A stretch of DNA of 64,000 nt from an archaeon (GCA_041645325.1 JBAZQI010000001.1:8945-72944), one strand, 5' to 3'. Shown: positions 1 to 64,000, counted from the stretch's first letter. Translations and numbers: made by a program. Notes: generated from the sequence alone by a model not told the origin.

Positions 1-292
1 TGAGCGCGTAGTACAAATCCCTGATGCTTACCGTTGCCTTTTGTTCTATGACCTTTTTTATTTCCGCGGCAACAAGCATTGTCTGCATGAATTTCCTTGT
101 GTGTGCAATGTTCAGGAATTGCCTTTCACTTTTTTTGTCGCCCAGCTTTATTGTTTTGCTTTTTTGGTCAAAGTAAATGTTGTTAAGTGTCCTTACCGGC
201 AGCTCGTAGCCCGGGTTTTCGCCCTTGTTTATCTGCCTGAGCACGTCCTCGCCCGCGCTTTCCAGCCTTTTGATTACTTCAGAGTCCTTCAT
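1..292 (-). CDS. top6A: DNA topoisomerase VI subunit A (Spo11-like), N-terminal 97 codons, continues beyond window start
   Basis: ATG at 292..290 overlaps the top6B stop (ATGA). The frame stays open to position 1. Translation MKDSEVIKRLESAGEDVLRQINKGENPGYELPVRTLNNIYFDQKSKTIKLGDKKSERQFLNIAHTRKFMQTMLVAAEIKKVIEQKATVSIRDLYYAL resembles Topo VI-A N-termini. Fits the canonical top6B-top6A operon order. Not in the ORF track because no stop falls in the window. Confidence 0.6.
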   Translation of the reverse strand, partial: MKDSEVIKRLESAGEDVLRQINKGENPGYELPVRTLNNIYFDQKSKTIKLGDKKSERQFLNIAHTRKFMQTMLVAAEIKKVIEQKATVSIRDLYYAL

Positions 293-2034
293 TCCCCTTC
301 ACCCTCTTCCTTCAGGGCGCTTTTTCTCTTTTTGCCCTTTTTTTTCTCCTTTGCCTCTTTTTTTGCGTCTTTTTCAAGCTCTTCGTCAGTCAGTTCTGCT
401 TCAACCTCTTTTTCCTGCTTTTCCTCAAGCTTGAGCCTTTTCATCACTATTTCGTGCAACTTGCTTTCTATTGCCTTTACAGGCTTTCCTGTGAGATCGT
501 GCAGCGCTATTGCAACCTCTGTTGCGTATTTCAAGAACACCTTTTTCTTGGCCTGCTTTTCCGCTTCCCTTCTCTTGCCGGCAACGTACTGGTAAATTCT
601 CCTGCCTGTGTCCATTATTGCAAGCCGCAGCTCTTCCATTACTGCGTCGTCATCTGTAATAGCCTGCTTTCCTGCGCCGGTATAAGGGATGTGCACAGAC
701 AAAATGTGCACAAACACTGTCAAGGGCGCGCTGTTCATGTCCCTTATTCCGTAGCGTTTCCAGTCAACGCTTTGCACTGCCTTTGTCAAAGCGCAGCCCC
801 CGCCGTCAAACAGCAATGGCACCCTGTTTGCAAACCTCATCACTTCAACCCTTTTGATTTCGGTTTTGGTGCCGTCGCTGTTTTCAATCGTCTCGCCGCT
901 GCCCCTTCCGGCATTTCCCCCGAAGGCAACCGCAACCTCAACCTGGAACGCTATTCCCTCGCTGTAAACCTGGGGCTTTCTTTCAACAACGCTCAAAAAC
1001 TCGGGCTGGACTATTTCCCTGAGCGATGCTTCTATCCTTTCCTGCCCGATTGGCCTCAGCGCGTCAGTTCTCGGCGCAATGAACTGCATTCCCTTTATCG
1101 CCTTGACAATCTCCTCTGTTTCGTGCCACTCCAGCTTTTTCGGGTCCTTGTTCAGGTCAAAAGAAACCTGCTTTGTGATCTCTTCAATTGATTTTTCGCC
1201 CATCCTGTCAAAATCATTCTTCAAAAATGACGAAACCTTTCTCGCCTCGGTCGCCTTGGCCATTGTGAGGATTTCGTCAACAGTTGTGCCCTTGGGGTGC
1301 GGCTTGACCTCAAAGCTTCTTTCGGGAACGGCCTTTGACGTTCTTGCAAAAACATTTTTTGTCCCGTCAGGCTCGACAAAAATTATCGTGGCATGCGGGT
1401 TTGCTATGGCAGTTCTCCTCAGGTATTCCAGTGGGCCCTGCTCGCTTTTCTGGTACTTCACTTCCTTGAATTTTGCCTTGACTGCAGTGCCCTTAAAGTC
1501 CTTTTTCGTTTCCTCCATCTTGATTATTTTGGCCTCGTTTTTTTTCGGGTCAATTGTAAGCTCTGCCACAAGGGTTCTTTTTCCATCCCCCGTAATCACC
1601 TGTATTGGCTTGCCTGTAGTCATCAGGGAAAGCATGGTGCATCCGCTTGCTCCGATTCCCTGTTGGCCCCTGCTTTGCATCAGCCTGTGGAACTTTGTGC
1701 CCGCAAGCAGCTGCGCAAACGCCTTTCCAATAGTGTGCTCGGTGAGCCCGGGCCCATTGTCCTTGACCATTACCTCATAGTATTCTTCGCCAAGCTCGGA
1801 GAGTCTTACCTCTATTTCAGGCAAAACCCTTGCCTCTTCACATGCGTCAAGGGAATTTGTAACATATTCATGAATTATTGTCGTAAGAGTCCTGATTTTT
1901 CCCGTCAGGCCGAGCATCTGCTTGTTTTTCTTGAAGAACTCTGCAACAGAATGCTCCTTGAATTCCTTGGCAAGCTGTTCGGCCGTAAGGCCTGCGCCAT
2001 TGCCGCTTTCCTTTTCCGCCTTTTCCTCCGGCAT
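289..2034 (-). CDS. top6B: DNA topoisomerase VI subunit B (GHKL ATPase)
   Basis: 581 aa. N-terminal Bergerat-fold motifs (EYVTNSLDACEEA; MVKDNGPGL; GQQGIGAS), an H2TH/transducer-like middle and a lysine/glutamate-rich C-tail. Confidence 0.9.
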   Translation of the reverse strand: MPEEKAEKESGNGAGLTAEQLAKEFKEHSVAEFFKKNKQMLGLTGKIRTLTTIIHEYVTNSLDACEEARVLPEIEVRLSELGEEYYEVMVKDNGPGLTEHTIGKAFAQLLAGTKFHRLMQSRGQQGIGASGCTMLSLMTTGKPIQVITGDGKRTLVAELTIDPKKNEAKIIKMEETKKDFKGTAVKAKFKEVKYQKSEQGPLEYLRRTAIANPHATIIFVEPDGTKNVFARTSKAVPERSFEVKPHPKGTTVDEILTMAKATEARKVSSFLKNDFDRMGEKSIEEITKQVSFDLNKDPKKLEWHETEEIVKAIKGMQFIAPRTDALRPIGQERIEASLREIVQPEFLSVVERKPQVYSEGIAFQVEVAVAFGGNAGRGSGETIENSDGTKTEIKRVEVMRFANRVPLLFDGGGCALTKAVQSVDWKRYGIRDMNSAPLTVFVHILSVHIPYTGAGKQAITDDDAVMEELRLAIMDTGRRIYQYVAGKRREAEKQAKKKVFLKYATEVAIALHDLTGKPVKAIESKLHEIVMKRLKLEEKQEKEVEAELTDEELEKDAKKEAKEKKKGKKRKSALKEEGEGE

Positions 2035-2043
2035 GCAGTCACC

Positions 2044-2574
2044 TCAAAGAGTGAATTTTTCCATTCCCTTTCTTTCCCTATTAAGAAAATCCATTGCCTT
2101 TTTATGGGTTGAGCCGGACAAAAGCATTTCAACTCCTTTCCTCGCAAGCCCGACAGACTCGGGGTTTCCGATTATCGCAACCGTTTTCCCCAAAACACTT
2201 ATTTTTGTGCCTGTCGCATTTTCAATTGCATCCCTTGCCCTGCCCCCTGTTCCAATAACCCTTGCCTTCTTTGTCTGGATTGCCTTTTCGCTTCCCCCGA
2301 CAACATCTGAAACTTTTATGATTTCAAGCAGCATTTCCTCGCCAAGCAAAGCAAAGGCATTTTCCGGCGAAAAACCCCGGCCAATTGCCTTTACCACATT
2401 CACCGCGTCGTAAAAATTTGCAGTGTTTTCCTTTCCCTCAATCTCAACATCGCCTGTTTCGCTGTCCACTTCAATCACAACGCCGGCAAGCTTTTCAAGC
2501 CTTCTCTTTACCTTGCCCTCAGAACCAATCAAAACGCCGATTCTCTCCTTGGGAATCCTTATAGTCTCAAACAA
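2044..2574 (-). CDS. KH-domain RNA-binding protein (two KH modules, aDim2/Pno1-like)
   Basis: Two GXXG KH loops (IGSEGK and IGTGGR). The ORF-track N-terminus (to 2643) is encoded by a copy of the AAGCCTTGGG repeat, so the start is placed at in-frame TTG 2574 (LFETIRIPKE...). The start is uncertain. Confidence 0.65.
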   Translation of the reverse strand: MFETIRIPKERIGVLIGSEGKVKRRLEKLAGVVIEVDSETGDVEIEGKENTANFYDAVNVVKAIGRGFSPENAFALLGEEMLLEIIKVSDVVGGSEKAIQTKKARVIGTGGRARDAIENATGTKISVLGKTVAIIGNPESVGLARKGVEMLLSGSTHKKAMDFLNRERKGMEKFTL

Positions 2575-2640
2575 GCCTTTTTGCTCATGCAAAAAGCCTT
2601 GGGAAACATGCTTCGCAAATTCAAAGGGCAAAAAAGTCAC
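2572..2640. repeat. copy of AAGCCTTGGGAAAA modular hairpin repeat family
   Basis: caagcctttttgctcatgcaaaaagccttgggaaacatgcttcgcaaa... Shares modules with the copies at 30826, 36455, 45323 and 17337. Confidence 0.6.
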
Positions 2641-2805
2641 CAATATATAGTAATATATACTATATAATGGGGAAAGATTTTAAAAGCTGAGCCAATAAAA
2701 AGGCGTCTTACAGCCTCTTTTTTTCTTCAGCAAGAGCTGCCTTATCTAGGTTATTGTTTAAATACAGGGAAGCATTATTATTTACAAAAGAAGGGCGTTA
2801 AAAGC

Positions 2806-3456
2806 ATGATTTTCAACGAATGGCTTGACATTCTTATCTACAGGAAAAAGCCTGTTGACATTTCAAAAACAGGCTTGGCTGAGGGCCTGAAGCATGTTGC
2901 AATTGCAAGCGCAATAACAAGCTTTCTTGTCGGCATCTCAACATGGATTTCCCTACCTTTCATGTCAGAACTAGCAGGCTCAGAAGCCGGGGGCTACGCC
3001 CTATTTGGCGCAACGGCCGGGCCTTTAATGCTGGTAATGTACACAGTCCTGGGTCCGATTTCGACAGTAATCAGCTCGCTTATAATTGGCGGCATTCTGC
3101 ACATTTTCTCGCTGATTTTTGGCGGAAAAGGAAAATACGAAAACTACGTCGGGGTGCTTGCAAAAATTGACGCTGCGCTGCAGGGAACAATAGGCGTCCT
3201 GCTTGCCATCATACTGATTGTGGTTGCCCTCTTGGGAGCAGATGCCTATTTCGCATCAATGCCCCTTATCATTGCAATAGGCCTTATAATGGGCTTCTGG
3301 TCGCTTGTGCTTGCAGTGCTTGCTACGCAAGCCGTGCAAAAGCTTTCGCTTGGCAAGGCCATTTTGGCAGTTGTTATCATCCCGTTGATAATAGGCACAG
3401 TGCTGCTCGCTTTGCTGATTGCGCTCCTGTCTATGCTGTTTCCGCCAGCTATATAA
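2806..3456 (+). CDS. Yip1-family polytopic membrane protein
   Basis: 216 aa with five hydrophobic segments and a Yip1-like topology. Preceded by a TTTAAATACA TATA-like box at 2756-2766. Confidence 0.5.
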   Translation: MIFNEWLDILIYRKKPVDISKTGLAEGLKHVAIASAITSFLVGISTWISLPFMSELAGSEAGGYALFGATAGPLMLVMYTVLGPISTVISSLIIGGILHIFSLIFGGKGKYENYVGVLAKIDAALQGTIGVLLAIILIVVALLGADAYFASMPLIIAIGLIMGFWSLVLAVLATQAVQKLSLGKAILAVVIIPLIIGTVLLALLIALLSMLFPPAI

Positions 3457-3496
3457 GAACAGGGCTATTCGGTCACTCTTTTTGCAAAAAAGGCTT

Positions 3497-3572
3497 TTTT
3501 TTGCCTTAAAATAGCTTTAAATACAAGAAAACCCTAATTCTATTAAAAATTTCGAGGGAGGTGAAAAGCAAA
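3497..3572 (+). promoter_or_regulatory. conserved promoter/5' leader block (TATA-like TTTAAATACA + GGAGGTGA SD), duplicated at 4308-4375
   Basis: About 85% identity over roughly 70 nt between 3497-3575 and 4308-4378. Both end at the ATG of a membrane-protein gene. Confidence 0.55.
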
Positions 3573-4265
3573 ATGGATTTTGGAACAGCAATAGGAAAGC
3601 CTTTCAGCAACATAACAAACCTGGTCATTGGAATAGTGCTCATGATTATTCCAATAGTGAACATCCTCACAATACCTGGTTACCTGCTAAGGGTTGCAAA
3701 GAAAACCATGGATGGCGACAAAAAACTGCCAGGCTTTGGCAACTTTGGCGAATTGGTAATAAGCAGCATCAAAATGATAGTCGTCGGAATAGTCTACGGC
3801 ATAATAGGCATGATTGTGGCCTTTATTCTGATGCTCATACCGTTCGTGGGAGCTGTACTGGTAATCATCTGGTACATTGTCCTAACGTTCATAATCTACG
3901 CAGCAATGATGACCCTTGCGCAGACAAATGACATTGGTGCAGCGCTCGGCATACCGACAGTCACAAAGAAGGCGCTAAAAGGAAGCTTCATTATTGCAGT
4001 CATAGTGGCAGCAATAGTGACAGGCATAATAGCCTCCATAGTAGCCCTTGTGGTCATTCTCATAACTGGTGCATCATTATTGCCGCTGCTAATGAGCATG
4101 TCAGACCCGTCACTTATCATGGACCCTGCAATGGCAATGGAACTATTCACAGGCATAATGGGCATGTTCATGATACTGATGCCAATAATGATAATATTGA
4201 GCTTCATCCTAAACGTGTTCTTCATAACCATTGTCGCAGAAGCATACAAGAAAACTGCGGCATAA
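3573..4265 (+). CDS. polytopic membrane protein (DUF4013-like)
   Basis: Hydrophobic 230 aa. The N-terminal PIVNILTIPGYLLRVAK segment resembles DUF4013. ATG 3573 sits 10 nt after GGAGGTGA. Confidence 0.5.
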   Translation: MDFGTAIGKPFSNITNLVIGIVLMIIPIVNILTIPGYLLRVAKKTMDGDKKLPGFGNFGELVISSIKMIVVGIVYGIIGMIVAFILMLIPFVGAVLVIIWYIVLTFIIYAAMMTLAQTNDIGAALGIPTVTKKALKGSFIIAVIVAAIVTGIIASIVALVVILITGASLLPLLMSMSDPSLIMDPAMAMELFTGIMGMFMILMPIMIILSFILNVFFITIVAEAYKKTAA

Positions 4266-4307
4266 ATATTTGGTTTAAAGCGAAGAACACCCTTTTTCTT
4301 TTTTTTT

Positions 4308-4375
4308 CACTAAAATAGCTTTTAAATACAGGAAAACCCTTTTATATCTAAAATTTCAGGGGAGGTGAAAAGCAA
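4308..4375 (+). promoter_or_regulatory. second copy of conserved promoter/leader block
   Basis: cactaaaatagcttttaaatacaggaaaaccc...ggggaggtgaaaagcaa matches the 3497-3572 block. Confidence 0.55.
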
Positions 4376-4702
4376 ATGGCAATTAAATCAATTACAAGGA
4401 TTGACCCTGTGCAGTACGGGAAAGTGCTGGCAGTGCTATTGGCAATTATATACCTGATTATGGGGCTAGTAATGACCCTGTTTATGGGATTGATTGGCGG
4501 AATCATGGCAATGATTCCAGAGGCTGGTGGCGGATCATTTGCCGGTTTCGGTGTCGGTCTCGGCATAGGCGGCGGCTTGGCAATGACCGTTGCCATGGTT
4601 ATTTTCGGAGCAATCTTTGGCTTCGTAATGGGCGTAATCGGCGCTTTCATCTATAATTTTGTCGCAAGCAAGGTAGGCGGAATAAAAATTGACCTTGAGT
4701 GA
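4376..4702 (+). CDS. small glycine-rich membrane protein
   Basis: 108 aa with two TM segments and a GxGxG-rich loop. Has a strong SD and the duplicated leader; followed by a T12 tract (terminator-like). Confidence 0.45.
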   Translation: MAIKSITRIDPVQYGKVLAVLLAIIYLIMGLVMTLFMGLIGGIMAMIPEAGGGSFAGFGVGLGIGGGLAMTVAMVIFGAIFGFVMGVIGAFIYNFVASKVGGIKIDLE

Positions 4703-4703
4703 A

Positions 4704-4740
4704 TGCTTTTCGCTTTCCCTTTTTCTTTTTTTTTTTTAAA
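4704..4740 (+). terminator. oligo-T tract (archaeal-type terminator) after 4376..4702
   Basis: ttttcgctttccctttttcttttttttttttaaaag contains a run of 12 T. Confidence 0.4.
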
Positions 4741-4856
4741 AGCCTTTTGCCGTGGGCAAAAGCCTTGGGAAAAAGCTTCGCAAAAAAACAGGCAAAGCCA
4801 CCGCACCTGCGAAGCAAACCAATTAAATACATTCCAGCTCAAAATTCATTATTCGT

Positions 4857-5071
4857 GCCGGCGTGGCTGAGCTCGGTTGAAGGTGCTCCGCTCGAAAAGG
4901 CCTTTTTTCCTGCTGGAAAAAAGCCTTGGGAAAACCCAAATTGCTGATGCAATTTGAGGCCTTTTCTTAGAAAGAAAAGCCCTGGGAAAAGAAAGCAATG
5001 CTGATGCATTGCTAAACGCGAGGAACGGAGTAGGTCGAAAGGCCTCACAGGTTCAAATCCTGTCGCCGGCG
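4857..5071 (+). tRNA. tRNA-Ser(CGA), class II, with a ~128-nt intron at 37/38 (4897-5024)
   Basis: Acceptor GCCGGCG/CGCCGGC. D-arm GCT-GAGCTCGGTTGAA-GGT. Anticodon stem CTCCG(4886-90)/CGGAG(5026-30), loop CTCGAA|intron|A. Variable arm GGTC-GAAA-GGCC. T-arm ACAGG-TTCAAAT-CCTGT. Discriminator G. No encoded CCA. Confidence 0.6.
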
Positions 5072-5072
5072 A

Positions 5073-6509
5073 TTAGAGTTTTCTTACAGTTCCCTTGTTT
5101 GCATCAACTTCAATTAGGTCGCCTGTTTTGATTGCTTTTGTTGCAAGCCTTGTTCCGACAATGCAGGGGATGCCGAATTCTCTGGCAAGAATCGAAGCGT
5201 GGGATGTGAGACCGCCTTCGTCTGTAACAATTGCAGCGGCCTTGCTTGCGATTAAAACCATTGTTGGCTGTGTCATTGTCGTAACCATTACTTCGCCTTT
5301 TTTGAATTCCCTTAAATCCTTTTCAAGCGTTGGCAAATCCCTCACCAAAATAACCCTTGCTTTGCCTTTTGCTTTGCCAGGGCATGCAATTGTTCCGCTT
5401 ATTTCCGTCACAGAGATTTCTTTTTTGAAGCCAACTTCTTTTTCCGCAACCAACAATGCTTCTTCGCCTGAAAAAAAGCGCAGTTGCAGGTTGTCCAGCC
5501 AAAAAAGGTAAAATTTTTTTCTATTGGCGATTTCTTCTTTGCTTAATTTAATTTCACGCTCCAAGAAATTCAAAACGTCCTCAATGTTATAAGTCCACAT
5601 AAAATCATCAATCGTTTCTCCAACCCTTGCCGCAATTTCCCTGAACATGTTTTGGAACAAGAATTCAGCACCGCCCCAAACTGCTTTTGTTTCCATCCTG
5701 TCAATTGCGGACTTTTGGAAAATAAGGGCAAGTTCCGACGCTTGTTCGCTCCCTTGCAGGCCGGCCAAAATTTCCTTCTGCTTGTTTGCAAGCTCAATGC
5801 TTTTCCGCCGTATTTCATTTGTTTTCAGCAAGACCTCTGCTTCGCTTATTTTCCCCAATGGCAGGGCTTTTTCTTTTAGGAAACTTACAGCCGTGCTCTC
5901 ACTATATGTGTTAAAGAAAAGCCAGGGGTGTTTTTTTGCGTGCTCTAAAAGCGGTGTTTCATCGCCTGGCAAAGCAGCCTTTAGAAAATCTATTTCCTCC
6001 CTTTTAATAGCATCCACTTCACAAGGGGTCGTTAAAATAGTGAAATATGAGCTAATCTGCTCTTCTGAAAATGAATTCTGGTTCAGCAGCTTCTTCAATG
6101 CTTTTTCCGCCGGCTTGAGGAACTCCGGCTGTGATGCGGAAAAACAGGGCAGCAGCCTTTCATACGCGGTTACATAATGGTTGAACAGCTTGGCAAGCCC
6201 TTCGTTGCCCAGCTCCCTTAAATCCATTTTCTCCTTTTCGCTATACAATTCAAAAAAATTTTTTCGCGCGGCATTTGACTGTTCTAAAACCTTCCTGAAG
6301 AATGACTCCGCCAAAAGCTTTTTGCCTTCTTTCACGGTTTGCAGGTTATCATATTTTTTTACGTAATTGTGCAGCTGCCTGTTTTCAACCAGGGAAAAAC
6401 TGTTTTTTCTTACCGCCCCAAAAAAATGTCTCTGGGTGGCGTAATACCTGGTCCAGCACTCAGCAGAAATTGCGCTATGGCTCTCACCCCAGTCAAAAAT
6501 CCATTCCAA
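5073..6509 (-). CDS. PEP-utilizing-enzyme mobile-domain protein (PEP synthase/PPDK-like C-terminus, novel N-terminal region)
   Basis: C-terminal ...GGLTSHASILAREFGIPCIVGT... is a phosphohistidine swivel domain. The N-terminal roughly 380 aa was not recognised. Confidence 0.65.
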   Translation of the reverse strand: MEWIFDWGESHSAISAECWTRYYATQRHFFGAVRKNSFSLVENRQLHNYVKKYDNLQTVKEGKKLLAESFFRKVLEQSNAARKNFFELYSEKEKMDLRELGNEGLAKLFNHYVTAYERLLPCFSASQPEFLKPAEKALKKLLNQNSFSEEQISSYFTILTTPCEVDAIKREEIDFLKAALPGDETPLLEHAKKHPWLFFNTYSESTAVSFLKEKALPLGKISEAEVLLKTNEIRRKSIELANKQKEILAGLQGSEQASELALIFQKSAIDRMETKAVWGGAEFLFQNMFREIAARVGETIDDFMWTYNIEDVLNFLEREIKLSKEEIANRKKFYLFWLDNLQLRFFSGEEALLVAEKEVGFKKEISVTEISGTIACPGKAKGKARVILVRDLPTLEKDLREFKKGEVMVTTMTQPTMVLIASKAAAIVTDEGGLTSHASILAREFGIPCIVGTRLATKAIKTGDLIEVDANKGTVRKL

Positions 6510-6626
6510 CTTTTTCCACCCCTAAATAGGTTAAGAATAAAAGAATAAATAAGTTGCCCCTCTTTTCAAGGCTTGCCTACGTTTTTCCGAATGTCTTTTA
6601 TTAATTTGCAGGCCTAATAATTTCGG

Positions 6627-7052
6627 GTGGTTGCCTTGGATGAATGCATTTTCTGCAAAATCGTTTCGGGAAAAATTCCCGCAACAAAACTTTACGAGGA
6701 CGATTTGGTCCTAAGCTTTCTTGACATAACGCCTGCCGCCAAGGGCCATGCCCTGGTAATTCCGAAAAGGCACTATGCCACGCTTTTGGATATGCCGCAC
6801 GAGGAACTAAAGCAGGTTGCTGAGGCAGTACAAAAAATAGCGGCTGCTACAATGGTTGCCCTGCCTGGCGTTGAAGGCTTTAATGTTTTGCAGTCAAACA
6901 ATGAGGCCGCAGGCCAGGTCATTCCGCACGTGCACTTTCATGTGATTCCAAGGCATAAGGAAGACAATATCAATTTTGCATGGGAACACGGCAAGGCTGA
7001 AATGGAAGAACTGAAAAGGTATGCGGCGCTTGTCAGGCAAAAAATCAGGTGA
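6627..7052 (+). CDS. HIT-family nucleotide hydrolase
   Basis: Histidine-triad motif HVHFHVIPR; N-terminal CIFCKI. Confidence 0.85.
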   Translation: MVALDECIFCKIVSGKIPATKLYEDDLVLSFLDITPAAKGHALVIPKRHYATLLDMPHEELKQVAEAVQKIAAATMVALPGVEGFNVLQSNNEAAGQVIPHVHFHVIPRHKEDNINFAWEHGKAEMEELKRYAALVRQKIR

Positions 7053-7214
7053 TGATATGCCGGATGATGAGCAGGAAGGTTTGAGACAAAAAAGGCAACT
7101 GAAGAACCAGTATGACGATTTTTTGCACAAGATTCAGCAGGAAAAGATGAAAGAGCTTTGGGGCGGCAAAGAAGACGAGGCTTGGGAAAATGCTTGATTC
7201 CTGTGTAGTTCTTA

Positions 7215-8723
7215 CTATTCCGCCTTTTTGAACAAAATTTCGCCTTTCTTCACTTTGGTGCCTGCCTTCAGCAGGTTGAATCTGCATTCTTTCAAAGAGC
7301 CTGCTTTCACGCCTATTTGTGCATTGATTTTTTCGCTTGTTTCAGGCATGAATGGCTGCAAAAGAATTGAAATTATGCGCAGCGAGTCAGCCAAAGAGTA
7401 AAGCGTGCCATTTCGTTCCTTTTCTTCCTGTTTCCAGGGCTGTTTTTCGTTGATGAACTGGTTGCAGGCAGTTACGAATGAAAAGATTTCCGCAAGTGCG
7501 TGGTGCAGTTCCAGTTCTTTCATATGCTTTTCAATTTTTTCAAGATTAAGCTTTTTCTGCAGTTCCTTGTCAATTGTTCCCATTGGCACTGTTCCCTTGC
7601 AGTATTTTTCAATCATCACAATTGTCCTGTTCACCAGATTTCCCAATCCGTTTGCAAGCTCGTTGTTCAGCCTTTCTTTCAGCGCTTCCTCCGAGAAATT
7701 GCCGTCCTGCCCGAAAGGGATTTCCCTTAAAAGGAAGTAGCGCAGGGCATCCACGGTATAGCTGTCTGCAAGCGCTATCGGGTCTATTACAGTGCCCTTG
7801 CTTTTGCTCATCTTTTCCCCGAATTCGGTATTGATGAAGCCGTGCACAATAATGTTTGGCAGTTTAATTCCTAATGCAAGAAGCATTGTTTTCCATATAA
7901 CTTCGTGGTGCCAAACGATATCAGAGCCCACAACGTGTGTCGCCGGCCAGAACTTTTTAAATTTTTGATTTGGATATTCCACCGTGGATAAATAATTTAT
8001 CAGAGCATCAACCCAAATTGCAACGGTTAGGCCTTTGTCAAAAGGCAGTGGGATTCCCCATTTTACTTTTTCCCTTGTTATTGTCAGGTCTTTCAGCGGC
8101 TCTTTTAGCCTGTTTAAAATTTCATTCCTTTTTTTTTCCGGCCAGAGAGAATCTGGATTATTTTGCAGGTCTTCAACGAGTTTTTTTTGATATTTGCTCA
8201 TCCTGAAAAAATAACTTTTTTCCTTTACTCTTTCAGCCTCTTTTTTGTGCACAGGGCACTTTCCTTCAACCAAATCCTTTTCCATGTAAAATGTCTCACA
8301 GTCAACGCAGTAGTTTCCTTCATATTCCCCTTCGTATATATCTCCCTTTTCATAGAGTGCTTTCAGTATTTCATCAACCGTTTTTTCATGCCTCTTTTCG
8401 GTCGTCATTATAAAGTCGTCATAGGAGATGTTGAGAACCTTGCACAGTTCCCTGAACAGGTCGGAGATTTCTTCAACAAACACGCTGGGCTCTTTTCCTG
8501 TTTTTTCTGCGGCTCTCTGGATTTTCAGGCCATGGCAGTCTGTTCCTGTGCTAAAGTACACTTCGTATCCTTCAAGCCTTTTCCAGCGAGCAATGGTGTC
8601 AGTAACTATCTTTTCGTATGCATGCCCCAAATGAAACCGACTTGAGGGATAATCTATGGCCGTACTTATGAAAAAGGTTTTTTGCATATTACAACACTTC
8701 AAATAACAATCCTGGTAAATCAA
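7215..8723 (-). CDS. metG: methionyl-tRNA synthetase (short form)
   Basis: HLGHAY (HIGH) and KMSKS motifs. Zinc knuckle CVDCETF...CPVH. Confidence 0.9.
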   Translation of the reverse strand: MIYQDCYLKCCNMQKTFFISTAIDYPSSRFHLGHAYEKIVTDTIARWKRLEGYEVYFSTGTDCHGLKIQRAAEKTGKEPSVFVEEISDLFRELCKVLNISYDDFIMTTEKRHEKTVDEILKALYEKGDIYEGEYEGNYCVDCETFYMEKDLVEGKCPVHKKEAERVKEKSYFFRMSKYQKKLVEDLQNNPDSLWPEKKRNEILNRLKEPLKDLTITREKVKWGIPLPFDKGLTVAIWVDALINYLSTVEYPNQKFKKFWPATHVVGSDIVWHHEVIWKTMLLALGIKLPNIIVHGFINTEFGEKMSKSKGTVIDPIALADSYTVDALRYFLLREIPFGQDGNFSEEALKERLNNELANGLGNLVNRTIVMIEKYCKGTVPMGTIDKELQKKLNLEKIEKHMKELELHHALAEIFSFVTACNQFINEKQPWKQEEKERNGTLYSLADSLRIISILLQPFMPETSEKINAQIGVKAGSLKECRFNLLKAGTKVKKGEILFKKAE

Positions 8724-8757
8724 TAAAAAGGAAACTTTGCTTATAAAGCAAATGCCT

Positions 8758-9534
8758 TTACCTGGTGTTCATGTTGATGTTCCCAAATCTTCTGTTTCTT
8801 TCATCGATGTTTGATATTGCTGCATTTAGCGCTCTCGTTTTCGCACGGTGTTGAATGTAAGGCTTTAACGAATTAAGCAATTCAACAAGGTAAAATTTTT
8901 TGCTTATTACCAAACTCCAGTAATCTCCATTGTGCACGTATCCTTCGCGGGTAACATATCCTTTCCTTGCACCAAGACACAACTTTCTGCATTTTATCCC
9001 GAATTTTGGAAGTGTTTCAAGTATTTTTTCTAATAATGCTTTGTCATAATTTCCCAAAGCATAAACTGCCTGCCCTTTGGAAATGCCAATGTGCCCCTCT
9101 GCGTCTGTAAATCCCGCTAAAAAGGAGAAGAAAACATCTTCTTTTTGGAAGATCCAATCTGGGGCAACTTTACTTAATAAGAAGCTAAAACTTAAGGGGA
9201 GACCAACTCCGATACTTTTGGCTCCTCGTTTGTTTTTCTTTGAGATCCAAAGTGTAGAATACTTTTGGAACATGCTTTGAATCAGTTGCAGTTGTTCTTC
9301 TTTCGTTGTGCCGCATTCAATTGAGATTGTTTCACTATTTTTACCGCCTGTTCTTGCTCTCAAATCACCTATCCTAAAGCCAATTAGGTAAGCCTTTTCC
9401 AACAAATTGCCGCTAAAATCCTTCCGAGGATAAATCATTTGAGCACCCGCAGGGGTTCTTGTTTTTATCCCGTACTCTATCAATTTCTGTGCACAGTGCT
9501 TCTTGAAAATCCATATAGCTTTTCTATTTCCCAA
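8758..9534 (-). pseudogene. LAGLIDADG homing endonuclease domain (two motifs), 3' part of a frameshifted HTHx4-LAGLIDADG gene
   Basis: LIGFRIGDLRAR and LAGFTDAEGHIGISKG motifs. Its first residues (KKHCAQKLIEYGIKTR) complete the fourth HTH repeat of the upstream ORF in another frame. Confidence 0.7.
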
Positions 9535-10151
9535 CTGGAAAGCCTTTTCTTGCCGTAGAGTTCCAGCAGGGTTTCTTTACTTGGCACATTTTGATTTGGG
9601 CTTCTGGGCAGTCTTGCCTTGATTCCAAACTGCTTAAGCCTTTTCCAGATAGTAGCTTGACAGCAGTTGTATTTCTCAGCTATTTCAAAGGTTGTCAAAC
9701 CCTGTTTTATGTAAAGTTCAATTAGTTCCTTTTTGGTTATTTTTACAAAGCGGCCGTTTGAAGGCTTGGTCTTTATTTTATATTCCCTAAGCCTGTTGAG
9801 AATTGTAGTCATTTTGCAGTCAAACACTTTGGCTATTTCGCTTGGGGCAAGTTTTCTCTTTTCGTATAATTCAATCAAGTCCTCTTTTGGGATTTTTATC
9901 TTCTTTTTCTTTACAAAAAGTTTCACTGCTTCAGCAGTTGTTCTGGGCTTAATGCCATAAAATTTCAGCCAGTAGCAGATTGAGCCGGCGGTTCGGTCAA
10001 AAAGTTTCCCTATTTCTGATGTAGGACGTTTCTGCCTAGTGTACAACTCTTCCAACACTTCTTTCGAAATTTCAGCTTTCACTCTCCCACCGCACAAAAT
10101 ACGGTTTTGCCGTTTAAAATCGCTTTGAAAGAGCAGGTTTCCGCTAATCAC
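9480..10151 (-). pseudogene. four tandem ~45-aa helix-turn-helix repeats, 5' part of the frameshifted homing-endonuclease gene
   Basis: Repeats KE(V/D)L(E/I)ELY..(K/R)....EI.K......TI..RLK.(Y/F)GIK(P/T/A)R appear 4 times. GTG start overlaps the stop of a 34-codon upstream ORF (GTGA). Confidence 0.6.
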
Positions 10152-10252
10152 TGAAACCCCTCCCTATTCATGTTTTGCAGCAAGTCGTCAAAGGAAAAGC
10201 CGTCGCTGAATGGATTGCCTTTTGTTTCTGAAAGTTTTTGAGAAAAACTCAT
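10148..10252 (-). CDS. small acidic ORF (34 aa) translationally coupled to the HTH-LAGLIDADG gene
   Basis: MSFSQKLSETKGNPFSDGFSFDDLLQNMNREGFQ. Its TGA stop overlaps the downstream GTG start. Confidence 0.25.
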   Translation of the reverse strand: MSFSQKLSETKGNPFSDGFSFDDLLQNMNREGFQ

Positions 10253-10690
10253 CCATCATCACCTCCATTCAGAATGAATTTTTTCGTGGACGTCTCTGCT
10301 GCTTTTGGAGGCATTAAATCCTTTGTCCTGAGCGCAGCGAAGGCAAAGGTTTAAGCCGAGAAAAGCAGAGTCCTAAGAAAAAATTCGAAATTGGATGTGA
10401 TGGGGTTTTAATCAAACCCTTTTATTCCTTTCTGGTAAGGGTGCAGTTCGCTTTCCAAATCCTTTCTCCTTTGGCCGGTTTGCTTTCGCAATTGCTTACC
10501 TATAATTATTTCGGCGCACTAATACTTAAAGGGAATTTTTTCATACCCAACACGAATTTTTTGGTTCCCGACACAATAGCCGGCGGAATGCCATATTTTT
10601 TTTGGAATAAGGGAATTACCGGAAGCCTGCTCTCTTGGGGTGTGCTTTTAAAGGGAAAAAAGGGTATTTTTTTTATGGTGGGGGGAGAAA

Positions 10691-13600
10691 ATGGCGCTTG
10701 AGGAAGATGCTGATGATGAATCTGATTTTTCCCCTGATTTTTCTGCAAAAGCGGGGAAGGCTGGTGCGAAGCAAATTTCCCCTGATGAGGGAAGCGAAAG
10801 CCCCTATGTTTCCAAGTTTCTTGAATTTTTTGAGGCCAATTACAAGAAGGAATTGGAGCGGCTTGTTGAAAACTATCCTGACAAGAGAAGCCTTGAGGTT
10901 GACTTCAGGCTGCTTGAGCAGTTTGACATAGAGCTTGCGGACGCGATTTTGGACTCTCCTGACCTGCTGCTTGAAGCCGCAAAGGACGCGATTGAGCAGA
11001 TTGAGGTTCCTGCGCTTGAAATTGAAATCTTTTCTCCGCATGTGCGCTTTTTCAACATCCCGAAAGAGCATGAGCCTTTGGTGAGGGACATAAGCGCTGC
11101 ACAGCTTGGAAAGTTTATTGCGGTTGAAGGTGTTGTAAGGCAGATTACCACTGTGCTGCCAAAGCTCAAGGTTGCGGTGTGGAAATGCAGGCACTGCGGC
11201 AACACTTACGAGAAAGTGCAGGATGACCAGCAGCTCAAAATGCCTTCTTTCTGCGAATGCAGGCACAGGGACTTTGACCTTGTGCCGGAGCAATCCGAGT
11301 TCATTGACAGCCAGCGTGTTGAAATACAGGAGCCCTTGGAAAGGCTGAAGGGAAACGAGCAGGCCTCTACATTGCAGGTATACATTGCCGACGACCTTGT
11401 CAACAGGATAAGTGCAGGGGACAAGACAAGATTTACAGGGGTACTGAGGCTTGCGGTGCCGGACAAGAAGAAAACAGTTTACGGCAGGTACCTTGAGGCC
11501 TTTCATTTGGAGGAAACCCAGCGCGAATTCCTTGACGTTGAGATATCGCCTGAAGAGGAAAAGGAAATAAAGGATTTGGCGTCAAGCCCTGACATTTATG
11601 AAACGCTTATAAAAAGCATTGCGCCCGCAATTTACGGCCACGAAAAGGTCAAGGAATCAATCATCCTGCAGTTGTTCGGCGGCGTCAAGAAGAACCTGCC
11701 CGGCAACCAGACTGTGAGGGGAAACATCCACGTTTTGTTGGTGGGTGACCCTGGTTGCCTTGTTGCTGATGAAAGGATTGTGCTTGGCAATGGTGCAATT
11801 GAAAAAATCGGCAGCATTGGTTCAAGGCACTTGGAGGAAATAAACCTGCAGGTGCTCACAGGGCAGGGTGGCGCGAAAAGGGATACAGCAACTGTTTTCC
11901 ATTATTACAAGAGCCAGCCTGTGATTGAAATAGTTACAGAGAGTGGAAAAAGCATCAAGGGAACGCCAAACCACCCTCTTCTGTGCATTTCAAAAGAAAA
12001 CAGCCGTGTTGCAAGAAATTGGAAGCGCCTTGACGAATTCAGAGAAGGGGACAAGGTTGCGGTAGTGACTGGAATTCCCTGCACGATTACCCGTTACATT
12101 GAGACTGGCTTTAACCAATTGCCGCCTATTGGCGGGAGCAAATTCAAGGGTTCCTTACCTGAAAAGGTTACACCGGAGCTGGCTTCTTTTTTGGGTTATA
12201 TGGTTGGAGACGGCTGGGTTAGAAACTATGAAACGGCCTTTGTTGTGGCGGATAATGAAAAAGAGCTGTTGGAGCCGCTTCTCAAAATGTGTGAAAACCT
12301 GTTTGCGATAAAATCCTCTGTTGTAAGAAGAAAGCTTGAGGGAAGAAAAGTCTGGCTGAATTATGCAAGCATTTATTCGAAAAGCATTTCGCAAAACTTG
12401 CTCTTTTTGAGGGAAAAGCGTGTTCCAAACCCCATACTTAAGTCAGGCAACAAGGTTGTGGCATCCTTTTTGAAATGGCTTTTTACCGCAGACGGTTGCG
12501 TTTTCAACAATGGGCGGGGGAGGAGAGCTGTTTCATTTAAGGCAAAAAATATTGAACTGCTAAGGGACCTGCAAGTGCTTCTCCTCAGGTTTGGCATTCA
12601 CGGCAGAATAACTGGGAATTCACTTCAAATAAGGCGGGGCAGGGACATCATAAAGTTTGCGAAAAAAATCGGGTTTGCTTCAAAAAAGAAACGGGCTACA
12701 CTAAAAAAACTCGCGGAAGAAGCAAAGTCTTTTGCAGGGTTTAATTCCCAACGAAGCGAAAAAATAGTAAAAATTATTCAGCATGAGCCGGAAGATGTTT
12801 TTGATATTGAAGTTCCTGGCAGTCATCGTTTCATAGCAAACGGTGTCATCTCGCACAACACAGGCAAATCTCAGCTTCTTCAGGCCGCAAACACCATTGC
12901 GCCCAAAAGCATTTACACCGCGGGAAAAACCACGAGCGGCGTTGGATTGTGCATTGCGCCTGATTCTTTGGTGCTGAATGGCAATGGCTTTAAGAGGATT
13001 GAAGACTTTGTTGAAGAAAATTTCTGCAATGAAAAAGCGTTTGAGGAAATTCCCGGCGCATGGTCAAATATTTTTGATGGAAAGAGCCTTTCTTTGGACA
13101 ATGGGCTAAAAGCCGAAGAGGGAAAAATTTCCAAGATTTGGAGGCTAAAAGCCCCTGAAAAAATGTTTAGGGTGAAGACAAGGCTCGGAAAGGAGCTTGA
13201 GCTCACGCCGCATACTTCTCTTGTTAGACTAAAAGAGGGCAATGTTGGCTGGGTTGAGGCGCAGGAAATAAGCGAAGGCGATTTCATTGCCTGCGCAAGA
13301 AAACTGCCTGAAGGCGGCAGAAAAAACATTCCTGCAATCGGCATAATTGCGCATGACAAAAACGTGCGGATAAAGGACAATGTTGCAGTGCAATTGAAGG
13401 AAATAACCGACGGGCTTATGGCAAAGTACGGTTCTTTGCAGGAAATAGCCAAAAGCATTGGCAAAAGCAGGAATACGCTTTATTCAATCAGGAACAAAAA
13501 ATTCTATCACGGCATTTCTTTGAAGAATTTTGTTGAACTTGGCAAAGAGGCAGGATTTTCATTGGAAGCGCTTTCAGGGTGTGTTTCCACGATTTTCATA

Positions 13601-15577
13601 AGCTATGGAAAGGAAATGAAAATTCCGCGATATTTGGATAACGAGCGGCTTGCTTATTTGGCCGGCTTGGCTTTGGGTGACGGCAGCCTGTATGAGGCCG
13701 ATAGAAGTGCGTCTTTGAGGATTTTCAGCGCTTCACCGCAGCTTTTGCAGGAAGTTGACAACATTGCCCTGGATTTGTTTGGCTTGGAAGCTGAGAAGAT
13801 TGATGATGGAGTCAGGGTTCCTGCCAGGAGAATAAAATTCAGGGCTGTTTGTGAGCTTTTGAAGGCATTTGGCCTGGATAAAAGGAAAGGCAAAATAAGA
13901 ATTTCGCATCTTGCCTCGGAAATGCCTAACAATATTCTTTCAAAGCTCTTGCAGGGCTTGTTTGACACCGACGGCTGGGTTTGCAGTGGCAAAGACAGTC
14001 ACTGCATTGGCATGACAACGATTAGCAGGGATTTGGCGCAAAGCGTGCAGCTTTCTTTGCTAAAATTCGGCATCAGAAGCAAATTAAGGGAAAGAAAGAA
14101 AGCCGGCGTGCTTGCCGTTGGCAGAAAAATCTCTGTCACAAGCAGGCACAATCAGTATTGCATTGAAATAATGGGCAAAGAAAGCGTTGGGCTGTTCAAA
14201 GAGCACATCGGATTCAACCTTGCGCGAAAAAAAGAGAAATTGCAGGAACTTGCAACAAGCGTTCCAAAAGGCAACACAAACATTGATGTTGTTCCGCAAA
14301 TTCAAAGCCTGCTGAAAGCGGAGAAAGCAGAGTGGATTTACAGCAGTGGCAGGTCAAACATTTCAAAGGAAAAGCTGCAAAGGCTTGCAGGCGAGCAAGC
14401 ACTTGGCAATTCATTGTTGAAGCAATTGGCGGAATCTGATGTGATGTGGGAGCAAGTTGCGGAAAAGGTTTGCATAGAGTCGGCATACCCTTTTGTTTAT
14501 GATTTCTCGGTTGAAAAAAACCATAATTTTGTTGCAAACGGAATTTTTGTGCACAACACTGCATCTGCAGTCAAGGACGATTTTGGCGAGGGCGGCTGGA
14601 CATTGAAGGCTGGTGCGCTTGTTTTGGCCAGCGGCGGGGTTTGCATGGTGGATGAGCTTGACAAGATGGAGGCAGAGGACAGGAGCGCAATGCACGAGGC
14701 AATGGAACAGGGCATGATTTCAATAGCAAAGGCTGGCATTGTCACAAGGTTCAAGTCCGACACAAGCATCTTGGCCGCGGCAAACCCAAAGATGTCAAGG
14801 TTTGAGCCCTACCAGCCTTTCATTGAGCAGATTAATTTGCCGGCTTCGTTGATTTCAAGGTTTGACCTTTTCTTCATGATAAAGGACGTTTTGGACAAGA
14901 CAAAGGACGAGGCAATCACGGCGCACATCCTCAAAACGCACAAGGGCGGGGAAATGATTTCACAGTACAAGCAAAAGGGCAGGGTCATGCTGAAACAAGA
15001 CCAGGATGACATTGACCTTATTTCCTCGCCGCCGATACTGCCGGAATTGCTGGGAAAATACATTTCCTATGCAAGGCAAAACGTTTTCCCGATAATGAGC
15101 AAGGAGGCAATACAGCTCATTGGTGATTTTTACATCGGGCTGAGGGACATTGGGCGAAAAGAGGGAAGCTATGCGGCAACCCACAGGCAGCTTGAGGGCC
15201 TTGTAAGGCTTTCAGAGGCAAGCGCAAGGGTGCGCTTAAGCGACATTGCGGAAAAAGAGGACGCTGAAAGGGCAATAAGGCTTGTGAAGGCTTCTTTGAG
15301 CGATGTTGTCACAGACCCTGAAACAGGCAAGATTGATTATGACATCATTATGACCGGGCAGACTCACACCCAAGTTACGAACATGCGCAAAATCCTCACC
15401 ATCCTGAGGGAAAAGGCGAAAGAGCAGGACAATGTGCCGTTGCAGGATGTGCTCAACGAAGCTTCTGTGCAGGGAATTGACGCGGAAAGGGCGCGTGACC
15501 TCATAGCAAAGCTCGAAAAAAACGGCGAGCTCTACAGGCCAAGGCACAATTTCCTCAAGCCGACGAGAAACGAGTAA
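10691..15577 (+). CDS. mcm: MCM replicative helicase precursor carrying two inteins (mature about 724 aa)
   Basis: N-terminal OB/zinc (CRHCGN..CECRH). Walker A GDPG|intein|TGKSQLL. Walker B/arginine-finger region GALVLASGGVCMVDELDKM after the second intein. C-terminal wHTH. Confidence 0.9.
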   Translation: MALEEDADDESDFSPDFSAKAGKAGAKQISPDEGSESPYVSKFLEFFEANYKKELERLVENYPDKRSLEVDFRLLEQFDIELADAILDSPDLLLEAAKDAIEQIEVPALEIEIFSPHVRFFNIPKEHEPLVRDISAAQLGKFIAVEGVVRQITTVLPKLKVAVWKCRHCGNTYEKVQDDQQLKMPSFCECRHRDFDLVPEQSEFIDSQRVEIQEPLERLKGNEQASTLQVYIADDLVNRISAGDKTRFTGVLRLAVPDKKKTVYGRYLEAFHLEETQREFLDVEISPEEEKEIKDLASSPDIYETLIKSIAPAIYGHEKVKESIILQLFGGVKKNLPGNQTVRGNIHVLLVGDPGCLVADERIVLGNGAIEKIGSIGSRHLEEINLQVLTGQGGAKRDTATVFHYYKSQPVIEIVTESGKSIKGTPNHPLLCISKENSRVARNWKRLDEFREGDKVAVVTGIPCTITRYIETGFNQLPPIGGSKFKGSLPEKVTPELASFLGYMVGDGWVRNYETAFVVADNEKELLEPLLKMCENLFAIKSSVVRRKLEGRKVWLNYASIYSKSISQNLLFLREKRVPNPILKSGNKVVASFLKWLFTADGCVFNNGRGRRAVSFKAKNIELLRDLQVLLLRFGIHGRITGNSLQIRRGRDIIKFAKKIGFASKKKRATLKKLAEEAKSFAGFNSQRSEKIVKIIQHEPEDVFDIEVPGSHRFIANGVISHNTGKSQLLQAANTIAPKSIYTAGKTTSGVGLCIAPDSLVLNGNGFKRIEDFVEENFCNEKAFEEIPGAWSNIFDGKSLSLDNGLKAEEGKISKIWRLKAPEKMFRVKTRLGKELELTPHTSLVRLKEGNVGWVEAQEISEGDFIACARKLPEGGRKNIPAIGIIAHDKNVRIKDNVAVQLKEITDGLMAKYGSLQEIAKSIGKSRNTLYSIRNKKFYHGISLKNFVELGKEAGFSLEALSGCVSTIFISYGKEMKIPRYLDNERLAYLAGLALGDGSLYEADRSASLRIFSASPQLLQEVDNIALDLFGLEAEKIDDGVRVPARRIKFRAVCELLKAFGLDKRKGKIRISHLASEMPNNILSKLLQGLFDTDGWVCSGKDSHCIGMTTISRDLAQSVQLSLLKFGIRSKLRERKKAGVLAVGRKISVTSRHNQYCIEIMGKESVGLFKEHIGFNLARKKEKLQELATSVPKGNTNIDVVPQIQSLLKAEKAEWIYSSGRSNISKEKLQRLAGEQALGNSLLKQLAESDVMWEQVAEKVCIESAYPFVYDFSVEKNHNFVANGIFVHNTASAVKDDFGEGGWTLKAGALVLASGGVCMVDELDKMEAEDRSAMHEAMEQGMISIAKAGIVTRFKSDTSILAAANPKMSRFEPYQPFIEQINLPASLISRFDLFFMIKDVLDKTKDEAITAHILKTHKGGEMISQYKQKGRVMLKQDQDDIDLISSPPILPELLGKYISYARQNVFPIMSKEAIQLIGDFYIGLRDIGRKEGSYAATHRQLEGLVRLSEASARVRLSDIAEKEDAERAIRLVKASLSDVVTDPETGKIDYDIIMTGQTHTQVTNMRKILTILREKAKEQDNVPLQDVLNEASVQGIDAERARDLIAKLEKNGELYRPRHNFLKPTRNE
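11756..12859 (+). mobile_element. intein 1 (368 aa) inserted in the MCM P-loop, with LAGLIDADG homing-endonuclease domain
   Basis: Begins with Cys directly after GDPG and ends ...VISHN followed by T. Internal motifs LGYMVGDGWV and LKWLFTADGCV. Confidence 0.85.
12950..14557 (+). mobile_element. intein 2 (536 aa) in MCM AAA+ core, with LAGLIDADG domain
   Basis: Begins CIAPDSLVL... and ends ...GIFVHN followed by T. Motifs LAGLALGDGSL and LQGLFDTDGWV. Confidence 0.85.
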
Positions 15578-15647
15578 AAGCCCGTTATCCTTTGCCCAAA
15601 AGCGATAAAATAGTTATTTAAGCACTAATTCCCTTTTTTCTTTTGCC

Positions 15648-16469
15648 ATGCAGAGCGTTCTTGTAAAGCTTGTTGCCCTTTTTCTGGCAACACAGGCAAT
15701 CGGCCTTGTTGTCGGCTCTTCCCTTATTGCCGATATTGAATCAGGGCAGATGGAACAGCCCACCGTGTTCACCGACAACCCTGACGACCCTGTGAATGCA
15801 CTTGCCTTAATCGGCGGCATTCTTCTTTTCACCTTGCTGCTGCTGTTATTCATGAAATTTTTCAAGGGCGCCGGCCTGTTCAGGCTGTTTGAATTCTTTG
15901 TGGTGTTCACGGCTTCCATAATAGTTTTCAGCGTCTTTTTGCCGGGACTTGCCTTTCTTTTCGCTTTTGAGCTTGTTGCACTGAGGCTTCTTTTGCCTGA
16001 AAATGTTTCAATCAGGAACCTTGCCGCAATCATTTCCGTTGCAGGCGTTGGCGCACTCATAGGAATTTCCCTGGGCGTGATTCCTGTGCTTGTTTTCCTG
16101 ATCCTTTTGTCGGTTTATGATTTCATCGCGGTTTTCAAGACAAAGCACATGGTGAAGCTTGCAAAAGGAATTTCGAACAAAAACCTTGCCTTTACGGTTG
16201 CAATTCCGACCAAAGAGCACCAGTTTGAGCTTGGCACAGGCGACCTTGTCCTGCCGCTTGTTTTTGCCGTAAGCGTCATGAACGCAAGCATAGTGACCTA
16301 CCCTTTTTTCATTGTCCCTGCTTTGATGGTGCTTGCGGCCTCCCTCATCGGCCTGCTTTTCACAATAGGCTGGGTGAGCAGGCACATTGGGAAAGCCTTG
16401 CCTGCATTGCCTCCGCAGGCAGTGCTCATGATAATCGCCTGGCTTGCCTCAAAGGCAATTGGCTTTTAA
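15648..16469 (+). CDS. presenilin/signal-peptide-peptidase family intramembrane aspartyl protease (archaeal PSH-like)
   Basis: YD motif (LSVYDFIAV), GxGD motif (LGTGDLV) and PAL motif (KALPALPP) in successive TM helices. Confidence 0.75.
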   Translation: MQSVLVKLVALFLATQAIGLVVGSSLIADIESGQMEQPTVFTDNPDDPVNALALIGGILLFTLLLLLFMKFFKGAGLFRLFEFFVVFTASIIVFSVFLPGLAFLFAFELVALRLLLPENVSIRNLAAIISVAGVGALIGISLGVIPVLVFLILLSVYDFIAVFKTKHMVKLAKGISNKNLAFTVAIPTKEHQFELGTGDLVLPLVFAVSVMNASIVTYPFFIVPALMVLAASLIGLLFTIGWVSRHIGKALPALPPQAVLMIIAWLASKAIGF

Positions 16470-16584
16470 AAAAAGTTAAACAACCCTTCTTCTGCTTTTC
16501 TTGGAATGGCCATGAATTCCACTGGACTGGCCCTGGGCTCTTTTGAAATCGCGCTCGGCTGCTCTGAGATTTTGCAGGTATTCT

Positions 16585-16632
16585 CTGCGTTGCTTGGCTT
16601 GTGCCCTACTGCGTTGCTTGGCTTGTGCCCTT
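16585..16632. repeat. perfect 24-bp tandem direct repeat (2 units)
   Basis: ctgcgttgcttggcttgtgccct(a/t) occurs twice. It lies inside a 74-codon basic minus-strand ORF (RAQAKQRSRAQAKQR). Confidence 0.6.
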
Positions 16633-16750
16633 CTGTGCCTTTCAAGAAGTGCCTTCGTTTCGTTCCTATCCCTGATTGCCTTTGTAACCCTTACTACCAT
16701 TTTCTTTTCACCTTATATTATACTTCTTTTTTCATATTTTTAAACCTTTG

Positions 16751-17299
16751 TCACATGCCAAGCAGGTGGGCAAGCCAGGGAATTGACTCCATTCCTACGA
16801 ATCCTACCACTGCCACCAAAGAATACCTTAAAACCTTGCCAACCCAGGTTGCAAAAAAGAACCTTCTCAAATCGTACCTTATTATTCCTGCGGCGATTCC
16901 CACAATATCAAAAGGCAATGGCGTGAAAGCAAAAATGAAAATTATTGACATTCCCTTGTTGGCAAGCTTCTCCCCGATTTCAAATGTTTTTTCAACCTGC
17001 CCTTTCTTCATTTTTTTCAGCGTGTTTACGCCGACCATGCCAACCAAATATCCCGACATTTCGCCGATTGCCGCCGCGGTGCCTGTGACTATGCCGACGA
17101 GCAGTGCCGTGCCAAGGTTTGGCGCAAAGGCGGCCACGACAAACACCACCGGCTCCACAATAATGGGAAAGAAAATCGTGGCATTTGCAACTATTGTAAA
17201 AAGAAACAGTATGATGATGCCCCAGGGGTTGCCATAAACAAGGTCCCTGAAGAATTCCGCCGCTGCCTGCGGGCTTGTCACAAAAATGGAAAAATCCAT
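16751..17299 (-). CDS. DedA/VTT-domain membrane protein
   Basis: TVP38/DedA-like hydrophobic core. The start is set at MDFSIF rather than the upstream MCNCNSY. Confidence 0.7.
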   Translation of the reverse strand: MDFSIFVTSPQAAAEFFRDLVYGNPWGIIILFLFTIVANATIFFPIIVEPVVFVVAAFAPNLGTALLVGIVTGTAAAIGEMSGYLVGMVGVNTLKKMKKGQVEKTFEIGEKLANKGMSIIFIFAFTPLPFDIVGIAAGIIRYDLRRFFFATWVGKVLRYSLVAVVGFVGMESIPWLAHLLGM

Positions 17300-17336
17300 G
17301 TAGCTATTACAATTGCACAATTAATAATGTTTTCTT

Positions 17337-17575
17337 TAAGCCTTTCTTTCTAAAGAAAGAAAGCCTTGGGAAAGAAAGAAGCCTTTTTTGCTTGGGCAAA
17401 AAAGCCTTGGGAAAGAAAGAAGCCTTTTTTGCTTGGGCAAAAAAGCCTTGGGAAAAGAAATTTTCCCTTTTTTTTTCGCCAGCCCCAAGCAAAGCATGGC
17501 TTTGCGGGCCTCGTACCCTGCAGGGCACTCGGTTTTTCCAAAAGGCTGTTGGGAAAAACGCCTTCGGCAAAAGGG
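17337..17575. repeat. array of AAGCCTTGGGAAAG / GCTTGGGCAAAA modules plus palindromes upstream of aIF2-beta
   Basis: (aaagccttgggaaagaaagaagccttttttgcttgggcaaaa) occurs twice plus a partial copy. Palindromes ctttctttctaaagaaagaaag, gcaaagcatggctttgc and ccctgcaggg are also present. Confidence 0.65.
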
Positions 17576-17620
17576 TTAAAAATGCTCGCAGGGGTTAATT
17601 GGTTTATAGGCCAAAAAGTG

Positions 17621-18034
17621 ATGAAAATGGATTATGATAAAATGCTTGAGCGGCTTTACGCAGGGCTTCCTGAGAGCACAAAAAAGCATGAGCGTTTTGA
17701 GATGCCGCTTGCGGATTCTTTTGTGCAGGGCAATAAGACCATCATAAAGAATTTTTCGGCAATTCTCAAGGCAATAAACAGGGATGGCAAGCACATGTTC
17801 AAGTTCATTGCAAAGGAAACAGCCACCTCCGCCGCAATTGATGACAACAACAGGCTTGTTTTGAGCGGAAAGTTTGACCATGGGCAGGTTAACGGCCTTA
17901 TAACGAGCTATGTCAACCAGTTTATTCTGTGTCCGGAATGCAAGAGGCCTGACACAAAGGTAATGGAAAAGCAGGGCATCAGGATGCTGAAATGCGAGGC
18001 CTGCGGCGCAATAAGCAGCGTAAAAGGGCTTTGA
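17621..18034 (+). CDS. eif2b: translation initiation factor aIF2 beta subunit
   Basis: C-terminal zinc ribbon CPECKRPDT...CEACGA. The ORF-track extension upstream of 17621 is repeat-encoded and is rejected. Confidence 0.85.
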   Translation: MKMDYDKMLERLYAGLPESTKKHERFEMPLADSFVQGNKTIIKNFSAILKAINRDGKHMFKFIAKETATSAAIDDNNRLVLSGKFDHGQVNGLITSYVNQFILCPECKRPDTKVMEKQGIRMLKCEACGAISSVKGL

Positions 18035-18348
18035 AGTATAAAAGGAGGCTGGTTCAAATCCTTTGCAAGGTTCACGGTTTTGGGCAAAGCGAGGTTCTTG
18101 CCGTTTGCGACAAGGAATTGTGCGGCAAGACCCTGAAAGGGCCTTTGGCTGATTTTGCCGTAAGCAAGTGGTTTTACGGCGGGGAAGGGCTCTCCGAAAA
18201 AGAATTGAGGGCCAGGCTGCGCGAGTTTGAAAACATAAACATTGTGGGAAACAAGGCTGTTTCCATTGCATTAGCCGAAGGCGTTGTTTCCGAAGAAAAC
18301 GTCATTGACCTTTCGGGCGTAAAACATGTGCAAATATTTAAAATCTGA
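17992..18348 (+). CDS. hypothetical protein (C-terminus ...GVKHVQIFKI)
   Basis: 118-codon ORF overlapping the aIF2-beta 3' end. Its last 7 codons plus stop are duplicated downstream of the TA cassette. Confidence 0.4.
   Translation: MRGLRRNKQRKRALKYKRRLVQILCKVHGFGQSEVLAVCDKELCGKTLKGPLADFAVSKWFYGGEGLSEKELRARLREFENINIVGNKAVSIALAEGVVSEENVIDLSGVKHVQIFKI
18325..18344 (+). repeat. direct repeat DR1 (catgtgcaaatatttaaaat), the 3' end of ORF 17992..18348
   Basis: 19 of 20 nt identical to 18948-18967. Both copies encode HVQIFKI followed by a stop. Confidence 0.7.
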
Positions 18349-18441
18349 CTTGCTTTTTTTTTTGGCGCGGTGCATTTTCCGTTGTTTTAAACTGTCGGTT
18401 TTTTATAGTTCTTTTTGCATTTATCCTATTGGTGTTTGCTT

Positions 18442-18630
18442 ATGGCTAACGTGACAATGGAAATGCTTTACAAGGAAATAAAATCGCTTAGGAAAGAGGT
18501 TGAAACAGTGAAAAGCGTTCTTATTTCGGAAGAAAAAGTCAGTGCCAAGGAATTGGCTGCAATCAGGGCAACAGAAAAAGAAATGCTTGCCGGCAAGGAA
18601 AAGCCCTTTAAAGAAATATTTGGCTGCTGA
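18442..18630 (+). CDS. putative antitoxin of RelE/ParE-type TA pair
   Basis: 62 aa, coiled and acidic (MANVTMEMLYKEIKSLRKEVE...). Located 20 nt upstream of the toxin. Confidence 0.45.
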   Translation: MANVTMEMLYKEIKSLRKEVETVKSVLISEEKVSAKELAAIRATEKEMLAGKEKPFKEIFGC

Positions 18631-18649
18631 CAAGCGCTTAATTCTGGCG

Positions 18650-18943
18650 ATGTTGAAAGGCGGTTTTTTCTTGTTTGAAGCAAGGTTCAGCAACAATTCG
18701 GAGAAATTCATCAAAAACTGCGATGAAAAAATAAAGCAGCGCCTAAAACAATTGTTTTTGCGCTTGCAAGATGCGCCTGTTCCCGCAAAAGAATTTGACT
18801 TGAAAAAGATTGGCGGAAAAGACGACACTTACAGGATAAGGCTGTCAAGCTACAGGGTAACCTACACCGTCTTTTGGGAACAAAAAATCATCAGGGTATT
18901 GTTTATTGAAAGAAGGAAAGAAAGCACTTACAAACAGTTGTGA
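18650..18943 (+). CDS. RelE/ParE-family toxin
   Basis: C-terminal YRIRLSSYRVTYTVFWEQKIIRVLFIERRKESTY matches the RelE/ParE signature (R..Y...I.VL.I..RK..Y). Confidence 0.7.
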   Translation: MLKGGFFLFEARFSNNSEKFIKNCDEKIKQRLKQLFLRLQDAPVPAKEFDLKKIGGKDDTYRIRLSSYRVTYTVFWEQKIIRVLFIERRKESTYKQL

Positions 18944-18947
18944 ACAG

Positions 18948-18967
18948 CACGTGCAAATATTTAAAAT
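18948..18967 (+). repeat. direct repeat DR2 (cacgtgcaaatatttaaaat)
   Basis: Duplicate of 18325-18344, located just after the toxin stop. Confidence 0.7.
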
Positions 18968-18999
18968 ATAGTTGAATGTGAATTGGTAAAGGAGTATGC

Positions 19000-19329
19000 A
19001 TGCCGAGCAACAAAAACAGGAAAGACAAGACGAGTTCTGAAAGCATTGGAAAGCTGCGTTTTCCCAACAAGGAAAAGTGCGAGATTTTTGGCGTTGTGTC
19101 AAAGCTCATGGGCGCAAACCAGGTCAAGGCAGTCTGCCAGGACGGCGTTGAAAGGGGCTGCAGGATTCCCGGCAAGCTCAAAAAGCGCGTTTGGGTAAGG
19201 GAAGGCGACCTTGTGATTGTCAAGATTTGGGATTTCCAGCCAAGCAAGGGCGACATAATGTGGCGCTTTTTCGGGAACCAGGTTGAATGGTTCAAAAGAA
19301 AGGGCGTGCTTGAAGGCCTGCCAATCTGA
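19000..19329 (+). CDS. eif1a: translation initiation factor aIF1A
   Basis: S1-like OB fold: ...GVVSKLMGANQVKAVCQDGVERGCRIPGKLKKRVWVREGDLVIV.... Confidence 0.9.
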   Translation: MPSNKNRKDKTSSESIGKLRFPNKEKCEIFGVVSKLMGANQVKAVCQDGVERGCRIPGKLKKRVWVREGDLVIVKIWDFQPSKGDIMWRFFGNQVEWFKRKGVLEGLPI

Positions 19330-19381
19330 TTCTTTTGCTGAAAGAAATGGCTTGCCTGAAGGCCTGCCTTTGTGAAAACAT

Positions 19382-19939
19382 TCAGACATCAACCATTGCA
19401 AGCCTGATTCTTCCATCCATATTCTGGCCAAGGACAATTATGTTATGCTCAAACATCTTCCCGATGGATACCTTGGCACAGCAGTCTTTCAGTTCACCCA
19501 AAGCAGCGCGCAGTTTTTCCAAGGAAATGCCTTTGTTCAATGGATGATTAGTGAAACGCTTGCAAATCAAGGCTTGTTCCCTTTTAAGATAAGAAGAAGG
19601 CAAGCGGGATTTTTTGGCTTCAAGAAAATCAACCAATTCTGCAACTGATGGCTTTTCAAAATATTCTTGAATGCCTGTTTCATATGAGCAGGCTGGTTTC
19701 ACCAAAACAAACAATTTTGGATTGCCAAAATCCCCAAAAGAATGCATAAGCACAGAATAGGCTTCGTTGGCAACACGCAGGTCAAGAGGCCATCTTTTTG
19801 CAATAAGCCTCTTGTGCTGGCCGGTGCCAACAAGCACTTTTTTATCACGATTCACAAGCATTGAACCCGTATTCAGGTTTCGCACAAACGCCCCTGCCCT
19901 CTGCTCAAAATTCTTCAGGCGCCTTTTTCTTCCCCTCAA
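19382..19939 (-). CDS. hypothetical protein (no recognised domain)
   Basis: 185-aa ORF with a basic N-terminus. Lies between aIF1A and a secreted-protein gene. Confidence 0.4.
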   Translation of the reverse strand: MRGRKRRLKNFEQRAGAFVRNLNTGSMLVNRDKKVLVGTGQHKRLIAKRWPLDLRVANEAYSVLMHSFGDFGNPKLFVLVKPACSYETGIQEYFEKPSVAELVDFLEAKKSRLPSSYLKREQALICKRFTNHPLNKGISLEKLRAALGELKDCCAKVSIGKMFEHNIIVLGQNMDGRIRLAMVDV

Positions 19940-20029
19940 GCCAAATCACTATCTAATAGATTGTGCTTTTCTGCTTTAAAGACAATGCAGGAGCACGTTG
20001 CTATTCGTTAGCATTCTGCCGAAGGCACT

Positions 20030-20110
20030 TTTTCCCATGGCTTTTTTGCTCAAACCTTTTAGCAAAAGGTTTACGAAAAATGTTTCGCAAGCAAAAAAGG
20101 CTTTTGCCTA
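20030..20110. repeat. hairpin-module repeat region (AAAGGCTTTT family)
   Basis: aaaccttttagcaaaaggttt, cgaaaaatgtttcg and aaggcttttgcctaagc hairpins. Confidence 0.45.
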
Positions 20111-22146
20111 AGCAAAAAAACCATTATTTAAACATCGGTGTGCATAATTGTTTAGGCGATTTTGTTTTGGATTCCAGCACAAATCTTTTGCTTGGTTTTG
20201 TTGCGGTCATGGTTGCCGCCGTGGCGGTAATCGCATACCCTTATATGGCGCCGATTGATGTGCCGGCTGGCCCTAACTGGCATATCGGCCCTTCCGGCCC
20301 GGAATTCAAGGAGATTCCGCGCTTTCAAAGCTATTCTGATTTGAAGGCAGCTTTTGAGGAAGCGGGGAGCGGCGTGCGCAATGGCATGTGGGAAACAATG
20401 GGCGGCGTTGCAGTGCCAATGGCCGCCAATGCTGATTCTGCAGGCAAAGCCGTTTCGGAAGAACAATCTTCGGATTTTTCCACAACCAATGTGCAGGTGC
20501 AGGGTGTTGATGAGGCTGACATTGTGAAGACTGACGGAAAGTACGTTTACAATTTTGCCGGTGAAGAGCTTGTGATTACCGACGCTTACCCTGTTGAGGG
20601 CTCTAAAATTGTTTCGGAAACAAAGCTTGGCGGATTATCGCCGATAGAAATGTTTGTTTCCGGCGACAGGCTACTGCTTTTTGGGAGCGAATACGTTAAT
20701 TATGGCTGTGAAGACTGTGATGGAATAAAAGGCGTTTCGTCAATTGAGCGAATGCCTTACTTTTGGGGCGGCAGCAGGGCTGTTGTAAGGCTTTATGACA
20801 TTTCCGACAGGGCTTCTCCTGTGCTTGAAAAAGAGCTTGAGTTTGAAGGCAGTTATTTGGCCTCAAGGCTTGTCGGGGAAAATGCTTACTTTGTTGTGAA
20901 CAGCTGGCCGAGCTACAGGGAATGCGATGAAAGCAATGAAGAATGCATGATTCCCCTGATGGCTGATGATGGCGTTGAGAAAAAGGTTGCGGAGGCAACC
21001 GAAATAGGCTACCTTCTGCCGATGCCTGCGCAGAGCTTTGTGACCCTTGCCTCAATGAACCTTGGTTCCGGCGCGCTTGAAAAGGAAACAATTGCCGGAA
21101 GCGCGCAGGGCGTTTTTGCCTCGCAGGAAAACATTTACCTTGAGGCAAGCGTGTGGATTCCGAGGGAAACACTGCTGCCTGAGGGAACGCCCGCCGGCGA
21201 GATTGAAAGGGCTGTTTGGGGTGACACCGAGGAAACAGTTGTGAACAAGTTTGGCCTTGCCGAAGGCAAGATTGGTTACATTGGGCAGGGCAGGGTTCCA
21301 GGCCGCGTCCTGAACCAGTTTTCAATGGACGAATTTGAGGGAAATTTCAGGATTGCCACAACCATCGGGTGGAATGGCTCAAATTGCCTGTATGTTTTGA
21401 ACAAGGAAATGGAAACAATCGGAAAGCTTGAAGACCTTGCGCCAGGCGAAAGCATTTACAGCGCGCGCTTCATGGGCCCAAAGGCTTACCTTGTAACCTT
21501 CAAAAAGGTTGACCCGTTGTTTGTCATTGACCTGTCAAACCCTGTGGAACCAAAGGTCTTGGGCAAGCTCAAGATTCCCGGTTACTCCGATTATTTGCAT
21601 CCAATAGATGAAACGCACATAATCGGAATAGGCAAGGAAACAATTGAGTCGGCAAAAGGCGACTTTGCATGGTACCAGGGCATGAAGATGGCTATCTTTG
21701 ACGTGAGCGATGTTGAGCACCCTGTGGAAATGCACAAGATTGTCATCGGGGACAGGGGCACTGACAGCTATGCATTGCAGGACCACAAGGCTTTCTTGTA
21801 CGACAAGGAAAAAGAGTTGCTTGTTTTGCCCATAATGCTTGCTGAGATTCCGGAAAGCGACAAAAAGCCCTTGGATGAGGGCCAGTCATGGCCTGCTTAC
21901 GGAGAATACGTTTTCCAGGGCGCTTTTGTTTTCAAGGTGAACCTTGAAGAGGGCTTTGTGCTCAGGGGCAGGATAACCCACATAACCCCTGAAGAAGAGC
22001 TCAAGAGGGGCTATTACTTTGGCGACGATTACAGCGTGAAAAGGGCGCTGTACATAGGCAATGTCTTGTACACGCTGAGCGGAAAAATGCTGAAGGCGAA
22101 TGACCTGGGCACTTTGGAAGAACTGAAGGAATTCAGCTTCGAATGA
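20080..22146 (+). CDS. secreted/cell-surface beta-propeller protein (COG4880-like), N-terminal signal anchor
   Basis: Charged N-terminus followed by a TM segment (LLLGFVAVMVAAVAVIA). Repeated motifs of the VDEADIVKTDGKYVY / DGK.YL type suggest beta-propeller blades. The start is placed at ATG 20080; the ORF-track start at 19963 runs into repeat DNA. Confidence 0.55.
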   Translation: MFRKQKRLLPKQKNHYLNIGVHNCLGDFVLDSSTNLLLGFVAVMVAAVAVIAYPYMAPIDVPAGPNWHIGPSGPEFKEIPRFQSYSDLKAAFEEAGSGVRNGMWETMGGVAVPMAANADSAGKAVSEEQSSDFSTTNVQVQGVDEADIVKTDGKYVYNFAGEELVITDAYPVEGSKIVSETKLGGLSPIEMFVSGDRLLLFGSEYVNYGCEDCDGIKGVSSIERMPYFWGGSRAVVRLYDISDRASPVLEKELEFEGSYLASRLVGENAYFVVNSWPSYRECDESNEECMIPLMADDGVEKKVAEATEIGYLLPMPAQSFVTLASMNLGSGALEKETIAGSAQGVFASQENIYLEASVWIPRETLLPEGTPAGEIERAVWGDTEETVVNKFGLAEGKIGYIGQGRVPGRVLNQFSMDEFEGNFRIATTIGWNGSNCLYVLNKEMETIGKLEDLAPGESIYSARFMGPKAYLVTFKKVDPLFVIDLSNPVEPKVLGKLKIPGYSDYLHPIDETHIIGIGKETIESAKGDFAWYQGMKMAIFDVSDVEHPVEMHKIVIGDRGTDSYALQDHKAFLYDKEKELLVLPIMLAEIPESDKKPLDEGQSWPAYGEYVFQGAFVFKVNLEEGFVLRGRITHITPEEELKRGYYFGDDYSVKRALYIGNVLYTLSGKMLKANDLGTLEELKEFSFE

Positions 22147-22156
22147 ATTCCATTTT

Positions 22157-22975
22157 CTATTTTCTTTTAATAGTGATTATTTTGTCCGGGTCAATTTCAA
22201 GCTTGCCAGCGTTTTGAAGCGCTTTGCCTTCATCATTTAAGACCACTTTTGTTGAAAACACTTCCGGGCAGCGCCTGTAAAGCAATCTGCCTGCATCTAA
22301 TTCAGAAATATTTTCATGCCGGCTGGGTTTAAAAGAAAATAAAATTCCTGCCCTGTGCATTTCAAGCGGCGTATAGAGTACCATAAATAAGCGGTCTCGC
22401 CTGGTTGCTTGACGCGGCTCTTGAGAGGGAGCCAGATTGGGCAAATTATTTGGGCCAATTAGGCGCAAGATATCGCTGGACTTATTGTGGATTAGCGCAA
22501 GGGTCTGATTCAGCGCTACCGCAATCTTTGCTATCCTATTCCTGAGCAGCTTTGCATCCGGAACAAGCATCACAAGCCCCAGGGGTTTTCCGCCTGCTTT
22601 AATCTCAAAAGGAATCCCGAAAGAAGCATAATTGTTAATGCTGACCATTGCCCTAAGCTCTGCAAATTGTTTTTGGCGCGCTCCTTTTTTGGAAAGTCGC
22701 ATGGCCTCTTCAAGGCTTACTCCTTTTGGCGCTTTTATTCCGGCGAAATACAATGCTCTTTGTTTTCGAATCCATTTCAAATAAGGCGCTTCCCTTTCGG
22801 CATTTGGTTTCCCAGGGCCGACGGGAATTTGCCCGCCTTTAGGCATCAACCAATATCTGCGGCTCCCTCCGTGTTTCATGGTTAATAACACAGCGCACTT
22901 GGAATAAAAATATTCTGATGCCGGATTTTCCCTGCCAATTGGTAATTTAAATTGCTTTAGCCAATTATTTTTCAT
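22157..22975 (-). CDS. hypothetical protein (272 aa, unrecognised)
   Basis: Long ORF on the opposite strand between the propeller gene and the RIO kinase. Its start codon overlaps the RIO ATG (CATG), so the true start may be Met33. Confidence 0.4.
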   Translation of the reverse strand: MKNNWLKQFKLPIGRENPASEYFYSKCAVLLTMKHGGSRRYWLMPKGGQIPVGPGKPNAEREAPYLKWIRKQRALYFAGIKAPKGVSLEEAMRLSKKGARQKQFAELRAMVSINNYASFGIPFEIKAGGKPLGLVMLVPDAKLLRNRIAKIAVALNQTLALIHNKSSDILRLIGPNNLPNLAPSQEPRQATRRDRLFMVLYTPLEMHRAGILFSFKPSRHENISELDAGRLLYRRCPEVFSTKVVLNDEGKALQNAGKLEIDPDKIITIKRK

Positions 22976-23735
22976 GCAGAGCGAAGGGAAGGAAGATTTT
23001 GATTTAAGGAAATTTGTGCCGGAAGAAGAGGCAAGGAAAACATTTGCAAAGGTCTTTGACAGGCGTACGATTCAGGCTTTGCACAGGCTTGCCACGAGGG
23101 GCTATTTTGAAATGGTTGAGCATGTGATTAGCACTGGCAAGGAAGCGCATGTGTTCCAGGCTGTGGACAAAGCCGGCAATGCGAGGGCCGTGAAGGTTTA
23201 CAAAACCGGAACCTCTGATTTCAACAGGATGCGTGTTTACATTGACGGCGACAGGCGCTTTGGCAAGGTCAAGGGAAGCAAGCGCGATATTGTTTTAGCG
23301 TGGACGCAGAAGGAATTCAAGAACCTTTTGCTTATGAACAAGGCAGGCGTTGCCTGTCCCATGCCAATCGTTTTTTTTGAGAATGTGCTTGTGATGGAAT
23401 TCATCGGGAAGGGGGGAAAAGCGGCGCCGACTTTGAGGGAAGCGCCTGCCAGGGACATAAAAAAGGCTTACAAGGCCATGGTTGGCTTTCTTGCAAGGCT
23501 GTTGTTCAAGGCAGAGCTTGTCCACGCCGATTTCTCGGAATACAACATTTTGAACAACAATGAAAAGCTTGTGGTCATTGACGTTGGGCAGGCTGTTCTA
23601 ACTTCGCATCCTGAGGCAGAGGCCTTTTTTGAAAGGGACCTGAGAAATGTCGCAACCTATTTTTCAAAGCACGGGCTTGAGAAAACCCCTGAACAGGTAA
23701 AGCAGGATGTCAAGGCAATGGAAGGCAAAATTTAG
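22974..23735 (+). CDS. RIO-type serine protein kinase (Rio1-like)
   Basis: Motifs STGKEAHVF, VKVYK, LVHADFSEYNIL and IDVGQAV. Confidence 0.8.
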   Translation: MQSEGKEDFDLRKFVPEEEARKTFAKVFDRRTIQALHRLATRGYFEMVEHVISTGKEAHVFQAVDKAGNARAVKVYKTGTSDFNRMRVYIDGDRRFGKVKGSKRDIVLAWTQKEFKNLLLMNKAGVACPMPIVFFENVLVMEFIGKGGKAAPTLREAPARDIKKAYKAMVGFLARLLFKAELVHADFSEYNILNNNEKLVVIDVGQAVLTSHPEAEAFFERDLRNVATYFSKHGLEKTPEQVKQDVKAMEGKI

Positions 23736-24031
23736 GGCTGTTTTATTTTCAATTCGCTTTCTTTAAGGGCAGGCAGCACTTCTTGAAATGCTTTTTCCGC
23801 ATTTTCTTTATCAACTGTTTTTGCAGTAGTTTTGCCGCTTGCATTCAGGTCAATTTGCATCCCCTGCAGCCTTAAAATTAGAAGCGAAGGGGTTTCAATT
23901 TCAATTAGAGCGCCTTTCTTTTCAAGCAATTTTGCCGCCTTGCCCAATTCAAGCCTAAAGTGCTTTTTTGGCATGAACTGGATGTTTTTGCCGCTGTTGC
24001 ATTTCTTGCATAAAAAATCTTCAAAGAGCAT
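23732..24031 (-). CDS. hypothetical 99-aa protein downstream of PP-loop ATPase
   Basis: Reads directly after the 24032..24685 stop. N-terminal CKKC motif. Confidence 0.35.
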   Translation of the reverse strand: MLFEDFLCKKCNSGKNIQFMPKKHFRLELGKAAKLLEKKGALIEIETPSLLILRLQGMQIDLNASGKTTAKTVDKENAEKAFQEVLPALKESELKIKQP

Positions 24032-24685
24032 CTAATTTCCACCTTCTTTTCTTGCATTGAACGCTTCCAAAACAAGCCGTTGTACAGGCAGTTTTTTCTC
24101 AAATTCCTCAATTACTGCTTTTTTTGCCGCAGTGCTTGGCTTTTCCGGAATTGAACAGCAGCTGCTTGGCAGAATGCTTATTTCAAAAGTTCCCATTCGT
24201 TTTGCGATTGCCTCTATTTCAAGCTTGTCCATGCCCAGCAAGGGCCTTATTATCGGAATCTTGGCAGCACCTGCCTCTGCACTGAGATTGGGCAGTGTCT
24301 GCGATGCAACCTGGCCGAGGCTTTCGCCGCTCAGCAATGCGCTGGCGCCCTCTTCTTTTGCAAGTTTTTCGGCAATTCTCAGCATCATTCTCCTGCATAA
24401 AACGCAGTTGAATTTCCTTTCGCAGTTTTTTGCAATCTCGGCAAGAACCTTCCCAAAAGGCACTATCACCAGCTTTATTTTTCTGCCAAACCTTTTTTCC
24501 AAATGCTCTGCAACATCCCTCGCTTTCTTTTCGCTCCTTTCATCCGCAAAAGGCACAGTGCAGTAATGCAGTGCAACAACATCCAGGCCCTGTTCCAAAG
24601 CAAGCCCTACTGCCGCAGCACTGTCAATGCCTCCACTCAAAAGCGCAACAACCTTCAAACTTTTCTTTTCCGCTCTCTTCGCCAT
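24032..24685 (-). CDS. stand-alone PP-loop ATP pyrophosphatase (ThiI C-terminal-domain-like, no THUMP)
   Basis: SGGIDS P-loop and a CVLCRR cysteine pair. Confidence 0.65.
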   Translation of the reverse strand: MAKRAEKKSLKVVALLSGGIDSAAAVGLALEQGLDVVALHYCTVPFADERSEKKARDVAEHLEKRFGRKIKLVIVPFGKVLAEIAKNCERKFNCVLCRRMMLRIAEKLAKEEGASALLSGESLGQVASQTLPNLSAEAGAAKIPIIRPLLGMDKLEIEAIAKRMGTFEISILPSSCCSIPEKPSTAAKKAVIEEFEKKLPVQRLVLEAFNARKEGGN

Positions 24686-24806
24686 TAAATAGAGAATAAT
24701 GGCTCAGGGTTATTAATTTTTCCGATTTCATTGCGCTTCCTTGGGCCGCGGTGAACTACGGGTTAATAGTATACTATTATATTGATTTTGGCTGTTTGTC
24801 TTTGTT

Positions 24807-25079
24807 ATGTCCACTACAATTAGTTTTGTTGCAGAGCCTTCTTTTTCAAAGGCAATTGATGCCGTTGTTTCTAAAACCGGGCTTTACCAAAGCAAGAGCG
24901 AGTTTGTGAGGGATGCAGTTAGGGAAAAGCTTGAGCGGGTTGTGTCATTGCAAAGCGATTTGGCTGCGGTTAGGGCTTCAGGGAAAAGGCTGTTGCAAAA
25001 ATCTGTTTTTAAGGGAAATCTTTCTGCGGTGGAAAGGGATGCTTTGGCTAAAGCGTATCTAAAATCTCGCCGGGCGTGA
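24807..25079 (+). CDS. ribbon-helix-helix (CopG/Arc-like) DNA-binding protein
   Basis: SKSEFVRDAVREKLER RHH helix. Confidence 0.5.
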   Translation: MSTTISFVAEPSFSKAIDAVVSKTGLYQSKSEFVRDAVREKLERVVSLQSDLAAVRASGKRLLQKSVFKGNLSAVERDALAKAYLKSRRA

Positions 25080-25103
25080 AGCACGGCATAAATTTCTGCG
25101 TTT

Positions 25104-25571
25104 TCACAAAATCTTTTTTGCTTCTGCAGGGTGTGACCATAATTTTTCTTGCATTATTTTCCGGATTGCCTGCAGGAAGCCTTTCGCTATTTTGATTGTT
25201 GTGTCCGCATCTGACTCTTGGATTTCGCTGTTCCTTTCCAAGCCATACATGAGGTCGTGTCTCTGCAATCGAAGGGCATTGAGTTCGCTTAGGTATTTTC
25301 TTTCAATTTTGCCGCCGTATTTTTCGTTGATGTAAACATAAACTGCAAAGTGGCTTCTTTCCTTAAAGCCGTCCTTGAACAGCAGCGCTCTTGCTGAATG
25401 AAACATGGATGCGTAAGCGCTGATGATTGCGCTTTCAAACAGGTTGTGTTCGAATTCGGCTTCGGCAAGATCCAGCTTGTGCTCAGCCATTTCAATTGAA
25501 GATTTTGCTTTTTCCGGGTCGGGTTTCGATTTTGCCAGCAGGCCTTGTTCCAGGCATTGTTCAGTGTTCAT
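25104..25571 (-). CDS. HEPN-domain protein (toxin component of HEPN/MNT pair)
   Basis: Rx4HxY motif (RLQRHDLMYG). Its start overlaps the MNT stop. Confidence 0.75.
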   Translation of the reverse strand: MNTEQCLEQGLLAKSKPDPEKAKSSIEMAEHKLDLAEAEFEHNLFESAIISAYASMFHSARALLFKDGFKERSHFAVYVYINEKYGGKIERKYLSELNALRLQRHDLMYGLERNSEIQESDADTTIKIAKGFLQAIRKIMQEKLWSHPAEAKKIL

Positions 25572-26116
25572 GTAACCACGGGCTTTTCCCCAAACAAAAC
25601 AATGGAGTCATAAATGACATTTTCATAAAATACTTTGTCCTCAACAGCTTTCTTTTTCCAATCTGACAGCGAGAAGAGCGAAAAATTGGTTTCTTTGCCG
25701 AGTTTGTTTGTAAAACCAAAGTCGGTTTTGGCTTTTTGGCTGGAAATGACAAGCAGGTCAATGTCGCTTTTTTCGTCATTTGTCCCCTTTGCAAAGCTGC
25801 CATACAGCAGAATAGAAATAGGGTGCTGCATTTTTTTCACGGTTTGCTCCACAATTCTGGAATCTGCAATTTTGTCCAGGTTAAAGAGAATCTTCCACTG
25901 CCTGCACAAAGGGTTTTCCAAGTCAGCCCGGTATTGGTAAGTCTTGCCAATGATTTTCAGGCAAGCAATGCCTTTATTGCGCATGTAATCTAATGCGGTT
26001 CTTGTGGCTCCTGGGCTGAGGCACGTTTCCCTTGCCAGCCCCCTGACGGAAAAGCTTTTCATGGGCTCGGAAGTCAAAACGCGAATTGCCTTTATCAGAG
26101 CATATTTTTCCAGCAT
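25568..26116 (-). CDS. minimal nucleotidyltransferase (MNT) with N-terminal wHTH
   Basis: ILLYGSFAKGTNDEKSDIDLLVIS (GSx9-13DxD). The ORF-track start at 26182 is probably too long; Met23 sits about 25 nt downstream of a TATATTTAAATATA box. Confidence 0.7.
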   Translation of the reverse strand: MLEKYALIKAIRVLTSEPMKSFSVRGLARETCLSPGATRTALDYMRNKGIACLKIIGKTYQYRADLENPLCRQWKILFNLDKIADSRIVEQTVKKMQHPISILLYGSFAKGTNDEKSDIDLLVISSQKAKTDFGFTNKLGKETNFSLFSLSDWKKKAVEDKVFYENVIYDSIVLFGEKPVVT

Positions 26117-26467
26117 AACAATACAAAATACAATTGTATATTTAAATATAACGATGGGTTCATAGTTTACAATATAAAACAAGGGCTTTGTTGTTATGGG
26201 CGCTGCCGTGAATATTCCTTTGGAACGCGAATATTGGTATTCACGATTTTTTTCTTCGGTCTTTGCCGGAACGCCTTTCGGTTATTCCATAAATAGCGTC
26301 TTCAGGATGTGGGCTGGTAATTGCATATTCAAAACCTATATCCCGTACTCTTCTGTCCTTTCCTGTTCTTCTATCAAGCGGGTTTTTTACGCTTCTTCTG
26401 TCGATTGGCTTGATTGGCTTTAACGGCATTTAATTATCGCCATTAACCTTTTTGTTTTCCCTTCTTT

Positions 26468-27346
26468 TTATTCCTTTCTTTCTGCTTCTTTCATCAAGCT
26501 AATAAAAATCTCCCCGAACCATTCTTCCTGCCAGGCGTTTATTTTGCCGCTGTTTGCAAGGAACAGGATGGGGATGAAGCAGTTTATCATTGCAATCGGC
26601 GTGTTTTCTTCAAGCAGTGCCGAGAACATTACCAGCCCTTGGCTGTCCGCCATTTTCCTGATTTTTGTGAATACCTTGTCAACCTGTTCCGCCGCGCCTC
26701 CCTTGTTGAATTCAAGCCTGAATTCCGGAAGTTGCTTGTCGCGCAGGATGTTTTTCTTTTGCTTTGTTTTTTCCAAAATTTCGCCAATGCTTGCAACCAG
26801 TTCGTCAAGGGAAATCCTGCCTTCCCTGAACTGCCTTTGCCCCCTAAGTTCGGGAATGGCTTCTTCAATCATTGCAAGCTCTTCCCTGTTTATTTCCTTT
26901 GCCTCTGTTTCGTCCTCTTCTTCCACACTGCTCAATTTTATGCTACGCGCCTTGAGCTTGAGCAGTATGGCTGAAGCGAGGATTGCATTTGCCGGAATGC
27001 GCAAGTCTTGTTTTTCAAGCTGCTGAATCTTCTGCCAGTACAAATCGGCGAGTTCGACAACATCAATGTTCCAGGGGTCCATTTTGTTGCTTTTGACAAG
27101 CTCTATAAGTATGCTTTTCCAGGCAGGCTGGTCAATCAAATCCACAAGGTACTGTTTTTCCTGGCCTTGTGGCACGGCTTCAAGGGTGTTTGGGTCTATT
27201 TCCTGGTGGCTTTCTTTCCCAAAATCCTCTGTGCCGCCTTCTTTCCCAAAGCTTTCAGTTTCGCTTTCCTTGCCTTCCAGCTCAGAGTCATTTTCGCCGA
27301 TTTCCCCTGCTTCAGGCTCTTCGTCAAAAACTTTAGGCATAAACAA
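26468..27346 (-). CDS. scpA: segregation and condensation protein A (kleisin ScpA-like)
   Basis: Acidic N-terminal extension followed by ...DPWNIDVVELADLYWQKI... and a C-terminal winged-helix region. Confidence 0.65.
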   Translation of the reverse strand: MFMPKVFDEEPEAGEIGENDSELEGKESETESFGKEGGTEDFGKESHQEIDPNTLEAVPQGQEKQYLVDLIDQPAWKSILIELVKSNKMDPWNIDVVELADLYWQKIQQLEKQDLRIPANAILASAILLKLKARSIKLSSVEEEDETEAKEINREELAMIEEAIPELRGQRQFREGRISLDELVASIGEILEKTKQKKNILRDKQLPEFRLEFNKGGAAEQVDKVFTKIRKMADSQGLVMFSALLEENTPIAMINCFIPILFLANSGKINAWQEEWFGEIFISLMKEAERKE

Positions 27347-27443
27347 AATAGCCCTGAAAGGGTATTTAATAGTTTTCCCAAAACCAGGCCTTCAGCTTTG
27401 GGGGCCATGTAGTGCCTTAATTTGCCAAAGGTTTTTTTACGAA

Positions 27444-28697
27444 TTATGTGCCTTCTTGCCAGCTTGCAAGGTATTTTTTTTGCTCTTCGGTCAGTTCATC
27501 AATGGTTATGTCCATTGCCTTGAGCTTTAGCTGTGAAATTTCCTTGTCGACTTCCGGGGGCAAAAAGTGGACTTTTGGCCCGAGTTTTCCCTTGTTTTTT
27601 ACGCCGTATTCAAGCGCAAGGGCCTGCCCGCAAAAGCTGAGGTCCATTACTTCCGATGGATGCCCTTCTGCAGCCCCCAGGTTTACAAGCCTTCCTTCTG
27701 CGCAAAGATAAATTTTTCTGCCGTTTTTCAGGACGTATTCGTCGAGCTGCCATCTTATTCTTCTTTTTGATTTTGCCATTTTTTCGAGGCCTTTGACGTT
27801 TATTTCGCAGTCAAAGTGCCCGGAGTTTGCCATTATTGCCCCGTTTTTCATTTTTTCCATGTGCTGCGTGTCTATGACATGCTTGTCGCCTGTAACCGTA
27901 ATGAAAATGTCTCCCAAGGGCGCTGCTTCTGCAATCGGCATTACATTGTGGCCGTCCTGCCTTGCCTGAAGCGCCCTCACTGGGTTCACTTCGCAGACTG
28001 TTACTTTGGCGCCAAGGCCTTTTGCCCTGAGGGAAACCCCTTTTCCGCAGTCGCCGTATCCCGAAACCACGACGTTTTTTCCGGAAAAAAGCACGTTTGT
28101 TGCGCGCATTATGCCGTCAAGAGTGCTTTGGCCTGTTCCATAATAATTGTCAAACAAATGCTTTGTCAAATTGTCATTCACCGCAATAATCGGGTATTTC
28201 AATGCCTTGTCTTTTTCCATTGCCTTGAGCCTTATCACGCCTGTTGTTGTTTCCTCTGTTCCCACTATAAGATTTTTTATCATTTCAGGCCTTTTGCTGT
28301 GAATCTCTGAGATTAGGTCGCAGCCGTCGTCAACTGTTGCATTTGGCTTGAAGTCCAGGACCTTGTTCAAAAACCTGTAATAGTCCTCTGTTGTTTCGCC
28401 CTTGTATGCGAAAACATTAACGCCGTCTTTTGCAAGCGCAGCCGCAACATCGTCCTGTGTGCTCAGCGGATTGCAGCCTGTTATTGCCACTTCCGCGCCG
28501 CCTGCAATCAGCGTTTTTACGAGGTTTGCGGTTTCTTTTGTCACATGCAGCGCCATTCCGACGCGCAGGCCTTTCAGGGGCTTTTCTTTTTCAAAGCGTT
28601 TTCTTATTTCCCTGAGGGCAGGCATGTTCTGCTCTGCATATTCAATGTTCATTTCGCCTTGTTTTGCAAGGCTTTCGTCCTTTACTTCAAATGCCAA
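27444..28697 (-). CDS. ahcY: S-adenosyl-L-homocysteine hydrolase
   Basis: NAD-binding GYGDCGKG plus typical SAHH blocks (HMTIQTAVLIETL-like ...TTTGV...). Confidence 0.9.
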   Translation of the reverse strand: MAFEVKDESLAKQGEMNIEYAEQNMPALREIRKRFEKEKPLKGLRVGMALHVTKETANLVKTLIAGGAEVAITGCNPLSTQDDVAAALAKDGVNVFAYKGETTEDYYRFLNKVLDFKPNATVDDGCDLISEIHSKRPEMIKNLIVGTEETTTGVIRLKAMEKDKALKYPIIAVNDNLTKHLFDNYYGTGQSTLDGIMRATNVLFSGKNVVVSGYGDCGKGVSLRAKGLGAKVTVCEVNPVRALQARQDGHNVMPIAEAAPLGDIFITVTGDKHVIDTQHMEKMKNGAIMANSGHFDCEINVKGLEKMAKSKRRIRWQLDEYVLKNGRKIYLCAEGRLVNLGAAEGHPSEVMDLSFCGQALALEYGVKNKGKLGPKVHFLPPEVDKEISQLKLKAMDITIDELTEEQKKYLASWQEGT

Positions 28698-28778
28698 AAA
28701 ACCCTCTCCTGGAATGTTCTCTTTTTAAAATTTAGAGCCAGCAAACTCTTTTAAAGCAAAGCAGGAAACAGTTCTTTA

Positions 28779-29177
28779 ATGGCCGGGAAGAAAAAGCGCT
28801 CTGCGAATGGGTTGCGCATAATCCCATTCCCTTTTGGGAAATCAGTATTGAAGCTGCCTGAAAGCAGAGCGCGGTATGATACGTTGGCTGCTTGTGGGAA
28901 AGGCATTGTGGCTTTGGAAAAGAGAATATTTGAGGCAAAGAGCATTCTTGATAGGACCAAACTTCAGATAAAATTGCACGGCAAGAAAATTGAATGGAAT
29001 TCGGATGCCATTGCTTTTTTCAGGAGAATTCTCAAAGAGCCTGTGATAAGGCAGGCTGGGAAAACCAGAGCGAGGATTGCAGCGCGCATCAGGGATTTGA
29101 GGAAAGCGATTGAGGAAGAGCGCGCTGAGATGGCTGCTTTGGAGAGAAGGCTGTCTTTGTTGAAGAAAAATCTCTGA
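28779..29177 (+). CDS. hypothetical basic coiled-coil protein
   Basis: 132-aa ORF filling an otherwise empty 500-bp gap. Confidence 0.3.
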   Translation: MAGKKKRSANGLRIIPFPFGKSVLKLPESRARYDTLAACGKGIVALEKRIFEAKSILDRTKLQIKLHGKKIEWNSDAIAFFRRILKEPVIRQAGKTRARIAARIRDLRKAIEEERAEMAALERRLSLLKKNL

Positions 29178-29213
29178 TTAGCTGCCTTGCTATTTTCTTT
29201 TTGGCTCTTTGAA

Positions 29214-30119
29214 TCAGAATCTTACCATGTCCTTGAATTCATTGAACCTTTCATTGATTTCTTTTTTTGTCAGGGTTTTGAGCCTTTCCATGCCCATGCC
29301 TTCCGCGTTGAATGATGCCACGGTTGAGCCGTAGATTATGGCTTTTCTCATCAGGTCCTCGTTTACTTTTCCCTGGCTTGCAAGGAATCCCATGAGTGCC
29401 CCTGCAAAGCAGTCGCCGCAGCCTGTGGGGTCAACAACGTCTTCCAGAGGATATGCCGGTGCAACAAAGCTTCCTTGTTCCGTTGTAAGCAGTGCGCCGT
29501 GCTCCCCTTTCTTGATTATTGCAAGCTTTGAGTCAAGCTTGAGTATTTCTTTTGCCGCCTTCACAAGGCTCGGCGTGTTAAAAAGCATTCTTGCTTCGCC
29601 GTCGTTCATCAGGCAGATGTCAGCTTTTTTTACAACTTCAAGGACTTTGTCCCTCTTGTGTTCAATGTAGTAATTCATGGTGTCAGCTATTACAAGTGTC
29701 GGCCTTTTTTCCATTTGGCCAAGCACAGAGAGCTGGTCTTCCGGGTCGTTGTTGGCCAAAAGGAGGAACCCGGCTTTCCTGTAAGCTTCCGGAAGCCTTG
29801 GCTTGAAGTCTTTCAAAACATTGAATTGCACGTCAAGGGTTTTTGCAACATTTATGTCCATGCCGTATTCGCCTTTCCAGTAAAATGTCTTTCCGGGCAG
29901 GAGTTCAAGGCCTGCAAGGTCAATTCCTTTTTTTTTCAGAAAATCCATTTCTTCCGTTGGAAAGTCAGAGCCGACCGCGCTTACAATGCCGGGCTTTGCG
30001 AAGAACGAGGCGGCAACGCTTGCATATGTTCCAGAGCCGCCAAGCGTTTTTTCGGCTGAGCCAAAAGGCGTTTTTATTGAGTCAAGTGCGACGCTTCCGA
30101 AAACAACAAGGTCAACCAT
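29214..30119 (-). CDS. PfkB-family carbohydrate/nucleoside kinase (ribokinase-like)
   Basis: DTxGAGD-like motif DPTGCGDCFAGALMGFL and N-terminal GG motif. Confidence 0.8.
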   Translation of the reverse strand: MVDLVVFGSVALDSIKTPFGSAEKTLGGSGTYASVAASFFAKPGIVSAVGSDFPTEEMDFLKKKGIDLAGLELLPGKTFYWKGEYGMDINVAKTLDVQFNVLKDFKPRLPEAYRKAGFLLLANNDPEDQLSVLGQMEKRPTLVIADTMNYYIEHKRDKVLEVVKKADICLMNDGEARMLFNTPSLVKAAKEILKLDSKLAIIKKGEHGALLTTEQGSFVAPAYPLEDVVDPTGCGDCFAGALMGFLASQGKVNEDLMRKAIIYGSTVASFNAEGMGMERLKTLTKKEINERFNEFKDMVRF

Positions 30120-30776
30120 TTATTCAATCCCCCTGAGCGTTTTTTTCACATTCTTCATGTTTTCTTCAATCTCGCCGTTTGCGTCAATGACTTTCAAAAG
30201 CCCCTTTTCCCTGTAGTATTTCACGAGTGGCGCGGTTTTTTCCCTGTAGGTTTCAAGCCTTTTTTTAACGGTTTCAGGCTTGTCGTCATCCCTCTGCACC
30301 AAAGAAGAACCGCAGGCATCGCATTTTCCAGCAACCTTTGGCGGAATGTTTTTCACATGGTAGATTTTTCCGCACTTGCCGCAGCTTCTTCTCCCCGAAA
30401 GCCTTTCAATGATTGTTTTGTCGCTTGCCTCAACATCAAAAGCCGCGCTTAGCTTCAGGCCGAGCTTTTCAAGTATCCCCTCAAGCATTTCCGCCTGTGC
30501 GCTTGTCCTTGGAAAGCCGTCAAGTATAAAACCCTTTTTTTTGCCAAGCGCCCTGAGCTTGTTTTCAACAAGCTGCGCGACAAGGCAGTCATCGGCATAC
30601 TGACCTGAGGCCATTATTGCCTTCAGTTTGTTGCCCAGCTCAGTGCCGCTTGCAGCCTCTTCCCTCAGCAAATCGCCTGTGCTGATTTGTGTCAATCCAT
30701 GGGATTCGCAAAGCCTTTGCGCTATCGTGCCCTTTCCTGCTCCAGGCGGCCCCAAAAAAACAAGTCTCAAAACCAT
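30120..30776 (-). CDS. adk: adenylate kinase (zinc-lid type)
   Basis: GPPGAGKGT P-loop. Zinc lid CGKCG...CDACG. Confidence 0.9.
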   Translation of the reverse strand: MVLRLVFLGPPGAGKGTIAQRLCESHGLTQISTGDLLREEAASGTELGNKLKAIMASGQYADDCLVAQLVENKLRALGKKKGFILDGFPRTSAQAEMLEGILEKLGLKLSAAFDVEASDKTIIERLSGRRSCGKCGKIYHVKNIPPKVAGKCDACGSSLVQRDDDKPETVKKRLETYREKTAPLVKYYREKGLLKVIDANGEIEENMKNVKKTLRGIE

Positions 30777-30825
30777 TCAATCGCCAAAATAGTTTCCTGA
30801 CAAAGAATTGTAGTAATGCTATTTT

Positions 30826-30942
30826 AAGCCTTTTTGCTTCGGCAAACCTTAGAGATGCTTTGGCATCTCTTACGGTTTCTGAACCTTACAGGTTCAGAAA
30901 AAGCCTTGGGAAAAAAACGCGCCTGTTGGCGCTAAGGCTTTT
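30826..30942 (+). repeat. full-length copy (~115 bp) of AAGCCTTGGGAAAA hairpin-module element
   Basis: aagcctttttgcttcggc-aaaccttagagatgctttggcatctcttacgg-tttctgaaccttacaggttcagaaa-aagccttgggaaaaaaacgcgcctgttggcgctaaggcttttt. About 88% identical to the reverse complement of 36455-36576. Confidence 0.75.
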
Positions 30943-31864
30943 TCTTCGCCCAAAAGTCAATTACCATCTGCTGGATTTTTGGGGAAAAGCTCCTTACCTT
31001 TTCCGCCCTCAAAACCTTTGTTTCAAAGCCAAGTTCTTGCGCCGCCCCTTCAATTTCCGCAATCGCCTGCTCCGCTCCCCTGTCCCTTTCCACGAACCTG
31101 TAAAAGTGCACAATTCCCCCTTCAGGCTTCAGCGCCATCAGCGCCTCCTGCAGGAAATTTTCCCCGCCTTTTGGCAAGGGCATAACAACGCGGTCGCATT
31201 TTCCAGCAAGCCTTTCAGGAACAATTTTTTTCACATCCCCAAAAATCGGCTCTATTTTGCCCTGGCACTTGTTCAGCAAAATGTTATGTAGCATTTCCCT
31301 GTGGGCTTCCGGGTTGAGCTCTATGGCATAAGCCTTTTTCATTCCCGAAAGCCTGGCAAAAACTATTGGAAATGGCCCAACACCGGCAAAAAATGCGCCG
31401 ATTTCCTCGTTTTCTTTTATCAGCCCCGCAATCCTTTGCCTTTCCGTGCTTAATCTCGGGCTGAAGAAAACCCTGCCCAAGTGCACCTCAAACCTGCAGC
31501 CGCTTTCCTTGTATGCCGCAACCTTTGACTTTTTTCCGGCAACAACCTTTACAGGCTGAACCCTGTACTTTCCCTTGTGCTCCCCTGAAATCATGCACAC
31601 TGTTTCAAAATGCCTGTTCATGGAAAGCAATGCCTCGCCAATGACCTTTGCCTTTTTTTCAAGCCCTTTTGGCACCTGTATTACCGCAATGTTCCCTACT
31701 GAGTCAAAGCTGGCAATAAGCTTTTCCATTTCCTTTTTGGAAAGCTTTCCCTTCAGGGCCTCCTTGAGGTTGCGCGGCTGCCTTTCATCCCGCCCGTAAT
31801 GCGATTTTTTTCCCACGGCCTTTTTTGCCTGGTGTTTTGAAGCCGGCTTTTTTTCCTTGCTCAT
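30932..31864 (-). CDS. Trm5/TYW2-family SAM-dependent tRNA methyltransferase
   Basis: Met-10+ domain, FFAGVGPFPIVFA SAM motif and a lysine-rich N-terminus. Confidence 0.7.
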   Translation of the reverse strand: MSKEKKPASKHQAKKAVGKKSHYGRDERQPRNLKEALKGKLSKKEMEKLIASFDSVGNIAVIQVPKGLEKKAKVIGEALLSMNRHFETVCMISGEHKGKYRVQPVKVVAGKKSKVAAYKESGCRFEVHLGRVFFSPRLSTERQRIAGLIKENEEIGAFFAGVGPFPIVFARLSGMKKAYAIELNPEAHREMLHNILLNKCQGKIEPIFGDVKKIVPERLAGKCDRVVMPLPKGGENFLQEALMALKPEGGIVHFYRFVERDRGAEQAIAEIEGAAQELGFETKVLRAEKVRSFSPKIQQMVIDFWAKKKP

Positions 31865-31906
31865 GATACCAATATAAAAGAATTAACTTGTTAAAAATTC
31901 CTTTGG

Positions 31907-32740
31907 ATGGACCTCTCGGCTATTTTGTACGATTTTTTTGGCAGCAGGATTGCCGGCCACGGCCTGTACAGCCCTGTTGAATACCTTGTCTACGGCGCAA
32001 TAATGCTTGCGCTCCTTTTCTTCATAATTTTCCCGCTGCTTGACAGGAGGGGCGTAAAATTCAGCGAAAAATTTGCGCTTGCCCTATTGCCCTACGTTCT
32101 CCTCGGTTCTGCCCTGCGAGTGCTCGAAGATATGTCTTTCCTGCCGCGCAGCTGGAATCCCCTGGAGGCAGGCTACTATTTTGTAACGCCTGGCATTTAC
32201 CTTTTCATTGCCATTGTGGCAATTGCCGCGCTTTTGGTTTCGCTTTTTGCCTCAAAAAAATTCAGGGTTTCTTTTTACAAAATTTTTGCTGCCATTGGCC
32301 TTGTGCCGGCCATTCCCCTGCTGTTTTTTGAAATGCTGAACTTCAGGGCATGGCTCGGAGTTCTTGAAGTATTGCTGTTCGCATTCGCAACAGTTGCCTT
32401 GCTTGTCTTTGCTTTCAAAAAGCTGAAAAAGCAAATCCTTGAAAGCGGCCTGAACCGGCTGGGTGTCGCTTCGCAGGCCCTTGACGGATTTGCAACCCTT
32501 GTCGCAACGCAGTTTTTTTTCTGCGGCGAGCAGCATCCCCTGTCCGGTTTTTTGCTGGACTTTTTTCCCCTAAGCTTTGTCATTGCAAAGCTCGGCCTTG
32601 TGCTCCTGATTTTGTATTACGTGGACAGGGAGATAAAGAATGAAAACTTGCGCGGCTTCATAAAGCTTGTGATAATAGTGCTTGGCTTTGCCACAGGCCT
32701 GCGCGATTTGTTAACCTTGGGTGTGGGCACCTGCCTTTGA
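31907..32740 (+). CDS. polytopic membrane protein (archaeal DUF63-like)
   Basis: 277 aa with 6-7 TM segments. Confidence 0.5.
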   Translation: MDLSAILYDFFGSRIAGHGLYSPVEYLVYGAIMLALLFFIIFPLLDRRGVKFSEKFALALLPYVLLGSALRVLEDMSFLPRSWNPLEAGYYFVTPGIYLFIAIVAIAALLVSLFASKKFRVSFYKIFAAIGLVPAIPLLFFEMLNFRAWLGVLEVLLFAFATVALLVFAFKKLKKQILESGLNRLGVASQALDGFATLVATQFFFCGEQHPLSGFLLDFFPLSFVIAKLGLVLLILYYVDREIKNENLRGFIKLVIIVLGFATGLRDLLTLGVGTCL

Positions 32741-32789
32741 ATTGCAAACAGCATTGCCTTGTGGCATATAAAGTTTATACATTGCCACT

Positions 32790-32965
32790 TTTGCGAAGCA
32801 TTTTTCCCAAGGCTTCCGAGTACCCTGCGGGGTACGAGGCAAGAAAAGCTGTTGCTTTTCTATGTTTTGCTGTTGCAAAAAAGGCTTTGCGCGAAGCGCA
32901 TTTTTCCCAAGGCTTTTTTGCTGTTGCAAAAAAGGCTTTTTGATGAAACTTTTTTTCAAAAGTTT
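32790..32965. repeat. inverted-orientation copies of TTTTCCCAAGGCTT repeat with hairpins
   Basis: gcatttttcccaaggcttccgagtaccctgcggggtacgagg ... gcgcgaagcgcatttttcccaaggcttttttgctgttgcaaaaaaggc. Confidence 0.6.
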
Positions 32966-32983
32966 CTTGAAGAATAAGGGCTG

Positions 32984-34654
32984 TTATCCCCTCAGTGCCC
33001 GCATTACCGCAAGCAGGCCTATTATCATTGCCGCCAAAAATCCGGCTGCGCCTATGTCAGCCGTGTTTCCCATTGCGGTTTGGATGTTTGTGAACAGCAT
33101 TATTCCGGAACCAAGGATGAGCGCCGACACTATGAGGCTTATGCTTATGGTGTTGCTGCTTTTTTTGAGGCTCCTGCTCAGCTCGTCAATGTTTTTGGCT
33201 TCTATCGAAACCTTGAGGTCGTCTTCCTCAAGCTTTTTGAATATTTTTAACATGCTTTCCGGAAGCCTTTTTATGAGCCTGTCGAATTCAAAGTAGTTGT
33301 CCCTGAAGGCCCTGATTAGATAACCCGGCTTGGTTTTTTCTTCCATTATTTTTTGGATATATGGCGTTGCCTTTTCAACGAGGTTGAAGTTCGGATCAAG
33401 CGTTTCCACCGTGTTCTGGGCAACGCTTATGCTTCTCAGGAAAAGAAGGTATTCCTGCGGAACCCTTGCCTTGTGCTTTACCATTGCCCTTATCAAGGCG
33501 TTTCCAAACCCTTCAAAGTCTATTTTTTCGTAGCCTATGTCGTAAAAATAGTCCATTATGTCCGCGAGGTCCAGCATGAATTTTTGCTCGTCGTCAAGGC
33601 TGTCAATGACACCCATTGCCTGCAACTGCCTTGTCAGGCCCTTTACGTTTCTTTCAACTATCAGCACAATCATTGCCGCAACGTTGTTTATTGATTCCTC
33701 GTTCAGCCTGCCTATCATGCCGAAATCAACAAGGCTCAGTATCGGCTTGTTTTTGCGGATGTGCACAAAAACGTTTCCGGGGTGAGGATCTGCCTGGAAA
33801 AAGCCGTAGACAAGCATCTGCCTGAAAAAGCAGTCCGTGTAAAGGCTTGCAATCTCTTTTTTGAGCTGGCTTTTCTTGCTGTGAAAAAACTTGCTTATTT
33901 TCCTGCCCTGCACCCTTTCAAGCGTCAAAACCTTCGCTGTGCTGTAATCCCTGTAAACCTTTGGAATCACAATGTTTGCATCATTCCTGAAGTTCATTCC
34001 AAAGTGCTCGGCGTTGGTGGCTTCCCTCTTGTAGTCAAGCTCTTTCATTATTGTTTCGCCGAATTCCTTGGCTATGTTTGTCGGATTGTAGTAGTGCGTT
34101 TCCGTGATGTTTTTCTCGACAAGCTCTGCAATGAACTTCATTATGCGGAGGTCTTCCCCGATAATGCGCGTTATGTTGGGCCTCTGCACTTTGACCGCAA
34201 CACGCCTTCCGTTGTGCATGGTTGCAAGGTGCACCTGGCCTATTGATGCCGCGGCAACCGGCGTTTTTTCAAAGTGCTTGAATAGCGTGTCAACCGATTT
34301 GCCGAGCTCTTCCTTTATGATTTTCTCGGTCTCCTCAAAAGGAAAAGGCGGTACGTTGTCCTGAAGCTTTTTCATCTCTTCAATGTACTCTTCTTTCACA
34401 AGGTCCGGCCTTGTGCTCAGCATCTGCCCGAATTTTATGAACGTGGGGCCGAGCTCTTCAAAGATTTTGCGCAGTTTCACAGGCCCAGGGATTTCTTCCT
34501 TGCATTCCTCGCTTCCCTCAAGGCATTTCAGGAAGGGGTACTTTCCCTTCATCTGCGTTACTTCCCTCGAGGTCTCCCATCCATACTTGAGGAAAACCCT
34601 CATTATTTCAAGGAATCTCTTAATGTCCCCCGGCGTCTCAAGAAAGCTGAGCAT
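32984..34654 (-). CDS. ABC1/UbiB-family atypical kinase
   Basis: AAASIGQVH, VAVKVQRP and HADPHPGN motifs. Two C-terminal TM helices. Confidence 0.85.
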   Translation of the reverse strand: MLSFLETPGDIKRFLEIMRVFLKYGWETSREVTQMKGKYPFLKCLEGSEECKEEIPGPVKLRKIFEELGPTFIKFGQMLSTRPDLVKEEYIEEMKKLQDNVPPFPFEETEKIIKEELGKSVDTLFKHFEKTPVAAASIGQVHLATMHNGRRVAVKVQRPNITRIIGEDLRIMKFIAELVEKNITETHYYNPTNIAKEFGETIMKELDYKREATNAEHFGMNFRNDANIVIPKVYRDYSTAKVLTLERVQGRKISKFFHSKKSQLKKEIASLYTDCFFRQMLVYGFFQADPHPGNVFVHIRKNKPILSLVDFGMIGRLNEESINNVAAMIVLIVERNVKGLTRQLQAMGVIDSLDDEQKFMLDLADIMDYFYDIGYEKIDFEGFGNALIRAMVKHKARVPQEYLLFLRSISVAQNTVETLDPNFNLVEKATPYIQKIMEEKTKPGYLIRAFRDNYFEFDRLIKRLPESMLKIFKKLEEDDLKVSIEAKNIDELSRSLKKSSNTISISLIVSALILGSGIMLFTNIQTAMGNTADIGAAGFLAAMIIGLLAVMRALRG

Positions 34655-34693
34655 TCAATTCCCCTTTCAAATCTGCTTTTTCAGTTTCCTTTA

Positions 34694-34930
34694 TCATTTA
34701 GCCCTGTGAAGTTTATCAACTTCTGCAGGCGTCAATTCTGACAATATTGGTATTAGACTAAGACTGACATTTTTGTCACGAATCAACTCGTTGAGTCTTT
34801 TTGGACCCCCTTCTGTTGCAAGAATTCTTCTGAATTCTTCCAGATCCATCCTTTTGCTTGGTGTTGTTATGAGTGGGCTCGTTTGTCTTTTTCCTCGACC
34901 ATAACTACGAATTCTTTTAACTATTCCCAT
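34694..34930 (-). CDS. hypothetical small protein
   Basis: 78-aa ORF abutting the upstream gene. Confidence 0.3.
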   Translation of the reverse strand: MGIVKRIRSYGRGKRQTSPLITTPSKRMDLEEFRRILATEGGPKRLNELIRDKNVSLSLIPILSELTPAEVDKLHRAK

Positions 34931-35283
34931 TAAGATCTCTCCCTTTTAGATTTTTTCTTTTTGCCGGACTTTTCAGCTTTTCTTTTCTTATTTTCAAGGA
35001 TCGTGATCTGCCTTGAAAGGTTCTGAATAACGCGGTTCATTTCCGCAAGGTCATTGCTGCTGTAAAGCCTTGTCTTCAAAGCCTTTTTTTTCATCCTCTT
35101 GCGCATTGTTTCAAGCTGCCTTTGCTGTTCCGCAAGCCAGGCGTAAACCATTTTTTCGCCTTCGTTCGAGCTCAGCTTTTTTGATTTCTCAAGCCTTTTC
35201 ACGGCCTTGTTGAAATTGTCCCCGCTTATTTTAACGAGCCCCAGGGCAAAATTCATCCCGTCCCTTATAACATCTTTCGGCAT
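34930..35283 (-). CDS. coiled-coil protein (phasin-like?)
   Basis: ATG 35283 sits 9 nt after GGAGGT. Sequence MPKDVIRDGMNFALGLVKISGDNFNKAVKRLEK... with a lysine-rich tail. Confidence 0.45.
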   Translation of the reverse strand: MPKDVIRDGMNFALGLVKISGDNFNKAVKRLEKSKKLSSNEGEKMVYAWLAEQQRQLETMRKRMKKKALKTRLYSSNDLAEMNRVIQNLSRQITILENKKRKAEKSGKKKKSKRERS

Positions 35284-35557
35284 AAAAAAACCTCCGGTAA
35301 CGTTTGATTGGTTATTAAATGGAATTCGCACTTAATAAAACTAACTATTTGCTGAGCGGTAAAGTAAACGTCGCCTAGCATATACAATTATTACGAAGTA
35401 GAGCTGGCGGGCATTTCAGAGCTGAGAAAAATATGGGTCGAGAGCCTGCAAAGCCCGAGCCGTTAAATCGCTGTTATGCAAAATTGAGCGATAGCGAGAA
35501 GTGCAACGTCCACGAGAAATGCGAAGCATTTCGAAGGCGTATAATGCAGGGGCAAAA

Positions 35558-35890
35558 TTACTTATTCTTATTAATCAATTCTATTAACGCTTTTCTTTTC
35601 CAAACTACTAATTTATATTCTTGGCCAGAAACCAATTTTATAAGAATTCCATTTGGAACTATTCCCAGAGTATTTCTTGGTTTTACTTCTTGTATTTGGT
35701 TTAATGGAACCTCTAACGTTTGTTTCTGAATATTGATTGCATGGGGCTCAAAAATAAGTCGCTGATTTGTAATTTTCAATCTGCCGCCAACAGCTTCTAT
35801 TCCTCTGAACAAATTTGCAGCCCTATCAACAAGAATTTGTTCATTTTTCTTTGGTTCGAATGTCATAGTATATTTTGCCCCTACCGGCAA
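35558..35890 (-). CDS. bacterial-PH/GRAM-like domain protein
   Basis: ITNQRLIFEP... segment typical of bPH_2/GRAM folds. Confidence 0.4.
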   Translation of the reverse strand: MPVGAKYTMTFEPKKNEQILVDRAANLFRGIEAVGGRLKITNQRLIFEPHAINIQKQTLEVPLNQIQEVKPRNTLGIVPNGILIKLVSGQEYKLVVWKRKALIELINKNK

Positions 35891-35901
35891 AGCCGGAAAA
35901 A

Positions 35902-36303
35902 TCAGCTTCCTTTTTTCCTGACTACCTTTACCTGGTCGCCCCAGCGCACGTACTCCACCTCAACGCCTGAGGCAAGGCCCTGGATGTCAGCCGGCTTTTT
36001 GACGTCAAAGGTCTCATAGGAGGTCAAATCCATTATCTGCGCAATGTCGCCCATTACGGCAACGACCTGTGCACTACCCTTGACCATTATCGGAACCTCG
36101 GCATCCATGCCGGTTGACTTCAAAAGGCCGCGTTTGTTTCCCAAAAAAACGTCTATGGCCACGATCCTTGCCTTTGCAGAACCGTGCTTTCCCGGCTTTG
36201 ACTTGTCGGCTGTCTTGACCTGGCAGACAAAACCGTCAATAAGAACATAGCTGCCTGGTTTCAGGCTTCCTATATTGGTAAACTTCTTTTCCCCTTCAGT
36301 CAA
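35902..36303 (-). CDS. eif5a: translation initiation factor 5A (aIF5A)
   Basis: Hypusine loop TGKHGSAKA and SH3-like plus OB domains. Confidence 0.9.
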   Translation of the reverse strand: MTEGEKKFTNIGSLKPGSYVLIDGFVCQVKTADKSKPGKHGSAKARIVAIDVFLGNKRGLLKSTGMDAEVPIMVKGSAQVVAVMGDIAQIMDLTSYETFDVKKPADIQGLASGVEVEYVRWGDQVKVVRKKGS

Positions 36304-36353
36304 AAAAACACCTTGAATACATTAGCCAGCTTCACTTTAAATATCTTTTCGCT

Positions 36354-36434
36354 AGCCGCCACAGCCGGCTGGTCTGAGTGCCATCTTCGCGCCTTTGTGG
36401 CGCTCGATGCCACAGGCTCGTTGTTGCTCGCCAA
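36354..36434 (+). repeat. family-2 repeat copy A (AGCCGCCACAGCCGGCTGGT ... GGCTCGTTGTTGCTCGCCAA)
   Basis: Conserved 5' and 3' ends shared with copies at 39356, 39755 and 53277. The central hairpin is gcgcc-tttgt-ggcgc. Confidence 0.6.
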
Positions 36435-36454
36435 TTAGCCGTTACGCTTGAAAG

Positions 36455-36576
36455 CCGGGCTTTGCGCCATCAGGCGCATTTTTCCCAAGGCTTTTTCTGA
36501 ACCGGTAAGGTTCAGAAACCGTAAGAGATGCCAAAGCATCTCTAAGGTTTTCCGCAGAAAAAAGGCTTTGCGCCCT
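36455..36576 (-). repeat. full-length copy of AAGCCTTGGGAAAA element (reverse orientation)
   Basis: Reverse complement aligns module by module with 30826-30942, including the agagatgc/gcatctct and tctgaacc/ggttcaga hairpins. Confidence 0.75.
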
Positions 36577-36747
36577 TGCAACCTGTTTTGCAGTCTGCCC
36601 TTTTTTGGCTGCTTTTTTGCCGGTTCCTGCCTTTTGCCCGGCTGCAATGCTTTTAAGAAACCTTTTTGTTATTTATTTGATTATTCAATTATATATTCCT
36701 TGTTGGTGTTTCCCTTGGTTTTGGATGATGTAAAGAAAAGGTTTGAC

Positions 36748-37185
36748 ATGGTTATCAAGAATGAGAAGCGGAAAAACATAGCTGTTTTTGTCGACGGCCC
36801 GAACATCCTGCGCAAGGAGCTTGGCATTAACCTGGTTGACATAAAAAAGGTTTTGGAAAAATACGGCAACCTTAAGATTGCCAGGGTTTTCCTGAACCAG
36901 TTTGCCTCAAACAAGCTTGTTGAGGCTGTTGTCAACGAGGGATTTGAGACAGTGCTGACAGTGGGCGACATTGACGTTGCAATGGCCTGCGATGCTACTG
37001 AGGCAATTTTCAACAAGGCAATCCATTCCATTGCGTTTGTGACGCGTGACTCTGACTTTTTGCCTGCAATGATGAAGGCAAAGCGCTATGGCAAGCAGAC
37101 AATTGCGGTTATGGCTGAAGAGGCCTCGGCGGCAGCCTTAAAAAACACTGCCGATGTAGTAATTGTGCTGGGTGCATCAAAATGA
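36748..37185 (+). CDS. NYN/LabA-like (PIN-like) domain protein
   Basis: IAVFVDGPNI...TRDSDF motifs typical of the NYN fold. Confidence 0.6.
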   Translation: MVIKNEKRKNIAVFVDGPNILRKELGINLVDIKKVLEKYGNLKIARVFLNQFASNKLVEAVVNEGFETVLTVGDIDVAMACDATEAIFNKAIHSIAFVTRDSDFLPAMMKAKRYGKQTIAVMAEEASAAALKNTADVVIVLGASK

Positions 37186-37670
37186 ACATTCCTGTCGGAA
37201 CAATTGAAGAGCAAAGAAAGGCCTTTTCCGAGTCAAACCCTTTTGAAAAGCTTGCAGGGCTCTTGAGAACCGGTTTTGACGGTTACCTTATAGCCACAAT
37301 CGAGGGTGTTTCCGGCCTTGAAGAGGGCCTGCTTTTGATAAGGGACAAAGAAATCACGGGCGCGGTTTTTGAGGCGCTGCGCATCAACAAGCAGCTTTTT
37401 GGGCCAGAGGCATTGCGCCTTGTTTTCAACCTGCTAAGGGCAAAGAAAGGCGTTTTTGACGTGAACAGGCTCAGCAGGCAGCAGATTGATTTGATAATTG
37501 CCTTCAATGAAAAGCTTGTGCTTTCCAAGCCCTTGGATGAATCCTTGCTTTTGAAGCTTGAGCCGTCTTCCTACCAGCCTGCGCTTGTTTCAAAGGCGTT
37601 TGAAATAGAGCTTGAGTCAACGGATTCAAGGCACGGCCTTCTGGAGAAAATGGGGCTTGGGTCAATCTGA
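37182..37670 (+). CDS. hypothetical protein (possible roadblock/LC7-like fold)
   Basis: 162 aa. The GYLIATIEGVSGLEEGLLLIRD segment is weakly roadblock-like. Overlaps the NYN stop (ATGA). Confidence 0.4.
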   Translation: MNIPVGTIEEQRKAFSESNPFEKLAGLLRTGFDGYLIATIEGVSGLEEGLLLIRDKEITGAVFEALRINKQLFGPEALRLVFNLLRAKKGVFDVNRLSRQQIDLIIAFNEKLVLSKPLDESLLLKLEPSSYQPALVSKAFEIELESTDSRHGLLEKMGLGSI

Positions 37671-37788
37671 AACCAGGTGCAGTGGAAAAAAGGGGGCTGT
37701 GATGCTGTTTTTTAAAGGGCTTGGAGCAATCCGCCTTCTTTTTTAATTGGTTTCGCTGTTGCCAGTATTATATCGGTGGCTTTGAAAT

Positions 37789-38250
37789 ATGCGGGGTTTG
37801 AGTTATTTTTTCACGAGATTTGCGGCAAAGGTTCTTGATTTTGACCACACTTCCCTTCCCGAACAGCAGTTTGCAATGATTCAGGACATGCTTGCAAACG
37901 AAACAGTGCAGGTCAAGGGAAAGGATATGCAGGAGCTTTTGTCCTGCCTCAAAAGAAAGCACCTTGTCAACAGCATTACCATAAGAAGGCTCAGGGACGG
38001 CATTGTGTTCAGCAGCAACGGCAACGGCCAAGTCGAAAGCAATAACGCCTCGCAGATTGTCGACTTTGTAAACAAGACCTTTTCTTCCGCTGACCTTGTG
38101 ACAATGCGCACTGAAAAGGAATGGGTGATGCTTTTGCCTTTCAACGGCAGCATTTTTGTGGTAAAGGCAAACAGCGCCCTTTCCGGAATAGAGCTAAGGG
38201 CTCTTGCGCGCGAAACAGAGTCCTTGCTGAAAAAAAGGGCAATTGCCTGA
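37789..38250 (+). CDS. hypothetical protein
   Basis: 153-aa ORF upstream of MinD. Confidence 0.35.
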   Translation: MRGLSYFFTRFAAKVLDFDHTSLPEQQFAMIQDMLANETVQVKGKDMQELLSCLKRKHLVNSITIRRLRDGIVFSSNGNGQVESNNASQIVDFVNKTFSSADLVTMRTEKEWVMLLPFNGSIFVVKANSALSGIELRALARETESLLKKRAIA

Positions 38251-38315
38251 AAATGCCAAAAAGCAATATTTTTTAACATTAAAGGGCTATAATACCGCAA
38301 CAGGGTGATTGATTA

Positions 38316-39110
38316 ATGGGGAAAATAATAACAATTGCATCGGGAAAAGGCGGCGTTGGAAAAACAACGCTCACAGCAAACGTAGGCATAGCGCTTGCCC
38401 AAAAAAACTTCAAAGTGCTTCTCATTGACGCCGACATTGCAATGGCAAACCTGAGCCTGCTGCTTGGAATGCAGTCCTCGCCCATAACGCTCCATGATGT
38501 GCTCGTCGGAGAGAGCGATGTTGAAGACGCAATATACGAGGGGCCTGCGGGTGTCAACTTTATTCCAAGCGGCTTGAGCCTTGAATCCTACAGGCGCGTT
38601 GACACAGAGCGCCTTGAAGGCGTGGTAAGGAAGGTTGCGGCAAAGTACGATTTTGTGCTCCTTGACGCGCCTCCGGGAATAGAAAAAAACGTGATGTCCG
38701 CGCTTGCCGCGGCCGACGAAGTTCTCCTGATTACAATGCCCCTTTCCCCAAGCATTGCCGACATGCTCAAGACAAAGATTGTGAGCCAAAGGCTTGGCTC
38801 AAACCCGATTGGCATTGTGGTAAACTTCAGCACCGGCGAAAAAGGCGAAATAAGGAACGAGGACATAATGAAAATGCTTGAGCTGCCTGTTTACGGCACA
38901 ATCCCTTACGACCCGGAGGTAAGGCGGAGTTACATGCAGCAGAACGTGCAGCCTGTCATGATCAGAAAGCCCACAACCCCCGCCGCAATTGAAATGAGAA
39001 AGATTGCCGCAAGGATTGCGGGAGTGAAGGCGCAGGAGTTCCTTCAGGGCGCAAAGAAGCACGAAGGGTTTTTAAGCAGGTTGCTGGCAAAATTCAGAAA
39101 AGGCAAATGA
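38316..39110 (+). CDS. minD: MinD/ParA-family P-loop ATPase
   Basis: Deviant Walker A SGKGGVGKTT and a switch region; 264 aa. Confidence 0.85.
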   Translation: MGKIITIASGKGGVGKTTLTANVGIALAQKNFKVLLIDADIAMANLSLLLGMQSSPITLHDVLVGESDVEDAIYEGPAGVNFIPSGLSLESYRRVDTERLEGVVRKVAAKYDFVLLDAPPGIEKNVMSALAAADEVLLITMPLSPSIADMLKTKIVSQRLGSNPIGIVVNFSTGEKGEIRNEDIMKMLELPVYGTIPYDPEVRRSYMQQNVQPVMIRKPTTPAAIEMRKIAARIAGVKAQEFLQGAKKHEGFLSRLLAKFRKGK

Positions 39111-39133
39111 TTCTTGTAAGGGGGACCAATTTT

Positions 39134-39352
39134 ATGGCAAACAGACCATTTGACATGCTCAATGACGCATTGGGAAAAGAAGTACTCATTGTGCTCAAAG
39201 GAAACACGCTGGTAAGGGGAACGCTCAAGGCGTTTGACGTGCACCTCAACCTCGTGCTGGACAATGCGGAACAGCTGGAAAACGGCGAAACAAAAACAAA
39301 ATACGGCAAGCTCATGGTAAGAGGCGACAGCGTAGTCCTCATAAGCGCATAA
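39134..39352 (+). CDS. Sm-like archaeal protein (SmAP/LSm)
   Basis: Sm1/Sm2 motifs ...VLIVLKGNTLVRGTLKAFDVHLNLVLDNAEQL...MVRGDSVVLIS. Confidence 0.85.
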   Translation: MANRPFDMLNDALGKEVLIVLKGNTLVRGTLKAFDVHLNLVLDNAEQLENGETKTKYGKLMVRGDSVVLISA

Positions 39353-39355
39353 AAG

Positions 39356-39439
39356 AGCCGACACGTCCGGCTGGTACGAGCAAGGGCCCTATTTCGCTCC
39401 CTTTTGGTCGCTCAATAGGGCGGCTTCGCTGGCAAGTCC
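39356..39439 (+). repeat. family-2 repeat copy D (diverged 3' end)
   Basis: agccgacacgtccggctggtacgag ... central hairpin ccctatt/aataggg. Lies 4 nt after the Sm stop. Confidence 0.55.
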
Positions 39440-39541
39440 TTCTTCTTATGGGAAAAAAAACTTTGGAAAAAACCCGTGTTCAATGTCACGAGTTCACTTC
39501 GTTCGCATTTTTAACCTTTTCTTGAAACTATTTTTCATTAA

Positions 39542-39613
39542 GGGCCCTTGGTCTAGTGGTATGATGCTCGGTTGGCAATCGGGAGGTCGCGGGTTCAATT
39601 CCCGCAGGGTCCA
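39542..39613 (+). tRNA. tRNA-Ala(GGC)
   Basis: Acceptor GGGCCCT/AGGGTCC with the G3:U70 alanine identity pair. Anticodon loop TTGGCAA. T-arm GCGGG-TTCAATT-CCCGC. Discriminator A. Confidence 0.85.
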
Positions 39614-39639
39614 AAACCCATTGAGCCCAAGCGAAATGG

Positions 39640-39732
39640 GTTCTCCTGTGGCAGTTGTAATTTTCCAAAGGCTTTTGTGCAACAGCCTTTAACAAAGGCT
39701 GGCGAAAAATGCTTCGCGAGCACAAAAGGCTT
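39640..39732. repeat. AAGGCTTTT-family hairpin modules inside the insert downstream of tRNA-Ala
   Basis: ttccaaaggcttttgtgcaacagcctttaacaaaggctggcgaaaaatgcttcgcgagcacaaaaggctttt. Confidence 0.55.
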
Positions 39733-39754
39733 TTCAATTCCCGCAGGGTCCAAA
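39733..39754 (+). repeat. 22-bp duplicate of the tRNA-Ala 3' end (ttcaattcccgcagggtccaaa)
   Basis: Identical to 39594-39615. Lies 117 bp downstream of the tRNA. Confidence 0.75.
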
Positions 39755-39823
39755 GCCGCCACTGCCGGCTGGTCAGGGTACGATTGCCTTCGGCAATCCT
39801 ACAGGCTCGCTATTGCTCGCCAT
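39755..39823 (+). repeat. family-2 repeat copy B
   Basis: gccgccactgccggctggtcagg...gattgcc-ttc-ggcaatc...ggctcgctattgctcgcca. Confidence 0.6.
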
Positions 39824-39932
39824 TGTGCAAAGTGAAATGGTTTTTTTGCCAAAAGTGCCGCAAATTGGCTTTAATGTTGTTTTTGGCAGCTGACGAAAGC
39901 TTTTTTTAGGCGGTAGGCGTATTCTATTTGAA

Positions 39933-41597
39933 ATGGTTTCCAAAAAGGAGCTTCTTTTGAAGAGCATCCGCGAACTGCTCGCCTTGAACGTTTCCGACAA
40001 GGAAATAGCGATGAACCTCAAAGAGGTTGGCATTGACGAGGCCAATGCAAAAGCCCTTATTCTTGAGGCAAGGCAGCCAGAGGCGCCTGCGCAGGCCCAG
40101 GAGCCTGAGGCAAAGTCTGTTCCTTTCTTTGGCGGCTTTGGGCTGAAAAAAGAGGGCAAAAGCGTTTCGCCTGAAGAAGAGGCAAAAGAGGTTGTGGCTG
40201 AAAGGGAGCAGGCGACTGAAGACCTTGCTGCCGAATCCGTTGAGGGTGAAGAAGAGCCTGAAGGAGGGTCGGAAGAGATTGCGGAAGGCCTTGGCTTTTG
40301 GGACAAATCCGGGGAAAAAAAGCCGGCTAAGGGCAAGGCGGAAAAGAAAGCGCCTTTTGCCTCCGTTGAAACGCCGCCGCTTGGGATTTTTAAAAAAAAT
40401 TCCCTTGATTCGGAGGACGGGGCGGATGAAGCAGGCGAGGATGCCCCTGCAAGAAAAGAAAAGCCAAGCCTTGTCGAGGACATCCTGGTGAGCAAGCTTT
40501 GGGAGAAAGGAATTTTTGCAACCGTAAACCAGAAGCTTGCTGAAATGGAAGACCTCAGAAGGGACCTTGATGCTGTGCTTGACAAAAAGGTTGCGGATGC
40601 AAGCAAAAGGGAAATGGAAAAAATAAAGGTTTTGTTTGACAGCCAGCGCGCGCTTTTGGTGAGCAAGGTTGATTCCGAGCTTGAGGCAAAGGCAAAGGGC
40701 TTTGCGGAAATGATTGAGATGAAGCTCAGGGAAATGCGGGGCATAAACAAGCAGATTGCCTCCCAGATTGAAACAGTGAAGGAAATGGAGCGCGGCTCAA
40801 AGGTCAGTGCCGATGCCATTTCACAAAGGCTGGAGGAAGCCGACAAGCTCAAGGAACGCATTCTCTCCTCGCTGAACGGCGAGCTCATAAACACCAGGAG
40901 CGAAAGCAGGTCCCTTGTGGAGGAAATGGGCAAAAAGCTCGGTGACATGGATGAAAGGATAAACAAGACGCTGCAGCTTGAAAACCAGATTGTTGAAGGG
41001 CTTGTCAAGGAAGCCGAGCGCAGGGTTGTAGCCCTGCTTGAGGAAAAGTCCGCAGAGTTTTCAGCCGAAACCAAGAGTAGAATCGAGGATATTGGAAAAC
41101 TCAAGGATTCCTTCAAAGCGGCCCAAAAAGCCGAGTTTGCAGAGACCGAAGAGGGCATTGCCGCAAAGCTTTCCTTGTTTGAGGAAATGATTGGCAAAAA
41201 CGGCCGGGCCCAGAAGGCCGAGCTTGCAAAGGCGGAAGAGGGCATTGCCGCAAAGCTTTCCTTGTTTGAGGAAAGGGCTGACAAAAAGCTTGAGGCGCTG
41301 GACAAGCTGCAAAAGCAGATTTCCCTGGATTTCAAGCCTGAAAAATTCAGGCAGACAATGCAGGAGCTCAACGAGTTCAAGGCCCAGTTCGTTGACGCAA
41401 TAAAGCAGAACGCCGAAAGCTTCAACGAGGGAATAAAGAATCTGAACCAGCAAAGCCAGGTGATTGAAAGGCAGTTCATGTTACGTGCGGAAAAAATAGA
41501 CAAAAAGATTGCGGAACTCGATGCCTTTGAAAAAAGTTTCGCAAAAGAAATGGGCCTTGCAATAGAAAAAATCCCGAAAAAGGGCAGCGGGAAATAG
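39933..41597 (+). CDS. long coiled-coil protein with acidic N-terminal region and internal 29-aa tandem repeat
   Basis: 554 aa with predicted heptad-rich sequence. A 40-bp perfect DNA direct repeat at 41148-41187 and 41235-41274 encodes EEGIAAKLSLFEE. Confidence 0.55.
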   Translation: MVSKKELLLKSIRELLALNVSDKEIAMNLKEVGIDEANAKALILEARQPEAPAQAQEPEAKSVPFFGGFGLKKEGKSVSPEEEAKEVVAEREQATEDLAAESVEGEEEPEGGSEEIAEGLGFWDKSGEKKPAKGKAEKKAPFASVETPPLGIFKKNSLDSEDGADEAGEDAPARKEKPSLVEDILVSKLWEKGIFATVNQKLAEMEDLRRDLDAVLDKKVADASKREMEKIKVLFDSQRALLVSKVDSELEAKAKGFAEMIEMKLREMRGINKQIASQIETVKEMERGSKVSADAISQRLEEADKLKERILSSLNGELINTRSESRSLVEEMGKKLGDMDERINKTLQLENQIVEGLVKEAERRVVALLEEKSAEFSAETKSRIEDIGKLKDSFKAAQKAEFAETEEGIAAKLSLFEEMIGKNGRAQKAELAKAEEGIAAKLSLFEERADKKLEALDKLQKQISLDFKPEKFRQTMQELNEFKAQFVDAIKQNAESFNEGIKNLNQQSQVIERQFMLRAEKIDKKIAELDAFEKSFAKEMGLAIEKIPKKGSGK

Positions 41598-41608
41598 CCT
41601 GTTTTGAA

Positions 41609-41680
41609 TGGGCCCGGGGAGAATCGGACTCCCGATCTTATCCATGTCAAGGATACGTCATGCCACTAGACCACGAGCCC
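41609..41680 (-). tRNA. tRNA-Val(GAC)
   Basis: Minus strand reads GGGCTCG-TG-GTCT-AGTGGCA-TGAC-G-TATCC-TTGACAT-GGATA-AGATC-GGGAG-TCCGATT-CTCCC-CGGGCCC-A. Confidence 0.85.
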
Positions 41681-41712
41681 AGCAATAACAAAGGTTTCCT
41701 GAAAAACCTTAA

Positions 41713-42684
41713 TTAACCTTTCCCTGCAATCCTTTCAGCCATTTTGCATGCCTTGCATTCCTTTTCGCTTGATGGCTCGCCGCATTTTTCGCATGAAAAA
41801 AGCTCTTTTTTTCCAAGTTTCTCAAAGGCAAGCGGCTTGACCTGCTGGAAGAACCGCATTATGCTGAACATTGTTCCCGGATAGCTTGCCTCAAGGTGGT
41901 TCAATATGCCCCTGAAATCATTCCTTTTTGCCTGCCACTTGAACGGGCAGCATTGGCCTGAATAATGCATTATGCCTGCGAATTGCGCGAAGGAAATCAC
42001 TTCGTTTTCAGGGCAAAGGCAAAGCGGCTTTATCCTTGGGACCATTCCGCCAGTGCCAGGGCTTTTTGGCCCAAGCCTTGCAAAATGCAGCAGGTCGGCA
42101 TCGCAGACATTCATCAAAACGCTTTGGGCCTCGTCGTCAAGGTTGTGGCCTGTGGCAATCTTTGCAGCGCCCATTTTTTTTGCATGCTTGTTCAAAAGCT
42201 GCCTTCTTAGCACGCCGCAGTAAGCGCACGTGCTTCCAATCTCTTTTTTTGCGCCTGTTTTCCTCATCACATCAACCATTGTGAAGCCGAATTCTTCCGC
42301 AAAAGAAACTCTTGTGAAAGGCACCTTCCATTTTTTGCAGTTTTTTTCCGCAATGTCAAGCGCCTTGTCCCTGTAGCCCGAAATGCCCTCATCAACAAGC
42401 AATGCCTCTATCGGATTGCTTTTTCCGAAAATCTTTTTCAGGATGAACAGCGTTGTTCCCGAATCCTTGCCGCCGGAATAAGCGACAACGATTTTTTCCC
42501 TTCCTTCAACAAGCCTGTTTTCCCTTATTGTCCGCCTTACCCTCTTTTCAAAAAAATGCAAAAAGTGCTTTTTGCAAAAGCGGTGCGGGCCGTAAGAAAG
42601 GGAAATAACCGCTTTTTTCTTGCACTCAACGCACTTCTGCTGCATAACTGAAATGGGGCTGCAAAGGAATTTTAAAAGAAGCAT
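41713..42684 (-). CDS. PP-loop tRNA 2-thiolation protein (NcsA/TtuA/Ctu1-like)
   Basis: N-terminal CxxC...CxxH zinc finger, SGGKDS PP-loop, C-terminal CEKCGE...CKACK. Confidence 0.75.
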   Translation of the reverse strand: MLLLKFLCSPISVMQQKCVECKKKAVISLSYGPHRFCKKHFLHFFEKRVRRTIRENRLVEGREKIVVAYSGGKDSGTTLFILKKIFGKSNPIEALLVDEGISGYRDKALDIAEKNCKKWKVPFTRVSFAEEFGFTMVDVMRKTGAKKEIGSTCAYCGVLRRQLLNKHAKKMGAAKIATGHNLDDEAQSVLMNVCDADLLHFARLGPKSPGTGGMVPRIKPLCLCPENEVISFAQFAGIMHYSGQCCPFKWQAKRNDFRGILNHLEASYPGTMFSIMRFFQQVKPLAFEKLGKKELFSCEKCGEPSSEKECKACKMAERIAGKG

Positions 42685-42725
42685 TTGCGTATTTCGGAAA
42701 ATTTAAATATGGCAAAAATCATAAT

Positions 42726-44255
42726 GTGCATGGAATGAAAAGGATTTTTTTCGCACTATTTTTTTTCCTTATAATATTCAGCGCCTGCCATGCAGACGGC
42801 GGCATCATGCCAATGCCTGACTATGAGGACAGCGTTTTCATGCCGGAGCAAAAGGCAGTTATCATTTGGGATGGCTCAACAGAAGAGATGATACTTGAGT
42901 CAAAGATTACAACGGCGGATATTGCAAACTTTGCCTGGCTTATTCCAATTGAGTCAAGCACAAAGCCGGTTGTGGAGGCTGCGGACGAGCAGGTTTTCTT
43001 TGACCTGGCTGAACTGTTCAGGCCAAAGGAAAAGGACTTGGCAAGGGGAATTTTCCCCCAAGCCGGAACTCTGTCTGACAATGGAGGCGTTGAGGTCGTG
43101 GAAGAGCTTAAGGTTGACATTTATGACATTGCAATCCTCAAGGCAACAGATTCAGGCGCATTGATTGAATGGCTTAACGGCAATGGCTATTCTTTCCCAA
43201 GCGCTTTTCCAAACCTCCTTGACGAGTTTGTGCAGAAGGGCAATGTTTACTTCATTGCGAACAAGATAAACCTGCAGAACAAGTACCCTGGCTTGAATCC
43301 AACAAAGCAGGATTTTGAGTGCGCGCAGGCCATTGCCTCTGACCCCTGGTTGGGGCAAAGCTTTTATGGGAGCGTGGATGAAATTGCAGGGCGAATTGAA
43401 TATACCGGTATGATAGACGACCCTAGATGCGCTGGTGCGTCAGCGGAGCCAACGGCTGTGCTTGTTTCCCTCAGGCTTGGTATTGCAACGCCCCTGAAAA
43501 TAACTTTCACGCCAAGCAGGCCTTTTTATCCCATGAAACTAAGCAGCCTGAACTTGGGTGATGGCAAGGCCCTTGTTTACTTTGTTTCAGGCAAGGCGTT
43601 CAAGGACAGCACCGGCATTTTTTCTACAAAGAACATGCTTCAATTCCAGGGCGACTATCTTTCAGAGTATGGCATAAGCAATGGCGATTCAATAACTCTG
43701 CTTGAATGGCAGGGCAGTTACTCTTCTTTGGAGCAAGATTCTTTCTTTGAAGAAACGCCTTTTGTCCCGGAGCTTGACCCGAACTTTGTGCCGTTGCCTG
43801 AAATAACCGCAGAGTATGCTGTTGGCTTTGTGTTATTCTTTTTCTTCTTTTTTGTGCCACTTGCAATTCCATTGGTGCTGATTCCGTTCCTCTTCGGAAT
43901 GCTCATCAAATGGCTTTTGGATGAAAAAAAGAAGAAGAAAAGCTTTTTTGCAAAGTGGAATGGCCTGCCTTCCTGTGCATTGATTGCATTCTTTGCCCTG
44001 CTTGGGCCCCTGTATTTTGCGCTTATCTTTTCAATCGGTTTCCTTTACTCGACTACCTTGGAAGAAATTTTGAATGCTGTTTTTATTTTTGCTTTTATTT
44101 TCTTGCCCTATTATGCCTCGATGGCTTGTGGTTTCCTTTTCAAAAAAACAAGGCCTATGTTTAGGTTTGTACTGATTCCCCTTGCAGTTTACATTGCTTT
44201 CTTTGCGGTGCTGCTGTTATTCTCTGGCATTATTTTTGGGATTTGGCCTGATTAA
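42726..44255 (+). CDS. exported protein with signal peptide and C-terminal multi-TM anchor
   Basis: N-terminal hydrophobic leader ending in a cysteine (FSAC). Roughly 340-aa soluble region followed by 4 TM helices. Confidence 0.5.
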   Translation: MHGMKRIFFALFFFLIIFSACHADGGIMPMPDYEDSVFMPEQKAVIIWDGSTEEMILESKITTADIANFAWLIPIESSTKPVVEAADEQVFFDLAELFRPKEKDLARGIFPQAGTLSDNGGVEVVEELKVDIYDIAILKATDSGALIEWLNGNGYSFPSAFPNLLDEFVQKGNVYFIANKINLQNKYPGLNPTKQDFECAQAIASDPWLGQSFYGSVDEIAGRIEYTGMIDDPRCAGASAEPTAVLVSLRLGIATPLKITFTPSRPFYPMKLSSLNLGDGKALVYFVSGKAFKDSTGIFSTKNMLQFQGDYLSEYGISNGDSITLLEWQGSYSSLEQDSFFEETPFVPELDPNFVPLPEITAEYAVGFVLFFFFFFVPLAIPLVLIPFLFGMLIKWLLDEKKKKKSFFAKWNGLPSCALIAFFALLGPLYFALIFSIGFLYSTTLEEILNAVFIFAFIFLPYYASMACGFLFKKTRPMFRFVLIPLAVYIAFFAVLLLFSGIIFGIWPD

Positions 44256-44350
44256 AACTAACCTTTAAAAATGCTTGGGATTAACTAATCCTTATTGAAA
44301 AACCAGTCTTTAAATGCTTCTTTCAGGCTGTTTTTTTGAAGTGATTTTCA

Positions 44351-44956
44351 ATGGGCGCAGCAAAGCACATTCAGGAAACGTTCCAAAAGGAATTCAAGGG
44401 CCAAAAGGACGACTTGTTCAACTACAAGGCCTTGCAGAGCGAGCGCCTGATAGGCTTCAGGAAGGAAAAAAAATCCGTTGTGCGCCTGGAAAAGCCGACA
44501 AACATTGCCAGGGCAAGAACGCTTGGCTACAAGGCAAAAAAGGGCTTCGTTGTTGCAAGGGTCAGAATCAGAAAAGGAAGCGGCCTGCACAGAAGGCCTG
44601 TTTCGGGAAGAAGGCCAAAAAGAATGGGCACCCAAAAGCTCACAAGAAGGCAGAACATCCAGGCAATGGCCGAGCAAAGGGCAAGCAGGAAATTTGAAAA
44701 CTGTGAAGTGCTTAATTCTTATTACATTGGCGACGACGGCAAGATGCATTATTACGAGGTCATTCTTGTTGATACCTCAGCGCCGGAAATAAAATCCGAC
44801 AGGGAAATAAACTGGATTTGCGATCCAAACCAGAGGGGCAGGGCATTCAGGGGCCTGACAAGCAGGGGCAAGAAAAGCAGGGGCCTGCGCAGAAAAGGCA
44901 ACGGCGCGGAAAAAATCAGGCCTTCTTTGAGAGCGCACCACAGGCAAGCAAAATGA
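44351..44956 (+). CDS. rpl15e: 50S ribosomal protein L15e
   Basis: Basic 201 aa with L15e blocks (ARVRIRKGSGLHRRPVSGRRPKRMG...). Confidence 0.85.
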   Translation: MGAAKHIQETFQKEFKGQKDDLFNYKALQSERLIGFRKEKKSVVRLEKPTNIARARTLGYKAKKGFVVARVRIRKGSGLHRRPVSGRRPKRMGTQKLTRRQNIQAMAEQRASRKFENCEVLNSYYIGDDGKMHYYEVILVDTSAPEIKSDREINWICDPNQRGRAFRGLTSRGKKSRGLRRKGNGAEKIRPSLRAHHRQAK

Positions 44957-45004
44957 ATTGCCTCCTTTTTTAATCCTTTTTTTGCACTATTTTTCTTGGT
45001 TTGA

Positions 45005-45658
45005 ATGAATCTGCCGACGCGCGAACAATGCCTTGCATTGCTTGAAAAATACAATATTCCCAGGCACATTGTAAGGCACTCGCTTGCGGTTGAAAGGGTT
45101 GCGGTTTTTCTTGCAAAAAAATTCAACGAAGCAGGCATTCCAGTGGATGCCGGGCTTGTGAGCAGGGGCGCGCTCTTGCATGACATTGACAAGATTGAAA
45201 CCTTGAAAGAGGGCTTTGGGCACCTGCACGGCAAAATGGGCAGGGAAATCCTTGAAAAAGAGGGCTTTCCTGAAATCGGAAAAATTGCGGAGGCGCATCA
45301 TTTGGAAAGGGTGCTTTCTCTGAAGCCTTTTTTCCCGCGGGAAAAAAGCCTTGGGAAAAGTGCGCCTGTTGGCGCAAAGCCTTTTTTGCTTGGGCAAAAA
45401 AGCCTTGGGAAAAGTGCGCCTGTTGGCGCAAAGCCTTTTGACTGCTGGGAGGAAAAGATTGTTTATTATGCCGACAAGCGCGTCAACCACGACAAAATTG
45501 TTTCCCTTGACGAGCGTTTTGATTATTTGCTCAAAAGATATGGCATTGAAAAGGGCATTCGCCGCACATTCCTGCATTGCAAACCTCTTGTGGAAAAGCT
45601 TGAAAAGGAGATTTTCTCAAAAATAGATGCAGGTCCTGAATTGGAGGGATTGTCTTGA
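45005..45658 (+). CDS. HD-domain phosphohydrolase carrying an in-frame repeat-element insertion
   Basis: H..HD..K metal motifs (RHSLAVE, LLHDIDK, YYADKRVNHD). Residues encoded by 45323-45440 (KSLGKSAPVGAKPF, twice) derive from the AAGCCTTGGGAAAA repeat. Confidence 0.7.
   Translation: MNLPTREQCLALLEKYNIPRHIVRHSLAVERVAVFLAKKFNEAGIPVDAGLVSRGALLHDIDKIETLKEGFGHLHGKMGREILEKEGFPEIGKIAEAHHLERVLSLKPFFPREKSLGKSAPVGAKPFLLGQKSLGKSAPVGAKPFDCWEEKIVYYADKRVNHDKIVSLDERFDYLLKRYGIEKGIRRTFLHCKPLVEKLEKEIFSKIDAGPELEGLS
45323..45440 (+). repeat. two tandem partial copies of AAGCCTTGGGAAAA-GTGCGCCTGTTGGCGCAAAGCCTTTT module, in-frame within the HD gene
   Basis: Direct sequence repeat with ttttcccgcgggaaaa and gcgcctgttggcgc palindromes. 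Confidence 0.75.
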
Positions 45659-45990
45659 GTGGAATGAAAAAGGAAAAGCCCGTGAGAAAGCTTTTGCGGA
45701 AATGCCAGCGCGCAAAAAGGCGTTACATTTTGTTCAGCCTTGCCCCGGGCTCCTGCGCCAATGCAAAACAGGCTTTTGACCTTGTGATGGGCTGTTTTTC
45801 TGATGAGCAAAGGAAGTGTTTTGGGACTTGGTTTATTGAATTCAACCCCAAGAAAAGCCTTGGCATTTTGAGGTGCAGGCTTGATTGCCTTGAGGAAACC
45901 AAGAGCGGGCTTGATGCAATTCCCGAAAGGTTTGGGGCAAAAATTGTCAGGGCAAGCGGCACGCTGAAAGCTTTAAGGCGCGGAAAATAG
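45655..45990 (+). CDS. RNase P protein subunit Pop5 (Rnp2)
   Basis: RRYILFSL...SGTLKAL pattern. Sits at the head of the psmA/exosome cluster, as in other archaea. Confidence 0.65.
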   Translation: MSGMKKEKPVRKLLRKCQRAKRRYILFSLAPGSCANAKQAFDLVMGCFSDEQRKCFGTWFIEFNPKKSLGILRCRLDCLEETKSGLDAIPERFGAKIVRASGTLKALRRGK

Positions 45991-46087
45991 TCGAAACTTG
46001 CCTCTCTAAGAACCTTTTTATAACTTCCGTTCTTCAAATTATAAAGTATAGGGAAAAGGGAAAAAAGAGTGTTTTTTTGAGGGGTTT

Positions 46088-46816
46088 TTGATGTATCCTG
46101 GTTCTCGGAAGAGCAGCGCGTACGATCGTGTTTCCACAATGTTCAGTCCTGACGGCAGGCTGTACCAGGTTGAGTATGCGAGCAAGATTGTTGAGCAGGG
46201 CACTTTGGGCGCTGCTGCGATTTACGACAAGGGCATTGTTTTTTCCGCGGACAAGAATGTCACAAGCAGGCTTTTGAAGCCTGCGAGCATTGAAAAGATT
46301 TTCAAGGTTGACCATCACATTGGCGCGATAAGCAGCGGCCTTGTGGGCGATGCAAGACGGCTTGTGCAGCTTGCGAGAAAAGAAGCGCAGGAAAACCGCA
46401 TGTATTACGACGAGGACATTCAGGTTGAGACCCTTGTGAAGCAGATTTCGGGAATAAAGCAGCTGTTCACGCAGTATGCCGGAATGAGGCCTTTTGGGGT
46501 TTCGTTCATAATCGGCGGCGTTGATGAAAGCGGTTCAAGGCTTTTTGAGACCGAGCCTTCGGGCGCACTGGCGGAATATTCCGCGATAACGATTGGAAAG
46601 GGAAAGAAAGAGGCAATGGCTTTTCTTGAAAAGAGTTACAAGGACGGCCTTGGCTTTGACCAGACGGTTTCATTGCTTCTTGAGGCGCTGGAGAAGGGCC
46701 TTGGGGAAAAGGAAAAGCTTGACGTTAACAGGTTGGATTTCGCTTTTGTTGAAAAAGGGAAGCCTTTTGAAAGGGTTTCCCAGCAAAAGCTCAAATCTTT
46801 TTTAGGGAAAAAGTAA
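46088..46816 (+). CDS. psmA: proteasome alpha subunit
   Basis: YDRVSTMFSPDGRLYQVEYA N-terminal signature. Confidence 0.9.
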   Translation: MMYPGSRKSSAYDRVSTMFSPDGRLYQVEYASKIVEQGTLGAAAIYDKGIVFSADKNVTSRLLKPASIEKIFKVDHHIGAISSGLVGDARRLVQLARKEAQENRMYYDEDIQVETLVKQISGIKQLFTQYAGMRPFGVSFIIGGVDESGSRLFETEPSGALAEYSAITIGKGKKEAMAFLEKSYKDGLGFDQTVSLLLEALEKGLGEKEKLDVNRLDFAFVEKGKPFERVSQQKLKSFLGKK

Positions 46817-46843
46817 AGGAATTTGAAAGAGGTTTTTTGACCA

Positions 46844-47539
46844 ATGGTCAAACTGGAAGAGGCTGTGACCGCAAGGTTTGACAGCCATGGTGAAAAATTT
46901 GAGATTCTCGTTGATCCGGACCTTGCGTTGGAGCTGCGGAAGGGAAAAAACGTGAGCATGTCGGATTTGCTTGCTGTTGAAACGGTGTTCAAGGATGCCG
47001 CAAAGGGAAGCGAGCAGAGCCCGGCTGCCTTAAGCAAGGCGTTTGGCACAACCAATGTTTTTGATGTTGCAAAGAAGATTGTGAAGGACGGTGAGGTCGA
47101 GCTTACAACGGAGCAAAGGCGCAGGATAAGGGACGCCAAGGTAAAAGAGGTTGTTGAGTTCATTGCAAGGAATGCGGTGAATCCGCAGACCAATGCGCCT
47201 CACCCGGTTCAGAGGATTGAGAACGCTTTGGTTGAGGCAAAGGTGAAGATTGACGAAATGAAAAGCGTTGAGGAACAGCTTCCGGCCATTTTGAAGGAGC
47301 TGAAGAAACTGCTTCCGATTTCGATGGAGCAAATCCAGATTGCGGTTAAGATTCCCGCAATTCACGCCGCAAAGGCAGAGCACGTGCTGCACAAGTACAA
47401 GATTATGAAGGAGGGCTGGCAGGGCGATGGCAGCCTTATTGCTGTTGTTGAAATGCCGGCCGGCCTCAAGCAGGATTTTTTGAACGACCTGAACAACCTG
47501 TGTCATGGTGACATTGAGACAAAAATTTTGGAGAAGTGA
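46844..47539 (+). CDS. SBDS-family ribosome maturation protein
   Basis: FEILVDPDLALELRKG FYSH domain. Confidence 0.85.
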   Translation: MVKLEEAVTARFDSHGEKFEILVDPDLALELRKGKNVSMSDLLAVETVFKDAAKGSEQSPAALSKAFGTTNVFDVAKKIVKDGEVELTTEQRRRIRDAKVKEVVEFIARNAVNPQTNAPHPVQRIENALVEAKVKIDEMKSVEEQLPAILKELKKLLPISMEQIQIAVKIPAIHAAKAEHVLHKYKIMKEGWQGDGSLIAVVEMPAGLKQDFLNDLNNLCHGDIETKILEK

Positions 47540-47545
47540 TTTTGG

Positions 47546-48217
47546 ATGGATAACGAAATTCAGGCTGTAGCGCCCCAAGAGGGTGCAAAGGCCGAACACA
47601 AAAAGAAGATGATTGTCGTGCCGGGCGACCTGGTTACCGAAGAGAGAAAAAAGCTTGGTCAGCATGTCTTTATTGAAGACGGGAAGGTTTACTCGGATGC
47701 TTTGGGAATAACTTACCCTGATTCCGAGATTGCGTATGTCGTGCCTTTGGCCGGTGTTTACATTCCGCAAAGGGACGATCTTATTGTCGGGATTATTGAA
47801 AGGGAAACAGTGAAGGGCTATATGGTCAACATAAACAGCATTTATCCGAGTTACCTTTCGGCTGACAAGTGCAGGGATGTTCTTCAGAAGGCAAGCGTTG
47901 TGAGCGCAAAGGTTGATGCGGTGAATGAGATAAACGAGGCCGAGCTGTTTGATGTCAGGGTTTTTTACGGCGGAGAAATCCTTTCCGTGAACCCTTCAAA
48001 GGTGCCGAGGATAATCGGGAAAAACGGGAGCATGCTTTTGGTTCTCAAGGAGGGCACGGGCTGCAACCTGCTTGTCGGCAGGAACGGCTGGGTCTGGATA
48101 AAGGGCGGCGACGTGAAAAAGCTTGCCGATGCAATCAAGCTTATCGAGTCCGAAGCCCATTTGGACAACCTTACAGTGAAGGTTGAAGCGTTTTTAAAAG
48201 GGAAAAAGGTGAATTGA
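47546..48217 (+). CDS. rrp4: exosome RNA-binding subunit Rrp4 (S1 + KH)
   Basis: S1 fold PGDLV...VYIPQRDDLIVGII; KH GxxG IGKNGS. Confidence 0.85.
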   Translation: MDNEIQAVAPQEGAKAEHKKKMIVVPGDLVTEERKKLGQHVFIEDGKVYSDALGITYPDSEIAYVVPLAGVYIPQRDDLIVGIIERETVKGYMVNINSIYPSYLSADKCRDVLQKASVVSAKVDAVNEINEAELFDVRVFYGGEILSVNPSKVPRIIGKNGSMLLVLKEGTGCNLLVGRNGWVWIKGGDVKKLADAIKLIESEAHLDNLTVKVEAFLKGKKVN

Positions 48218-48218
48218 G

Positions 48219-48956
48219 ATGGCTAAAAAACAGGAAAAAATAGAGTATGTGAAAAACGGGAAGAGATTGGACGGAAGAAAGGTTGACGAATTGAGGCCTG
48301 TAAAGATGGAGGTCGGCGTTTTGTCGAATGCCGACGGTTCGGCTTACCTTGAGTGGGGGCAGAACAAAGTTCTGGTCGGGGTGCACGGCCCAAAGGAGGC
48401 TTTGCCAAAGCACAAGCAGAACCCCTACAAGGGCCTTGTGAGGTACACTTACAGGATGGCTACCTTCAGCGTTCCTGACAGGAAGAATCCGAGGCCCGGA
48501 AGGCGCGAGTCGGAGATAAGCAAGGTTTCAGGCGAGGCTTTGGAAAAGGCAATTTTCCTTGAAAAGTTTCCCAATACTGCAATAGACATCTATGTTGAGA
48601 TTTTTGACAGCAATGCAGGCACCAGGGTCGCGGCCTTGACTGCGGCAAGCCTTGCGCTTGCTGACGCAGGAATTCCGATGAGGGATTTGGTGTGCGCTGT
48701 CGGCGTCGGAAAGGCGGGCGGCGAGATAATCCTTGACCTGAACAAGGACGAGGAGGACGCGCCTGACGCGGTAGACATTCCGATTGCCATAATGCCGCGC
48801 ACAGAGGAAATAGTGCTGCTGCAGATGGATGGCTTGCTGACAAAGCCTGAGTGGAACAAGGCTGTAAAGCTCGGCATTGAGGGCTGCAAGCGGATTTATG
48901 AGATGCAGAAGCAGGCTTTGAGGAAAAAGTATGCCGAAGCGGAACAGGAGATGTGA
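48219..48956 (+). CDS. rrp41: exosome catalytic subunit Rrp41 (RNase PH fold)
   Basis: GRKVDELRP...ADGSAYLEWG RNase PH signature. Confidence 0.9.
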   Translation: MAKKQEKIEYVKNGKRLDGRKVDELRPVKMEVGVLSNADGSAYLEWGQNKVLVGVHGPKEALPKHKQNPYKGLVRYTYRMATFSVPDRKNPRPGRRESEISKVSGEALEKAIFLEKFPNTAIDIYVEIFDSNAGTRVAALTAASLALADAGIPMRDLVCAVGVGKAGGEIILDLNKDEEDAPDAVDIPIAIMPRTEEIVLLQMDGLLTKPEWNKAVKLGIEGCKRIYEMQKQALRKKYAEAEQEM

Positions 48957-49741
48957 TTTGGATGGAAAATATCATTTGGGATTTGAGAACGGACAATGTT
49001 GTTTCCCTGATAAAGGATGGGAAAAGGGCTGATGGCAGGAAGCTTGACGAGTACCGGAAGATTGAGGTTGTGAAGGGAATAAGCGAGAATGCCGACGGAA
49101 GCGCAATGGTAAAGCTTGGCAGCACAGGGGTTGTTGCCGGCGTAAAGCTTGTGCCCGGCCAGCCTTATCCGGACAACCCTGACGAGGGCACGATAAGCGT
49201 TAGCTTGGAGCTTTTGCCGCTTGCCGATCCAACCTATGAGGTTGGTCCGCCCAGGGACGACGCAATAGAGATTGCGCGCGTTGTTGACAGGGGCATAAGG
49301 GAAAGCAAGGCTATTGATTTCAAAGGCCTTTGCATCCGCGAGGGCGAACTGGCGTGGATTGCCTTTGTAGACTTTTATGTCACAAACAACGATGGCAACG
49401 CCTTTGACGCCGGAAGCATTGCATGCCTGGCCGCGTTGAATGAAACAAGGTTTCCAAAGCTTGACGGCGATGCCATTGTGAAGCACGAGTACAGCGGCAA
49501 GCTCAAGCTCTCAAAGCAGCCTTTGCTTTCAACCTTTTCAAAGATTGGCGGCAAGATTGTCGTTGACCCTTGCCTTGCCGAGGAAAAGGCCCAGGAGGCA
49601 AGATTCAGCTGTGCGGTTGCCGATGACAAGGCATTGTGCGCTTTCCAGAAAGGCGAGGGCGGTTCTTTCAAGGCAAGTGAAATAGACGAATGCATTGAAC
49701 TGGCTTTCAAGCACGCAAAGGAAATAAGGAAACTGGTGTAA
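48953..49741 (+). CDS. rrp42: exosome subunit Rrp42 (RNase PH-like, non-catalytic)
   Basis: Second RNase PH-like ring subunit; overlaps the Rrp41 stop by 4 nt. Confidence 0.85.
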   Translation: MIWMENIIWDLRTDNVVSLIKDGKRADGRKLDEYRKIEVVKGISENADGSAMVKLGSTGVVAGVKLVPGQPYPDNPDEGTISVSLELLPLADPTYEVGPPRDDAIEIARVVDRGIRESKAIDFKGLCIREGELAWIAFVDFYVTNNDGNAFDAGSIACLAALNETRFPKLDGDAIVKHEYSGKLKLSKQPLLSTFSKIGGKIVVDPCLAEEKAQEARFSCAVADDKALCAFQKGEGGSFKASEIDECIELAFKHAKEIRKLV

Positions 49742-49754
49742 GGGGTTTTGCAAG

Positions 49755-50105
49755 ATGGGCAACACGAAAAAAGTCGGAACAGCGGGGCGTTTTGGCTCGC
49801 GCTACGGCATTGGAATAAGGAAAAAGCTTCTGAAGATTGAGTCCAAGCAGGAGAAGAATTACCATTGCCCTTTCTGCGGCTTCAAAAAGGTCGGGAGAAG
49901 GGCCGCAGGCCTTTATGTGTGCAGGAAATGCCAGGCAACCTTTGCCGGCGGCGCTTATCTGCCTTCAACCCTGCCTGGCTCGATAATCAGGAAAACTGTT
50001 TCGCAGAAGGGTTTTGCTTCAGAGGCAAAGGCGCTTGAGGCAATAATGGAGCATGTTTCCGAAGAGGAAGTTCAGGAAGAAAAGAAGGGAAGGGAAAAGA
50101 AATAG
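49755..50105 (+). CDS. rpl37ae: ribosomal protein L37Ae with C-terminal acidic extension
   Basis: CPFCG...CRKC zinc ribbon and an N-terminal basic block. Confidence 0.8.
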   Translation: MGNTKKVGTAGRFGSRYGIGIRKKLLKIESKQEKNYHCPFCGFKKVGRRAAGLYVCRKCQATFAGGAYLPSTLPGSIIRKTVSQKGFASEAKALEAIMEHVSEEEVQEEKKGREKK

Positions 50106-50122
50106 TTTTTGAGGGTGAAAAA

Positions 50123-50260
50123 ATGGCAAGCTACAAGTGTATAAAATGCGGGCATTTTGTTTCCGCGTTGCAGCCCGGGATGGTAAGGTGCCCTTCTTGC
50201 GCCAACAGAATCCTTTACAAGATGAGGGACAATGTTGCAAAAGACGTCAAGGCAAGATGA
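50123..50260 (+). CDS. rpoP: RNA polymerase subunit P (Rpo12/RpoP)
   Basis: 45 aa, MASYKCIKCGHF...CPSCANRILYK zinc ribbon. Too short to appear in the ORF track. Confidence 0.65.
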   Translation: MASYKCIKCGHFVSALQPGMVRCPSCANRILYKMRDNVAKDVKAR

Positions 50261-50495
50261 GTTCAGCCTTTCCCTGGAACTGTGTTTTTCCGGCAGGGAA
50301 ATGGCGGAGGCTTTGCAGAGGGCAATTTTGCCGGAGCTGAAGGAAAGGCATCTGAAAAGAAGCAGCGTTTCGCTTGGTATTAAAAAAGGAATTATTTCAA
50401 TTAATATCAGGTCGCAGGACGCTGTTGCAATGAGGGCTTCTTTGAACGGGTGCCTGAATTCAATTATTCTTGCAGAAAGTGTTATGGAGGTCTGA
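50232..50495 (+). CDS. putative KEOPS subunit Pcc1-like small protein
   Basis: About 80 aa with a beta-alpha-beta-like pattern. Sits where Pcc1 lies in other archaeal superoperons. The start is uncertain (overlaps rpoP). Confidence 0.35.
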   Translation: MLQKTSRQDEFSLSLELCFSGREMAEALQRAILPELKERHLKRSSVSLGIKKGIISINIRSQDAVAMRASLNGCLNSIILAESVMEV

Positions 50496-50497
50496 AG

Positions 50498-50848
50498 ATG
50501 GCTGAGATTGATAAATCAAAAATAGCGGAATTTGAGAGGGGGCGAGCCCAGCTGTTCGGCATCTCACAGCAGAAACAGCAGCTGCAGATTCAGAGCATGG
50601 CTTTGAAGCAGGCCCTTGAGGAACTGGAGAAAACAAAGGAAAAAAGGGTCTACAAAGCGGTTGGCAACATCCTTATACAGGAGGATACAGTCAAGGTCAA
50701 GAAAGAGCTTGAGGAAAAGAAGACTTCAACTGACTTAAGGCTAAAGACCATGCAGAAGCAGGAAGACAGCCTTATCAACAGGCTCAACAAGCTCAAGTCA
50801 GAGTTTGAGTCAGGCGCCAAGAAAGCCGAAAAAGAAGACAAAAAGTGA
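50498..50848 (+). CDS. pfdB: prefoldin beta subunit
   Basis: Two coiled-coil arms flanking a beta hairpin. Confidence 0.8.
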   Translation: MAEIDKSKIAEFERGRAQLFGISQQKQQLQIQSMALKQALEELEKTKEKRVYKAVGNILIQEDTVKVKKELEEKKTSTDLRLKTMQKQEDSLINRLNKLKSEFESGAKKAEKEDKK

Positions 50849-51861
50849 TGCCTTTGGTCAGGCCCCTTTCTTCATTCAAGGGCAAAAACATCCTGCTGGT
50901 AACCCATTCGGGCTGTGACGTTGACGCAATCTGCGCCGCAGCTTCGCTGTTTTTTTTCCTCAAAAGGAAAAATAGGGCTGAGATTCTTGTGCCAGAGCAC
51001 ATTGCCCTGCCGGCAAAAACCTTTGCAAAAAAGCTTGGGATCCCTTACAAGGTTGTGAAGAGCGCTTCGCTGAAGGGCTTTGACTGCCTTTTTCTGGTTG
51101 ACTTCAATGAACTGAAGATGGCGGGCGCCCTGGAACCGGAAATAAGCGCCTTCAAAGGGCAGATTTTCCTTGTAGACCACCACAGGCAGGCACAAAAAAG
51201 CATTGCAAGCCAGCAAAACAGCCTTGTTGACCCAAATGCCGTTGCCTCCTGCGAGCTTGTGTTTGACTGGCTTAAAAAAAGCGGCGTTGCGCTTGACAAA
51301 AAAACAGCAACATGCATTGCAGCAGGCATTGTCACAGACTCGGCTTTTTTTCTCACCGCAAACAGCAGGACCTTTGCAATAATGTCCGAAGCCATGGAAA
51401 AAAGCGGCCGCACTTTTTCATCAATTCCCCCGCTTTTTTCAGTGAAGCAGACCTTTGACGAAAAAGTTGCAAAGCTCAAGGCCGCAAAACGCGCCCGAAT
51501 TTTTCTCGTCTCAGATTACGTTGTTGTTGCATCCGACGTGGGCGCCTTTGAGGCAGATGCGGCTTCAGCGCTCACAAGAATCGGCGCAGACATTGCTTTT
51601 GTCGGGGATTCCAACGAAGGAAAGCTGCGAATAAGCGGCAGGGCATTGCAGAACGTGGTAAAAAAAGAAGGGTTTGACCTTGCAAAGCACGTTTTCCAAA
51701 GGTTTCCAAGTGAATTCGGCGGAAGCGGCGGAGGGCATGCCGGCGCTGCCGGTTTCAATGGCAAGGGCAAGGACATAAATGCCGCGCTGATGCAATGCGT
51801 TTCCCTCACAAGGGAATATTTCAAAAAAAGAAAGGGCTACAGGTTCAAGGAATACTCTTAG
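50845..51861 (+). CDS. DHH-family phosphoesterase (NrnA/RecJ-like)
   Basis: LLVTHSGCDVDAIC, FLVDHH and GGGH motifs. Confidence 0.75.
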   Translation: MMPLVRPLSSFKGKNILLVTHSGCDVDAICAAASLFFFLKRKNRAEILVPEHIALPAKTFAKKLGIPYKVVKSASLKGFDCLFLVDFNELKMAGALEPEISAFKGQIFLVDHHRQAQKSIASQQNSLVDPNAVASCELVFDWLKKSGVALDKKTATCIAAGIVTDSAFFLTANSRTFAIMSEAMEKSGRTFSSIPPLFSVKQTFDEKVAKLKAAKRARIFLVSDYVVVASDVGAFEADAASALTRIGADIAFVGDSNEGKLRISGRALQNVVKKEGFDLAKHVFQRFPSEFGGSGGGHAGAAGFNGKGKDINAALMQCVSLTREYFKKRKGYRFKEYS

Positions 51862-51864
51862 AAG

Positions 51865-52548
51865 CTACTTGGCCTTTTCCACAACCTTCAGCAGGTCCGC
51901 AGGCTCTTTCAGCACAAAATCGGCCTTTGATTTCGCCTTTACAATCTGCCCGTATTCCGCAAGCGCTGTTTTCATTCCCATTGCCTTTGCGCCCTTTATG
52001 TCCCTTTCAGGGTTGTCTCCGACAAAAAGAATTTCCTCCGGCTTCAGGCCGAGCTTTTTTATTGCCTGCCTGAATGGCAGCCTGCTTGGCTTCAGTCTTC
52101 CGGTGTCCTCCAAGGCGACAACAACGTCAAAAAATTCGGAAAGGTTCATTTCGGCGAGGCGCAGCCATGCCTGCATTCTCGGCGCATCGCTCACAATGCC
52201 CAGCTTGAGGCCGAACGATTTAAGCTTTATCAGCGTTTCCCTCACCCTTGGATAAGGGGCCATGCTTCCTGCCTTCATGCGCCTGTAGGCCGCAATGCCG
52301 CTCGCAAGCACCCTGTAATCAACCCCGCCATTGACCTTTCTTAAAAGCCTTTCAAAGATTCGCTGGTCTTCCCAGCCGAAGTCGTCGTACATTCTGAAAA
52401 GAATCCCGCAAGCTTTTTCTTCGCTTATGCCCAGGCCAGCCTCAATCATTGCCCTTATGGCAGCCGAACTGCACTGCCTCTTGAACTGCATGAAATCAAC
52501 AAGCGTATTGTCAAGGTCAAACAAAACCGCGTTCAACACCATGACCAT
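51865..52548 (-). CDS. HAD-superfamily hydrolase
   Basis: LFDLDNTLVD motif I; (S/T) motif II; K...GDNPERD motifs III/IV. Confidence 0.8.
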   Translation of the reverse strand: MVMVLNAVLFDLDNTLVDFMQFKRQCSSAAIRAMIEAGLGISEEKACGILFRMYDDFGWEDQRIFERLLRKVNGGVDYRVLASGIAAYRRMKAGSMAPYPRVRETLIKLKSFGLKLGIVSDAPRMQAWLRLAEMNLSEFFDVVVALEDTGRLKPSRLPFRQAIKKLGLKPEEILFVGDNPERDIKGAKAMGMKTALAEYGQIVKAKSKADFVLKEPADLLKVVEKAK

Positions 52549-52602
52549 AATTGGTCAAATTATCCTTTTAAACACTTCCGAACCAAAGCCAATTTACCGA
52601 AC

Positions 52603-52731
52603 ATGAACTGCCCAAAATGCGGAATGGAAATGAGACATGTTGACCTGGTGCAGGTTGTAGGCACAAATATTTTCATAACCCTAGAGTGCCCTTCCTGCCA
52701 TTACAGGGCGGAGCGGCAGGCAAAGCCGTGA
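52603..52731 (+). CDS. 42-aa zinc-ribbon protein
   Basis: MNCPKCGMEMRHVDLVQVVGTNIFITLECPSCHYRAERQAKP with two CxxC pairs. Below the ORF-track length cutoff. Confidence 0.4.
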   Translation: MNCPKCGMEMRHVDLVQVVGTNIFITLECPSCHYRAERQAKP

Positions 52732-52881
52732 TTCAGGCAACCTTTCTTCTTGGCTTTGGAGTTCTTCCGCCAAATATTATTCCCAGCCTTTGCATTCTTT
52801 GCTGTATTGTTTGCCTGCGCTTTATTCTTTTTTCTACTGCAGTCAGTCGTCTGAGCCCTTCTGTTATTGCCATATTTTTTT

Positions 52882-53208
52882 TCACTCCAGCTGCTTCAGC
52901 CTTACAAAACAGTTTTCGCAGATGAATTTTTCGTTGAAGTCAATGCCGTTCATGCCGCCTGTGCCGCAAAGGATGCAGATTTTTCCGTGCTGTGGCAGTG
53001 AAAAGTTTTCCGCCCAGGCCCTCAAAAGCTCCCATGAAACCCACTTTGGCATGAACAATTCGCGAAAAACGCTTTTGTCGTTCTTTTGAATGCGCTCAAA
53101 CTGGCTTGGCATGACTTTCCTGTGGAGGCCTTTCAGGAAATTCACCTTTTCCAAATCGCCTTTTCTCATCAAATCATTTACCGTCTGTTCAAAAAATTCA
53201 TTTGCCAT
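52882..53208 (-). CDS. hypothetical protein with C-terminal zinc ribbon
   Basis: CILCGTGG...CENCF. Confidence 0.45.
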   Translation of the reverse strand: MANEFFEQTVNDLMRKGDLEKVNFLKGLHRKVMPSQFERIQKNDKSVFRELFMPKWVSWELLRAWAENFSLPQHGKICILCGTGGMNGIDFNEKFICENCFVRLKQLE

Positions 53209-53235
53209 AAAACCACTTCATTCCCATTTTATCAC

Positions 53236-53276
53236 TTCAGGTAAATAACCTTTTTTCCATTCTTAATCTTTGCCCT
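53236..53276 (+). repeat. 41-bp direct repeat DR1, a duplicate of the 3' end (last 14 codons + stop) of gene 53353..53769
   Basis: ttcaggtaaataaccttttttccattcttaatctttgccct versus 53357-53397 tttaggtaaatgactttttttccattcttaatctttgccct. Both reverse complements encode RAKIKNGKKVIYLK followed by a stop. Confidence 0.75.
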
Positions 53277-53350
53277 AGCCGTCACGTCCGGCTGGTACGG
53301 GCACAACCTCGCTTGGGCTCGGTTGAGCCGGCTCGCTGCTGCTCGCACTT
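53277..53350 (+). repeat. family-2 repeat copy C, bracketed by the 41-bp direct repeats
   Basis: agccgtcacgtccggctggtacggg...ggctcggttgagcc...ggctcgctgctgctcgca. Confidence 0.6.
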
Positions 53351-53352
53351 AA

Positions 53353-53769
53353 TCATTTTAGGTAAATGACTTTTTTTCCATTCTTAATCTTTGCCCTTTT
53401 TGCGTATTTTTCCAGGTAGTGCACCGTGCTCTTTGAAATGCCTGTAACGCGCTCCACTTCGCGCAGGCTCTGGTAGTCCTTTCTCATTTCAAGCGCCTGC
53501 TGCATTTTCTCCAAAGGCATTGAAATCGGCCTTCCCGGCCTTGCCACTGTTTCCAAAACAACGCCTTTTTGCCAGAGCAATGCAACGCTTTTCTTCGGCA
53601 TTCTTGCAATGCAGCTTTTGCTTGCGCTCGCAGTTTCAAGCATTGCGCATTTTTTCAGGATTCCTTCAAGCAATTCCTTTTTTACCGGCCTGACAAAATG
53701 CAGTTTTGCCGCTTCCTTCGGAATATCCCTGGCGTCCATTCCCGGCAAAACAGAAAAAATCATGCACAA
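53353..53769 (-). CDS. HTH DNA-binding protein (resolvase/sigma-70 region 4-like HTH at C-terminus)
   Basis: SLREVERVTGISKSTVHYLEKY helix-turn-helix. Confidence 0.5.
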   Translation of the reverse strand: MCMIFSVLPGMDARDIPKEAAKLHFVRPVKKELLEGILKKCAMLETASASKSCIARMPKKSVALLWQKGVVLETVARPGRPISMPLEKMQQALEMRKDYQSLREVERVTGISKSTVHYLEKYAKRAKIKNGKKVIYLK

Positions 53770-53789
53770 ATATTAGGACAAAGCCTTAT

Positions 53790-54719
53790 TTAAGAATTAG
53801 CCCTTTTTCCCCTGACCTTTCCCGCAATCTTGCTTTTTGCCGCATACTTTATGCCGCTGAGCACGTCTTTTTTCCTGAAGGTTATCCTGTCGAAAGAAAT
53901 GCCCTGTTTTGTTTCCCTTACATACGGGCCTGCCCATTTCACATTGCCTTTGTCCTGCAGCGCCTCCAGAATGCCCTCAGGGCCTGCCTTGCCTTTCACT
54001 TCGAGCTTCACAATGCCCGAGCCTATTGCCTGCGGGTTGTGTGCGTCGCTTCCAGCCGTAATAAAGGCCGCCTTTTGCGCGAGCTCAAAAGGCTTGATGC
54101 CCCTTTCTATTATTTCCCTGCCTTTCTTGTCAAGCTTTTCCTTGCCTTTTGCGCCCAGCCTGCTAAGCCTTGTTTTTCTGCCAATCCTGCTTTTTTCCAG
54201 GAAGTCAAAAAAGTTCATGGGCTTTTTCACCCAGCTTGTTGAGTAAAAAAACGAGCCGACGTTGCCGAACATTCCGTTGAATGCCTCAACGCCGATTTTT
54301 TCCTTTTCCACAAGCGCGTTCAGCTTTTTTTCGCCCAAAATGAATGCCGCGCTGTCGTTTGAAAACCCCCAGGGGTGCGAAATTCCCAAAAGGAAGCCGT
54401 GTTTTTTTGCCAGCTCCAAAGCGTCTTTCACCAAAACCTTTTTGCCAAAAAGCTTTTCCAAATCATAAATGCCCTGGTCTTTGCCAAGCACCAGCATGTG
54501 CCCTGCCTCGCTTGTTATTTCCATTCCGGGAATCAGGGCAATGCCTTTTGGCTTTTCCTCAAAGAGCATTTCGTAGGCCAGCCCTGGCTTTTCGTAAGAG
54601 TGCTCTGTTATCGCTATGGCCCCAAGCTTTCTCGCCTTTACAGCTTTCCAGTACGCCTTTGGCTTCACGCCCTTTTCAAGCAGGTGCGTGTGAAAGTCTA
54701 TTGCCAGCTCCGCCATCAA
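53790..54719 (-). CDS. PHP-domain metal-dependent phosphoesterase
   Basis: IDFHTH...AITEHS...GSDAH histidine motifs. Confidence 0.75.
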   Translation of the reverse strand: MMAELAIDFHTHLLEKGVKPKAYWKAVKARKLGAIAITEHSYEKPGLAYEMLFEEKPKGIALIPGMEITSEAGHMLVLGKDQGIYDLEKLFGKKVLVKDALELAKKHGFLLGISHPWGFSNDSAAFILGEKKLNALVEKEKIGVEAFNGMFGNVGSFFYSTSWVKKPMNFFDFLEKSRIGRKTRLSRLGAKGKEKLDKKGREIIERGIKPFELAQKAAFITAGSDAHNPQAIGSGIVKLEVKGKAGPEGILEALQDKGNVKWAGPYVRETKQGISFDRITFRKKDVLSGIKYAAKSKIAGKVRGKRANS

Positions 54720-54773
54720 ATAAATTTGTTCAGAAAACTATTTAAATCAAGAAACGCCCTATCTCTTCCGGTT

Positions 54774-55487
54774 ATGATTGCTCCTTTCACCACTTTTCTG
54801 AACGCATTGCTTCTTGCGCTGATTCTTGCTGTTGTGCATCTTTTTTCCGAAAGGTACGCGGGCCATGCAAAAAAATTCCACGTCCAGACGCTTTCTTTTT
54901 CTGCAGGCCTTTTCCTCGGCCTTATTTTCCTCTACCTTTTGCCCGAGTTCTTCAAGGGAATTGGCCACGTGGGCGAAAGCATCTACATCCTGATGCTTGC
55001 GGGCTTTGTCTGCATGCATTTGGGCGAAAAGTACGTTTACCAGCACGTGAAGGACAAGAAGGAGAAGCTGCAGGACCTTGCCTCAATCCACGTGCTCGGC
55101 TTTTTCATAAACCATTTTATTGTCGGAATAACCCTGTTCCTTGCCTTCAGCATAGAGGGCCCGTTGTCCGGCTTCCTTATTTTCATTCCGCTGTTGCTGC
55201 ACACTTTTTCAAGCAGCCTTTCGCTTAACGACATTGACGAAAAGCTCAAGAGCAAAACCATTTCCTGTGCCGTGCTGCCGCTTGCCCCGGTAATCGGAGT
55301 TGCCTTTGCCTACATGATGAACCTCAGCCCTTACCTGTACTATCTGATGTTTTCCTTTGTCCTCGGCGCAATGCTTTACATTGCGGTTAGGGACACACTG
55401 CCGCGCAACGACCTGGGGAAGCCGTTTTTCTTCCTTACCGGCGTTTTGCTGAGCGTTCTCATCCTCACCCTAATTTCGGTCATCTGA
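54774..55487 (+). CDS. ZIP-family divalent metal transporter (ZupT-like)
   Basis: Eight TM segments and the HxxxE/HNFxxG-type motifs (HVLGFFINHFIVG). Confidence 0.7.
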   Translation: MIAPFTTFLNALLLALILAVVHLFSERYAGHAKKFHVQTLSFSAGLFLGLIFLYLLPEFFKGIGHVGESIYILMLAGFVCMHLGEKYVYQHVKDKKEKLQDLASIHVLGFFINHFIVGITLFLAFSIEGPLSGFLIFIPLLLHTFSSSLSLNDIDEKLKSKTISCAVLPLAPVIGVAFAYMMNLSPYLYYLMFSFVLGAMLYIAVRDTLPRNDLGKPFFFLTGVLLSVLILTLISVI

Positions 55488-55660
55488 AACCCATTGCCAG
55501 CTGGGAAGCAGACTGATTGGGGGAAGCAAAAGGCGGTTTGCAAAGCAGGAAGCATTTATTGCACGGTGATTTTTGTCAAAATGGGGTTTGGAATAAAAAT
55601 AATTACCTGCTGGAAAAGCAGTGGTTGGGAAATAAAAGCATTTGATGAGGAGGAGAAAAA

Positions 55661-55993
55661 ATGAGGTGTGTTTGCGGAAACAAATTGCAGGAAATAGAAA
55701 CAGAAATGGATTTTTTTGACGGCAACCTGATAATGAGGAATGTAAAGGCTTTCTATTGCAGCAAATGCAAGGAAGAGCTTTTTGATTCAAAAGAAGGCGA
55801 CAGGATGTTTGACCTGGTGTCAAAATTAAGCCCGCAATGCGCTTTTGAATCAAGAAAAAAAATTGCAAGGGTGGGAAACAGCTATGCCATACCTGTGTCC
55901 AAAGAAATAGCGGATTACCTGCAAATAAAAAAGGGCGGGGATATTCTCGTAAAAGTAAAAAGCCCAAAAAAGCTGGTAATAGAAATACAGTAA
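55661..55993 (+). CDS. zinc-ribbon + AbrB/MazE-like swapped-hairpin domain protein
   Basis: N-terminal CVCG..CSKC. C-terminal ARVGNSYAIPVSKEIADYLQIKKGDILVKV. Confidence 0.55.
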   Translation: MRCVCGNKLQEIETEMDFFDGNLIMRNVKAFYCSKCKEELFDSKEGDRMFDLVSKLSPQCAFESRKKIARVGNSYAIPVSKEIADYLQIKKGGDILVKVKSPKKLVIEIQ

Positions 55994-56109
55994 CAACAGC
56001 GCTTTCAGCGCCTTCCGCACCCAAATCATGCCGGTCCGTCAACAGGCCGCAAAAACTATGGGCGGCGGAATTGGCAGGAAATTCCACCTGCTTCAATGCA
56101 GGCAGGCAC

Positions 56110-56724
56110 ATGTTTAAATTGGAAAAAAGCCTTATTCTTCCACAAAAAGGTGTTTTCTTGCTGAACAATTTTTACGACAAGTTCATTTTTGCCAACGCCC
56201 TGAAATACAAGAACAACAACTTTTTCCTCGCTGACCTGCCGTTCCTTGTCTGCCCGGTGGAGCTGCTTTCAGGGCTGCTTGAAACACAGGACCAGGATTT
56301 TGAAAGAAAGCTTTACCTTGCGATAAGGGAAAGCGTTTCAAAGCACCTCATTCCGTCATTTGGCGCTGAATTTGGCCTAAGAGGCAAGCCTCTTGTTGAC
56401 TTTCTCGAAAAGTACTTTGTGGCTTCCGGCTGGGGCACAATAAGCAATATTGACCTTGACTTTGAGGCAAAAAAGGCGATTGTAAGGGTCTCAAACAACC
56501 CTGTGTCAAGCAGGCTCCATTTCCGCGCAGCAGCGCCGGCAGACCACATTCTCCGCGGCGTCCTGGCCGGCATTTTCTCGCGCGTCTTTGAGGAAAAAAT
56601 GGACTGCGTTGAAACCCATTGCTGTGCCCTGGGCGAACAGGAATGCGAATTCATAATAAAAAAACAGCACGATTTTGACTTCTCGGACAAAAGGGTAATG
56701 CGGCAGGTAGAACTGCTGCTATAA
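56110..56724 (+). CDS. V4R (4-vinyl reductase) domain protein
   Basis: C-terminal ...CVETHCCALGEQECEFIIKK with the V4R cysteine/CEF signature. Confidence 0.55.
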   Translation: MFKLEKSLILPQKGVFLLNNFYDKFIFANALKYKNNNFFLADLPFLVCPVELLSGLLETQDQDFERKLYLAIRESVSKHLIPSFGAEFGLRGKPLVDFLEKYFVASGWGTISNIDLDFEAKKAIVRVSNNPVSSRLHFRAAAPADHILRGVLAGIFSRVFEEKMDCVETHCCALGEQECEFIIKKQHDFDFSDKRVMRQVELLL

Positions 56725-56790
56725 CTTTTTTGCGCCAACAGGGTTCACATCTTTATAAGAATACTTTGCAGGAAATTTTTTCTTGTTGCA

Positions 56791-57534
56791 ATGATTCTTG
56801 GGATTTCAACAGGCTGTTTCTGGCAGTCCGGTTTGCCGGAACTCAAAATTCTGCGTTTTTTGAGGCGTCTCCCTGAGCTTGATGCCATTGAACTGGTTTT
56901 CGCTTTTCCCGAAGAGCTTTTTGATTTCAGACCGAAGCGCGAAGATATTGCGTTTTTGCACTCAAAAAAGCACGTTTCCCTGCATGCGCCTTTCAATGAA
57001 GTGGAATACAAGAATAATGCAAAATCCAAAAAACTTCTTGCCGCCCTGAATTCACTGGCACTGAAATGCGAAGCAGAGAATGTTGTTTTCCACGCGCACA
57101 CAATAAAGGATTTTTCCCTTTTTGAAGGCATTGATTTTGCGCCCCTGGCTGAAAACCTGGTCTCAAAAAAAGGCATGGAGCGGCTGGTTTCCGTGCAGCA
57201 ATGCAAGGATTTTTTGTCATCGCATGAAAACTTTGGCTTCTGCTTTGACGTCGGCGATTCCCTGGCTGAAAGAATCAAGCCAAAAGACTTTTTTGCCCTT
57301 AAGAACAGGCTAAAGGAAGCCCACATTCATTTTCCAAGTCTTGAAAAAGGCAAACTCAAACCTCACTGTCTGCCTTCAAAAACCGGCAAAAAATTCCTTG
57401 ACGAGGTTAAGGCAATCCCTTTTCCGGACGTCCCCCTCATATTTGAAGGATATTTTCCTTCAGCCGAACAGGATATTGCAACAAAAGAAATAGAACTATT
57501 CAAAACACTCATGGATTGCAAAAGCAAAATTTAA
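56791..57534 (+). CDS. sugar-phosphate isomerase/epimerase (xylose-isomerase-like TIM barrel)
   Basis: MILGISTGCF... VVFHAHT and the pattern of catalytic acidic residues. Confidence 0.55.
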   Translation: MILGISTGCFWQSGLPELKILRFLRRLPELDAIELVFAFPEELFDFRPKREDIAFLHSKKHVSLHAPFNEVEYKNNAKSKKLLAALNSLALKCEAENVVFHAHTIKDFSLFEGIDFAPLAENLVSKKGMERLVSVQQCKDFLSSHENFGFCFDVGDSLAERIKPKDFFALKNRLKEAHIHFPSLEKGKLKPHCLPSKTGKKFLDEVKAIPFPDVPLIFEGYFPSAEQDIATKEIELFKTLMDCKSKI

Positions 57535-57582
57535 TCCAATTCCCCCTCCTTTTTAAATAATTTCCATGCAATTACTCTTATC

Positions 57583-58422
57583 ATGGCATTGTCTTTTTCG
57601 ATTGTTGCTGCTAATCCTGCTTCCACTGAAGATTTCATTATTCTTGCTTTGAGCCAAAGGTTTCCCTTGTCAGCCAAGGAAATCTATTCTACCTTGAGAA
57701 GAGATGGTTTCGGAGCTTCTTATCAGGCTGTTCACAAGAAGCTGAAGGAATTGGAAAAAGATTCTATTATAGTTAAAGATGGCCGTAAATACCTGATTAA
57801 TAGGAACTGGATTTTGAATGCAAAATCTTTTCTAGAGCGAATGGACAGAGATCTGATTAGATCTGACAAGAAAGTTGAGGCAAAGGAGGCTGTTTGTCTT
57901 TCTTTTGATTCTTACAATGACTTTAGCACACATATGCTGGAAGAATTCGTAAAGGAAAGAGAGTTAGAACCAGGCGGAATTTGCGTAACCTGCCAAAAGC
58001 ACTTTTATTGGATTCTCAGCATCAGCAAGCGCGATTATGCGCTCTTGAGAAAGCTGGGTTCGGGTGGAAAGAGTTACATTGTTTGCGAGGGCAATTCTCC
58101 TATTGACAAATTGCTTGCTCCGATTTACAGAAAGCTTGGCTGGAAAGTTGTTACAGGCATAAATTACTCTGAAAATTACGACCTAATAGTCTACAGGGAC
58201 TGGATTCACCAGATTTTCTTCTCAGAAAAGCAAAAGAGAATAGTTGAAAAAGTTTGTAAAGAAGTTCACGGCTTAGAGGGCTTTACCTCAAATTTTTACA
58301 AAGAATACTTTGAAAACAAAGGCAAAATAAAGGTGATTATATTCAAAGACTGCGAATTGGCAAGGCAGCTGAGGGCAGATGTCCTAAAACACTTCAAAAG
58401 CGCAGGCCTAACCCCCAAATAG
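57583..58422 (+). CDS. wHTH + C-terminal unknown-domain protein, paralog A
   Basis: N-terminal LSAKEIYSTL....SYQAVHKKLKEL winged helix. The C-terminal domain aligns with 61674..62480 (about 25-30% identity by eye). Confidence 0.55.
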   Translation: MALSFSIVAANPASTEDFIILALSQRFPLSAKEIYSTLRRDGFGASYQAVHKKLKELEKDSIIVKDGRKYLINRNWILNAKSFLERMDRDLIRSDKKVEAKEAVCLSFDSYNDFSTHMLEEFVKERELEPGGICVTCQKHFYWILSISKRDYALLRKLGSGGKSYIVCEGNSPIDKLLAPIYRKLGWKVVTGINYSENYDLIVYRDWIHQIFFSEKQKRIVEKVCKEVHGLEGFTSNFYKEYFENKGKIKVIIFKDCELARQLRADVLKHFKSAGLTPK

Positions 58423-58501
58423 GTCTATGATGCCATTTTTACTTTATAAGAAAAATTTATATACAAGCGGCGTTTTATAATACCAATAAGGATGTTTTAT
58501 T

Positions 58502-59269
58502 TTGGTTGACATCGAAAGAACAAAGTTTGGGATTCAAGGCCTTGATAAAGCGCTGATGGGCGGGATTCCGCAAGGAAACATTGTGCTGGTTAGTGGCGGT
58601 GCAGGAACCGGAAAGAGCACCCTTTGCTTGCAGTTCCTAGTCAATGGTGTAACTGCCTTTGGGGAAAAAGCGCTTTACATTAGTACAGAGCAGACTGAAG
58701 GAGAGTTGCAAAAGCAGGCAAGTAGTTTTGGCTGGGACCTGAAAAGGCTTGAGGAAAAAAACCTTCTGAAAATTATTTTCTTTGACATCACGCACGGAGA
58801 CAATTTCCTGCAGCAAGTTGATTTAACTATTAAAGAATTCAAACCCAAACGCATTGTAATTGACAGCATGACCACTTTGACTGATTCCCTCATCATTGGT
58901 GGCATGAGTGAAGACAGTGCATTCTCCTTGGTTCAAGTCCTTGAATCAGTTTCGCCTATACCAAGAACGGAGCAAATAATCGCAAAAAGCATACTATACA
59001 AATTAATAGCAGAACTAAAAAAATACAAGCTTACCACGATTCTCACATCTGAACTCTACGAAGAGGCAAAACGCCTAAGCGCGGACGGAATATCAGAATT
59101 CATAACGGATGGGGTAATCATACTGCACTACATAGAAATCGGGGCAAGTGACTACAGAAGTATGGAAATAAGAAAAATGAGATACTCAGACTATGGCAAA
59201 GACGTAATACCCTACAACATCACTAGCAAAGGAATAGAAATTGTGGAAGAAGAAAAAACCAAATTCTAA
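58502..59269 (+). CDS. KaiC/RadA-like single-domain RecA-superfamily ATPase
   Basis: GIQGLDKALMGGIPQGNIVLVSGGAGTGKST Walker A. Walker B ...RIVIDS. Confidence 0.8.
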   Translation: MVDIERTKFGIQGLDKALMGGIPQGNIVLVSGGAGTGKSTLCLQFLVNGVTAFGEKALYISTEQTEGELQKQASSFGWDLKRLEEKNLLKIIFFDITHGDNFLQQVDLTIKEFKPKRIVIDSMTTLTDSLIIGGMSEDSAFSLVQVLESVSPIPRTEQIIAKSILYKLIAELKKYKLTTILTSELYEEAKRLSADGISEFITDGVIILHYIEIGASDYRSMEIRKMRYSDYGKDVIPYNITSKGIEIVEEEKTKF

Positions 59270-59492
59270 CCTATTTCTCACATATGTGGCAAAAAGCAGT
59301 TATATTACTTTCACATATATTACATACAATGACTGCTGATTTTCGTTCGAGCAAAAATCAGCTACTACCTACAGCAACTCGAAAAAAGGCAAAATCAGAA
59401 CCAAGCACCTAGGGCCAAGCACTATAACAGCACGGTCAATGGAAATGGAAAAAATCAGAATAATACACGAAATGATGAAGGAAGCGTAAAAA

Positions 59493-60017
59493 ATGTTTGA
59501 CGTAGTGAAAAAATTGTTACTTGCAAGACAACTCTCTTTAGAAAAAGGTCACATAAAATTACTTGAAGTGCCAGTAAATGTTATCCCTGTTTCTGTCATT
59601 GCTTACTTAGAGAAAATACTTATAGACACTTTTGGTTATGAAGAAGCGAGAAAGAAAATTTACCAAGGAGGCTATGAAGGGGGGCGAGATTTCTGTAATA
59701 AGTTTGTGGAAAGATATCGTATGAAAACCCCCCGGGAAATAATTGAGTGGGAGTTGAATATTGTCACAATGGCGGGGTGGGGTGAACTAGAGTTAAAGAG
59801 GTTAGATGCTAAAAAAGGGTCTGCTCTTGTGATTGTAAAAAACTCTTCTGTAGCTGAAATGTTAGGACCGTATGGTAAATCAATCGATTTTTTTATGGAA
59901 GGTTTTATGGCAGGCGGTAGTTCAATTGCGTTGGGTATGCCAATGAAGGTTACTGAAGTCAAATGTAAATCCAAGGGCGATTCTTTCTGTGAGTTTTTGT
60001 TTGAGAGCGAAATGTAG
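59493..60017 (+). CDS. V4R-domain protein
   Basis: C-terminal CKSKGDSFCEFLFE V4R signature. Confidence 0.55.
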   Translation: MFDVVKKLLLARQLSLEKGHIKLLEVPVNVIPVSVIAYLEKILIDTFGYEEARKKIYQGGYEGGRDFCNKFVERYRMKTPREIIEWELNIVTMAGWGELELKRLDAKKGSALVIVKNSSVAEMLGPYGKSIDFFMEGFMAGGSSIALGMPMKVTEVKCKSKGDSFCEFLFESEM

Positions 60018-60034
60018 TGGTCTCTGAATCTTGA

Positions 60035-60892
60035 TTGAGTGGTTTGATGTCAAAAATTTCACATTTTTTCCATCTTATCGTTCCACAGTACATTCCAATG
60101 GCACTTACCAGTCTTCTAGTAGGTGCCGTTTTTTCAATTAGTTCTTTGCCTGATTGGCGTTTTTGGATTGCAGCTTTTTCTCTTTCTTGTATTGTAGGTG
60201 GTTTCAACTCTTTTAATGCAATCGCGGATAAAGAGATAGACCGAATTAACAAACCTTATAGGCCAATTCCATCTAAGAAAATCACTGAGAGAGAAGCTTT
60301 GTTGTTCGCCGCTTTGCTATATTTTGTTGCTTTGTTTTCTGCGTTTCTTATTAACCTGGTTTTTTTTGTAATCATTTTTATTTCAACGCTTCTTACAATA
60401 GCATATTCTTATCCTGGTTTAGATTTAAAGAAACGATTCTTTTTTGGAACTCTTAGTGTAACCTTTTTCTATGCCGTCCTATGTCCATTGGCTGGATGGG
60501 CTCTTTATCCATTGGAAGAAATTCCCCTCTCTATAATTTTTTTCTTGTTCTTTTTTGGTTTAAGTTTGGCTATCTCAAAAGATTTTATGGATATGCTGGG
60601 AGACTCTTGCAACAAGGCTAACACCTTTCCTGTTAGGTTAGGATATAATCAAAGTATCGGCTTTGTATTTCTTTTCTTGACCTTTTCATTTGGCTTTTTG
60701 ATTTTTTTGGTCAGTCAAAAAATTTTACGTTCAGAATATCTCTTTATTTTGATTTTTTTCCCTCTATTGATTCTAAATATAAACATTCTCAGAAGGAAAA
60801 CTATTTTGTTTACTAAAAATAATGTGTTTGGAAGAACAATAATTCTTATAATAATCCTTGAATTAACTCTTATTTTGTTGGAAATAACCTAA
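60035..60892 (+). CDS. UbiA-superfamily prenyltransferase (DGGGP-synthase-like)
   Basis: NAIADKEIDRINKPYRPIPS (first Asp of the NDxxDxxxD motif replaced by Ala) and a second Asp-rich motif DFMDMLGD. Eight to nine TM segments. Confidence 0.7.
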   Translation: MSGLMSKISHFFHLIVPQYIPMALTSLLVGAVFSISSLPDWRFWIAAFSLSCIVGGFNSFNAIADKEIDRINKPYRPIPSKKITEREALLFAALLYFVALFSAFLINLVFFVIIFISTLLTIAYSYPGLDLKKRFFFGTLSVTFFYAVLCPLAGWALYPLEEIPLSIIFFLFFFGLSLAISKDFMDMLGDSCNKANTFPVRLGYNQSIGFVFLFLTFSFGFLIFLVSQKILRSEYLFILIFFPLLILNINILRRKTILFTKNNVFGRTIILIIILELTLILLEIT

Positions 60893-61488
60893 ATAGTTAT
60901 CTTCAGCGCTTCTAACCATATGTAGACTATGGTTTCTAAAACGATCAGGTTTACCCCTACTAGCCCGCCTAGGACGACGACTTGTTGTTTCCATCCTTTT
61001 ACTTTTTCGGTTGCAAATTTGTAGGCGAATACGAAGAGGCTTATTGCAAATATCCAGCCGATAAAGTTTACGAGTGGTGCTCCAAACCATATTGATTCTG
61101 GTGTCCATAGCCAAAATTTGTATGCAAACGCAAGGGGCTCAAGCATTATAATATCAAATAATGTTGCTGTTGTGGCAGTCATTGTTTCTATTTTAACAAG
61201 ATTTTTGATATGGAACTTGCTTGTTATTATATAGTAACCAACAAATATAACTGTGGCCCATGCTAACGGTACATAGAGCGGAACACCAAGTGCATAGATT
61301 GTATACGTTGCTGCATAGTAATATCTATGAAAAATAAAAATCGAGAAAAATTCTATCAGCCACCCCCACATAGCAGCTGGCACCATAAATAAGAGCGCAG
61401 TTTTTACGCCTTTTTTTCTTGAGAAAAAAACAAATGCCAGCAAAAAGGCGCCAATCCAAAAAAATTCAAATAAGAGATGCACCAACAT
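60889..61488 (-). CDS. aromatic-rich polytopic membrane protein (unrecognised)
   Basis: 199 aa, 5-6 TM segments. Convergent with the UbiA gene, with a 4-nt overlap. Confidence 0.45.
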   Translation of the reverse strand: MLVHLLFEFFWIGAFLLAFVFFSRKKGVKTALLFMVPAAMWGWLIEFFSIFIFHRYYYAATYTIYALGVPLYVPLAWATVIFVGYYIITSKFHIKNLVKIETMTATTATLFDIIMLEPLAFAYKFWLWTPESIWFGAPLVNFIGWIFAISLFVFAYKFATEKVKGWKQQVVVLGGLVGVNLIVLETIVYIWLEALKITI

Positions 61489-61673
61489 TAAATCGCCCTT
61501 TATAGCTTATTTTGTTTTCTTCAATTCCTCTAAATTATAGCCTCTCTACAGTAGCTAATTATTGAACTTCGTATTTTTTAACGATTTCTTTTCTGTTAAA
61601 TATATCTGTTTATGTCGATTAATTTTTCTTTGCCTGAGTTGGTGCAAGCAGTTCTGGTGTAAGGGACCGCATT

Positions 61674-62480
61674 GTGAGTATTCTCGGTGAGGAGTGGCCT
61701 CTTTCCGCGAAGGAGGTTTTTAACAGGGTTTGCAGGGCTTTGAACAAGACTGTTTCTTACCAGGCAGTTCACAAGGTTTTGAAGCAGCTGGTTTTTGAGG
61801 GTGTGTTGCGCGTTGACAGCGGCAAGTACCGGCTCGATGCTAGCTGGATTGACAACTTAAAAAAGATTGTCAATGAATTGGATTCGAAGTACAACTCGGT
61901 GGACAAAACCCATATTGTAGGGGGGAAAGTGATTAATCTTACTTTTAACAACTACAATCAGATGGGGCGGTTCTTTGTTTACAAATTTCTAAACGGAGAT
62001 TTCAATCCTGAAAACAGGCCTTCGCTTTGTCTGATGCAGCACACTTGGCCGACAATAGGCTTGTCGGACGAGGATTATGTTGCTGTTCGGAAGGGGCTGA
62101 AGAGAACGCTTCATTATTGCATCGTGGAGGGCGGCACTTTTCTGGACAAGTGGTTTGTCACGCTGCTTGAAAAGCTGGGGAAAAAGTGCGTAACTGGCAC
62201 TAAGCCGCCGGGCAACGCTGACTTGGTTGTTGAAGGCGATTACATTGCGCAGGTTTTCTTTCCCTATGATTTCAGAAAGAATTTCAATGCCCAGTACGAA
62301 AAAATAAAAAAAGCGGACCAACTTGACATATTCAACGTTTTCATCGAAATCCTGGGAAAAGACGCCAAAATTACCGTGCTCATAACGGAAAATCAGCTTC
62401 TTGCAGAGCAGTTGAGAAGAGAATCAATAAGTATTTTTAACAGAAGCGGAGCGAAAACTCAAAGCCAAAAATTGCATTGA
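61674..62480 (+). CDS. wHTH + C-terminal unknown-domain protein, paralog B
   Basis: LSAKEVFNRV....SYQAVHKVLKQL. The C-terminus aligns with paralog A (VEGG/VCEG...KLG.K.VTG...DL(V/I)V..D(Y/W)I.Q(V/I)FF). Confidence 0.55.
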   Translation: MSILGEEWPLSAKEVFNRVCRALNKTVSYQAVHKVLKQLVFEGVLRVDSGKYRLDASWIDNLKKIVNELDSKYNSVDKTHIVGGKVINLTFNNYNQMGRFFVYKFLNGDFNPENRPSLCLMQHTWPTIGLSDEDYVAVRKGLKRTLHYCIVEGGTFLDKWFVTLLEKLGKKCVTGTKPPGNADLVVEGDYIAQVFFPYDFRKNFNAQYEKIKKADQLDIFNVFIEILGKDAKITVLITENQLLAEQLRRESISIFNRSGAKTQSQKLH

Positions 62481-62673
62481 TTTGGGTTTGGGAACCCCCC
62501 CTTAGGGCATTTGTTTTTTTGGCCTTTTTGGTTTTTCTGGCGTGTCCTGGCTTGTCGGCAGGGGTAAGAGTGAAAGGGTTGCAAAAAGACAGCGGAATTC
62601 ATTTATAAGGAATGACCAGGCATTTCCAAATTCAAGCTTCGCGTTTCCATTCCTTAAACAGAATGCTCATGCT

Positions 62674-62985
62674 TCAGATTATTTCGGCAATTTTTTCGGA
62701 TTCTGGTCTGCGGTAAAGGCAGCCGTCTTTCTCCACAATGCAGTTTTTTGAAAACGCGTCCATTATTTTTTTCAGCTTGCCGTTCCTGATAAGCGTGTTT
62801 TTTTCAATGTCCTCCAAAGAAAAGTAGCAGTTTTTTTCGCGCAGAATGCAGAGCAATGCCATTACATGGCTTGGCCCGGCTTCCGGAACCTTTTGCGCAA
62901 GAATGCGGAGCATTGCCGCCTCCTTTACAGTTGTGCCAGCCACCCAAACCCCTTTTTTGTTTGAAGGCAGGGTGCTCGGGCGCAA
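62674..62985 (-). CDS. small winged-helix protein
   Basis: MarR/ArsR-like helix pattern in MLRILAQ...; about 80 aa from Met25. Confidence 0.35.
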   Translation of the reverse strand: MRPSTLPSNKKGVWVAGTTVKEAAMLRILAQKVPEAGPSHVMALLCILREKNCYFSLEDIEKNTLIRNGKLKKIMDAFSKNCIVEKDGCLYRRPESEKIAEII

Positions 62986-63291
62986 AGCCAGGCGAGCGCC
63001 CTGCCGCGAGCAGGCTCACAATTTCTTGGTTGCCCGCAAAAAGAAACGCGGCTTTCGGGCTATTATATCCATGGTTTAAAAAAGTTAAACCAGAAGGTTT
63101 ACTTGACACATAGCCTTTATTGCTCAATGCAAGAAATATGAAAAGGTATAGTGAAGGGATTATGCCGAAAATTATTTTTCTCATGACTGGCAGTTTTTTT
63201 GAATCTCCGCACCTATGCCTTCAGCAGGCGTGGCATTCAAGCTTCTATTTAAAAGAAGTTATATTGCAAATTTTATTGTGGGGACAAAATT

Positions 63292-64000
63292 ATGGTTGGG
63301 GTAATTGAACCGGTAATCCTGGCAGTTTTACTGATTATTCTGGGTGCCTTGAGCATTAGGATTGTCAGGCCGACAGGCAGGGCGATTGTTGAAAGGTTTG
63401 GAAAATACCACTGTTTTGCTACTCCGGGAATAAATTTTATTCTGCCGTTTATTGACAGGCTGTACCCGGTAAACATTACCGAACAGATAACAGAATTGGA
63501 ACAGCAGGAAGTCATTACTGGCGATAACCTTAATGCAATGGTTGACGCGCAGGTTTATTACAAGATTTTGTCAGACGAGGAAAATGTTAAAAAAAGCCAG
63601 TACAATGTTAACAAGGTTGACTATCAGATTGTCGCATTGGCAAGGACTACATTGCGCAATGTAATCGGTTCAATGACCTTGAAAGAGGTTAACAGCGCAA
63701 GAAATGTCATAAACGAAAAGCTTGGCACTGCGTTGGAAAAGGAAGCCTCCAAATGGGGTGTTGAGATTGTCCGTGCCGAATTGAAGGAAGTTACTCCTCC
63801 TGCCGCAGTACAGACTACAATGAACCAGATTGTGGTTGCGGAAAACGAAAAGATTGCAGCAAAAGACTTTGCAATTGCCCAGCAGACTCGCGCCGACGGA
63901 GAAAGAATGGCGACAGTGAAGATTGCTGAGGGAAACGCACAGGCAGTGCAAATTGAGGCTGCCGCAAAAGCATATCAGATAAAGCTGGTGAACGAATCCG
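63292..64000 (+). CDS. SPFH/band-7 (stomatin/prohibitin-like) membrane protein, 5' part, runs off window end
   Basis: N-terminal TM helix followed by IVRPTGRAIVERFGKY...GINFILPFIDR...ITGDNLNAMVDAQVYYKI...TLRNVIGSMTLKEVNSAR SPFH core. No stop before position 64000, so it is absent from the ORF track. Confidence 0.75.
   Translation, partial: MVGVIEPVILAVLLIILGALSIRIVRPTGRAIVERFGKYHCFATPGINFILPFIDRLYPVNITEQITELEQQEVITGDNLNAMVDAQVYYKILSDEENVKKSQYNVNKVDYQIVALARTTLRNVIGSMTLKEVNSARNVINEKLGTALEKEASKWGVEIVRAELKEVTPPAAVQTTMNQIVVAENEKIAAKDFAIAQQTRADGERMATVKIAEGNAQAVQIEAAAKAYQIKLVNES

Follow-up and report, generated by a model that had tools for sequence, protein, structure and literature searches.

What does a cluster of six genes bracketed by two paralogs do in a small archaeal genome? 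Within a 64,000-nucleotide stretch of DNA (the window) from a Candidatus Iainarchaeum-like DPANN archaeon, positions 57583 to 62480 hold all six open reading frames that had been proposed from the sequence: two winged-helix (wHTH) proteins, a KaiC-like ATPase, a V4R protein, a UbiA prenyltransferase and a membrane protein. The original prediction took them to be a regulated module for making or sensing a prenylated membrane compound, unlike any described system. The cluster is a real, conserved and previously undescribed module, and there is about an even chance that this stretch represents a module conserved throughout the DPANN archaea, in which a KaiC-centred sensory and regulatory unit is combined with enzymes for making or tailoring isoprenoid membrane lipids.

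The flanking paralogs

The two flanking proteins, parA (57583..58422, + strand) and parB (61674..62480, + strand), are 31% identical over 260 aligned residues (E 6e-31) and have the sequence LSAKE...SYQAVHK in common, in agreement with the proposal that they are diverged paralogs with a shared N-terminal winged helix. They belong to a large, unannotated archaeal family of DNA-binding proteins, here given the working name FAM, which comprises at least 644 clusters at 50% identity and has no sequence match in Pfam, NCBIfam or the PDB. parA, with a wHTH, a dimerisation helix and a phospholipase-D (PLD)-like domain, is of the orthologous type that is the putative partner of KaiC; KaiC-adjacent FAM proteins form a separate group in the orthology comparison. 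parB is of a different type, and its closest relative (L014_6531) is 40% identical to it. It has a truncated N-terminus relative to its relatives: the 12 codons upstream are still homologous, lie behind an in-frame TGA (61635-61637) and have no start codon. FAM genes occur in arrays of one to nine ancient paralogs that flank the core on one side or on both, so that the bracketing, which had been taken as a feature of the cluster, is incidental. Fused forms also exist, with the arrangement wHTH-PLD-PLD(-PLD) or with a HAD-IB phosphatase, a methyltransferase or, weakly, a prenyl-diphosphate-synthase-like domain.

The AlphaFold model of FAM consists of a winged helix, a long dimerisation helix and a PLD-like domain without the HKD motif, which gives a fold to a C-terminal domain previously described as of unknown function. 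Over its full length the model is structurally closest to TrmBL2 of the TrmB family (PDB 5bpd), and the overall architecture is predicted to be TrmB/TrmBL2-like, with the wHTH, dimerisation helix, C-terminal domain and structural similarity expected of that family. By sequence, no link to that family is seen: none of 32 FAM members matches PF01978 or PF11495 at E<=1, hhalign gives a probability of 0.5% for FAM against a bona fide TrmB, and the FAM HMM does not match the same TrmB. Unlike TrmB and TrmBL2, to which it has no detectable sequence similarity, FAM has a wHTH nearer to the Fur, BlaI and HTH_12 profiles, occurs in multi-paralog arrays and has an invariant recognition helix; it is restricted to DPANN archaea, whereas TrmB is mainly euryarchaeal. 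The Fur family was also rejected, since the wHTH part has only weak, sub-threshold matches to PF01475 (14 of 32 members, best E 1.7e-5) and the C-terminal domain is PLD-like, not Fur-like. The recognition helix, [S/T]YQAVHK, is nearly invariant, with Y47, Q48 and K52 each 99% conserved. By sequence the paralogs fit no named regulator family. Their modelled appearance, with a wHTH, a dimerisation helix and an effector-type domain, would suit the dedicated regulators that had been suggested.

The C-terminal domain has the PLD/Nuc fold, and it might be an active enzyme of that superfamily, a nuclease or phosphatidyl-transferase directed to lipids or DNA by the wHTH. This is hardly credible. The HxK(x)4D catalytic motif is not conserved across 161 FAM sequences, no Lys stands at +2 from H140, the one His with partial conservation (78%), and PLD-like folds without catalytic function (FAM83, MITD1, TrmBL2) reach equally good scores.

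The ATPase, the V4R proteins and the membrane enzymes

The gene at 58502..59269 (+ strand) encodes, as predicted, a single-domain KaiC-like ATPase of the RecA superfamily (PF06745, E 7e-57). Its Walker A (GGAGTGKST), catalytic (STEQ) and Walker B (RIVIDS) motifs are intact and are kept in FAM-linked homologs. It is not a circadian KaiC, which has two domains (CI and CII), about 500 residues and an equivalog-level score; this protein has one domain, 255 residues and 123 bits against the TIGR02655 cutoff of 546. KaiC-like ATPases are regarded as hubs of archaeal signal transduction (Makarova, Galperin & Koonin 2017, as cited in PMC5847659). Like those systems, the cluster places a single-domain KaiC/RecA-type ATPase beside putative inputs (V4R, FIST) and outputs (wHTH), but the catalytic motif of this subfamily is STEQ rather than the usual EE.

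The next gene (59493..60017, + strand) encodes a stand-alone XylR_N+V4R protein of the sensor or carrier type (PF02830, E 3e-9, 37.1 bits against a cutoff of 31; PF06505, E 3e-8, 33.7 against 23), in which the Cys cluster E..C..G..C-E-F is conserved. A true V4R gene lies directly 3' of KaiC in at least 11 other loci. The architecture and the Glu/Cys cluster resemble those of the XylR/DmpR/PoxR-type sensors, MsvR and BchJ, and for this protein, too, a small hydrophobic ligand is predicted. It differs in standing alone, without an AAA+ or HTH output domain, and in being paired with a KaiC-like ATPase. Just upstream of the cluster (55661-56724), where a third V4R protein and a Zn-ribbon-AbrB protein had been noted, both are indeed recognisable. 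The V4R protein (56071..56724, + strand; gene-caller start 56158; PF02830, E 8e-12) keeps the E..C..G..C-E-F cluster and has orthologs of 49-54% identity at the same position in two other loci (L004 and L007). The small Zn-ribbon and AbrB/MazE-like protein encoded before it (55661..55993, + strand) matches the YgiT zinc finger (TIGR03831, 22 bits against a cutoff of 20.2) and, weakly, MazE_antitoxin; no homology is detectable between it and the small proteins that occupy this position in those two loci. Between this V4R gene and parA lies a gene for a 247-residue protein (56791..57534, + strand) with a weak, below-cutoff match to a xylose-isomerase-like TIM barrel (PF01261, E 1e-3) and no counterpart in the other loci compared.

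The UbiA-superfamily prenyltransferase (60035..60892, + strand; gene-caller start 60047; PF01040, E 4e-34, 118.5 bits against 34.2) carries both Asp-rich motifs, DKEID and KDFMDMLGD. Its closest solved relatives are chlorophyll synthase ChlG (PDB 9sau) and the DGGGP synthase of M. jannaschii (PDB 6m31), with which it shares the UbiA fold, the first motif ...DxxxDxxNKPxRPxPS... and the second, KDFxDxxGD. Unlike both, it has lost the Asp that follows the motif Asn, as had been pointed out (N-A-I-A-D-K-E-I-D against N-D-I-F-D-I-E-I-D in the M. jannaschii enzyme). Throughout its clade, N-[A/G]-x-x-D-x-x-x-D, this Asp is replaced by Ala, Gly or Cys and the DxxxD pair is intact, so that its loss is no evidence of a crippled enzyme; the change is a signature of the whole clade and does not point to decay. 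Assignment as a DGGGP synthase equivalog fails, given the N-A-x-x-D motif and scores of 99 bits against 296 (PRK12882) and 69 against 353 (PRK12883); every other NCBIfam equivalog cutoff is likewise missed (for example 113 against 269). There is no second UbiA gene in the window; the genome is represented by 64-97 kb of sequence.

The membrane protein gene (60889..61488, − strand) is convergent with UbiA, overlapping it by 4 nt. The product is polytopic as described, but the aromatic membrane protein of the original prediction has a recognisable family: it is CruF-like (PF04240, E 3e-21, 76.6 bits against a cutoff of 25). It is not a CruF equivalog (bisanhydrobacterioruberin hydratase; TIGR03460, 53.6 bits against 154.7). 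In haloarchaea, LyeJ, a UbiA-family lycopene elongase, works with the hydratase CruF in C50 carotenoid synthesis. The pairing of a UbiA-family gene with a PF04240 membrane protein recalls that system, but the present match to CruF is a distant one, a search of the window brought up no carotenoid genes, and other DPANN loci do not keep the pairing. The CruF-like gene is absent from all 76 related loci and, among the loci examined, is seen only in assemblies of this organism; in other loci its equivalent place is held by geranylgeranyl reductase (GGR).

Conservation of the neighbourhood and a candidate operator

Dozens of independent DPANN genomes carry the same gene set, an association far beyond chance. 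It is shared by Iainarchaeia, Aenigmatarchaeota, Micrarchaeota, Woesearchaeota and Nanoarchaeota, in which the genes change order but stay adjacent. When loci are sampled from the FAM side, KaiC lies within 10 kb of FAM in 24 of 37 long loci and UbiA and/or GGR is present in 21 of 76; about one third of the long loci lack KaiC within that distance, and a lipid gene is missing from most. In 16 loci KaiC is within 100 nt of a FAM gene. UbiA is linked to KaiC or V4R in at least 13 other loci, and the linkage also emerges when loci are sampled starting from UbiA: one locus reads KaiC-V4R-V4R-UbiA (L089), and two read TrmB-V4R-(Fer4)-GGR-UbiA-KaiC (L091 and L093), with a Pfam-recognisable TrmB in the position of FAM. 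Type 2 loci have, after KaiC, an unrelated 221-residue protein (p221) in place of V4R. Since the KaiC-V4R-UbiA linkage is kept across DPANN lineages, the case that would have told against the original prediction, an ordinary UbiA without conserved linkage to the ATPase, does not apply. The searchable literature yielded no description of FAM combined with V4R or p221 and with UbiA or GGR.

A 16-bp palindrome, TCAACC-N4-GGTTGA, accompanies FAM genes. It has 70 sites in FAM loci against 2.1 expected and none in FAM-free loci; most are at FAM promoters. Of 69 sites, 39 fall no more than 150 nt from the edge of a FAM gene, and about 30 lie directly upstream of FAM genes. The window holds a composite cis-element, a candidate FAM operator (63063..63103, unstranded), made up of the TATA-like ATTATATCC, a half-site GGTTTA and the palindrome TAAACC-AGAA-GGTTTA (63086-63101), which is the only exact match in the window. 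It sits between orf103 and a Band-7 gene; no palindrome occurs upstream of parA, parB, KaiC, V4R, UbiA or CruF in the window. Because this only candidate operator is outside the bracketed genes, direct control by the paralogs is unsupported. The original prediction is thus supported in part, by the recurring KaiC/V4R/UbiA linkage. orf103 (62674..62985, − strand; 79 residues, 62674-62913, by the gene caller) encodes a small wHTH-like protein without a Pfam match, divergent from the palindrome, and its homologs in two other loci (L032 and L079) each adjoin a palindrome site. The reader of the palindrome could instead be such small wHTH proteins, which are often encoded divergently from it. Helix and operator do not co-vary in FAM because both are invariant.

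Possible function and its alternatives

In the lipid-linked KaiC module that we favour, FAM proteins would be dimeric transcription factors that read TCAACC-N4-GGTTGA, and the overlap of the palindrome with their own TATA region in many loci leads us to propose autorepression. Their divergent C-terminal domains may bind different effectors or partners. GvpD acts on the activator GvpE; by analogy, the parA-type FAM, always encoded beside KaiC, would be the partner of the ATPase. The V4R protein would bind a hydrophobic ligand, as sensor or substrate carrier, and UbiA, with the CruF-like hydratase here and with GGR and ferredoxin elsewhere, may attach and modify geranylgeranyl-type chains. The module would thus link lipid or isoprenoid status to gene expression, enzyme activity or both. 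A more specific version can be offered only tentatively: an undescribed, lineage-wide DPANN system in which TrmB-like factors with an invariant helix and a palindromic operator, a dedicated KaiC-like ATPase and a V4R (or FIST) sensor control a non-canonical UbiA and GGR, as a switch for assembling or remodelling ether-lipid membranes from salvaged isoprenoid precursors in host-dependent cells.

KaiC, V4R, UbiA and GGR might instead form a lipid-handling machine rather than a signalling unit, with V4R as chaperone or carrier of a hydrophobic acceptor or prenyl substrate, KaiC as an abundant scaffold or energising ATPase, and FAM regulators merely nearby. UbiA and GGR often directly adjoin KaiC or V4R, chlorophyll synthase is the closest solved relative of this UbiA, and clusters of photosynthesis genes have bchG (UbiA family) next to bchP (GGR family) (PMC6052148). 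The role suggested for BchJ, the founding member of the V4R proteins, is that of a substrate chaperone and not of a reductase (PMC7242693), and in Nanoarchaeum equitans a 256-residue KaiC with a single domain ranks among the most abundant proteins (PMC3149612). We consider this reading a serious one, if rather doubtful: KaiC-FAM pairs occur in many loci without lipid genes, type 2 loci have p221 and not V4R after KaiC, and the dedicated orthologous group of KaiC-adjacent FAMs points to a partnership between KaiC and a regulator.

It is unlikely that FAM proteins are nucleoid-associated, with KaiC close by in its general role as a hub and the lipid genes incidental. TrmBL2, the closest full-length structural match, is a chromatin protein (PMC4877046), FAM paralogs are many per genome, and a DNA-reading helix invariant across paralogs of about 25% identity is unusual for regulators with distinct targets. 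The specific, strongly over-represented palindrome at FAM genes nevertheless argues for sequence-specific binding, the ancient differentiated paralog groups and enzyme fusions are better suited to effector-responsive regulators, and the UbiA/GGR linkage recurs from UbiA-side sampling. Least probable of the readings of the whole cluster is a coincidental neighbourhood, in which UbiA is an ordinary DGGGP synthase and the other genes are regulators that have nothing to do with it, in a small genome dense with genes. JGI pipelines do label many close UbiA homologs geranylgeranylglycerol-phosphate geranylgeranyltransferase, each window gene has its own TATA-like box, KaiC and V4R are 223 nt apart and the module does not keep the CruF-like gene from locus to locus. 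The synteny census strongly disfavours coincidence: the set recurs across five DPANN lineages, reordered but still adjacent, and UbiA, whose clade has an altered motif, scores far under all DGGGP synthase equivalog cutoffs. Nor is the census likely to be an artefact of a few close genomes, since UbiA identity between loci goes down to about 25-45%.

The cluster and its UbiA-type enzyme

The six open reading frames of the cluster (57583-62480) lie exactly where the original prediction placed them. The two bracketing winged-helix (wHTH) proteins, parA (57583-58422) and parB (61674-62480), are indeed paralogs, with 31% identity over 260 residues (E 6e-31), and their protein family is referred to here as FAM. 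Between them are found, as had been proposed, a single-domain KaiC-like ATPase (PF06745, E 7e-57) with intact Walker A, STEQ and Walker B motifs, an XylR_N+V4R protein and a UbiA-family prenyltransferase (E 4e-34). The remaining bracketed gene, which the prediction had left unplaced as a convergent polytopic membrane protein, does encode a membrane protein and is now assigned to the Caroten_synth/CruF-like family (PF04240, E 3e-21). It is on the strand opposite UbiA, overlaps it by 4 nt and, among the loci compared, is present only in assemblies of the window's organism. Upstream of the cluster sit a Zn-ribbon/AbrB-like gene and a third V4R gene, also as predicted; these two were considered as a conserved pair and rejected, since relatives have small, non-homologous proteins in that place.

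The G+C content falls from about 0.47 to 0.34-0.40 over the cluster (57000-62000). Because the lowest values coincide with the UbiA and CruF-like membrane-protein genes, this fall may reflect amino-acid composition rather than foreign origin. The spacer between the KaiC and V4R genes is unusually long (223 nt) and contains a palindrome, CACATATGTG (59279-59288), with a second copy of CACATATAT 24 nt downstream of it (59313-59321). A sigma-70 promoter and terminator scan of the window gave results at or below chance, the model being inapplicable to archaea.

The first Asp of the UbiA active-site motif is replaced, as the original prediction had noticed: the sequence reads N-A-I-A-D-K-E-I-D, compared with N-D-I-F-D-I-E-I-D in the digeranylgeranylglyceryl phosphate synthase (DGGGPS) of M. 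jannaschii, while neither the DxxxD pair nor the second motif, KDFMDMLGD, is altered. The pattern N-[A/G/C]-x-x-D-x-x-x-D is shared by all 53 closest homologs, and N-[A/S/Q/G] is seen in a related Thermoplasmata clade; only distant DGGGPS-like matches show the canonical ND again. The Asp is also missing in nine of the 11 module-linked UbiA homologs of the genome loci, one of these 11 being a fragment of only 68 aa. Since the change is so widespread, it is a clade signature and not decay, and a pseudogenised UbiA was rejected on the same ground. Homogentisate prenyltransferase-type sequences have NQ at this position, and such enzymes are active. The window's enzyme scores far below all NCBIfam equivalog cutoffs, and among solved structures it is closest to chlorophyll synthase and MjDGGGPS.

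The FAM family

Neither parA nor parB matches any entry in Pfam, NCBIfam or the PDB sequences beyond weak, sub-threshold wHTH hits, in which the N-terminus resembles the Fur, HTH_12 and BlaI-type winged helices. A word-index search returned only about 32 relatives, but an exhaustive HMM search across 1.84 billion representatives raised the number of proteins to 2465 at a cutoff of E<=1e-3; 1939 of these remain at E<=1e-10 and 644 at E<=1e-30. The family is thus large and without annotation, which justifies a new family model for hundreds to thousands of 'hypothetical proteins'. In species-representative genomes, 76 FAM loci were found, nearly all of them in DPANN archaea (Iainarchaeia, Aenigmatarchaeota, Micrarchaeota, Woesearchaeota and Nanoarchaeota).

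In the AlphaFold2 model of parA (mean pLDDT 83.6), residues 15-72 form a winged helix, 74-95 a long helix and 104-273 an alpha/beta domain. The best full-length Foldseek matches to this model are five TrmBL2 chains (E down to 5e-9, about 285 aligned columns), and the model has the domain order of TrmB and TrmBL2, in which a winged helix and a long helix precede the C-terminal domain. This predicted likeness has no counterpart at the sequence level, where hhalign detects no relationship between the FAM profile and genuine TrmB. The most conserved feature among 161 diverse members is the recognition helix, [S/T]-Y-Q-A-V-H-K, whose Y, Q and K are each conserved at 99%. The catalytic HxK motif of PLD enzymes is absent across the same members, and since this HKD motif is missing, FAM as an active PLD enzyme was rejected.

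Each locus has between one and nine FAM copies. Within a locus their median identity is 29%, and only 17 of 155 proteins find their best match in the same locus; judged by sequence, the copies within loci are ancient. Copies within 200 nt of KaiC have a best other-locus match that is also KaiC-adjacent in 9 of 18 cases, compared with 7 of 137 for the rest, and on these similarities the KaiC-adjacent copies form a group of their own. This KaiC-partner type includes parA, whose orthologs are 65-76% identical to it, and parB belongs to another. The N-terminus of parB is shorter than in its relatives: in 61635-61676, 12 codons upstream of its GTG retain homology to the N-terminus of the family but come after an in-frame TGA (61635-61637), and none of the 12 is a start codon. 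The ancestral start has thus been lost and wHTH helix 1 is partly missing, which may represent early decay or the use of a non-canonical start.

Long FAM members are of two kinds. In the first, wHTH-PLD-PLD(-PLD), a single wHTH is followed by two or three PLD-like copies (proteins P0009, P0033-P0038 and P0043, and the genes at 8595 of locus L015 and 4149 of locus L028). Because only the C-terminal domain is repeated, the analogy with Nuc dimers suggests that FAM C-terminal domains pair with each other. In the second kind, a full FAM module is fused to another domain: an HAD-IB phosphatase in four proteins (L040 7318-8856, L042 8493-10049, L071 150-1661 and P0166), a SAM methyltransferase in one (L086 9965-11665) and, weakly (E 3e-4), a prenyl-diphosphate-synthase-like domain in one (L080 9594-11810). 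Stand-alone HAD genes near FAM arrays were rejected as supporting evidence, since they belong to subfamilies IA and IIA, compared with IB in the fusions.

Gene neighbourhood and candidate operator

KaiC is found within 10 kb of FAM in 35 of the 76 loci, or in 24 of the 37 that span at least 15 kb, and in 16 loci it is no more than 100 nt from a FAM gene. Of the 76 loci, 11 have UbiA, 13 geranylgeranyl reductase (GGR), 21 one or the other, and 13 FIST, which encodes a putative alternative ligand sensor. The gene directly after KaiC encodes either a true V4R protein (at least 11 loci) or an unrelated 221-aa protein, and two layouts can be distinguished. Type 1 has the order FAM-KaiC-V4R-UbiA and may include GGR; in L032 and L063, as in the window, FAM genes stand on both sides of this core. 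Type 2 has KaiC, the 221-aa protein, a 126-aa protein, GGR and FIST in this order, together with FAM arrays. The syntenic locus of a close relative, L009, has the same upstream genes (L37ae-Pcc1-prefoldin-DHH) but the Type 2 layout, that of the window being Type 1. The 221-aa protein was considered as a V4R protein and rejected, since alignment shows the two to be unrelated. The 221-aa and 126-aa proteins (4729-5394 and 5360-5740 in L004) have homologs in about 10 loci and match no family in a direct Pfam scan; a precomputed annotation of the 126-aa protein gives only a weak match to PF27410 (AF0774).

The linkage of KaiC, V4R and UbiA, for which the original prediction had proposed a neighbourhood check, recurs whether loci are sampled from FAM or, in a second, independent sample, from UbiA homologs. 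One UbiA-sampled locus, L089, has KaiC-V4R-V4R-UbiA, and beside its UbiA gene is a 90-aa ORF (8833-9105), probably a FAM gene remnant, whose similarity is confined to the central part of the C-terminal domain of FAM (E 3e-14). Two others, from the 'NG' branch of the UbiA clade, have the order TrmB-(NUDIX)-HTH-V4R-(ferredoxin)-GGR-UbiA-KaiC, with a Pfam-recognisable TrmB at the FAM position (L091 5018-5773, L093 375-1154). In a Thermoplasmata relative, UbiA and GGR occur with neither KaiC nor V4R.

A palindrome, T[CA]AAC[CT]-N4-[GA]GTT[GT]A with the consensus TCAACCAAAAGGTTGA, was assembled from K-mer enrichment upstream of FAM genes and is a candidate FAM operator. It is often preceded by a third half-site, GGTTGA, and a TATA-like TTAATATA. 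The exact pattern has 70 sites in 1.15 Mb of FAM-centred sequence, compared with 2.1 expected from shuffles (maximum 6). The sites are nearly all intergenic; 39 of 69 are no more than 150 nt from the boundary of a FAM gene, and about 30 precede a FAM gene by 20-100 nt, where they frequently overlap a TTTAAA box some 27 nt ahead of the start codon. Six FAM-free loci with lipid genes contain none. When palindrome variants were compared with recognition-helix variants for co-variation, both proved invariant, so that the comparison carried no signal. An invariant helix together with an invariant palindrome is consistent with dimeric factors that all use one operator.

The window contains exactly one palindrome (63086-63101), inside a complete composite element (63063-63103) that consists of a TATA-like box, a GGTTTA half-site and the palindrome TAAACC-N4-GGTTTA, and that recurs across DPANN phyla next to FAM genes. 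None of the bracketed genes has the palindrome. A search of the whole window with three mismatches gave 28 hits, compared with 25.5 expected, which is chance level, so that only the exact-pattern search is informative. The site follows parB by about 600 nt and precedes two genes: a Band-7 gene, by 190 nt, and, by 101 nt, the divergent orf103 (62674-62985, minus strand), a small wHTH-like gene whose homologs in L032 and L079 adjoin the same composite element. Small divergent wHTH proteins of this kind are an alternative to FAM as the proteins that may bind the palindrome.

Proposed regulation and the rest of the window

In the proposed mechanism, FAM proteins would be TrmB-like dimeric transcription factors sharing one operator, and their divergent, non-catalytic PLD-like domains would receive different signals. 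A parA-type copy would work with the adjacent KaiC-like ATPase. GvpD/GvpE provide one precedent. Another is the proposal, cited in PMC5847659, that KaiC proteins form signalling hubs in archaea. The V4R protein, or FIST in other genomes, may give ligand input or carry a hydrophobic substrate, for which the precedent is the V4R protein BchJ, whose behaviour in bacteriochlorophyll synthesis is that of a pathway chaperone (PMC7242693). The UbiA-clade enzyme, with GGR and ferredoxin or with the CruF-like hydratase, would act on geranylgeranyl-type lipid chains.

In the main rival explanation, KaiC and V4R would not signal but belong to the lipid machinery itself. BchJ works next to the UbiA-type and GGR-type enzymes of bacteriochlorophyll synthesis, whose genes, bchG and bchP, adjoin each other in photosynthesis gene clusters (PMC6052148). 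As a signalling unit, the module would be a specific example of the proposed archaeal KaiC-centred signalling, with a defined metabolic output.

All parts of the module are of known kinds, and it is the FAM family, its candidate operator, the UbiA clade signature and the conserved combination that appear to be undescribed. Literature on V4R with DPANN, lipids or KaiC, the 2017 KaiC-hub paper being outside its coverage, contained no description of the module or the family, in line with the prediction that no described system matches. Most DPANN archaea do not have complete lipid pathways, so how they obtain and keep their membranes is an open question. The module gives this question a concrete starting point: it combines a conserved set of enzymes for late lipid steps (GGR with ferredoxin, and a UbiA of an unusual clade) with a KaiC-like ATPase, ligand-binding proteins and a large regulator family, unannotated so far, for which an operator is predicted. 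For biochemistry it supplies a DNA motif that can be tested, and pairs of proteins.

The window is otherwise archaeal housekeeping DNA (Topo VI, MCM with inteins, exosome, proteasome and ribosomal proteins), with Candidatus Iainarchaeum (Diapherotrites, DPANN) MAGs as its closest relatives. No other lipid-pathway gene was found within the 64 kb; the only other possibly lipid-related gene encodes an ABC1/UbiB-type atypical kinase (32984-34654, minus strand, E 8e-78), a family elsewhere tied to isoprenoid-lipid homeostasis. The MCM helicase gene (10691-15577), a 1628-aa ORF, contains two inteins with LAGLIDADG homing-endonuclease domains, and a separate 258-aa LAGLIDADG ORF is located near it (8758-9534). 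A HEPN-domain gene adjoins a nucleotidyltransferase (Pol-beta/MNT-type) gene (25104-26182, minus strand) in the layout of a HEPN-MNT toxin-antitoxin pair.
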